NCBI GenBank assembly: GCA_008632985.1
Contig: QPGO01000108.1
Location: forward strand, 238,476 to 274,675
Direction of reading: 5' to 3'
Source of the DNA: Psammoneis japonica
Taxonomy: Eukaryota
DNA length: 36,200 nt
Shown here: piece after piece, positions 1-36,200 of the stretch
Numbering within the stretch: position 1 is the stretch's first letter
Layout: the number at the start of each line of letters is the position of its first letter
The notes under the pieces: model-generated
Databases searched by the model: none
Seen by the model: only the letters and a program-made list of their open reading frames with translations
What the model was told of the DNA's origin: nothing
Made by a program: the position numbers and the translations under genes

Positions 1-210
1 GACGATTGGCAGCATCTTCTACTTGATTCACTGCATTATCGTTGCCGTTTGACAAGGCACTGTCCGCCATGGTGCCTTTTGGTGTTATATTCTTTTGCAG
101 CTCGTCGAATTAGCTTCGAGACGCGACACAGCAAAAACCGCGGCGGCGCCCGCCAACGTCCAACGTCTTCGGTCGTTCTGTGTTGACGAGCTCGAGATTC
201 CGGATTCCAT
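1..210 (-). CDS. Possible 5' part of a gene running off the left window edge
   Basis: Minus-strand open frame ...MADSALSNGNDNAVNQVEDAANR continues to position 1; divergent from the SDR gene. No recognisable motif. Confidence 0.3.
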
Positions 211-289
211 CAATGATTGACACCACTTCAAAATTTCAAAAAATCTCAAATTCTTTTTCTCACAATCTTCTCTTTCTCCGCATCGCATC

Positions 290-1170
290 ATGTCACCTCC
301 CCAGCACGCCTTTGCTGCCATTCGTTTCTTGCTTTTGGCTTTGCTTGTTCTATCATATCGTCCAACGAATTCTTTGGTAATGAGCATGGGCATCAATGGT
401 CCTTCTCAGCAAGCCGTTTGCGCAGGCGAGCGTCTCGTGGTTGTCACGGGTGGTTCACGGGGCATTGGTAGAGCCACCTGCATGCTGCTCGCGTCCAAGG
501 GTTACAATGTAGCAATCACAGATATTCTACCAGCCGATTCTGTTGTAGAGGAAATCACATTGCTCAAAAGGATGACGAAAAGTGCGGCAAGGTACTCTCG
601 TTTGTCGCGGACATTTCGCAGCAAGACCAAGTGGCAAAGTTTTGACGACATTGTTAATGCTTTGGAATGATCCCGACGGGACTCGTGAACAACGCAGGAG
701 TCATGGAAAAGATGGAAAAGGACATTACAAAGATTGACAGCGCCACGTTGGATCGAGACTTTGGTGTCAATGCGTACGGGCCGTTCTTTTGTATCAAGGA
801 ATTTGTCAAACGCATCCGCGTCCATCGTGAAAAGGGAGGTTCGGGAGGTACGATTGTCAATGTGTCCTCGGTTTCCGCTGAGTCCGGACAACCGCTGGCC
901 TATGCCATGTCCAAAGGAGCGCAAGAGTCTCTCATGTTCGGCTTGTCGAAAACGTTACCCGTTCAAGAGGGGATTCGAATCAATACAGTGGTGCCCGGAT
1001 TGATTGATACACCCATGGCTCCTGAAGGTCAGGCGAAACGTTTTGAAGAGTACATCCCTTTGCGACGGGCTGGCCATGCGACTGAGGTCGCAGAAGGCAT
1101 AGCTTTTCTGCTCTCTGATGCTAGTAGCTATTGCAGTGGAGCCAAGCTAAGAATCGCCGGTGGCATGTAA
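290..1170 (+). CDS. Short-chain dehydrogenase/reductase (classical SDR), with apparent single-base frameshifts at ~570-665
   Basis: VVVTGGSRGIG (TGxxxGxG), LVNNAG, IVNVSS, YAMSK (YxxxK), IRINTVVPG and a typical SDR C-terminus. The linker reads DDEKCGKVLSFVADISQQDQVAK only after frame changes. Hydrophobic N-terminal presequence. Confidence 0.88.
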
Positions 1171-1368
1171 CATACGCTTTGTTCACTTCGTCAATGGGCT
1201 AACTTCCGTTCATAAGTATCAAATCATCAAATCCGAGGTACTACAGTATCATTGTTGTTCCCTACCGCTATAAGTAGATTACTACCTCTAAAAGTATGTG
1301 TCAGAATACACACCCGTGTTTTCCTTAACGATGTCCTACAGTCGCACCCATACATTTTGCGGCTTCCC

Positions 1369-3757
1369 CTATTCTTGCTTGGCGACATCAGCATTGAATT
1401 GCCAATCCGGTGGAACCGCCATGGCCCAATTGAATTTGTCCCGCAACGTCTTGGAGAAAATCTTTTCAATCGGGACTTCGTTCCTCTTGCACCACGCTAC
1501 CGAGATTCGCGGGTCCATGTAGTTAATCTGATTATGACGAGCCGAGGAGGAGGCACGTAAGCACCACGACATGAACAAAAATAACCTATACCAGACCAAA
1601 ACAGCAATGCTACTCACCTTGGACGTTCCCAGCGACACCTCCTTGTTGTCGTCCTTGTGCTTCAAGTCCATTTCCATCTTTGTAATTTTCGCACTCCAGG
1701 CCTTGATTCGTTTGGCAACCTGGTCTACGGTTGGAATCTTCTCCCATAGATGTGCTTGGGTAAACTTGGCTTCTGCGGCATCGCGCTTCTGTTGCTTGGC
1801 AGCCTCGTCCGCTTCCGTAGCAGCAATCTTTTCGGCATTCGTCTTGGCCTCCTCCTTGAGACGCTTGGCACGAGCCACGGCGGCATTGGCAGCCTCGACC
1901 ATATCCTTGGGCGACTTTTTGAGCGGAATCTTCTTTGTGTCGCCATTGGTGACCATTTTTAGAATTTTCTTCAACACCTTCTTTTGACCCTTGAGTTTCT
2001 GAAGCTTGGCACTAATGTTCTCCAGTTGAGTTTCCTGCGCCTTGCTAACGGACCGTTGATGGTTACACAAAATGGCAACCTCTCTGTTTGCATTGTTGTA
2101 CTCGACAACCTTCTGCGCAGGCGTAAGGCTATTCCACGCGGCAAGCTCTTCTGTCTTGGACAATTCGTCTTGAAGAGTCTTCGATGCGTTGTACGTACGA
2201 AAGACTTTGGCAGACAGTCCATCCATGAACTGCTTTAGATGCGTATTCAACATGGTCGGTGTAACAAGGTCGAACACTTGCTGGGTTGATTTCTTCTTCT
2301 TGCAGAAACTCTTGAGATTGTCATAAACCTTGGCGCCCATGCCATTGTCGTCGTTGTACATTGCAGCTCCAAAGTCAATCGTCTGCTTATACAACATGGA
2401 ATCTTTACCTAGAAATTCCAATTCAATCTCCTTATTGTCGCCACCCTCCTCGTTGGGATCAAACTTGAAATGTTCGACGCGGAGGGAGCAGCATCCGACT
2501 GTGTCAGCCTCTTCGTCTGTATCTTTCTCTCCTCCCACACGGAGAGCCAAGCGATCAATGACCCAAACACACGTTGCCAACTGCTTGGCCTCCATATCCT
2601 TGGACTTGAGTTGCTTCTTGTAAGACTTGCGGATCTTATCGATATTCTTACACAACAGTGCTGCCTTGTTGTACTTGGATCGGTCCGACTTGCCCTTGAA
2701 GGAGGATTGAGCCGCCAGCTGCATGTACTTGACTTGGTTGTTGATGTTCTCCTTCCACTGAGCGAGCCATTGCACTTGCGGATCGTGTCGAACGTGACCC
2801 CAAGCATGTCCGGGAACCGGGCATCTTGGAACAGCAGCGCATTCCGAAACGTTCAAAAACACTTGTTCCGGCATGACTCGTGACTTGAGCTTTCCCATTT
2901 TGGGATGCTGGCCACGTCCACGAAACGCACCGGGAGGCTCCATATTAAAGTTGCCAACCCTCTCGAGATGCCCATCGACAATGGCATAACCAAACTTGAA
3001 CAACGCCTGATTGCGGTCTTCCTTGTTGGCTTTGCGCTCTTCGTCGGTAATGGCCTTGCGGATTATCTTTTGCTCCTCCAAGTGGCGCGAAATGGGCGAG
3101 AAGTCACACTTCTTAAAGTCCTTGATGACGTGACCTTTGCCCAAGACGGCCTTAAAGTCGGTAAAGAAGTTCTTGATGAAAATGGGAGCCGTGTCCTTGT
3201 TTCCCAGATGCATGCCTTCGGGGTCCATGGCGGCGAAAAAGGTTGCTCTGTGCGGCAGCGAGGGAGTCAAAGTTAGTCGTAAGTTTTCAAAGAAAGAGAG
3301 CCGACAGGAGCAGCAACTTACGCTTCTTCCTGAGCTGGATTCAGATCCACTGGTTCTCCGTTATACAGCATCTTGACTCCATGAGGCACATAAGGTTCAG
3401 GAAAGGACACACCAGCGTGTTCCATGGTTCCCCACTGACATCCAGGCGGAGGATCTTGAGCATCCCACCATAGGAAAGACTGCATCGCATACTGAAGACG
3501 CTCAGACTTGTCTAGTTTCTTGAGTTCTCGTTTCTTTGTAGAAGAAGAAGATGATTTTGCAGCAGGCTTTTCAGTCTTGGCTTTCTTCTTCTTCTTCTTA
3601 TCCCCATTGGAAGTAGCTTCTTCCTTATGCTTACGCTTCTTACGCTGCTGCTCGTGGCAGGTTCGGGCTTGACTGCCTTCTTCTTTTTCTTCTTGGGAGT
3701 CGGATTACGAAGCTTCCCGAGAGGTTCGTCATCAGAGAAATCAGAGTCGGACTCCAT
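1369..3757 (-). CDS. TOP1: DNA topoisomerase I (type IB); introns 1528-1617 and 3248-3321; frameshifts in the 5' exon
   Basis: [70 protein letters not shown]; splicing gives GTSK|INYMDPR (catalytic Tyr). Both introns are GT-AG. Likely start [13 protein letters not shown] at 3757. Confidence 0.96.
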
Positions 3758-4635
3758 GGTTTAAGAGGATCAGATCTTGGTTCAGGCCGCCGATGGATGA
3801 TTCGCAAAACTCCAACGTCTTCGTTGAAATGGCTAAGTCGAAAAAGTGCCGTCCCTCTTCTTGTCATGATGAAAAGGGGCGTTCACACGTAGAATTTCAG
3901 TACAAATCTACGGAGGATGACCACGCTCAAAAATGGTGAAGTCGAAACCAAGCCGGCTGGTCTCTCCGTAGAATTGAGTATGCATTCTACATACATAAAA
4001 AGTCAGTAAGTTTTGTACATGTGATCGGTGACGAGTGCGACGGAAGCAACCCGGATATATATATATCTTCTGAATTCGGGTCGTCTGGCCGACCCACCTT
4101 CAATGTACCCCAAATAACACTATCGGTAATCTCTCTCTAGCTAGAGTAGAGAGAGCTAGAAACTGTACTCATAGCTCTACTCTAGACTAGACTACTTCTA
4201 GAGTTAGCCCTACTAGAGACTACAGTAGGTGGAGCTCTTTTGACGAGTCCTTTTCCTTCAAACTCCTGAACTAGTCTCTTTGATGAACTGCACAGTGGCA
4301 AGCTGCGTCTGTCTCTAGCTGGAGGCTCTAGGGGGGGATGAGTGAGTGAGGCATCAGGCACATGATTTCAAACCTGAGAAATGGCCATGTCGGCCCTACC
4401 GCCCTGATAGTTTAGTCTTTTCTCATTTCGCCAGTCCTGTTGTCGTGTCGTGTAGCAAGTGCTCGAACGAGAATTGCGAGAATGCACTCCCTTGACAATC
4501 GTGCGTTGATCAAGTCTCAGGATAAGGTAGCCTATACCTTGGGCTCACAGACCCGACCGTCAAATGGGCTGCTCCATTTTCAGCTTTTAACAATGGCGCA
4601 ATGGCCCATTGGTCTATCGCTTCGAATCAAACTCG

Positions 4636-5681
4636 CTACAATCTTGGTTCTGATGACCGCTCATTGCTTCGAGAAACATACATCGGATCCAAATCGAGCA
4701 TTGCAACTGTGAGTTCCTTTGGTGTATCAGTGACTGACGACGATTCCTTGCCACAAATGAGCTCGTGACGGGGACCAGAACATGTCCTTCCAGTAACGGG
4801 GGTAAAGGCAGCAACTGTTGGAGGCAAACCCAGTCGTTCTAGTTCCTGCAAGAAAGCAGGTCGTCCAGCTCTGCCAGGACTGTCTCCAATCAATACTCGA
4901 CTTCCCCGACGGAGAGCCTCCATGCAACGCCGTGCGACGGCCCGTCCCGTGATTGGTTCGTACATGACATCGGCAGCAACAACAACGTCGGCGGGAGGGA
5001 GTGGTGTTTCAAAGTCGCAAATGTCAAAATAAGCTAATTTTTTGAAAAACGAGAGTATACAACCTGATGAGAAACTTTCTGTAGAGGGCAGTCAACTCAA
5101 GCGTACACAAGCTCACCAGTTTCAATCGGAGCACCGACTGGATTCAAGGATTCGGCTGCATAGTCCAACAACTTGAGCGGCACACTTTCGTAGTCGGTCG
5201 CAATCACTTTCTCGGCACCCCCAAGAGACGCTGAAATAGAAACAAGACCCGTGCCTGCTCCTAATTCCAGTACCGAAACACCCTGAAGAGGTTTCTTTGT
5301 TTTTGACTTTGATGTTGCGAGCAATCGATCCGCAATGGCGGAGGCTGCTGGCCACAACACTGCCCCATAAGGATCGCCAGAATTTAGCGCAAGGTCCTTG
5401 TCCGACGAGCCTTCTTCTTCTTCTTCTTCTTCTTCAAGCGCCATGTCTACAAGAACTTCTTGAGATTCTGCAGTCGCCTCGAGAATTGTGACGGTCCCAA
5501 CAATTTCAATTTGAATCGGCACCTCGACGCATTCAATTCCATCAACGACATGCCTCGCGGCGGCGGCGAGTAGATTTCTCTGACGATAAAATCGTTCTTG
5601 TCGGCTCGGAATATTGATAAATGCGGAAACGCCATTCGTTAATATGAACGAGCAAAGAAACAGAAAGAAAAGCCACCGCAT
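4636..5681 (-). CDS. SAM-dependent protein lysine methyltransferase (METTL21/Methyltransf_16-like); intron 5034-5116
   Basis: DPYGAVLWPAA, VLELGAGTGLVSI, VIATD and, after splicing, ADVVVAADVMYEP. N-terminal signal peptide followed by SA-F, resembling a diatom plastid-targeting motif. Confidence 0.88.
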
Positions 5682-6081
5682 GACATACAGCAACTCAACA
5701 AGAAAACAAAAACAACGACAACTGTTCGTGTTGTGCAGTTTTTGTTCATTCCAAAATCGAAAAAGGATTATTCGTGAGCGAATAATACATAACATTTTTG
5801 GAATTTCAATGTTATCCACGTTGACGATGAACGCGACATGATAACATTTCCAATATCAACATCCAAAGACGAATACAGTTAATGATCACAAATCTCCATC
5901 CGACCTCGCTCTGAAGCTTGAGCTCTGAGCATGCAACATTCAACCCTCGAGCCCCAAGTAAGAACCACAACAATGGTGTACCTCATGCTTTGATCTCACT
6001 TGCTCACCTCCGATAGCCCGACCAAGCTACCTAACGTAACAAGACATCACAGAACTCTTTATTGGTTTTGAGCTCTTCCCA

Positions 6082-6996
6082 ATGTCGAGAAGATCAAGTT
6101 CGCTCTCCGCAAGCAAATATGAAGAGACAATCGTTCCTCTTTTGGCTCGACGGTCTTGTCATTTGCCAGGCAACGGTTGGTGTGCCGATTGGGTTCAATA
6201 CATGCGGAACAACCACATCCTTTTCGGTATTTGTCTCCACCATCCACTCCATCCGTTGGAATGGTGGGAACGAATCATTGCACTTGTTGGATCTATTTCT
6301 TTCGGGTAAGTATATGTGAGCACAAACGTGTGAATTGAAAATGTGATGTGTAGTAATTCCTGAGTGCTGACTTGCCTTTTTAAAAATCGTGTTTTTCCCA
6401 GTCTGATCATGACAAATCTTGCCTACTTGTTTGACGGGTACGACGAAGAGCAAATGAGTGAATCCCTCATTCACGTGACTGATGACATGGTCCTTACCAA
6501 AGGAATGGTCTTCTTGTGGACGGTTGGAGGCGCCCTTCATTCTTGCTTTGATGTAATCGTGTGGAAAATAATGGCATGTGCTTGCTGTCACCCGGGGGGT
6601 ATATTTGGCTGTAGCCGTTGCGCCAACAAGTTTAAGGACTGCGGTAGCTACATGTTGATCCCTTTCATGTTGATCGTGGTGGGTATCGCGACATTTGTTG
6701 TGTTGAAGAGAGCATCCGAAAGTGGAGACGGCAGCAGCAATGGCGACGGGGAAGGAGGTGATTCTACATTTCTTTGGGATGATATTGACGGCTTCAAGTT
6801 TTTTTCGTTCCTCTCAAAATATTTTATCGAGCTGACACTGGCATGGCTCCTCTACTTCCCATCGGTCGGCACGATTGTATTTTCCGGTGTGCTTGGCTGT
6901 CTGCCAGGTCTTGGTGGGCGACCAAGAGACAAAAAAGTAGTGGAGGAAGAATTGGGATTATCATCTAGTTCGCATCCCTATTCAAGATGGGCTTAA
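6082..6996 (+). CDS. Uncharacterised multi-pass membrane protein; intron 6306-6401; true start probably further upstream (~5973)
   Basis: Exon 1 (NNHILFGICLHHPLHPLEWWERIIALVGSISFG) joins in frame via GTAAGT..CCCAG to exon 2, which has several hydrophobic helices. Confidence 0.7.
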
Positions 6997-7302
6997 CCCC
7001 GAATGTCACTCACAAAGCTTTCGGCACTCGAGTTTGCAAGAAAGTCGTTTGTGAAAAAGAGGTCTTATCCTCAGTTTATCAAACTTTCATGTCATCGAAT
7101 TGATTAGCTTCGAAGATACTTGTTATATTTTTTCTTTGTTGTCTCTATCACAATTTGCTTTCCCAATAAAAAGTCGGTTTGAGATGCGAGATAGAGGTGA
7201 AGGCATGAGCCAAGACGATGTCGCCCTGACAAAACTGAAGACTGTAGAGAAGCTGTAAAGAGACGTGAAGTAGAGTCGGCACAAAACGGAATATCTATGT
7301 GT

Positions 7303-8982
7303 TTATGAGCCCGGCGATCGGAAAATCTCCCTGTAAACATCATCTAACCGGTCACCGCACATGGATCTCAGTATAATCATCCACCATGTTCTTCTAAGAG
7401 CGCTCAAGACTTCCAATCCTGGATGAACCATGTGCTTTCCAATCGAATTTTCAATATTTATCTCTCGATTGTCGGGACGAGCCAATGTCATCCAGTACGC
7501 ATCCATTACTTGAATTGTGTCTTGGTATTCCTTCAAGACGTCAAACGCTATGCTGTTAAAGTGTGCCACCATGTTGGGTGACATGGAGAAGACTTGCTTA
7601 ATGTGTGGAGGCCAACTAAACCCGAAATTGCCGTATCGAAGCCAACCAGCTGTTGTTGACTGAAACACTTTTAATTCTGCCGGATAGTCCGCCATGTATT
7701 GAACAAGCCTCGTAAAGTGCTTTCGATACTCGACCGAGCACGACAGTTCTGTATCGCTTTGGTTCAAGACGTCAGTCCGAATAGCACTGTATTTTTCACT
7801 GCACAATTGTGCAACGTCGTGCAATCCAGTGTTGAAAATGACAAAACGGCGCTCGTCGGGAAAGTTCTCCTTAATGGCATCGAGTTCGGCGGTAACATTG
7901 CTCATCATAACGTGAATTCCTCCACTTGTAGAAATGCGAGTAGATGTAATATCAGGAGAGCCTTCTAGCAAGGACTGCTTGAATTGAATCTGCTGCAAAA
8001 GACTGACGGAATCTCCAACGAATATAACATGCACCGATTGATTCTTGTGATCTTTTCGGCACTGTCCAACGAGCTCGTGAAACTTGTCGGTACCGAGCAA
8101 GCTTGATTGTAGCATGGAGCAATCACTGGGCACATAGTCCATCATGATCCCCAAGGAATTCTTGCTTGACTGGTAGCCCCGAAGGGACACATTTTGGTTG
8201 GTGTTGTTGAAGCCGAGCTCATACCGCCGATTCGAAACCTTGTCCGTCACCACCCATCTCCTCTTGCCATAGGCGGAGTTACTGTCTGTCTCAACAAGTT
8301 GATCCAACAAGCACAGCTTGTGGCTGGTCATTTCACCAACTCTTGATACCTTTGAACTTTCTTGCACCGTGAGTTGAATTGGAAACCCAGAAACGAGGTA
8401 TCCTTCATACGCTGGGCTTTCTGGAACCATCGGATACGAATCGAAGTCAGGAGAATACGACGACACCAAAACCACTTCAACCGTGTAATTCCCAGGATCC
8501 ATTGGGAGAATAACGATGTTGTACGTTCCATCATGATTATCCTCGACCTGGCCGGTAATCACAGCGGGTCCGTATGCGCGAACGTAAAAGTGCGCACCGC
8601 CGTTTGTGCACTTTGCGTGATTGCAAACGATGACAAGCGTCCAAGGCTCGCCAACTTGACCCATCAATGGAGCTTTGTACATCTTGAAATTTCCAGCCAA
8701 GGTTGATTCGGGTCTGCTCCAACCCGTGTATCCAGGCAGTTCGCCGGGCACCAACGAAAGGGACGAATAATCGGCATTACCTCCTAGTGCTTCCTTGACG
8801 GTCGATCGCTCTGGGATACTGTACATGGTCGAAACCACATTTTGATAGACAGCAAACCCCGAGAGGAAGGTCAAAAGGACAACTAGCTTTTGCATCAACA
8901 TCCCTGCTTTTTTATGATGTGTCTTCAAGATTCTCGAGCCATTTTGAAAAAAGTGAGGGTGTGTTGATGTCGCAACAGACAC
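7303..8982 (-). CDS. Type II membrane protein with Ig/filamin-like repeat and SGNH/PC-esterase (NXPE-like) domain
   Basis: 559-aa ORF. N-terminal TM; GQVEDNHDGTYNIVILPMDPGNYTVEV (filamin-like); FVGDS, FNTGLHD and C-terminal HMVHP as SGNH-type blocks. Confidence 0.72.
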   Translation of the reverse strand: MSVATSTHPHFFQNGSRILKTHHKKAGMLMQKLVVLLTFLSGFAVYQNVVSTMYSIPERSTVKEALGGNADYSSLSLVPGELPGYTGWSRPESTLAGNFKMYKAPLMGQVGEPWTLVIVCNHAKCTNGGAHFYVRAYGPAVITGQVEDNHDGTYNIVILPMDPGNYTVEVVLVSSYSPDFDSYPMVPESPAYEGYLVSGFPIQLTVQESSKVSRVGEMTSHKLCLLDQLVETDSNSAYGKRRWVVTDKVSNRRYELGFNNTNQNVSLRGYQSSKNSLGIMMDYVPSDCSMLQSSLLGTDKFHELVGQCRKDHKNQSVHVIFVGDSVSLLQQIQFKQSLLEGSPDITSTRISTSGGIHVMMSNVTAELDAIKENFPDERRFVIFNTGLHDVAQLCSEKYSAIRTDVLNQSDTELSCSVEYRKHFTRLVQYMADYPAELKVFQSTTAGWLRYGNFGFSWPPHIKQVFSMSPNMVAHFNSIAFDVLKEYQDTIQVMDAYWMTLARPDNREINIENSIGKHMVHPGLEVLSALRRTWWMIILRSMCGDRLDDVYREIFRSPGS

Positions 8983-9164
8983 ATTTTACGTCTTTTTCAT
9001 CAACAAGAACAAAACATTCAATCGCTATATATACAATGATGAAAGCAAGGATAAAGTACTCATATTGCGTACATTTCTACGTACACATGTATCTGGTACA
9101 CAACCGTCCTGCACTCACCCTTTTCGCAGTGTTTTGCAGAAGATTTGTGAGATTGGCAAGCACC

Positions 9165-10001
9165 ATGGCGTCGTCAAAGGAGGCTTCGCCCTTGGCCGTC
9201 GTTGGCGAAGATGCAACCAAGTCGGAAAAAGTCCAATCAATGATTGCACCCTCTTTGTATCGTCTTACTGCCGGTTTACCGCGACGAGAACTCAAGCACA
9301 TTATAGAAGAAGCCAAGGCTTGCGAGGCTGCACTGGAAAAGGAGATTGAAGCGCTTGAAAGCGGCACCAACAAGGTGGCGGTTGACGTAATGTTGTCGAC
9401 TGAAATTACATCAGCTGATCGATATTATACCGTATCAGCATTGCTAGGACGCTTACGAGAGCCCGTCGCCACACCCCATCCGCCAAACTCATCACTCCCT
9501 CCAGAAATGCAGAAACAACGCATCACTACTAATGCCGCCTTGGAAGAAAAACAGCAGAAACTTTTGGATATGGAAAAGAATCCCCAATATCATGTCAAAC
9601 AAACAGCTGTAGCTCCTCTCTTGACATGTTGGAAAAAGATATCCTCTCATAGAACAGCCGCCGTGTTTCGGAAGCCGGTCAATGTCCGCGAGGCACCCGG
9701 CTACACGGACCGAATCAAGTTTCCTATTGACTTGTCTCTGATTCGTAAAATGATTACTGGTGGATTCATCAAGAGTTTTTCCGAATTGCATCAGAAAATT
9801 GGGCTCGTTTGTCACAATTGTGTCAAGTACAATGGGCGGGAGAGCGACTATGGGATGGTTGCGAGAGAATTTGAAGCGCATGCCGACGCATGCATATTAA
9901 TGGCTCTGGCGAGTACTAGTCGAACCACGACACCAACAGTCGAAGCACCAAAGCAGGCAAAAGCACCGATCAAGGCTACGAGCGATAAAAAAGCAAGCTA
10001 A
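9165..10001 (+). CDS. Bromodomain-containing protein
   Basis: HRTAAVFRKPVNVREAPGYTDRIKFPIDLSLIRK...NCVKYNGRESDY is a canonical bromodomain. ATG at 9165 lies within ORF 8919-10001. Confidence 0.9.
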   Translation: MASSKEASPLAVVGEDATKSEKVQSMIAPSLYRLTAGLPRRELKHIIEEAKACEAALEKEIEALESGTNKVAVDVMLSTEITSADRYYTVSALLGRLREPVATPHPPNSSLPPEMQKQRITTNAALEEKQQKLLDMEKNPQYHVKQTAVAPLLTCWKKISSHRTAAVFRKPVNVREAPGYTDRIKFPIDLSLIRKMITGGFIKSFSELHQKIGLVCHNCVKYNGRESDYGMVAREFEAHADACILMALASTSRTTTPTVEAPKQAKAPIKATSDKKAS

Positions 10002-10149
10002 CAGCACAAGCTAATCCTAACAAAATAATACGATTACTTGCTTTGCTAACTACTTTCGCGTCCATACGTCCATGGTAAAGTTCATTATCTTTGATCAAGT
10101 TCGGCCATTGCCAATTTGTCTATATTTACTGTACTGTACAAGCATCTAC

Positions 10150-11612
10150 TGCAATGCTTGTGCGTGCAGTCTTTATTTTACGGCGCAATAATTTTTTTCG
10201 CCATTTTCGTCGTGATCAGGAGAAAGGAGCACTGGCAGCGACAGCCATGCAGCTAGGGCCTGGTCGTCGTGGGTACAGCAGCAGACAAGCAAACAGCAAC
10301 CACTGACACAAATCATCAACAGTGGCCCCTGCATGCAGCCACAGCACTCCCATCTCTGTTGTCGCTCCTTGCGAGCCTTCCACTCCATGCTCCCTCGCCC
10401 CTCGCCTGCTTGCCCCATCACCAATGGCTTCCACCCAACCTCTTCCAGCTCACGCTGCAACCCAAGCTCCCCACCTTCTGATCTTGCCTGACTGCTCAAA
10501 CTCTGTGTCTTGACCCTGCTGCAGCGGCACTGCTGACCCGCGCAGAGACCACACTTTTTGTTGCCGCTCCCTTGGGCACAAAACAACCCCATCCAGTGCT
10601 GTCCATGGTGGTCTTTTGCCACTCTGCATGCAGACAATTGGCCTGTTGTCAGGTGTCTGCCAGGCCAACTGTTCAGCCACACACACAACAAACCTGCTGA
10701 CCTCATCCTGGTGCTGCATTCACCCCTCAAATGCCCCGGCCATGTTGGCGTTCAACTCACCCCAGCCACTGCCACACTGATCCTTCCACACCATGCAAGC
10801 ACAAAATGGAAGTTCAGCAGCAATCATGAAACACAGCTTGAATCTGCTGTCATGACCACCATGAGAGCCCTGAGCAGGCACTGGGCACACGCATCACCCC
10901 ACTTGCCTGTCGATCACTTGGGAGCACCTCCTGCTGCTGCTGGTGCTGCTTTGGACACTGCTTGCCATTTGGTGAAGACCAACTGTGCTCAACCCCCAGT
11001 CCCCCCTCAGGGATGCTCCCTGCTTCCACCACAGCCAGGTGGAAGATTGCTTTGTCAGCTGCCCAGACTCCGGGGGCCTTGGTGCTCGCCACACACCATC
11101 GCGCCACTCTCGTCCAGCGGAGCCTTCTTGTTCAGAGTCTCAGCCTTGCTGTGATGAAGTCTCTCACTGACCAGCTAGCCCGTTGCTCTAACGGACTCCA
11201 ATCACGCCTCACAACCCCTTCCCTCAAACCCTTGCCATCATTTCCCTCAGCCAGCAGCCACAGCCACATGATGTGACCCAGTGGTGCAGGCATCGGCAGG
11301 CAGCCCGCCAGCCAGCCAGGCAGGCAGCAGCAGCGTCTGTCCTTCACCGCGCAACAAAACCAACACAATCCAAATTCCAAATCGACAATCGACCATGGCG
11401 CACCATGATGCGTTCTGAAAAGCCAGCTGTTGCCATGGCACATTTTTACTGCTTCTTGTGCATCGTCCTTGGTGTGCGCAGCTCGCACTGTCTTGGGAAC
11501 AACTCAGTTGTCAAGTGCCCTCGAGTTGTTGCGGAACGCACGACTTTGACTCGGCGTGATGTTGCAGCGGCACCATCGCGCTGGGTAAAACGATGCAATC
11601 GTTGCACCAGGC
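10150..11612. mobile_element. Decayed TE-like island, TpA-depleted and CA/TG-rich; boundaries approximate
   Basis: Abrupt loss of TA dinucleotides; many overlapping C/H/Q/W-rich spurious ORFs; short hairpins near both edges. No family motif recognised. Confidence 0.5.
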
Positions 11613-11647
11613 TACAAAGTAGCGAGAATACAGCAATAGCAGCATCA

Positions 11648-12452
11648 ATGGTCAGAGGAGGCGGGATCTTCTCCGGGGAACTAATGGCTCAGAGTGAGTT
11701 TGCATTTATCGGACTACAAGGCGCTGTCCAGCTGGTGTTTCCTCTCTGGTACCTCAAAACAATAAAAAAGTCCACAGCTGTGAATGGAGAAAAGAAAGAC
11801 ATAGCCACATATTTTACAAGAGCACTTGGTTCTATCGAGCTTGGAGTTGCAATCACATTGTACCTGTCTATTATCAAGAAGAGTTCAACACGTCTCTCCA
11901 TCGGCTTTGGTCTCGTCCCTCGCGTGTTGTTCTTCTTGGCCAGCCTTGCCCCCGGTAAACTCAGATCTCTCGGGATGAAAAGCTCCTTCTTTACCTTCAA
12001 CACTGCAGTGACAACATGGGCTACTACTGCACTCCTTTTGAATATTGGAAATCCAGCAATGTCGGCACGTATCTTTTCCTGCATGGCAACGTTGAAGGCG
12101 TCCATTGTTGTCTTTCGTCCAAACAAGGCAAGCACAAAATACCTAGGATTGGACGTGAGCGGCAAAGGTGAGTGAGCGCTAAGTATTGTTCCATGGTGTT
12201 ATAATACCGAACTGGTATCTTTTCATGACACACTTTGCTTCGCTGCGCCATACAGAAATGGATAAAGTCAGATATCTGTGGCGGCTTCTCGGAACAGAGC
12301 TGCTGACGAGTGCAATCCTTATGGGACTCTTGGCCTTTAAAAAAGTATCAGTAACAAGGGCTGCATGGATAGCTGGAGCTGTGTTTCTCTTGCAGCAGTT
12401 GTCCATGTTTGCATTAGATGAAACGTGGCGGAGCGAGATTATATCGGATTGA
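11648..12452 (+). CDS. Uncharacterised multi-pass membrane protein; intron 12168-12255; N-terminus possibly cut off by the upstream island
   Basis: MVRGG start region, several TM-like helices, GTGAGT..TACAG intron joining in frame to exon 2 (EMDKVRYLWRLLG...). Confidence 0.65.
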
Positions 12453-12842
12453 GCGATACTCAGGCATACTATGTCGACGCAAAATGGCGTGGGTCGTCTA
12501 GATTTTAATGAGTTTTGATGCAAGAAAGTGGAACTGATCCAAAGATAGATGCATGTAGTTACAATTCTTCCCAGACACAAGTAAGCAGGGCCCCTACCTA
12601 CTTTAGATAGGGAACTATTTATTTATACCATATTGAACAGCAGGTGTCAGGTGTGCGTTGCGTTCTCAATTCTTTGTCCCTAGCTTTGGACTAGCATTGT
12701 TCTGATCCATGAACTGCAGCCTCACACACTACGGTATGAGAACACTCTAAGTCGAGCAGTACTGACTGGTGAGTCAAAGGTCAAAGGTGGAGCTCTTTCC
12801 CGACCCAAGCCGAAACTTCGACAGCAGGAACATGACAGATGA

Positions 12843-13044
12843 TCGTTGGTGAGACGTTAGGGCAGAAGGCAATGAGCCAACTGCCGAGCGTCTGACAGAC
12901 CGGGACCGCTGACGTCAATCTAGAATGTAGTAGAAGTCAGGGATCGCCGGATGGAGGGCCTCGGTTCCTGTCTCATTCCTTCCAGGAAACCGAGGTTGAG
13001 AGGATGATGGCGGCGATGATGCCGCTTGAATCCTTTTTTGCTTT
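12843..13044 (+). repeat. Split direct repeat A1
   Basis: Near-identical to 20881-21082 (offset 8038); all differences are transitions. Confidence 0.95.
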
Positions 13045-13053
13045 GTTTTTCCT

Positions 13054-13137
13054 TTTTCCTTTGGATCGAATCATGTGGCCTCACTTGGCTCTGCCTTTCT
13101 TTTCCTTTGGATCGAACCACATGGCCTCACTTGGCTC
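13054..13137 (+). repeat. Two 38-bp direct copies with 46-bp period in the element 5' region
   Basis: TTTTCCTTTGGATCGAA[TCATG/CCACA]TGGCCTCACTTGGCTC at 13054-13091 and 13100-13137. Confidence 0.9.
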
Positions 13138-13267
13138 AGGCCCGCTGGCCACCTGAATGTCGCCCTCTGGCTCCTCTAATTTTTCAACTTTACAGTTGGA
13201 TTTATTCATTCATTACGCCTGCCACTCGGCCTTTTCCATCACGCCTGCTGCTCGGCTGCATTTGAAC

Positions 13268-13846
13268 TCATTTTCGCCTGCTGCACCGGCATTGCACCCA
13301 TCCCAATCGCCTGCCACTCGGCTTCCCTCTACCTCCCTTCTTCAGCTTCGTCTCGGGCCCCTCTCCGTGTGTGTTCCTTGCTGCAATTGCCACCGCCCTG
13401 AACATTCTGGACAATTCGTCAATCTCGGAGCTTTCCGCTTCACTCTCTCCAACCATGCGCGCCGCAGCGACCACCAGCTGCTCCAATCCAGCAGCGTTCC
13501 CCGTTTCCTCACGAACGGGAGCACTCAGTGCCGGTGTCACAGCAACCAATCGACAGAAACGTTTTTCCGACAGTTTCGATCGCCCTTGGGTGTCTCCAGG
13601 CCTTTCATGGCGCACCCTCAAATAAAATGGGGTTGTCTTCGCCACCGTGCCACTCTGCCCACGGTGGCCACCGCCCATCATTTCCACATGGTCACCCACG
13701 AGCCACTCCCTGGTCACCACCATCTTGCCCATTCCCTGCAGCTGCTTCGTTCCTTCCTCACCAGCTGGAGAGTGAATGCAACAGCTGTTGGTTTTAGTTG
13801 CCACATCAACAACGGAAACTAACGGCCATTTCTTTCGAGTCATCAT
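13268..13846 (-). CDS. Antisense accessory ORF of the retrotransposon with a KOW-like motif
   Basis: WLVGDHVEMMGGGHRGQSGTVAKTTPFYLRVR fits the KOW pattern (GDxVxxxxGxxxGxxGxV), followed by a predicted helical segment. Confidence 0.45.
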   Translation of the reverse strand: MMTRKKWPLVSVVDVATKTNSCCIHSPAGEEGTKQLQGMGKMVVTREWLVGDHVEMMGGGHRGQSGTVAKTTPFYLRVRHERPGDTQGRSKLSEKRFCRLVAVTPALSAPVREETGNAAGLEQLVVAAARMVGESEAESSEIDELSRMFRAVAIAARNTHGEGPETKLKKGGRGKPSGRRLGWVQCRCSRRK

Positions 13847-14206
13847 GCCTCACATCACTTCCAGTGCTGTGCACACACATTTGCCGAATTGACAAATTCA
13901 ATTGACAACCACTTCAACGACACGTCTGCCACGCGTGCATGAACTCCAACCGCCACAATTTCCCTTTCCCATTGTCACAATTGCAACAGACAATGGACGC
14001 ATTGTCGTCTTCCATTGGTCGAGCGCAATTTCCTGAGCCACATCATCATTCCACAATGATGTGGTGCGCCACATGCCCCTCCACGCCAACTTTTCACTGA
14101 GGTGGCACTGGGAGTTTCAACCCTTTCTCTCAGTTGCACCCATTCGAAACACTCACAATTTCGACAACGTCATTTTTGTTCATTCCGTCTCAAGTTCTCC
14201 CCGTCG

Positions 14207-16495
14207 ATGATGCCAGCTTCTCCCAGCACCCTGGGTGACTTCGCCCATCAGATGGCCGGTGTGCCACCGGCTGTTTCCTCCAGCTTCAAGCATGACCCTG
14301 ATAAAATCGCCTGCCTTGCCACCGCCATGTCTCGCACCATCAGCCCCACCATCCGTTCGGCCATGGTCAATGATCCGTGCTCCACCATCCAAACCATCGC
14401 AGTGGTCGACAGTTTTTTACGCGCACTCACGCGCCCAACCCTCACTTCCTCGGATGCTTTCAATGAAGCCATCGCACTGGCGAGCCTTGGGAACACCTTT
14501 GACAGCATCGCCCCTGTCAAGGTTAAGGACATGCTGGATGAGTGTGTTGTCACCCTCGTTCCCAAACACATTGCGGGCTCCCTTGATCTCCCCATCAGTG
14601 ACAAGAACCCGGCGATGTTGGACGCGTCTCAGCCCGACGAGGACGGGAATGAAGTCCCACCTGGCCAAGAGCGCCTGGGGTTTGACGCTGCCTCTGCTGA
14701 CGACATGCCCAAGTTCATTTGCATTCCCCTCGCTTGCCCTTTGGCGCTGGGCGAGCACCTTTGGGTTGATGTCCCCATTGAGGATGACATTCCTGCTTCT
14801 GTCCCCGTTTCGGCTCCCTTTCATTCTTGGCACACTGCTGTCCGTTACCTGATCTTGCACAGTTCAGGTAAATCCCTCCAGGCATGCGATGATCTTTTCA
14901 AAGAGGCTGAGTTCGTCAACATGTTCCAAGACTGCCAGCTTGCCAAAGGTCCCTCTGTCGAGTGCACCGTGCTCACCCCATGCACGGTCCATTTCGACAA
15001 TGTGCGCTCCATCCTCCAGGAGTTGCGCACTGCAGCTGTTTTTCGTCTTGCAGAAGACAAGGACCCTGCATCCATTTTCACCGGAGGGCCACCAGTGGCT
15101 GGCACCCCAGACCTAGAACGCCTCATCCGAGCCACAGTTGAGTCAGTCACTCGCCACAATCTGGACAAACCTCAGAACACCCTTGCCGGTTCGGAACGCG
15201 ACCAACGCAAGGAGACAGATGACGTTATCCTTCGTTGCCGTCTGCTCTTCTTGTCCATTGTTGAGGCAGTGGACAGTGACGGTCACATCACAGACAACCT
15301 TGTCACTGCTCCCCCATTGCGTGAGGAATTTTTGTCTGTCATTCGCACTTCCAAAAGCACTCGTGCTTTGGCACTCGCCATTGAGAACATGATGCAGCAT
15401 GTCAAGGATCGTGCCACCTCAGACTTGCACATCGATGGTTGTGCAGATTTTGACATCAAGCTTTTGGATCTTCCCTTTGTCACGCGTCTGATTTCGCATG
15501 GATGGGCACCAGTCCCTCCCATTGTTGACCCAGACTCCATCAAGGACAAGCTTGGCATCCATCATTTCGCCAAGCCCAACCAATCGTGTGTCAAGTGCCT
15601 TGCGCGAATCGAGAACGGTCGCACTCTCCTTCGTCAAGAGCAGGTCGGTGAGGAGGACACTGAGAAAAACAAGAAAACCACAGACCTGTGCTTCACTGGC
15701 ATGATGGATTCCCATGAAATGGTTGACACTGCAGTGGGCAATCTGTGGATCTTTTTTACCTTTGCATCAGACGCCTTCCTCGTGACCAACCCGAAAAAAT
15801 TGCCGGCGGCATGGCCAGTCATTCAGGCCTTTTTGCGGGTCAAGAACAGCCCAGAAGGACGCGCTTGGGCAACTCGGCACCGGGCAACGCAGCATGTCTT
15901 CATCCATGTGATCCAATCTCTCCAGCACATCTTGTCACCTTTTGTCTCCCTTGGCAACATGCTGGCACATCGTAATGCTCTTGCTTCCGGTGTGCAGATC
16001 AGTCCGAAAGCGATTGCCGATGCCACGGCCCAGGCTGTGTTAGAGGTCACACGCCTCACGAATGTCATTTGGAGTGGAGACTTGGGCGAATGTCGCGACG
16101 AGCCACCCATCATGAGGCTCGTGGGCCCAGCATTGTCGTGGAGTGATGCATCCAATGCGTCCTCCAAAGGTTCCACAAACTCACCCGAAAAACCCAGGAG
16201 TGACAATGCTGCACGGAGGCGAACAAAGCCAAAGGTCTCGTGCGTTTCAACGGCTCTGGGAAACCGCCGATTGCAGATTCAATCATGGCACCTCACCCTG
16301 TCAAGAAAAAACCCGACATGATTTGTGGCAACTTCACTGCTGTTGGCTGCAGCTGCTGGTTTGGCGAACGTTGCAACTTCTCACACCCGACGTCTGTCGA
16401 GAAACTTCCGGGCGAGGCACGCGCAGCCTACAAGAAGTTCGTCGATGATCATGCTGAACTTGCTTGGGCCAACCAGCCTTCTTCTGGTGCGCAGC
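14207..16495 (+). pseudogene. Gag-like ORF1 of the Ngaro element with C-terminal CCCH zinc finger; frameshift near 16240
   Basis: Long ORF 14102-16321 lies upstream of pol. After a frame change it reads ICGNFTAVGCSCWFGERCNFSH (CCCH-like). The end is approximate. Confidence 0.7.
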
Positions 16496-16532
16496 TGTTG
16501 CGCTCTCGCCCAGTTGCGACACAATCTGACAC

Positions 16533-19391
16533 TTGGGCACCTGTTTTCTGTTCAAATTCGCAGATCCAGTCTACATTTGTCCCAACAACCTCGTCCCGCC
16601 GCTTGTTTCCATGCGAGATTATCCCGCCAACCTTTCGGTCACCGACTCCGCTTCAGACACCACCAGCACAACCTTCCCTGGTGACATGGACATCCGAGAG
16701 GTCGATGAAGACTGGGACCTGGATGAATTTGCTCTGACAGTGTCTGCAGTCACCGAAGGATCGCCACAGCCGATTGCAGAAGGGGTCACAGACAAGAAAG
16801 TTTCCAGTCCGTCCGATGTCAGGATTGACAGCACCCCCGCGGGCCGTCACTCTCAAGTTCAAGCGCGCGAGGTCTTTGTCAAGTCCCATCTTCCGTCCAA
16901 AATGCAGTGTCAACTCGACCAACCTTTCGGTGAGCCGTCCCTCAATCACTCGTTTTTTTCCGAAGTGAAACTTCGGCATGTCCTTTTGCCACTCTGTGGG
17001 TCAGGTGTTTTTTTGCGCAAGACTCGAGCGCACCTTGAAGTGGCCTGCAAGCCCGCACGATGGTCACCCAAGCTCATGCGAGACCACCAAGGTGTTGATT
17101 TTTCACGGATCCAAGACCCAATCCCGAAGGGTGTGGAAGTGGACTCCATGATGAAGGACCACAGCCGCATGTTTGCTGCCGCGGCTCTTCATTTCGATTT
17201 GGAAATCCCGGCTCTTATCTCATGCGTTGGCGGGATTCACGTTGGAGCCCATCGTGATGCTGATGCAATTTTGCACACCCTTTGAAATGGTGGAGTAGCC
17301 CACGAGCCAGTCGACGAACTGCAACGGACATGCAAAGTGGGGTGCCCTCGTCTCTGCCAGGCAGAAGCTGCAGAGGAGAACTTTCGTGAGTTCGTCAGGT
17401 GTGGCAACCACTCGTCCGTCAACGAGGTGCCACACAAGACCATGAAGGCTGTTGCGAAAGACATTCGCCGTGGGTGTGCCATCCCCTTTCACCCGGCTCT
17501 GCTTTGGTTCGTTCCGCACCTGCATCGGACGCCCCTTGGCATGGTCGACCTCCTCAAACCACACAAGTCGCCACAGAACATTTTTGACTCGTCCTTCTGT
17601 CCAAAACCTTGGTGCAACGCCATCAACGACTGGACAGACAAAGACAATGAACCGGAGCTCATTTTCGGCGGTTCTAAGATGCGTTTTCTTACATGGCTTT
17701 GGAACCTCCAAATTTCACACCCGACATCAGAAATCCACCCGGGCGATGACGATGTGGCTGGCGCATTTCGGCACTGCAAGTGCAACCCATTTGTTGTTGC
17801 CATGCACAGCTTCCTCATTTTCGGCTGCCTCGTGATGGCCACTGGCCAGACTTTCGGTGATGGACCTGGTCCGGGGAACTGGGAAGTTGTTGCGCGTTGT
17901 TGCCAGCAACATGCACAGTGCCTTTGGCATCGTCCAGACACGCTGGAATGCGCAATGCCGCATCACCCCAAAATCGTTTTCGAGCCGCCACCTCCCGATG
18001 CAGTCTTTGCTCCAGCAAACAAGAACGCGCTCAATCCCGGCGTTCTCCTTGCAGACGGGTCGCGGCGTGCTCCAACCTGCGACCATCATGTCGACGACAA
18101 CATGTGTGCGGACGTAGCCGAGCACATGCCACTCACTGTCTCGTCCAGTGTTTTGGCACTTTACACCGTCCTTGGCTTTCCGTCTGAAAAATGCTCAGAC
18201 TCTTTTTCGTGGGAGAAGTTCAAGAAGCATTTTGCGCATTGCAGAAAAATCATTGGGATTTGGGTTAACACTCGCGCCATGACGATCTCTTTGCCGGACT
18301 ACAAGTGTGAGCAGCTGGTGGCTGTCCTTGCGATTTGGCTTGCCCGCGATTCCTTTGCTCTCATTGAAGCAGCCGAACTCATGGGCTCACTTGTGGATGC
18401 CGCTCTCCTCTGCCGTTGGGGACCCATCACTTTTTTTGCTCTCCAGAACATGGTTCGTACCATCCTGGCCAGGCGATTTCACATGATCAAGGGTTGCCAC
18501 AATCGCACGAGGCAAGTGAAGGAATTCACGGACCAGATGCCACACACTCTTGAGCACAGAGCACTCTCCCTTGTTTCCCAAGATGTGGCCCGTCTGCTGT
18601 GGAGTGACGGAAAACCAGCAAATGTGACCACCCAGCTGCGTCAGGAGCTGTCATGGCTACATGATCATTTGTCTGACCCCACGAACCCGTGGGAGGTGAT
18701 GATTGGCCACCTTGTCCCACGCACACCAACCTTTGTGAGCACTGGAGACGCAAGTTTAGATGCCGGAGGAGCTCTCTCTGACAACCTGTGCCATTGGTTC
18801 GACGTCCTGTGGTCTGACAAGGTCAGGGGTGGCGCACGTTTGCCCAGCAGCCGAGACTACGTCCATGTCAATTGCCTGGAGTGTGTTGTGCAACTGCTGC
18901 AGCACGCCGCAGCTGTCGTCATGCTGGAGGAAGGCCTTTCGGAGGATCTGCTCGCCAAGCTCCCGGACTGCCAATTGCCCCCGCTTCCGATCCTTCTGTC
19001 TAGGACCGACAGCATGAGCTCTTGCAAATGGACAGCCAAAGTGTCTTCTACGTCGTTGCGTGGTCAGAACCTCCTGAAAATCCAAGGATCGTTGCTCTCA
19101 CGGTCTGATCTTGGACATCAGAGCGATTGGCTCCCCGGTCACAAAAACATCAACCCAGATCTCATTTCGTGCCCGGACCTCACCATTCCCCCTGCACTTT
19201 GGCATGCACAGATGTTCCGGAGAATTCCGAAGCTGCGATCCCATCGTTTTTTCCAGCCAAGTCACGAGCTCGTCTCGCCAATCTCGTTGCATCTCTTCAC
19301 AAAACAATGGCTGGCCCCCCCAAGTCTTCCAAGCAACTTGGGACGATTCACAGCCGGCGAATCCATTGCTTCATTTTCAGTTATGATCTGG
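16533..19391 (+). pseudogene. Reverse transcriptase / RNase H (pol) of the Ngaro element; in-frame TGA at 17283-17285
   Basis: RT motifs DDVAGAFRH, GQTFG..GPGNW, HHVDDN, KIIGIWVNT; RNase H motifs TGDASLDAGG, HVNCLE, RTDS, GHKNINPDLIS. ORFs 16533-17285 and 17337-19715 share a frame. The end is inferred. Confidence 0.88.
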
Positions 19392-20462
19392 GTCCATTGG
19401 ACGACTGGCTCCTCGTCAGGGCCTCCCAAGAGCGCAGGAACTGCCAAGTGGCACTCTACGCCACGCACCTCGCCACCGGCAGCACCTTGGTGTGTCGCAC
19501 TGTTCGTGGCAACACGATTGCAAAGCACCCACTGGACGTGGTGTCGTTCATCAAGCGCTTTCCCAGGTGGTCCCCCGGTGACCTGTGCAACAATGATCCA
19601 AGGCACTTCTTGGCTCATGACAAGGAATTTGCCCCGTGTGTCGCTCAAGTGCTTGTGGAATGCCGTCGCTGGGTTGCGAGTCCTTTGCCATCAACATGTG
19701 GTCATTCCTGGCTGACTTGGCCAGCAAACACGACGAAGACTCCATTTGGGCCGTGTGTCGCGACTGGTTCAGCATTGGCTCACACACGGTGGGTTTCGCC
19801 TCTCGGAATGGGCGCAACACAACGATCGCCCAGACCCACGCCACCCGCACATTGCTCCCAACGGAACAGTGTGTGCTTTCACCCTTGAGGGCACCCAGCT
19901 TTTTGACTCCAACTTGCACCCGCTTAGCTTTTCGGAAGCCCTTCGGCACACGGACCCGGATTCATTGCGTCTTGAGCTCACTTTCTCTTGGCAAAAGAAT
20001 GGGTCGCATGGCGAGCGACGCTTGTTCACCTTTGACAGTGCACGCTGCGACATGAGCCCCGTCACCCTGTTTCTTGACATCTTGCGACATTTTGACAGGC
20101 TTTTTGGCATGTCATCCAAGGATGCACTCCTGAGCTTGTGTCGTCGTGAGGATGGCACTGTGCTTTCCGTGACTGCAAGTGACATTTCCCACGTCATGCG
20201 GGCGGTTGCCAGTCGCAAGTTTAACCTGGATCCGCGCAGGAAATCTCATGCAAAGATCCTTTCCAAGTGGTCTTCGCACTCCATCCGTGTGGGTGCTTGC
20301 TGCATTCCATGCGCCATGGGCTTCTCGGAGGACCAAATCCAGTTTCTCCTGCGTTGGCGCTCGCGCGCTTTCGTCGCCTGCTTGTGCAATCTCACCATTC
20401 TGTCCAACAAGCAGAACCAGGTGATGGCAGACCTTCTTGGCATTGTGCCAAACACACTTTAA
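19330..20462 (+). pseudogene. Tyrosine recombinase of the Ngaro element (frameshifted; catalytic Tyr position reads Cys)
   Basis: GFRLSEW (R), WQKNG (K), SHSIRVGA (HxxR), LRWRSRAFVAC (RW..S....Y position). The N-terminal part lies in frames 19127-19888 and 19636-20055. Confidence 0.88.
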
Positions 20463-20684
20463 TCTTCAACCCTTTGCTTCCAATCTTTCTTTTCTACTTC
20501 GTGCATCCACTGCATCCATTCCAATGACAGCACAAACGGTTTTTGGTGCCACAAAATTTCGCCAATTTGCACCTTTTTCCCTTTTTCTTTTCTTTTTCTT
20601 TTTTTCCAGACGCCCACTCCCACTCCAAGATGGCACTCTCCTTTGCATTTCCCTTTGTCACATGCAACTGTGAGTGTTCGACCT

Positions 20685-20880
20685 GGGCAGGATTGTGCAC
20701 CTCAACTCGAGCGAATCCGCAACCCGGATTTCAAACTCTAGAGTGCACGTTTCCGCCACACGCTGCAGCTCACAACTGTCCCCCACTGGTTTGACCACGC
20801 GAGCGGCAACCAGTCACACATCTGTCTTGGACGGAGAGTTTGCTGGCGTCCAAGGTGGGACCAGGGAATCTGCTGGATTC
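20685..20880 (+). repeat. Split direct repeat B1
   Basis: 20685-20791 matches 21102-21208; 20791-20880 matches 22545-22634. Confidence 0.93.
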
Positions 20881-21082
20881 TCGTTGGTGAGACGCCAGGG
20901 CAGAAGGCAATGAGCCAACTGCCGAGCGTCTGACAGACCGGGGCCGCTGACGTCAATCTAGAATGCAGCAGAAGTCAGGGATCGCCGGATGGAGGGCCTC
21001 GGTTCCTGTCTCATTCCTTCCAGGAAACCGAGGTTGAGAGGATGATGGCAGCGATGACACCGCTTGAACCCTTTTTTGCTTT
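20881..21082 (+). repeat. Split direct repeat A2
   Basis: Copy of 12843-13044, directly abutting B1. Confidence 0.95.
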
Positions 21083-21101
21083 TCCCACCCACCCAATTCC
21101 C

Positions 21102-21211
21102 GGGCAGGATTGTGCACCTCCACTCGAGCGAATCCGCAACCCGGATTTCAAACTCTAGAATGCACGTTTCCGCCACACGCTGCAGTTTGCAACTGTCCCC
21201 TGCTAGTTCAA
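21102..21211 (+). repeat. Split direct repeat B2, 5' part
   Basis: Matches B1 at offset 417 up to the TCAA target-site copy. Confidence 0.92.
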
Positions 21212-22544
21212 GTGGGCGCACCACAGTTCTCGGCCCGTTCATTTTCTACGTGGCCTGGCACAACCCAAATCTGTGTAGATTCAGTGCATTTTGCCCTGCA
21301 GAACAGTTTTTGGGAGTGTTTTCTGGCTCGCGACGCAAAATGACATGCAAAACAACACGGACAATGGCGTTTCGCCGATTTCAAAAATGCGGTTGTTTCT
21401 GAGGTACTTTGTAGTGTACTCTCAATGGAATGTCTTACGTCACAGCATGAGGCATGTGACAAGCTCGAGAGTGCACAGGTTCATGTGGGTGGCTGATGGT
21501 GAAAATTCTCACTGAAGGTTCGCGTTGACAGCGTCGCTTCTGTTGCATCACGACCGACCTCATGCAGCACCATTCGTGCTGTGTGTTTCGTTGAGGCTTT
21601 ATACATTAACACCCGTTTGACTTACATGTGTTGTCTCTTTCTACATTGTTCTTTTGTTCTGCAGGGTCTCAGTCGTCGCAAGGTGTCCCAGAAACACTTT
21701 TCCTCGTCAAGAATGTCAATTCTGCAATGCGATGGCCGTGGCAATTCCAAAACGAGGCAAAGTCACAGACACAGCATCAGGCTGACTTCATAATGAACAC
21801 GGTGATTTGGGGCTATGGTGTCAAAAGCTGGACAAGCTCTCAAGAGCTCAGATCCGTCACAGTGCATTTTTGACAATGGTTCTCCCCGCCTCCACTTGGT
21901 GATGCGGAGTTTGATTCGGCAGACCAGTGCATCATGGCTGTTCTGAAGGTTTAGATTGCTTCTTTTGGCTGCAAGGTAGTTTGTGAGCTAGAAATGTGTG
22001 GCTTGCTTGCCCAATTTGTCAGCCAATGCAACAAACTTAGAGGGTGACAGCCGGGGCAGATGATCATTTTGTCAAGTCTAAAAAGCAGCTAAAGATTGTA
22101 TGCCAACAAGAAGAACTAGCTTTAAAATTTATCATGGGGGTGTGGACTTTATTTTGTTGGGGTATCACGTCTCCATTGTTGTTCTAGAGTGAACATTAAC
22201 TGGTGTTGTTACCGCCAACGTGCGAGTTCGCCTTGACAATCGGTTGCACTGTATTCTGAGATTTTGGAATAAAAAACAACTTTTGTTTACATTGCTCTAT
22301 TATAAGAGAAAGCTTATTAGCTTCCCCTGGCCCTTTTGGAGCAATCGGGTAAGTGAAAGAGGAGCTGCAGAAAGATGCGGACGACGCCATTTTGATGCGT
22401 TGTCGTCAGGTGGTGTCGTCGTGAGGTCGCGTGATGGAGTGCCATGCTTTCTGTTTTGTACTGCGTCTGTGTAGGAATGTACGTGATTGGCTCTCTGGTA
22501 GTTTCTACGTAAAAAGTGTACCAGGCGATCTCTGGACCGCCCTC
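21212..22544. mobile_element. Nested non-autonomous DNA transposon with TTAA target-site duplication (Kolobok- or piggyBac-like)
   Basis: Interrupts B2. Flanked by TCAA (21208-21211) and TTAA (22545-22548). Imperfect TIRs: GTGGGCGCACCACAGTTC..TTTTCTACGTGG versus reverse complement GAGGGCGGTCCAGAGATC..TTTTTACGTAG. Confidence 0.78.
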
Positions 22545-22634
22545 TTAACTACGCGAGCGGTAACTAGTCGCACATCTATCTTGGACGGAGAGTTTGCTGG
22601 CGTCCGAGGCGGGACCAGGGAATCCGCTGGATTC
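22545..22634 (+). repeat. Split direct repeat B2, 3' part (element right end)
   Basis: Matches 20791-20880 (offset 1754) with 9 transitions; similarity stops exactly at the B|A junction. Confidence 0.93.
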
Positions 22635-22870
22635 CAGACCGTGCGGCAGAGCGGTTCGATCGCTCGCCCAGAACAATTTTGCTGGCGCTGAACTTGTTGG
22701 ATGCGAGGACGATGACGCTGCTGTCGTTTCCTGATGAATGAATCATCGAACAAATGAAAAGCACCCATTAGACTATTATTCCACAATTTTGGAGTCACTG
22801 CTGCTGAACGAAGAAAGAGTTGCGTTGATCTTATGTTTTGAACAGCTTCTGCGATAACCACTTGCAGCAC

Positions 22871-24249
22871 ATGATCATGTCTGACGTGCTGCAAAAAGAC
22901 GATCTCAAGTCTTTCAGTGGAGCAGAGTCCTTTCTTGTGGGCCTTTCTCCTCAGTACTGGGCGCATACTCCTCTGACCATTGCAGATGTGCAAAGCATGG
23001 GTGTAGTTGATGGGATTGACTGCATGATTTTCAAGACGACTCAACTTGATTGGAAAGCAACAACAGACAACAACGAAGGCGAGCCTAGCAAACGTAGAAA
23101 CTGACGCACACACCGGTAAAGTTTGTACCGGTTTCAAAGTGCCGAATCGAAGGAGTCGTTGTCAATGTCGAACAAAAGTCAAACGGATCGGTACTATATC
23201 TTATTGACGATGGTACAGGCTTGATTGATTGCATTGCCTGGTATGATGACGTGTATTCACTTCCACCACTTGTAGAGACACCTTCAGTCAATCAAGTAAA
23301 AGCAAGTTTCGTGTGGGAGATGTGGTTCGTGTCTTGGGAAAGATTCGCTGCATGTCGGTGGGAACCGTGACGGAGACGGTTTTGGTCGCGGGGAAGCAGT
23401 ACGAAGTGCGAGATGCCATTCGAGAAATTCAATCAACAATCATGGAGCATGCAACTGATCGATACAAGCGCCCGAAACCTTGATTCTCAATTCAGAGTCT
23501 AACATTGGCTGGATTGTATGCAATTCCACAAAAAAGCTGCCAATCCCGCTGGTCTGTGTGGGAAGGATGCCATGGACAGCCAAACAATATACAATGGTGC
23601 CGAAATGCTTGGCCTTTTGGGGCGAGAGATTACAGCAAGCGTTGTAGAGCAAAGCGAATTTCCGAGTTCTGACGACTCCGTTGGAGCATGGCGTGTGTTT
23701 GGGATGAACTGTCAGTGCAACTTGCCGTACAAAGAGCCTCTGTTGTACTGCCATTGTCAAGCTAAAGCAAATACATTCGACCGTGAGTTCATTTTTAGAG
23801 ATGCAATTCTCGAGACACTATTACGAATGGAAGGTGATTTAAAGATACAAGAGAATGAAGAAATCTCGGTCGAGTCGCAATTGCGATTTCAATACAAGAC
23901 GCTAGTGCACAACAAAGATCTGAAGTCAGTGGCAGAGAGAGTAGTGTCGTCAATGGGTAATCCTTCGGGGCGCATGTACAAAGGGTCTTCATTTCCACCT
24001 TTAGTGCATTACGATCGGACGGGATTGTCTTTTTGGAAAGTCCCGAGACAGACACTTATATCTTTCTTTCGCGAAAGCGGGTTTTAGAACCTTATGTAAA
24101 AAAATATCGTCCAAGGACCCAAGCTCGGCAATGGAACGGAACTTCTCATGACCCAACCGCCAGCGTACTTGGTCAACGTTCCCAACGCGCGTTTGCAATA
24201 TATCAAGAAGTGCCTTTGGGACAAGAGAAAGGACGACACCGGCAGTTGA
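22871..24249 (+). CDS. OB-fold protein, CST complex subunit STN1-like (RPA2/STN1 family); several frameshifts
   Basis: LVGLSPQYWAHTPLTIADV, then across frames VPVSKCRIEGVVVNVEQK..LYLIDDGTGLIDCIAW and FRVGDVVRVLGKIR. Probable C-terminus PPAYLVNVPNARLQYIKKCLW..GS*. Confidence 0.7.
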
Positions 24250-25065
24250 GTTGCGTTTGTGATATTTTTCTTCTTGTGCTATAAAATTGCCACACCACCG
24301 TTTGTTGGCAAAGGAGGTTCCTGGTTCAGGAGGCGAAGGAGGTCTCGGACAGAATACAATCGGGACGACAGAAGGACTGAATGACCGGCCAGTTCTTTCC
24401 TCCTCATAAGTGATTCATGGTTGGATTCCTCGTTATGGCTCTAATTCACATGAGCTATCATTCTCTCCAAAAGTCTTTCTTCATTACGCGGAAGAGTTCA
24501 CAACAGATTCTTGCTTCTTGTGTCGCAAAGACGCAGTCGGCCAAAAAGGCTGCAGAAGCTCGATTTCGCTGTACACCATGAGCAAAAAGAGTACAGGTAC
24601 CGTTTCCTGTGCATCGACTGTATTATGCAGTACTACTCTAGCCAGTACCGGTAGTAGGCCTCCACCTACTTCTAGAGAGGGCCCTGCTCTCTAGAGAGTA
24701 ACGGTACGGAGCAGAGATTCGTTTGGTCCTGCGTCGCTCACTGGGGTAATAACAATCAAGGTTTGAATGCGTGAGGCGTGCTTTGTGAAATTGTATCCGA
24801 GGAGGATCAAATGCACATGGCTCGTTTCCGGATTTGAAACTGTTCTGCAAAAAAAAAACACGGATTCGTTTTCACAAGCATTGTAGACCTTGCACAATGC
24901 CGAAGAGATGCACAACAATGAGATACGACAGCAAGGACTCTTTCAAATTACACTGAATCATTGCATGCATGATTGCATGCATGATAAATAATAGAACGCT
25001 TTCCATGCTACTCGAGTCTAGCTAGCTATTTTGCTTTAGCATTTATGTTCACAGTAGCTCTGTTG

Positions 25066-25438
25066 TTAATTTGTTTCATTCATCTTGCCCAAAACAATCA
25101 ACGTGATGAGCATGTAGAGAAAAATGCTGTTTGGGTTCTTCCAGGGGGTCATGAACAGAATAAAGAGCTCGACTGGATCCTTGATCGCAACCCTTTCTCG
25201 CTTTTCATTCTTGTCGCCATTCCTCTTTATCGCAAAAAGAGTCGCGCCTTGGTGGATTGGCTGTGGCAAGATGTTGCTCGGAACGGGCGCACGGGATGCG
25301 CCCTGGTGTTTGAATCACAAATCCGTTTGTGACTTGTCCGAGCACAACCATGCTTGCAATGACGAAAACTGCCTTGGAAAGACGGCAGTGAGATGATGGG
25401 GCCTTCACATTCGTGTTCATCATGGTATCGTTGTGCAC
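25066..25438 (-). CDS. Small protein with signal/transit-like N-terminus and C-terminal TM helix (one frameshift)
   Basis: AVFVIASMVVLGQVTNG-F presequence (ORF 25205-25438) continues into DPVELFILFMTPWKNPNSIFLYMLITLIVLGK (ORF 25066-25269). Confidence 0.5.
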
Positions 25439-25866
25439 TAAATCGAAGTTTGCAGGAATGCAACAGCAAACGAGAAACGAGAATACCAGTAATCTTGGAT
25501 TTAGTGGTAAAAGATTTATAATTATTACTGGAAATGACCTGCCATATACTGTATTTTCTTATTTCTGGTAACCTCAGTAACTAACATTATTAGACATCTT
25601 ACGTCAGAGTCGGCCCGTCAACCGACAGTCTCCCATGTCGTACCAGATGATTCGGTAGCTTTTGTGATGTGTAGAAAACGTAGGTGATGAACCAGTACAA
25701 ACCACGACCCAACGGTCGGAGTAACACAAAAAGCGCGGGAAATGCGCGCAGGACGACGGGGGCGTCTCGCAAAAAGAAGACACGCAAAAGCAAAACGCAG
25801 CGCTCAGGTCCCACGCTGACGACCACAGCAACGCTAGAGTAGAGTCAGCCCCACGCTGCCATTTAC

Positions 25867-27381
25867 ATGTATCATGAAGGCAAGATGATCAATAGCATGA
25901 AAGGTGTTAGGATTCAAAGTGAAGGAATGGACATTGAAAAGAAATTTTACCCGACTGCCCCGTTCGTGACCCCATCTCCGCTTCTTCGAAAGTCCAGCAG
26001 TCGCTTATTTCAGCCTACTTTGAAAAACCAATGGATCGATGTCGAAAATATTGTTTATCCATTCGATACAGACGACGGAGAGATCATGGCGTGCTTTGAA
26101 ATGCTTAGAGACGATGGTGTTTCCTGCTCGGCTCTGTATTCGTTGGCATCGCTGATTGGAAAGCACAAAGGGGTGTCTCTTGTTTCGGCCAATGCGGTTC
26201 CAGAAAACGAGGACGTGCACTTGTTGGCCGTGGGATCCTTTTTGATGGGTTCGACGCCACACCATGTAAAGCTTTCCTTTACGGAGTTTCTCATGTCGGA
26301 ACTCTTGCCTCCGCTTGGCATCCGAAGAGGACGAATGACTGTACAAGACACACTAGACTTTATTCTCGGAAAAGATTTTGGCTGGAACAAACCCGTTCAT
26401 GCAGAGATTCGGCTAATTGTTCGTCTTAGAATAGCTTGTAATGTATTACAAGACCGTTTGGCTCAAGCCCAAGTCTCAAAGCGAGAACGGGTGGCGCAGG
26501 TTGTAAAGGGAGGCGACATTGCGGCTGATGCCATTGCCACAGCAGCGCTGGCTGTGGAGAATGGGCTATCACGATCGGTTCCAGTCCTTACTGCGGGAAT
26601 TGATGTTGCTGGGAGCTTGATCAAATACGCCGTCAACTCTCCCGAGAGGAAGCCGGTGAAAAAGACCAAGGCAGGAGTGGTGGCGTCGGTCTACACGGAT
26701 GCTGCCAAGAGAGCGACCGACGGGGTTCGTGTCGGCACCAAGGCTGCTGCGGTTGGAATTCGAGACGCTTCCACCCGGGGAGTAGCCACAATGTCCAAAC
26801 GATTTGATGATGGGAATCTCGCCGAGAGAATTGTTCCCGACGAACACCATCGCGATTTGCTCTCTGCCGCAGGAAAAGTCGGTGTCGCAAGCGTGGGAGC
26901 GGTTGCAATTGTAGGCGAAGCCGTGTTTGAGACGACGAGCGCCGTCTTGAAAAAGACAGCGTCTGTGACAGCGGATGTTGTTAGGTACAAGTATGGAGAT
27001 AATGCTGGTCAGATTGTACAGAATGCAAGTGACACTACGGGGAACGTGTTGCGCACCGTGTCTCACGTGGCAATGCTAGAGAGCAAGGTTCTCAGCAAGG
27101 CCGTTGCAAAAAATGCTGGCAAGGAGCGAGTCAGACAAAATGGTCAGAATATGTCACTTTTGACTTCAACTAATACAGAAATGCCAAAGGTCTCTGACCT
27201 GAACGAAGGAGACAAAGGTGCTGGTTTTAGTATCGTCCGTGAGAACTCCGGCGTGGTTCAGTCAAGTTTCACGTCACTAGGCATCCATCCGCAGCAGGCA
27301 TTAAACAGAGTAGTCTCCAACAGGACGACGCCGCCTGCGTGCAACAACCCTTACTCTGCCAAATACGTCAAAACGCTTTGA
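25867..27381 (+). CDS. Senescence (spartin-associated) domain protein
   Basis: 504-aa ORF with Ala/Val/Thr-rich amphipathic helices and VTADVVRYKYGDNAGQIV, typical of the senescence domain C-terminus. Confidence 0.75.
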   Translation: MYHEGKMINSMKGVRIQSEGMDIEKKFYPTAPFVTPSPLLRKSSSRLFQPTLKNQWIDVENIVYPFDTDDGEIMACFEMLRDDGVSCSALYSLASLIGKHKGVSLVSANAVPENEDVHLLAVGSFLMGSTPHHVKLSFTEFLMSELLPPLGIRRGRMTVQDTLDFILGKDFGWNKPVHAEIRLIVRLRIACNVLQDRLAQAQVSKRERVAQVVKGGDIAADAIATAALAVENGLSRSVPVLTAGIDVAGSLIKYAVNSPERKPVKKTKAGVVASVYTDAAKRATDGVRVGTKAAAVGIRDASTRGVATMSKRFDDGNLAERIVPDEHHRDLLSAAGKVGVASVGAVAIVGEAVFETTSAVLKKTASVTADVVRYKYGDNAGQIVQNASDTTGNVLRTVSHVAMLESKVLSKAVAKNAGKERVRQNGQNMSLLTSTNTEMPKVSDLNEGDKGAGFSIVRENSGVVQSSFTSLGIHPQQALNRVVSNRTTPPACNNPYSAKYVKTL

Positions 27382-27949
27382 CACGTGAGCGGAATTTCGC
27401 ACCCCCCCCCCCCCCCCCGCTTCCGACCAGAATGCTGCCGGCTTATTTTCTTGGACAGGCTCTCGGGGTTTCTTGACGGGGCGAAAATTTGCGAATGGAA
27501 GGTATCGGAAGTGTAACTTACTGGCCCTTCTGTTGACCAATGAAGATGGCGCTTTCATAGTTGCTTAAACGCCCGAAATGGCGGGTGCTCTGTTGCTAAT
27601 CATCAAGCAGTGACGAGATGGAACGAGAAGCTGTCGTGATGATTGCATGGCGTCCTAGGGAGAAGGATATACAGAGTGAGCAATTTCGGAGCTTCCGGCA
27701 ATTAGCATAGCTAGCAGACGCTTCTCTCTTCTTATTCTGCCTGAAAGACTGTCAGCACCTTGTCGATGGCTATTTTTTTTTTATGAACTAAACCGCTTGA
27801 AAGCTTTACGGATCAACAGATGTCTAAAATTGGAATGAATGCCGGTTTCATGTGGAAGGGGTGCAAACACCAAACAAGCACCAACTGGTCGCTTGGGTCA
27901 CAATTCTCATGGTTGACGCTTCACCGGCACAGCAAGCTAGCGTAAGATT

Positions 27950-29420
27950 CTCTTGCGAGAATGGCGTCAAAATTTCTGCACCCTTCGGCCTTCACAACCA
28001 CCAATGACAGATGCCTTCTTGAGCTTGAGAAATCCAGGGTTTTGGTGGAGCCGGAACAGAATTTTTATGTTTTAGAACTTTTGCATTTTAGAATTTTTCC
28101 ACTTCTACCAATGCCCACCACTTCATTTGCTGTCACTGAAACCCAATTCGCTCATCTTCATTGTTTGAACAACATCAACAAGCTGTTGCAAAAGAAAATC
28201 CTGGGGACAGTGATTCCATCCCAATTGGTGCGAGGTTCTTCCAAGATGCACCCAGTGTTGTTCAACCAAAAAGCAATTGAGATTTGGTCAGGAGTGCTCA
28301 AGAGCTGTGAATGCTGTGTGCCCAAGTGTTTGCAGGACCCAGTTTTGCACATTTTTTCCTCTTTGCATGTCGTGGCTGCTTTGATTTGGTGGCAGCACAT
28401 CATGCTTTTGACTGCAATTTTCTGTTGGAAATGCAGGTGGGCTGACAGCAGGTTGACAAATGGTTGTCAGTTGCACCTGCACAAAGTGTCATCATTGCCT
28501 TCTTGTGTGCACTTTGTCACATCAATGCTCACAGAAGTTGAGAGAGCATCATCAGCTCCTGTTGACTTTGGAGACACAGCCAACAGATGTGCACAATTTC
28601 TGCCGAGGACCGCTGCTCTCTTGATGGAGGCACCTTTGGCAAGCAGCAAGAGTTCCATTCAGAGGTGATGGTGCCCCTGCCAGCAGTGATGGGTGACCAC
28701 ACTTGCCTGTGTCAAATCTAAGACTTGTCAGGGCTTACAATGCACAGAGGGTCACATTGCTGAGGCATGACCCGGGTGTGTGCGATGGTGTGAGCAAGGC
28801 TGCACACATGCCGCTTTGAAGAGCTTCTTGCTTGCTCCGGCCATTGAGACCATCAAGAGCAAGCAAATGTGACCACCACTCACACTGTCATGAGCCAGCA
28901 ATGCTTTCTTTGCAAGAAAGCTCAGCAACAAAAGCAGCAAAACAGCTCCCAAAACACATGTGGTGTGCACTGCACGCAGCTTTGTGAAAAACAAAGAGAG
29001 AACGAGGCCATCTCATTTTGGAAAATGAGACCTGGTGGGGATTCAAGCTGGTGGAAAGGTCAGAGGAATGACATGCTGCAAACAAGCATGATGGCATCAT
29101 GTTGGTCTGCTGTGGTGGAGAAACAGAAGAACATCAAGAAGCAAGACCACGCTGAGCCACAGGTGAGGACGAGGGAGATGATGATGGATGACGACGACCA
29201 CCCCCATCTCGAAAACCAGCAGCAGCAGCAGCAACAACAACAACAGCACTGAGTCAAACAATCAACACAAGAGCATGTGCAGCTCATTCAGAGACTCCAT
29301 TGTGATGATTAACTCCAACACTGGCAGCTTCCAATCACCAAGCTTAATTAACAACGGAAGGGACAGACCGGGTCGCTGGACAGACGAACCACGACTCGTT
29401 GCGCGCGCGATCCAAGATCC
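27950..29420. mobile_element. Decayed TE-like island, TpA-depleted; boundaries approximate
   Basis: Near absence of TA from ~28130 to 29300; C/H-rich, Y-poor spurious ORFs on both strands; located between intact genes. Confidence 0.5.
29217..29246 (+). repeat. (CAG)n(CAA)n microsatellite
   Basis: CAGx5 CAAx4 CAG. Confidence 0.9.
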
Positions 29421-29665
29421 TTCTCGGATCTTTCGTTTTTCGCAATTTCGTGCGATGCGAACCCATAAGCCCATGCGAATTGGAAATAGCAAGAATTTTG
29501 AACGAAGGCGTAGGCAAAGCACTCATTGAAAACACATATACCATCTATGGTACGACTACCTTTTGAAAGGTGACAAGAGAGCGTGAAGCAAAACGAATTT
29601 GACAAAGAAGTGGACTCACTCTTCCTTTTCCTTTCAAAGTACTTGCGCGCACCGACATTCCAAAC

Positions 29666-30605
29666 AATGATTATGAAAGCCACTTATCCATGCCGACCGA
29701 GAATGAAGATGGCCTTGTCCTCTTGTCGGTGCACTGAAAGCATTGTGAGTTCACGATTGCTGGCTACATCTGGCTTTCAAACAAAAGGAAGAGCACTGCC
29801 ACCACCACGGCCTCCTCGTGCATCGTCTGCGGCATTCAGGCAATACATGCCTGCTGGAAGCGGCCCTGCAAAAGAGGTTTTACCGACTGAAACTTTAAGA
29901 CAGCGATCAACGATTGTTCGATTTCTCAATCCCTGGGTTGATTTGGCAAATGTGACGGACGATGCTATCCTAGCTTTCAAGGTGGAAAGTGTCACACGTA
30001 CCTTTGGAGTTGTCGCTGCTCTCATGTGTTCGCTTTCGGCGGCGGCTCTAGCTGTCATGCCCGCTTCTGTGCCTGAAGAAGATAAAGATACAGATCAGCA
30101 CAAGTTGAACATAAATGGGTCAAACGGGGATGTAGATACAGTGGGAGAATATACGTCTCTCTTGGAAACCTTGCTGGAACATATTGTTTCAACAGAAAAG
30201 CATGTAGCAGGCACGTCTCTTTTGGTCAATCACCTTGGAGTGCCTGCAAAGAAGCTTGCCGACATTTATTCGGCGTGTTGCGCGGCATCCTTTTATAGTT
30301 CTGTTTGCGCCATGGGTCTATCGGCTGTACTAAATGCATGGCTTGGTTGTACTCCTCCCGGAGGCACAAAGCATTTTGTTCGTTATCACTCAACGATGAT
30401 TTGTGTTATTCCTGGCCTGTTGGCGGTTTCAACTGGACTTGCCGGGGTTGCCCTTTTTATTGGATTGGATCGGTCCAAGGGCACACCAATCTCTTATATT
30501 GGTTTAGGAGGAACTGTGATTGGAGGGCTGTTGATTGGATCAGCGACCACCCGAGGCATGTTGTGCACCTACCGATTGTTGACACCATTGGCAAAGAAGA
30601 TTTGA
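29666..30605 (+). CDS. Uncharacterised membrane protein
   Basis: Within ORF 29583-30605. Basic/Ser-rich presequence-like N-terminus and 4-5 hydrophobic helices; start codon uncertain. Confidence 0.65.
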
Positions 30606-30775
30606 TAAAGAAGAAATGTTACTCTAGTGTTGGTGCACTCCAGTACAGATGTTCAGTTCGCTTAGAGACGAGTATGGAAGGTGAGGGAGGGGGTAGTTCG
30701 TTTGTGATAATGTATGCTACTGACGCATTTTGATGCAAAGTGTAAATGACAAAAGTATGAAAACTACCTCATGTC

Positions 30776-33700
30776 TCACGGTCTGAAGAGGTCGTTCTTT
30801 GAAAACTCGCTTGGGAATTCGCCACGGCTGGGACAAATCCTGTTCAGCATGTCTTCGTCGTCCACCCCTGCCCATCTGCCGACAGCGGGCCATATTTGAT
30901 CAAAGCTTGTCGTGGGTATGAAGCGTCCACGTCCTAAATTGAGTTCGCCGTTTTCCGACATGTCCTCGGGGTATTCTCCCAGGATTTTGCCGCCCTTGAC
31001 GGAGCCACCAAATAAAAAGTAATTGCCACCCCACGCATGATCGGTTCCTCCGCCGCTATTGGGAGACAACGTCCTTGCAAAATCACTTACTTGCACCACT
31101 GTTGTACTACTCCACATGTCTTGCTTCTTAAGCTCCGTCGTGAACGCGCTGATGGCCTCATTCACATCCGAAAAAAGACTCGACAAGCCCTCCTGCATGT
31201 TGGAATGTAGATCAAAACCTCCCATCTAGACATTACAAGAGAGCCGAGACAGACATGATTAGACAAGCCGTAGCTACAGCATGAGACAAGCAGAAAAATG
31301 TACACTCACCTCGACGTAAAAAACATCGGCATTCTTGCCCCTCTCTTTGTGGGTTCGTATCATTTTTGCTACAATTTCTAGCTTCTTTCCAATGTCGGAC
31401 TCACCAAAGTCTTGGCTGACCTGCGCGAGACGCAGCGTCTTGTAGAGAGCTTCGTTCTGTTTTAATGATTCAATGAGCAAATTTGACCACGTGCTCGCCA
31501 TGAAACCGCTGTCCACATTTGTGGCGTTGTTTAGATCCTTAATGGTACGAACCATAGTCGACCGTGTCATTGTAGCTGCATCGGTTGGCATGAACTGGCT
31601 GACACCTGCGGGGCTCAAACTGATCGGTGGCGGAGTGACACGGGCATCTCCCACGAGTGCGATTGAAGTGGAGTCAATTGAGACAGAACCAACCGAAAGA
31701 CCTTGATAAGACATTGCATCAGCAAGTCTGCCCAAAACGCCAGTACCTGATGCAGCGTCGAACAAATCAACTCGTTTTGCACTTCTCTGCATTGTGTTGT
31801 GAGCGAATAACTGTGTTGGGGTGTCTTGCAAATACGTTTCTTTGCTGGACGGTCGACCAAGAGAGCCGGTGTTTGCAAAAAACAACAGATCTTCCTCGTT
31901 GTATAATCGTTGCACAATGGGTAAGTCCTCATGCACACCAAAGGTTGAGCAGCCAACTTGACCAGATCCGCCAATCGGTAAGAGATTCTGTTGCAGTAGA
32001 TGAGCAGGAGTCCTAGCTTTGACGTATCGTGAATATGCGTCATCCCCACCACCTTGGCGTGCTCTGCATGTCTTGGGTACAAGCATATTGAAAGAGTCGC
32101 AACCACCAGCAAACATCAGCATAACTACCGCCTTGTAAGGCCTTCCTGGCACCGGAATACGCTCCGGTGTCTCCTGAAGGGCTTCACCACTCAGTTTAAC
32201 CTTATTCGTTGTGTGAAACTCTGCGGTCGTTACTATAAGCAGCTGTGCAATGCGTAACCCCGCGTCCCTGTCGAACTTTTCTACTGCGTCATCATATGCT
32301 TCCATTATCGTCTGCCGACTCTTCGCATCTAAACGGCCTGATGTCAGTATCGTCGCAAGTTCATCGACCACTTCCTTGGATGTCGTCCCGGTCGGACGAA
32401 AGGTGAGCATTCCAGTAGCGCGCATGTTGCGACCGTCATCGAGGCACTTTTCTTTGTATCCGCCGGCAATTGTAAAACCAAAGCCATGATCACAGTCTGA
32501 AAGCCCATACTTTATCAGACTTTGAGCGCCATTCACCCACGCCACCATTCGAGCTGTCTGCAAAATAACAAATCGACGAGGCACAATAATGAGAGCTTCC
32601 AATAAACGGGACGAACAAAGAAGAGACTAAACGACAAACTCACATCTAGAAGCTGAGCTTCGGGGGCAACAAGCGATCCAGTTGAAACTCTTCCATCAGG
32701 TTGGTATTCCGAAAGGAAGAATGAAAAAACTGTTTCTTGCTCGTGCGCCATCTGACCTATCTTCTCGTTAATATTGTCGAAAACCACGTATGGATATCCT
32801 CCAGGAATTCCTGTCTTCGGCTTGAATTCCATGCTGCGCATTAGACCAATCACCTTCAAGAGAGGTTCGCGAATGGATCCGTGAGCGGGATCCACATCGA
32901 GCACCGCTGAACGAGGCTCTCTGTCAAGAAGAATAGCTGCGATTGTAGAAGCGAGATCTCCATATTTACCTGTGCCAAAGCTAGTGTCCCCGGACTTGAA
33001 CGTTCCGGTTCGAAAAGCAGTTGCACACTCCTTAACGTATCGCGGGCTCGGGTTCGAGATGCCGAACCGCTGGATAAGCCGGGTACACACGAAGGGCGCC
33101 GTGTTTGGATGGTGCACAAGGTGCGTAAGCAATGCTTCAGTCTCGTATTCCACATCGCGGACCGTAGCCTCAGACGGTACCAAACTGTTAAACTGCACAG
33201 GGTTTCTGAAGCTAAACGAAGAGTCACCAAGCTCGACAGCCACCTCAGCGTTCTTCAGAAAAAGCGTACGACCAAATTCATCCACAACTTCAAAAATCGT
33301 ATCAGACGTGTAGCTGCTCGGACTACTCGGCATGTGCACGGTGAAATCATTGATCCTCCTAGACTCGAACTTCCCTGAATCAAACGATGCAGGGTCCGGG
33401 GCACCGATCCGAAGCTGGGAAATAATCAAGTCGGAACTGGCGGGGTCACGGTCGAATACAATCATTTCTTTTACGGACGTGTCACATAGGCAGTTCTCTC
33501 CTTCGATTGTCTTGCACCAAAGGGTATCACAGTCTCCGCTCTTTTGTCGAGGGTAGGCACCATCCGCCCATGGAACGCGGAAATAGTTCGTTGTGTCGTC
33601 GTCAACATGCAGCACCTTTCCTCGACCGCCATTCGCAACAGTGAAGTCATGGACTAACGCAACAAAGCCACGTGGATTTACTTTCACCTGCAGCATGCAC

Positions 33701-36200
33701 GGAGTTTTGGCCCAGTGATAAACCACATTGTTCAAGTGGAAGTCTGCACCCCTGTCTACGATTTGGTATTCACACGACATCCTCGCAATGTCGGCGCAAC
33801 GCCTTTCTTGCGTCGCAAATCTCATTCTTTCAATCTGATACATGTTATTTGTCACAGCATCGGTGAACTTGTCGGGTTTTTCGCAACACGCTGATGTCGC
33901 AATGGGTAGTAAGGGATTTCCACAAATGGCACGCTCGCTATCTCTTCTCAAGTTTAGCTTCATTGCATTATCAAAAAACGAGAACTGGACACAAGGAGGC
34001 TGGAGATACTCATAGAAGACGTTGCCAACTTGTACGACACGCACCGTGTCGACTTCACATTCCAGTTTGTTGCACGGTAGATTGGAGTCGAGTGTCAACT
34101 CAACAGGAAAAGTACATTTCGCACCTTTTCTTTCACACAGACGTGAATACAGAGATGATTCATTGCTCTCTAGTCTGAATCTCTCCGTTAAGCGCGAATC
34201 GTCCGTCAATGACTCTGGAAGCGGCGAGGTACCAAGAAGTCTGTATTTGGCACCCTTTCTCAGGAACTGGCGCTCTGGCAAATCAACACACAATGGATAG
34301 CCATCACCTATGAATCCGTCGTATAAATCGGACTTTGGGAAGCGATCATGCCATTGTGGCTCGATCTTCATAGGGTCAATTCTGTTCTTTCCGTCACGAC
34401 TTTCAATGTTGCCCCGGATCTCTTGACGACGAAAACCCGTCCATACGCGAGACAAGGAACGAATGTCGGCATTGCTGTAGACGCGTTGCATGTTTCCGTT
34501 AGAGTCAAGCTTCGGTGTCCCGTCTTCATTCAGGAGTACTAACCCGGTCGTAAAGAGCTGCATAATTTCTCTGGCAAAGTTTTCGTCCGCAAACTCCACC
34601 CTATTGTACTTTTCTCTGACGTAGGCACTCGAGCGTGAATCCAAATACGAAAGATTTTCTCCTTGCATAGGACTGTAGCTTACTTCTCGAAGAATATCCA
34701 GGTAAGTCGCAAAGGCATTCCTCGCGAAGATGTCGTAATAGTTCACAAATGCTTCGGTGTTCCTATCGTGTACTGCAATCGCACCCTTGGCAATAGCAAA
34801 TATTTGCGACAGTGCCCACGCTGTGCGCTGTCGCAGTTGGTCATCAGAATACAATGCAATCATAGTCCATGTTATTTCCCTTTGTCTTCCAAGATCGAAT
34901 CTTGTTGTGGTGTCTCTCGGGATAAAGTTTGTTAAGTCAAAGTTAGAGACTTTCGTGGGGCTATTTTTGACCTCTCCTGGGCTCCCACAAACAACTACCG
35001 CGCCCTTTCGCTTCTTCCTTTCCCCAAAGTGATCCATAACCTGTTCAAGTCTGAGCTCATTGTGTAGGTCCCGGTAGTCAATTGTATCGCCGAACCGACC
35101 AACATAATCGAACTTCAAATGGTGAGAGTCCCATCGACTCGCATCATGGTTAAAACTAGGGTCAGATGGGTGTGTGCTTGGGTATGCGAGGAAATGGTTC
35201 CCATTGTCGAGAAACTTTTTTATTGGGTGGGGATGGTTCATGGAGGCAGCATATTGATTCCCAGGGTGCGTGTCGGGGCGAGTCCTAAAAATACACGAAG
35301 AGCACGCACAAATGAGACGGATGCAACAAAAACGAAAATTCAAGACAGCTACAACATTCTCACCAATACGTTAAATCCCAGACACCCATGTGATCGGGAT
35401 GAACGTGCTTCCAACAAATGCCTCCAACTTCGATCTCGATTTCCATATCGTTCTTATCCGCGCGATCGCATGTCATTCCTCCCTTGAACACGACGTCCCG
35501 TAGTAATGGATTTGTGTCCTTCGAGCTTGAAAGCATAACAGTGAGGGTATCTATTGTCTTTGGATGTAGTCTGGACTGCGAGCTGCAACCACTTCCTGGC
35601 TGTTTCTCCCAACGACTACGAACTCCTTTTGTACAGGGATGCTTAACTTCGTCCCCCAATCGCAGTCCTTTCATTCCATAGACATACCGCCCGGTCAGTT
35701 CATGTAACTTAAGAATAGTCGTGCTGTTTAGCTCGATGCTAATATCTGGCGTCGTTTCGGGCCCGCAGACAGCGTCTTGCAAAGAAAGAAGGCACATTTC
35801 CCGATTCACAAAGGTTCTAGGGGCGTTCGCGCAGAGTGTCTCGCCGCCAGTCGCAGCACTAACCGCCCCTCCGCCATCTCGAACGGGAGCTTCTAAGGTA
35901 TTTCTCGCGAGGGAGAGCCGTGGGTCCCATTGAACCCAGCCAATATTTGGGTTTGGGTGCGCGGCAAACACCGGTGCATCAAAATCTTCCGATTGTTCGG
36001 GAAGGCGGTCACAGAGGCCGTCGCGTAACTCATCTCGGAGAATGAACATGTCCCCGTTACCTTCCATGTCCTTCCATTTCTCAATGGGTGTTAGGGGATC
36101 GGATGCAGAAAGCTGAAATATCTTGTTTCCTGCGAGGCTGGAATAATCCGCAAAATCAACCGAAGGATTACCTGTGTTCAGTTTTTCACACGAGCCGTTA
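30776..36200 (-). CDS. Large DUF1800 + DUF1501 fusion protein, 5' end outside the window; introns 35285-35363, 32558-32643, 31226-31309
   Basis: DUF1800-like DQLRQRTAWALSQIF, DENFAREIMQLFTTGL, HPNTAPFVCTRLIQRF..SNPSPRYV, REPLL. DUF1501-like FAGGCDSFN, QLFAHN, GGFDLH, SDFARTLSPN..GTDHAWGG. Three GT-AG introns join the ORFs in frame. Confidence 0.88.

Follow-up and report, generated by a model that had tools for sequence, protein, structure and literature searches.

A dead tyrosine-recombinase retrotransposon of the diatom Psammoneis japonica has lost most of its TpA dinucleotides, pointing to TpA-directed hypermutation

The element and its genes

The window analysed in this work is a stretch of 36,200 nt from the diatom Psammoneis japonica (assembly GCA_008632985.1, contig QPGO01000108.1, positions 238,476-274,675, forward strand), in which a retroelement occupies positions 12843-21208 plus 22545-22634 (Table 1). 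It carries split direct repeats, the joined termini being present once more inside the element (A1 ... B1-A2 ... B2), and the identities between repeats are 95.5% (A1/A2), 91.8% (B1/B2) and 90% (junction/right end). On this layout and on the predicted RT/RNase H and Cre-like recombinase folds, the element is assigned to the DIRS order. It shares with the Ngaro/PAT-like DIRS-order retrotransposons the RT/RNase H, the tyrosine recombinase, the repeat layout and the fact that no integrase was found, but differs from them in that pol and recombinase are invisible to Pfam even in intact relatives, and in its RT motif C, HHVDD in 20/20 family members; given this invariance, a mutational change of a YVDD motif to HVDD was considered and rejected.

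Table 1. Features of the window, with positions counted from its first nucleotide
Feature	Position	Strand	TpA O/E	CpG O/E	Remarks
Second TA-free tract	~10230..11560		0.08	0.42	CpG-poor, TG/CA-rich
Main body, dead tyrosine-recombinase (DIRS-order, split-direct-repeat) retroelement	12843..21208	+			Repeat layout; predicted RT/RNase H and recombinase folds
Left terminal repeat A1	12843..13044	+			95.5% identity to internal A2 (20881-21082)
Hypermutated tract	13045..21208		0.107	0.78	CA O/E 1.52, TG O/E 1.38, G+C 54.4%
ORF1	14060..16321	+			753 codons between stops; a single Tyr among 739 aa; labelled gag in the preliminary description
pol (RT/RNase H), single frame	16530..19715	+			Homologue alignment; predicted fold of the family
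Tyrosine recombinase gene	19316..20462	+			Two frames, frameshift near 19700-19790
Internal repeat block	20682..21208	+			B1 20682-20791, junction copy 20791-20880, A2 20881-21082, B2 21099-21208
Nested insertion, high-copy repeat	21209..22544		0.47	0.77	1336 nt; read depth; joint 21208->22556
Right-terminal 90 nt	22545..22634	+			Copy of internal junction 20791-20880; severed from the body by the nested insertion
Third TA-free tract	~28100..29350		0.07	0.22	CpG-poor

Pfam searches with the five ORFs of the element and five intact pol homologues returned no family at E <= 0.01 (ORF1 included) and none for an integrase, and a profile search of PDB sequences with the pol alignment gave no hit at E <= 1, so that fold searches were needed for pol and the recombinase. 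The AlphaFold model of the closest intact pol homologue (mean pLDDT 75.6) matched the reverse transcriptases of foamy virus, CaMV, Ty3 and MLV, with a best E of 3e-7, and all the matches listed at E <= 0.001 were reverse transcriptases. For the ORF3 family, to which ORF3 of the window aligns with E-values of 3e-36 and 1e-16, the modelled structure (mean pLDDT 83.7) matched Cre, Tn1549 integrase, XerH and lambda integrase (best E 9e-7).

Several lesions were found in these genes. The pol frame contains an in-frame TGA at 17283-17285, opposite an Arg of the closest homologue, and reads through the ancestral stop after "...SVMI", now a Trp codon; the recombinase is divided, its N-terminal half being encoded in the frame of 19109-19888 and its C-terminal half in that of 19716-20462, with Cys (codon at 20379) in place of the invariant C-terminal Tyr. 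With Tyr replaced at conserved and catalytic positions, an in-frame stop, a lost stop codon and a frameshifted recombinase, this copy is dead. The sequence was present in a single sample, and no RNA data set was listed as containing the element; run X2, which has a GT..AG joint (12165->12254) in the gene next to it, hardly covers the element, a result that speaks neither for nor against its expression.

The nested repeat is the highest-copy sequence of the window, with a read depth of 2866-10999 against 55-63 for the single-copy flanks, and a contig of another copy of the element joins 21208 to 22556 without it. The element family has a few copies (summed depth 77-307 vs 55-63).

Extent of the TpA depletion

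The interior of the element (13045-21208) contains 45 TA, whereas 236 would be expected at the O/E of the flanks (Poisson P 2e-52), and its TpA O/E is 0.107 against 0.560. TA is the sole dinucleotide strongly lost (0.11 vs 0.56), AA (1.15 vs 1.19), AT and TT being unchanged or raised; CA rises from 1.18 in the flanks to 1.52, TG from 1.17 to 1.38, and G+C from 47.7% to 54.4%. In 1-kb bins, every TpA O/E between 13001 and 21000 falls within 0.07-0.16, compared with 0.36-0.77 outside the three depleted tracts, and in 100-nt bins the flanks average 3.82 TA (sd 2.26; 235 bins) and the interior 0.49, none of its 79 bins having more than 2. The triplets TAA and TAG together occur 2.8 times per kb in the element and 15.6 times per kb in the flanks.

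A preliminary description of this DNA had reported a near-erasure of TpA in 17281-20462, a scarcity of Tyr with Cys and His in its place, and a normal use of TA in the flanking genes. Our recount agrees exactly for the first (18 TA in 3182 nt) and gave 1 Tyr in 739 aa (14102-16321), 3 in 792 (17337-19715) and 0 in 238 (19746-20462), these three ORFs having 2.4-3.9% Cys and 3.4-5.0% His, while six flanking host ORFs have 1.7-4.5% Tyr and 0.8-2.8% Cys. The depletion had also been extended to the whole of 12843-22634, which holds for 13045-21208 and fails for the left 200 nt of the element (4 TA), for the nested insertion (TpA O/E 0.47) and for the right 90 nt (5 TA); depletion may have spread into the first ~200 nt of the nested insertion, where 21209-21408 has 3 TA. 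The loss is confined to the element, ending within about 200 nt of its ends and not entering host DNA: flank bins are normal, the adjoining non-coding 12543-12642 has 13 TA, and the boundaries of the tract are sharp.

The repeats of the element allow undepleted and depleted sequence to be compared. Three TA of A1 are CA in A2, B1 and B2 differ at two adjacent CA/TG pairs, and the right-terminal 90 nt retain 5/5 TA and four CG more than the internal junction copy, which has TG/CA at these sites; in this undepleted terminal sequence both TpA (O/E 1.18) and CpG (O/E 1.27) are kept. Outside the element, no retroelement genes were found in the two further TA-free tracts, either by ORF listing (10230-11560) or in 28100-29350, where a 240-aa frame has no Pfam family and one weak match (E 2e-4) among 1.84 billion representatives. 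Both tracts and the nested repeat lack similarity to anything else in the window.

TpA is converted to TpG or CpA on both strands

As no TA-intact copy from the same genome was found, ancestral states were taken from the repeats of the element itself and from relatives whose protein identity does not exceed 60%. Among 79 metagenomic relatives, fetched by three peptide patterns of which two contain Tyr, so that hypermutated relatives would be under-sampled, the TpA O/E of pol DNA is 0.43-0.93 in 79/79, against 0.11 in the window. At the loci of these relatives, 5/1462 1-kb windows have a TpA O/E <0.25, compared with 41/141 here; in pol, TA occurs 33.7 times per kb across 20 relatives and 5.65 times per kb in the window; and Tyr and Cys make up 2.5-4.5% and 0.9-2.1% of pol in 31 homologues but 0.4% and 4.0% in this copy. 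The possibility raised in the preliminary description, that the family itself is poor in TpA and Tyr, is thus answered in favour of hypermutation, the relatives being normal in both.

Conserved columns demonstrate the direction and the context of the change. In pol, 84 of 364 conserved columns are changed in the window, 18 fitting TpA>TpG/CpA, 8 fitting CpG>TpG/CpA, and only 2 being other A:T>G:C transitions. Pol has 11 columns in which >=60% of 20 homologues carry Tyr; in this copy Tyr remains at 2 of them, with Cys at 4, His at 4 and Phe at the last. In the recombinase, one of five conserved Tyr columns is still Tyr, two are Cys, and His and Phe occupy one each; one of the Tyr residues replaced by Cys is invariant in 25/25 homologues. 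Both strands are affected: in pol, the 4 Tyr>Cys replacements reflect A>G on the + strand and the 4 Tyr>His replacements T>C, and the strand bias expected of ADAR-type editing of dsRNA fixed by reverse transcription is absent, A>G equalling T>C on the coding strand. These counts (18 vs 2, Cys 4/His 4) uphold the earlier suggestion that A:T is converted to G:C at TpA on both strands of transposon DNA.

Several diverged copies from the same organism were recovered in run X1, with 601/673 kinds of difference being transitions, and short contigs of this run reproduce interior stretches with 0-1 differences. The comparison of copies covered 31 sites in 40 of 681 difference rows, among which 9 are adjacent CA<->TG pairs between copies, 6 have TA in the window and TG/CA in the other copy, and 0 the reverse. 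Since the copies differ mainly by CA<->TG pairs, each was hit independently.

The surviving TAs display a marked context. RTAY accounts for 1/45 of them, compared with 31% of TAs in relatives and flanks (Fisher P 1.7e-6); TAs in R-T-A-Y are virtually all gone, and those in Y-T-A-R survive best. The base preceding the informative Tyr codons is G,G,G,G,G,C for Tyr>Cys and A,C,G,T,G for Tyr>His (position 19736, a spurious fragment alignment whose codon is not Cys, was left out), and these 11 codons are too few to separate a purine at -2 from a pyrimidine at +1.

A slower CpG->TpG/CpA decay accompanies the loss of TpA, both dinucleotides being scarce in the interior as well as in the two further tracts; at 27 columns of conserved Arg, the CpG-type changes comprise 5 Arg>Cys and 3 Arg>Gln. 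This decay, absent from the preliminary description, is probably a separate methylation-linked process.

Origin of the depletion and comparison with known systems

The preliminary description knew of no characterised pathway of this kind. A 2026 preprint now documents the same signature experimentally, though not the enzyme, for viruses integrated in the genome of Bigelowiella natans, which undergo TpA->TpG/CpA hypermutation (Mettrop et al., bioRxiv 10.64898/2026.01.13.699255, 2026). According to its main text, 230/231 mutations in two integrated viral regions of mutation-accumulation lines were A>G or T>C, all such GC-biased mutations falling on TpA at ~6e-7 per site per generation, with a measured ongoing rate elevation of ~1000-fold in some lineages; the main target is single-copy, the NCLDV insert has a TpA O/E of 0.45, and TpA-depleted CDS are enriched in reverse-transcriptase and DDE domains (Mettrop et al., 2026). 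Only this preprint matched in our literature search, which found no diatom report of TpA hypermutation; the word diatom occurs 0 times in its main text.

We consider it fairly likely that the window holds a dead tyrosine-recombinase retrotransposon that underwent post-integration, TpA-specific host hypermutation, probably by a DNA adenine deaminase. Such a process, active after the copies of the family separated and most likely once they were integrated, would have acted specifically on TpA, turning A:T into G:C on either DNA strand and removing about 83% of the TAs of the element as TA>TG or TA>CA; CpG>TpG/CpA decay of the kind typical for 5mC deamination would have proceeded more slowly in the same domain, so that both would pile up TG/CA. 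TAY (Tyr) codons would thereby turn to Cys or His, the invariant C-terminal Tyr of the recombinase included, and because TAA/TAG stops are erased, long ORFs would persist and look intact though their proteins are ruined. Chemically, the likeliest route would be that an enzyme deaminates adenine in DNA to hypoxanthine, which is then read as G; this deaminase would need T at -1 and be directed to silenced foreign DNA, in a process of the same kind as that measured in B. natans. The data demonstrate the direction and context of the change, its occurrence on both strands, its restriction to the element and separate hits in different copies; we infer action on integrated DNA, the deaminase, its targeting signal and a role in defence.

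Editing before integration, in which RNA and/or single-stranded cDNA would be deaminated at UpA/TpA in each cycle in an ADAR- or APOBEC-like mode, but on adenine, so that insertions arrive hypermutated, appears improbable to us. It suits a retroelement, which has RNA and single-stranded cDNA stages (DIRS-1 amplification via linear single-stranded cDNA has been reported; PMC7192593), and it agrees with all copies seen being TA-poor with independent TG or CA outcomes; B1 and B2 could also both sit in one transcript. However, one edited intermediate predicts strand bias, and the changes are equal on both strands (4 Tyr>Cys, 4 Tyr>His); TAs missing from the internal copies are still present in the terminal ones, which are presumed to be regenerated from them; the two further TA-free tracts lack retroelement genes; and the process in B. 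natans acts on integrated DNA in real time (Mettrop et al., 2026). The coupling of TpA loss to CpG loss, a DNA-level process, argues in the same direction. That coupling within shared domains is what error-prone patch repair within silenced or methylated chromatin would explain, an option also named in the preliminary description, by which T:G mismatches from 5mC deamination would recruit mismatch repair and a polymerase-eta-like enzyme and yield A>G at TA. Phase II of antibody somatic hypermutation proceeds by polymerase-eta-type mis-insertion opposite T, and the polymerase-eta hotspot is WA (AA and TA). We rate this explanation as less probable still, as AA is not depleted here and A:T>G:C changes outside TpA number 2 vs 18; furthermore, two relatives in other hosts (L053 and L056) have a CpG O/E of 0.08-0.10 yet a normal TpA of 0.64-0.72, and G:C>A:T made up 1/211 in the main region of B. 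natans (Mettrop et al., 2026).

A weaker genome-wide pressure against TpA may exist, the flank TpA O/E of only 0.56 being rather low, and there are three TA-free tracts in 36 kb. A neutral bias by which TpA is hypermutable everywhere and kept in genes by selection, the element representing the neutral equilibrium, is nevertheless very unlikely: the non-coding DNA adjoining the element is normal or high in TA, and, at the same locus, TAs survive in the nested repeat as well as in the terminal 90 nt, with sharp boundaries. Least credible is the absence of any mutation process, the family being intrinsically TA-poor, the TA-rich terminal pieces being RIP-mutated (CpA>TpA), or the tract being an assembly or base-calling artefact. 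Suppression of UpA and CpG is known in RNA viruses and mRNAs (PMC3829696), but the replaced Tyr residues, the gained and lost stops and the frameshift mark a dead rather than an adapted element, 79/79 relatives are normal in TpA, and the short contigs of run X1 repeat the interior almost without difference; for this copy, such explanations are refuted.

Regarding the preferred account of post-integration hypermutation, a wider reading is possible though doubtful: TpA-directed adenine deamination of silenced foreign DNA could be an old, widespread defence of SAR algae, acting on diatom retrotransposons within the cytosine-methylation domain and with R-T-A-Y preference, through an ADAT2/TadA-like DNA deaminase that would have inherited its T(-1) need from the tRNA anticodon loop. 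If it serves as a defence, enzymatic A:T>G:C hypermutation occurring naturally in mobile DNA would form an adenine-based parallel to RIP and APOBEC; such hypermutation has so far rested on one preprint on one alga (Mettrop et al., 2026). The window contributes a second, distantly related host and a different target class, a near-saturated end state in which Tyr codons and TAA/TAG stops vanish while dead elements keep deceptively long ORFs, and a stricter sequence preference (RTAY far above YTAR) that a candidate enzyme would have to reproduce. For annotation, long open frames in TA-poor tracts are no evidence for active genes, and a natural TpA-specific DNA adenine deaminase, if true, would be of interest to the base-editing field.

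Among known systems, fungal RIP is likewise a dinucleotide-specific transition hypermutation of both strands that inactivates genomic transposon copies, but it proceeds by C>T, for the most part CpA>TpA, and generates TA and stop codons (Mettrop et al., 2026), whereas the window loses both, the direction being fixed by homologues. RIP targets duplicated sequence, a dependence of which there is no clear sign here: the wording "repeat-targeted" of the preliminary description finds no support, as the nested highest-copy repeat keeps a TpA O/E of 0.47 and the main target in B. natans is single-copy. The undepleted nested repeat fits a late insertion, yet shows that the process does not hit every repeat. 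Deamination of 5-methylcytosine in methylated transposons accounts for the secondary CpG>TpG/CpA component of the window and cannot remove TpA, and relatives elsewhere combine strong CpG decay with normal TpA. With ADAR and ADAT (TadA) the common trait is an A read as G after deamination, but these are RNA enzymes. The ADAT/TadA substrate is the tRNA anticodon loop, U33-A34, so that U at -1 is built in, and ADARs are, to our knowledge, confined to animals. A preference of ADARs for U/T at -1 has also been described (Mettrop et al., 2026).

The closest system is that of B. natans, as presented in the main text of the preprint. It is a chlorarachniophyte with integrated viruses, while the window is from a diatom and contains a tyrosine-recombinase retrotransposon; depletion is near saturation here (O/E 0.11 vs 0.45 in the NCLDV insert); CpG>TpG/CpA decay runs alongside in the window (8 CpG-type changes), whereas G:C>A:T is not elevated in B. 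natans; and the RTAY>YTAR hierarchy is a feature of the window, absent from that text as far as covered. Common to both are TpA>TpG and TpA>CpA on both strands with almost no other A:T>G:C change, restriction to foreign inserts, and long-term TpA depletion with CpA and TpG gain, reverse-transcriptase CDS being among those depleted. As in B. natans, the changes in the window fall on TpA, give both TpG and CpA, and are confined to mobile DNA.

Decay and TpA depletion of a DIRS-order retrotransposon

The TA and tyrosine counts of the preliminary description were reproduced exactly, with 18 TA in 17281-20462 and 1, 3 and 0 Tyr in the ORFs of 739, 792 and 238 aa, which contain 2.4-3.9% Cys and 3.4-5.0% His; the six host ORFs in the flanks contain 1.7-4.5% Tyr. 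TpA observed/expected (O/E) ratios were 0.07-0.16 in all 1-kb bins from 13001 to 21000, and the interior of the element (13045-21208) holds 45 TA where the flank O/E would predict 236 (0.107 vs 0.560; P 2e-52), or 0.49 TA per 100 nt (79 bins) versus 3.82 in the flanks (235 bins). TA is the sole strongly lost dinucleotide in the interior, where CA and TG are both raised (O/E 1.52 vs 1.18 and 1.38 vs 1.17, respectively), CpG is moderately lowered (0.78 vs 0.97 in the flanks) and G+C amounts to 54.4% (47.7% in the flanks).

Coordinates and properties of the features located in the window
Feature	Coordinates	Properties	Basis
A1	12843-13044	Split direct repeat, pairs with A2	Repeat comparison
A2	20881-21082	Split direct repeat, pairs with A1	Repeat comparison
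B1	20682-20791	Split direct repeat, pairs with B2	Repeat comparison
B2	21099-21208	Split direct repeat, pairs with B1	Repeat comparison
Internal junction copy	20791-20880	Duplicate of right end 22545-22634	Repeat comparison
pol	16530-19715	Single frame	
Nested insert	21209-22544	1336 nt, between B2 and right end	
Second TA-free tract	10230-11560	5 TA; TpA O/E 0.08, CpG O/E 0.42	
Third TA-free tract	28100-29350	6 TA; TpA O/E 0.07, CpG O/E 0.22	

We class the element as a retroelement of the DIRS order, with split direct repeats. The homologues of pol (n=31, best identity 60%) had no match in Pfam or by PDB sequence search, and in an AlphaFold model the fold of the closest one resembles reverse transcriptases of the retroviral and LTR types (E 3e-7). 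For the third gene, whose relatives form a family of ~350-aa proteins (358 matches), the family model resembles Cre and further tyrosine recombinases (E 9e-7). This copy is dead, because pol carries an in-frame TGA (17283-17285, opposite an Arg of the closest homologue) and its stop is now Trp, with the frame reading through, while the recombinase gene is divided over two frames and its invariant C-terminal Tyr has become Cys. The retroelement family is large in environmental eukaryote DNA (protein homologues P0001-P0031 and P0153-P0272; metagenomic loci L001-L079), comprising at least 275 tblastn-confirmed stretches and the 358 recombinase homologues; Pfam detects neither its RT/RNase H nor its recombinase, and its RT motif C is HHVDD, not YxDD.

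By Pfam, the genes in the flanks are of eukaryotic type, encoding topoisomerase IB as well as proteins with a bromodomain and with a senescence domain. With few exceptions, the named close relatives of this topoisomerase come from diatoms (Fragilaria, 77%; Seminavis, Nitzschia, Fistulifera and Cyclotella, 72-75%), the best match being a transcript at 80%; therefore, the host is a diatom and not Bigelowiella.

Direction and sequence context of the changes

The pol homologues display a normal Tyr content (2.5-4.5%) and low Cys. Of 364 columns that 60% or more of 20 homologues share, 84 are altered in the window. Each was explained by the simplest single change, and TpA or CpG was given preference where several were equally simple: under this rule 13 are TpA>TpG, 5 TpA>CpA and 8 CpG>TpG/CpA, accompanied by 2 other A:T>G:C transitions and 10 other G:C>A:T transitions, as well as by 31 transversions and 15 multi-step changes, both of which represent ordinary divergence at 60% identity. 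Only 2 of the 11 conserved Tyr are kept (4 are Cys, 4 His and 1 Phe), as are 16 of the 27 conserved Arg (5 are Cys and 3 Gln). In agreement with the loss of 9 of 11 conserved Tyr, pol contains 5.65 TA per kb versus 33.7 in 20 relatives, i.e., ~83% fewer. All 79 metagenomic relatives, retrieved with three peptide patterns of which two contain Tyr, have a pol TpA O/E of 0.43-0.93, versus 0.11 here; values below 0.25 were observed in 5 of 1462 1-kb windows at the relatives' loci (none below 0.21) and in 41 of 141 in the present window. The family is thus neither TpA- nor Tyr-poor, so that the refuting condition set by the preliminary description does not hold, and its mutational reading, namely TpA>TpG/CpA change within the element, is borne out by the conserved columns, the Tyr to Cys/His replacements and the relatives' TpA.

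Both strands are affected alike: Tyr>Cys and Tyr>His changes, respectively A>G and T>C on the coding strand, number four each. The 45 TAs that survive in the interior are a non-random set: a single one is in RTAY context, which makes up 31% of TAs in the flanks and likewise in the pol of the relatives (Fisher P 1.7e-6), 17 are in YTAR context (12-18% in these references), and none lies in an ATAT, ATAC/GTAT or ATAG/CTAT context. In the other two TA-free tracts, a 5' pyrimidine is present at 9 of the 10 survivors listed. Since RTAY is self-complementary, the rule on the edited strand could be a purine at -2 or a pyrimidine at +1; the informative Tyr codons, too few to decide, lean to the former.

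Copies, neighbouring tracts and level of action

Sequencing run X1 contains several diverged copies of the element (1425 contigs, summed depth 77-307), and 601 of 673 kinds of difference are transitions. At the 31 sites compared, drawn from 40 of the 681 difference rows of this run, adjacent CA<->TG pairs were found at 9; the window has TG/CA where the other copy has CG at 9 (the opposite at 3), TA where the other copy has TG/CA at 6, and TG/CA where the other copy has TA at none, 4 sites remaining. Each CA<->TG pair goes back to a single YpR of the ancestor, in most cases TA to judge from the loss rates, that was resolved differently per copy; therefore, the copies received independent hits and do not descend from a single master that had been mutated. 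Two such pairs also separate B1 from B2 within the element. The terminal pieces are much less mutated than their internal twins, as A1 keeps 3 TA at positions where A2 has CA, and the right-terminal 90 nt have TA (5) and CG (4) at sites that are TG/CA in the internal copy.

The two further TA-free tracts are complex sequence with few CG and TG/CA O/E of 1.7-2.0, and resemble older outcomes of the TpA and CpG losses. Their lack of TAA and TAG leaves several reading frames open across these tracts, a possible trap for gene prediction. The tract at 10230-11560 adjoins the 5' end of gene 11273-12668, in which an 88-nt GT..AG interval (12166-12253), absent from a contig of run X2, is probably an intron; the skipped interval suggests that X2 is a transcriptome. 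Elsewhere in the window, neighbouring minus-strand ORFs (31274-35343, 70-nt overlap) encode a DUF1800 protein (936 aa, E 3e-43) and a 442-aa partner whose match to DUF1501 is weak and does not reach the Pfam cut-off (E 0.008). Such neighbours typically occur in bacterial operons; in a diatom genome, the pair was possibly acquired horizontally.

In the right-terminal 90 nt, TpA and CpG are both preserved (O/E 1.18 and 1.27), whereas both are lost in the interior. Chiefly from this co-variation, since CpG decay occurs in DNA that is integrated and methylated, we infer that integrated DNA is likewise the substrate of the TpA process, and that both operate in a single chromatin domain. The most likely mechanism would be that a deaminase requiring T at -1 acts on adenine in integrated DNA that has been silenced. 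Editing of RNA or cDNA before integration seems unlikely beside the shared fate of TpA and CpG, and error-prone repair within methylated chromatin is a distinctly improbable source of the changes. Loci L053 and L056, from other hosts, present classical methylation decay (CpG O/E 0.08-0.10) with normal TpA (0.64-0.72); therefore, TpA loss is no by-product of CpG decay. The nested insert has a read depth of 2866-10999, versus 55-63 in single-copy flanks (~50-180x single copy), and a contig from another copy joins 21208 to 22556; it is therefore a high-copy repeat, with nothing similar elsewhere in the window. Its CpG O/E is 0.31-0.35 at 21751-22200. Its TpA is close to flank level, for which reason the earlier qualification of the process as repeat-targeted is not supported. 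A neutral bias acting genome-wide is very improbable as the origin of the TpA deficit.

Comparison with Bigelowiella natans

The phenomenon, initially regarded as uncharacterised, is now described, unlike its pathway, in the main text of a bioRxiv preprint on mutation-accumulation lines of Bigelowiella natans (10.64898/2026.01.13.699255). According to that text, two integrated viral regions received 231 of the 302 nuclear single-nucleotide mutations, and A>G or T>C accounted for 230 of the 231 mutations there; its authors state that every such GC-biased mutation there was on TpA; the rate was ~6e-7 per site per generation, in some lines only. The same source reports 324 TpA-depleted CDS enriched for reverse-transcriptase and DDE domains, and proposes an ADAT2-like protein as a candidate. 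The word 'diatom' is absent from its main text, and beyond it we found no further report of TpA hypermutation in the literature, for diatoms or other organisms. The B. natans targets are integrated viruses, transposable elements being named just as possible further ones, whereas the target here is a retrotransposon; in the preprint's Results and Discussion we found no wider sequence context (10.64898/2026.01.13.699255). Our results extend the B. natans phenomenon to a second lineage and to a new class of target, and add to it an end state close to saturation, a coupling with CpG decay, and the RTAY preference.

Follow-up and report, generated by a model that had tools for sequence, protein, structure and literature searches.

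The element at 12843-21208 of the window, by which we mean the whole stretch of 36,200 nucleotides that was analysed, is a dead retroelement with split direct repeats and a probable tyrosine recombinase in a diatom genome, and its DNA has probably undergone a localised hypermutation of TpA to CpA or TpG after its repeat copies last shared a sequence, with a slower decay of CpG alongside. The comparisons described below show the polarity of these changes, their extent, their strand symmetry and their dependence on context. TpA is its own reverse complement, and one chemical event, in the simplest case the deamination of an A following a T, would give TG when it falls on the top strand and CA when it falls on the bottom strand. 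Since the dinucleotide is self-complementary and either strand can be changed, sister copies of one TA would often end up reciprocal, one reading CA and its partner TG. About four fifths of the TA of the element have been removed by this process, which stops at the left end of the element, and ordinary decay of CpG to TpG or CpA has proceeded in parallel and more slowly, as expected for a methylated transposon.

The element is arranged in the order A1, ORF1, reverse transcriptase/RNase H, recombinase, B1, A2 and B2, without LTRs, and all of its parts are read on the forward strand. The left terminal repeat A1 (12843-13044) agrees at 193 of 202 bases with 20881-21082. It is equivalent to the 3'-terminal two thirds of A2 (20791-21082), which is the complete, internal copy; the 5' part of A2 (20791-20880) matches a stretch of the forward strand further downstream (22545-22634). 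B1 (20682-20791) and the right terminal copy B2 (21099-21208) agree at 101 of 110 bases, and a tandem pair with a spacing of 46 nt lies at 13054-13137, where 13054-13091 and 13100-13137 match at 35 of 38 positions. The same A1..B1-A2-B2 layout was found in three relatives (L013, L065 and L077). ORF1 (14060-16321, 753 codons) is homologous to the first ORF, of about 805 amino acids, of the relatives, with 26 tblastn matches in related loci; an ORF that precedes it and is the first in the window element (13157-13822) had no match among the 79 related loci. The pol frame (16530-20462, 31 homologs) codes for the reverse transcriptase/RNase H and, after it, for the C-terminal half of the probable tyrosine recombinase, and is interrupted by two in-frame TGA stops at 17283-5 and 19713-5. 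Alignment to the relatives places the N-terminal half of the recombinase in a different frame (19109-19885), shifted with respect to their single ORF, and the catalytic tyrosine of the recombinase is replaced by cysteine.

This family is a deep, undescribed branch found mostly in aquatic metagenomes. No family was significant in Pfam scans that covered the element ORFs and 24 family members, a search of PDB sequences with the family profile gave no matches, and Rfam and tRNA scans of the window were likewise empty. An AlphaFold model of the homolog P0004 (pLDDT 79.5, pTM 0.78) matches the reverse transcriptases of foamy virus, CaMV, Ty3, MMLV and HIV-1 with a best E-value of 5e-8; the best 50 chains listed in this structure search were all reverse transcriptases, and neighbours in the Atlas carry RVT_1 and RT_RNaseH. 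By this predicted structure and these neighbours, the family has a reverse transcriptase with RNase H. The recombinase alignment of the relatives reads HSLRVG ... LLRW.S.AF..YLRN, in which we take HSLRVG ... YLRN to be the H-x-x-R ... Y catalytic motifs of tyrosine recombinases; Pfam Phage_integrase was seen only at E = 0.038, in one of the three recombinase ORFs of relatives that were scanned. The A1 ... B1-A2-B2 repeats, the combination of reverse transcriptase/RNase H with a probable tyrosine recombinase and the lack of LTRs are as in DIRS-order retrotransposons of Ngaro/PAT-like layout, from which the family differs in having no Pfam match and an additional first ORF of about 800 amino acids.

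The observed to expected ratio (o/e) of TpA in the element is 0.11, compared with 0.51-0.53 in the flanks, and the ratios of CpG, CpA and TpG are 0.78, 1.50 and 1.38. Only 49 TA are left where 225-287 would be expected. TpA o/e in the 79 related loci ranges from 0.48 to 0.92; because none is below 0.48 they were used as outgroups only. Measured against the median ratios of the relatives, the element has a deficit of 238 TA and 155 CG and a surplus of 210 CA and 152 TG. The TpA-depleted domain is coextensive with the retroelement. Every 500-nt segment from 13001 to 20501 has a TpA o/e of 0.04-0.22, whereas the ratio immediately to the left is 0.71-0.76. Between the final TA of the dense left flank, at 12760, and the following one, at 12858, there is none; the domain starts within 100 nt of the start of A1. 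On the right a weaker depletion (o/e 0.24) continues for about 400 nt past B2, to about 21600. The adjoining very high-copy stretch 21601-22544 is not depleted (o/e 0.54), therefore copy number alone cannot explain the targeting, and the fragment 22545-22634 beyond it is untouched. The element has a G+C of 0.54, and its flanks have 0.48. Elsewhere in the window, two islands (10275-11175 and 28107-29309) are without TA and CG and rich in CA and TG; when these islands and 21209-22544 were compared with the related loci by tblastx and blastn, all matches were short, 10-49 residues or bases long, and we read them as low-complexity and uninformative.

The repeats and the CA, TG and TA differences between their copies that the initial annotation described are all present in the sequence. 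A1/A2, B1/B2 and the tandem pair show 21 base differences in total, of which 20 are transitions. B1 and B2 have CA (20771-2) against TG (21188-9), CA (20784-5) against TG (21201-2) and TG (20787-8) against TA (21204-5); A1 and A2 have TG (13020-1) against CA (21058-9), and TA at 12928 and 12931 where A2 has CA at 20966 and 20969; the tandem pair has TG (13074-5) against CA (13120-1). There are thus four reciprocal CA/TG sites, and this is far above chance: with the same numbers of transitions and transversions placed at random, the mean was 0.16 reciprocal sites, the maximum was three, reached in five trials, and none of 20,000 trials gave four or more. By class, the sites in the sister repeats are TA/TA 2, TA/CA 3, TA/TG 1, CA/TG 4, CG/CG 21, CG/CA 1 and CG/TG 1, and five or six of the 21 differences are AT>GC changes outside TpA. 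At all six sites with a single TA or CG difference the internal copy (A2 or B1) is derived and the edge copy (A1 or B2) is ancestral.

The ancestral state at the reciprocal sites was almost certainly TA, changed on either strand. This had been proposed in the initial annotation, and the rates of loss, the loss of tyrosine codons, the composition and a site with three states all support it. The same annotation took the sites that keep TA in one copy as giving the polarity, and here we depart from it, as a TA/TG difference alone is insufficient; for the four reciprocal sites, the polarity is drawn from the rates and from the evidence around them. From the numbers of once-hit and unhit sites, 1.0 reciprocal sites are predicted if they originated from TA and 0.024 if they originated from CG. 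The four observed exceed the prediction of the simple TA model (Poisson ~0.02), and the excess would come either from differences in rate between sites, as is suggested by the flanking-base effect described below, or from a per-copy loss above our estimate. Three states occur at 12928-9, namely TA in A1, CA in A2 and TG in another genomic copy. The unmutated copy of the 5' part of A at 22545-22634, an outgroup within the window, keeps five TA and nine CG; at nine of nine differences it has TA or CG where A2 has CA or TG, A2 having lost five of the five TA and four of the nine CG.

The proteins of the relatives served as further outgroups. In a comparison over 492 conserved columns, none of 13 conserved tyrosines is kept in the element (Cys 6, His 4, Phe 2, Ile 1), whereas five control homologs keep seven of seven. 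Conserved arginine is kept at 21 of 35 positions (Cys 5, Gln 3, His 1), and TA-type changes outnumber CG-type changes by 23 to 12. The initial annotation had named strand bias as evidence that would count against it, and the changes are not biased: Tyr>Cys and Tyr>His, six and four, fall about equally on the two strands, as do Arg>Cys (5) and Arg>Gln/His (4). Tyrosine makes up 0.4, 0.1 (ORF1) and 0.0% of the three element ORFs, compared with 2.5-4.5% in 31 homologs. From the homolog P0004 to P0001 the changes go in one direction, with seven Tyr>Cys, six Tyr>His and six Arg>Cys and no reverse change of any of the three.

These results bear on two other accounts of the reciprocal sites. Plain decay of methylated CpG, by which the sites were once CG and were deaminated on opposite strands in the two copies, is favoured by the CpG o/e of the element, by the nine of 35 conserved arginines changed to Cys, Gln or His, by the loss of CG from the 5' part of A2 and by the CpG methylation of diatom transposons reported in PMC9998398. 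However, 21 CG/CG and two CG/x sites would lead to the 0.024 reciprocal sites given above and not to four, and CpG decay can neither remove TA nor turn 10 of 13 conserved tyrosines into Cys or His; nor is CG ever the state at 12928-9. We regard this account as very improbable. The initial annotation had allowed that CA/TG pairs alone could come from CG, and of this the presence of CpG decay holds good, although it is not the source of the reciprocal sites. CpG decay, which changes CG to TG or CA on either strand and, unlike the main process in the element, leaves TpA untouched, is real here as a second and slower component: the per-copy loss between sister repeats is 0.045 for CG and 0.5 for TA, about tenfold. 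Part of the divergence may predate the insertion, since the four of nine CG lost from the 5' part of A2 far exceed the two of 46 copy-sites lost between sister repeats. The reverse polarity, in which C>T changes at CpA/TpG created TA from ancestral CA or TG as in fungal RIP, is hardly credible. A single TA/CA or TA/TG difference does fit either direction, but RIP enriches TpA and the element is depleted of it, conserved tyrosine codons have been destroyed here and not created, and RIP cannot yield a CA/TG pair at one site from either state.

The loss of TpA depends on the flanking bases, being fastest in RTAY and slowest in YTAR. Of the TA that survive in the element one is in RTAY, 29 are in mixed contexts and 19 are in YTAR, where 14-15, 25-26 and 8-9 would be expected (p ~2-5e-6). 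The pattern is also seen in P0161, a relative that was hypermutated independently: against L001 it keeps seven of 26 tyrosines (His 13, Cys 6), among them none of nine in RTAY and six of 12 in CTAY. The base before the tyrosine codon does not separate a lesion on A from a lesion on T in the window and P0161: in the window there are two His and three Cys after a pyrimidine and also after a purine, and in P0161 there are seven His and three Cys after a pyrimidine.

Other copies of the element in this organism were sought in public sequencing data. Run X1 contains 60% of the sampled 31-letter words of the window, and its contigs differ from the window by 651 transitions and 80 transversions. Among the best-supported 40 of 739 rows there are nine CA<->TG doublets and six sites at which the window has TA and the contig CA or TG, and none at which the window has CA or TG and the contig TA. 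Hand alignment gave a second possible three-state site, weaker than 12928-9, with TA at 22550-1, CA at 20796-7 and TG in a contig. A contig joint between 21208 and 22556 was considered as B2 abutting an A copy elsewhere, and is more simply the B-A junction of another copy. No RNA run was listed as containing the window. A second run, X2, contains a spliced joint in the left flank, and its contigs cover almost none of the element; we give no weight to either observation.

The pattern could also be an artefact of sequencing or assembly, if long reads were called wrongly where TA and CG are modified; wrong calls at methylated motifs are for the most part transitions, and only methylated repeats would show them. 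Such an artefact is most unlikely, given that X1 contigs with a word depth of 55-130 agree with the element over 254-380 nt except at 0-3 positions, and that other hypermutated relatives come from separate assemblies (JGI, ENA and Logan); X1 may be the source sample of the window itself, and is then not independent. We also think it improbable, though less so, that the RNA and/or the minus-strand cDNA was changed at UA/TA in the course of retrotransposition by editing like that of APOBEC or ADAR, so that the copy arrived already hypermutated. Both A and both B copies could lie on one transcript, and their independent editing could then make the sister repeats diverge; how split-repeat elements replicate has not been established, so that sister repeats can only be assumed to be identical at insertion; all family copies in the X1 contigs bear the signature with different outcomes; and the copy is dead at the catalytic tyrosine, like edited retroviruses that are dead on arrival. 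To our knowledge, however, ADARs are confined to animals. Editing of a single strand should also leave a strong asymmetry, which is seen neither in the tyrosine and arginine changes nor in the surpluses of CpA and TpG, and 11 of 12 sister pairs in the relatives are 100% identical, the remaining one being 99.5% identical. The derived state of A2 and B1 at every single difference points to a chromosomal domain and not to an effect of the template, and the milder depletion extends beyond B2. Furthermore, in Bigelowiella natans the same signature arises de novo on integrated DNA, according to a preprint (10.64898/2026.01.13.699255).

The strand symmetry, the sharp edge at A1 and the identical sister repeats of young relatives suggest that the hypermutation of TpA took place after integration. 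The initial annotation had the process acting on integrated double-stranded DNA, and this is well supported by the same observations, but it is not proven, given that one RNA of a split-repeat element could contain both copies of a repeat. The enzyme would belong to the tRNA-editing (ADAT/TadA) adenine deaminases, as has been proposed for B. natans.

The loss of tyrosine codons and of TAA and TAG stops accounts for long false ORFs in all frames and for the escape of the element from profile searches, both of which distort gene and transposon annotation in such genomes. The loss of RTAY and retention of YTAR is a fingerprint that any candidate deaminase or base-modifying enzyme must reproduce, and the diatom offers a second system in which to hunt for the enzyme; the presence of the same footprint, and a much deeper one, on a diatom retroelement family suggests that the process is widespread among marine protists. 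Perhaps, and we put this forward only tentatively, diatoms have a dedicated genome-defence mutator that acts on adenine at 5'-TA-3' in the duplex DNA of resident retroelements, prefers the RTAY palindrome, works within a CpG-methylated chromatin domain and is the same ancient system as in B. natans. If so, SAR lineages as a whole would share a functional counterpart of fungal RIP with opposite chemistry, and the islands at 10275-11175 and 28107-29309 would be old insertions that have been fully converted.

Our full-text literature searches found no report of a TpA-specific mutator in diatoms or for retrotransposons. As far as these sources go, such a mutator acting on resident foreign DNA has been described in one preprint, for one chlorarachniophyte, and the host, the target class and the flanking-base dependence are new here. 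In that preprint (Mettrop et al., 10.64898/2026.01.13.699255), mutation-accumulation lines of B. natans gave 231 new mutations in two integrated viral regions; 230 of these were A>G or T>C, and every one of the 230 lay at TpA. The TpA-depleted coding sequences of that genome include reverse-transcriptase genes, and the Discussion of the preprint gives U or T as the preferred base ahead of the edited A for ADAR and ADAT-type enzymes. Our element shares with that system, as described there, the changes of TpA to TpG and to CpA on either strand, the restriction to DNA that is foreign or mobile and lies between normal flanks, and the long-term depletion of TpA with an excess of CpA and TpG. The hosts are a stramenopile here and a rhizarian there, and the target is a multi-copy retroelement with a probable tyrosine recombinase, in contrast to a single-copy giant-virus or virophage insert. 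Mutations were recorded in B. natans as they arose, whereas the diatom footprint is known from sequence alone. This footprint is much deeper (TpA o/e 0.11 versus 0.45 in the NCLDV region of B. natans), and it includes marked CpG decay and a minority of AT>GC changes outside TpA where those of B. natans are nearly exclusively at TpA; the non-TpA changes may come from separate processes. The RTAY/YTAR rule was not found in the text of the abstract, Results and Discussion of the preprint.

APOBEC3 and ADAR also inactivate retroelements by clustered, deaminase-driven transitions, but their substrates are single-stranded cDNA or RNA and their signature falls on one strand, whereas here both strands are changed about equally and sister repeats differ. 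Fungal RIP resembles the process in the diatom in that dinucleotide-specific transitions scramble mobile DNA in place, on both strands, and leave the flanks nearly untouched. Its direction is the opposite, however: the C>T changes of RIP at CpA create TpA and lower G+C, whereas in the diatom element TpA is destroyed and G+C rises.

Across three repeat pairs of the retroelement, 20 of the 21 differing bases are transitions, and at four places (13020-1, 13074-5, 20771-2 and 20784-5) one sister copy carries CA where the other carries TG. The initial annotation had read such reciprocal sites as an ancestral TA mutated on either strand. Its letters and positions are all correct in the sequence. Random placement of equal numbers of changes produced a mean of 0.16 such sites and reached four or more in 0 of 20,000 trials. 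A CA/TG pair must derive from TA or CG, which limits the candidate ancestors to these two. The sister repeats keep TA in both copies at two sites and in one only at four, whereas CG is kept in both at 21 and in one only at two. From these counts each copy has lost about 0.5 of its TA and 0.045 of its CG, and the reciprocal sites expected are 1.0 under a TA origin and 0.024 under a CG origin. These rates, together with the composition, the protein outgroups and other copies, support the claim, and the ancestral state at the reciprocal sites was very probably TA.

Copies elsewhere in the organism were examined in contigs of a public sequencing run that holds 60% of the window's words, and these show the element family to be multi-copy. 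The contigs differ from the window by 651 transitions and 80 transversions. Forty of the 739 difference rows were broken down into 30 events: nine CA/TG doublets, six with TA in the window and CA or TG in the contig, nine with CA or TG in the window and CG in the contig, three with CG in the window and TG or CA in the contig, and three others. No event in these 40 rows had CA or TG in the window with TA in the contig. At 12928-9, A1 has TA, A2 has CA and the contig has TG, all within one step of TA. The 5' part of A also exists as an untouched copy at 22545-22634 (90 nt; five TA, nine CG), which serves as an outgroup; relative to it A2 has CA or TG at 5/5 TA and 4/9 CG, with no other differences (nine in total).

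Over the whole element the observed/expected ratio (o/e) is 0.11 for TpA, 0.78 for CpG, 1.50 for CpA and 1.38 for TpG, while the TpA ratio is 0.51-0.53 in the flanks and 0.48-0.92 in 79 related loci. Compared with the median of the relatives, the element is short of 238 TA and 155 CG and has a surplus of 210 CA and 152 TG, the shortfall being roughly matched by the surplus. The related loci conserve 492 columns; in these, none of the 13 Tyr positions is kept (Cys 6, His 4, Phe 2, Ile 1), and 21 of the 35 Arg positions are (Cys 5, Gln 3, His 1, others 5). In an alignment with 23 homologs, conserved Tyr is kept at 1/7 positions in the window and at 7/7 in five control homologs, and the Tyr content of the three ORFs is 0.4, 0.1 and 0.0%, compared with 2.5-4.5% in 31 homologs. 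TAA and TAG each occur about 2.0 times per kb per strand, versus 8.1-8.6 in the flanks, and the frequency of TGA is unchanged relative to the flanks. This scarcity of TAA and TAG accounts for the long open frames on both strands and for the evasion of Pfam. Over its six frames the element shows, on both strands, many long overlapping ORFs that do not represent genes; between 9000 and 23000 there are 46 ORFs of at least 100 aa.

The surviving TA are a non-random sample by context. With R a purine and Y a pyrimidine, the 49 survivors comprise one RTAY, 29 mixed and 19 YTAR, against 14-15, 25-26 and 8-9 expected from flanks or relatives (chi-square p about 2-5e-6), and none of the 49 lies in ATAT, ATAC/GTAT or ATAG/CTAT. 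All four reciprocal sites reconstruct to NTAY, and both TA retained in both sister copies are CTAG. The context rule recurs in an independent case, the homologous protein P0161: relative to the unmutated reverse transcriptase of a related locus, L001 (73% identity), it keeps Tyr at 7/26 positions (His 13, Cys 6) and Arg at 31/38, and by context Tyr is kept at 0/9 RTAY, 6/12 CTAY and 1/5 TTAY (Fisher p = 0.058).

CpG decay, which the initial annotation had raised as an alternative origin of the CA/TG pairs, is real in the element, as seen in the changes of conserved Arg, the CpG ratio of 0.78 and the 4/9 CG lost in the 5' part of A2; it is not just an alternative, and runs beside the TpA process at a slower rate. 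Diatom transposons have been described as CpG-methylated (PMC9998398). The two processes are separable, because some relatives carry the TpA signature with little loss of Arg. Conserved Tyr columns read Cys 2, His 1 and Val 1 in P0255 (four columns; Arg kept 10/12), Cys 2, His 2, Tyr 1 and Phe 1 in P0240 (six; 10/11), Cys 3, Glu 1 and Phe 1 in P0212 (five; 10/13), and His 4, Tyr 3 and Cys 2 in P0161 (nine; 13/15). These proteins, with P0301 (grouped with P0255) and P0248, come from separate assemblies in public collections and belong to the same retroelement family; their Tyr content is 0.0-1.2%, conserved Tyr has become Cys or His, and Arg is mostly retained. The occurrence of Tyr-purged members in separate assemblies indicates that several subfamilies were struck by the TpA process.

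The left edge of the affected domain is sharp, TA being dense to 12760 and next found at 12858, and the TpA ratio is 0.04-0.22 in all 500-nt windows from 13001 to 20501. On the right, milder depletion extends to about 21600 (TpA o/e 0.24, CpG normal); the high-copy stretch beyond has normal TpA (0.54) despite very high contig depth, and therefore targeting is not explained by copy number alone. Strand bias, which had been named as an argument against the TA reading, is absent (Tyr>Cys 6 versus Tyr>His 4; Arg>Cys 5 versus Arg>Gln/His 4). For the relatives' sister pairs we used 12 of 38 self-comparison rows, long-range or B-type, from seven loci, and excluded the other 26 as short-range tandem arrays (68-92%). 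Eleven of the 12 pairs are 100% identical and the remaining one 99.5%, although some of these perfect pairs may reflect contig ends that overlap in the assembly. Taking TA and CG as ancestral, 6/6 single TA/CG differences would have the derived state in the internal copy, A2 or B1, as would 11/11 with other AT>GC differences polarised likewise. The extent, the strand balance, the relatives' identical pairs and this gradient favour action on integrated duplex DNA, as had been proposed, inside a bounded domain, and we consider it probable that the process acts on integrated DNA. This falls short of proof, since both repeat copies might have been carried on one edited template.

The element (12843-21208, 8.4 kb) has its repeats in the order A1 ... 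B1-A2-B2, a split direct repeat layout also found in the relatives L013, L065 and L077. Repeat searches placed A1 at 12843-13044 (weak likeness already from 12827), a tandem pair with 46-nt spacing at 13054-13137, and B1 (20682-20791), A2 (20791-21082) and B2 (21099-21208) in the 3' block where the reciprocal sites had been noticed. The fragment at 22545-22634 spans exactly the portion of A2 missing from A1 (20791-20880), with the joint at 20880/20881 corresponding to 12843. The element may have opened within one A copy at integration, so that its left end carries the 3' part of A and its right end the 5' part; 21209-22544 would then have been inserted later or be an additional segment of the element. 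The interval from B2 to the unmutated A fragment is occupied by a very high-copy repeat family (21216-22751; summed contig depth 2900-11000 versus 55-63 in unique flanks), and 21458-21478 is similar to part of the B repeat.

The coding content comprises an ORF of 753 codons (14060-16321), a 1310-codon frame with two in-frame TGA stops (16530-20462), and a separate frame with the N-terminal half of the last protein (19109-19885). For the middle protein there are 31 homologs of about 920 aa, all lacking a Pfam domain, and a PDB search by sequence gave no match. An AlphaFold model of its closest homolog, P0004 (pLDDT 79.5, pTM 0.78), had 80 structure matches at E <= 0.001 (best 5e-8), including foamy-virus, CaMV, Ty3, MMLV and HIV-1 reverse transcriptases; among the matches listed, all chains to rank 50 are reverse transcriptases. 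The last protein aligns with the relatives' ORFs of 420-430 aa, which end in HSLRVG ... LLRW.S.AF..YLRN, presumably a tyrosine-recombinase catalytic region; Pfam gave weak support in one of three of these putative recombinases (E = 0.038). The reverse transcriptase-like model, the putative recombinase and the repeat layout common to relatives mark the carrier as a probable deep-branching DIRS-order retroelement. In five aquatic metagenome contigs (L013, L065, L077, L009 and L011) the A and B pairs are perfectly identical and the ORFs of about 805, 975 and 427 aa are intact, which suggests that an undescribed tyrosine-recombinase retroelement lineage lacking Pfam-recognisable domains has members that were active recently.

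Ordinary eukaryotic genes occupy the flanks and encode a topoisomerase I, a protein with a bromodomain and one with a senescence domain. Among named organisms, the closest relatives of the topoisomerase come from diatoms throughout (Fragilaria 77%, Seminavis 73%, Nitzschia, Fistulifera, Cyclotella), and the best match without a species name is at 80%. The topoisomerase matches thus identify the host as a diatom. The gene on the left side of the element (ORF 11192-12175, extending to about 12668) has a short intron at 12166-12253, where a contig of public run X2 leaves out 88 nt bounded by GT..AG; this gene is not TpA-depleted, and the element starts about 170 nt past the end of that contig. 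On the minus strand, 31277-35370 holds adjoining intron-free ORFs matching DUF1800 (E 3.5e-43) and, weakly, DUF1501 (E 0.008), a pair typical of planctomycete-type bacteria that may represent an old gene transfer in this diatom nuclear contig. Two sharp-edged islands nearly devoid of TA and CG, at 10275-11175 (0 TA in 900 nt) and 28107-29309 (2 TA in 1200 nt), have TpA ratios of 0.05 and 0.03, CpG of 0.31 and 0.23, CpA of 1.7-1.9 and TpG of 1.9-2.1. Their appearance is that of older insertions converted in full; comparison with the related loci revealed no homology.

Adenine deamination is the simplest chemistry for the changes at TpA. The A of 5'-TA-3' would be deaminated to hypoxanthine, pairing as G, and the result would be TG from the top strand and CA from the bottom strand. 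We propose an adenine-deaminase step tentatively, as slightly less than an even prospect. In their natural substrates, tRNA adenosine deaminases act on the A following the invariant U33, and such an enzyme would fit the TA requirement. If instead the T of TpA were modified so as to be read as C, the outcome would be indistinguishable from A deamination, because TpA is palindromic.

Full-text literature searches turned up no diatom for which such a process is reported, and the sole match to the signature was a 2026 preprint on Bigelowiella natans, which proposes the same deamination with an ADAT2-like protein as candidate (10.64898/2026.01.13.699255). According to its main text, of 231 mutations that arose within two integrated viral regions in mutation-accumulation lines, 230 were A>G or T>C, all at TpA; 124 clusters are TpA-poor and rich in CpA and TpG, and the depleted genes are enriched for reverse-transcriptase and DDE domains (10.64898/2026.01.13.699255). 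The observation in the initial annotation is confirmed and its reading supported and extended, the phenomenon being of a kind very recently described in one other lineage. Fungal RIP has the opposite chemistry, and APOBEC/ADAR editing is unlike the strand-symmetric process seen here. As far as the preprint describes it, the B. natans process has the TpA signature and the restriction to foreign DNA in common with ours. The host here is a diatom and not a rhizarian, the target is a multi-copy retroelement, unlike the viral regions, and the TpA ratio is 0.11 compared with 0.45 in the B. natans NCLDV region; CpG decay and some non-TpA changes also occur alongside, unlike in that account, and a flanking-base rule is present here, for which no counterpart was found in the preprint's main text.
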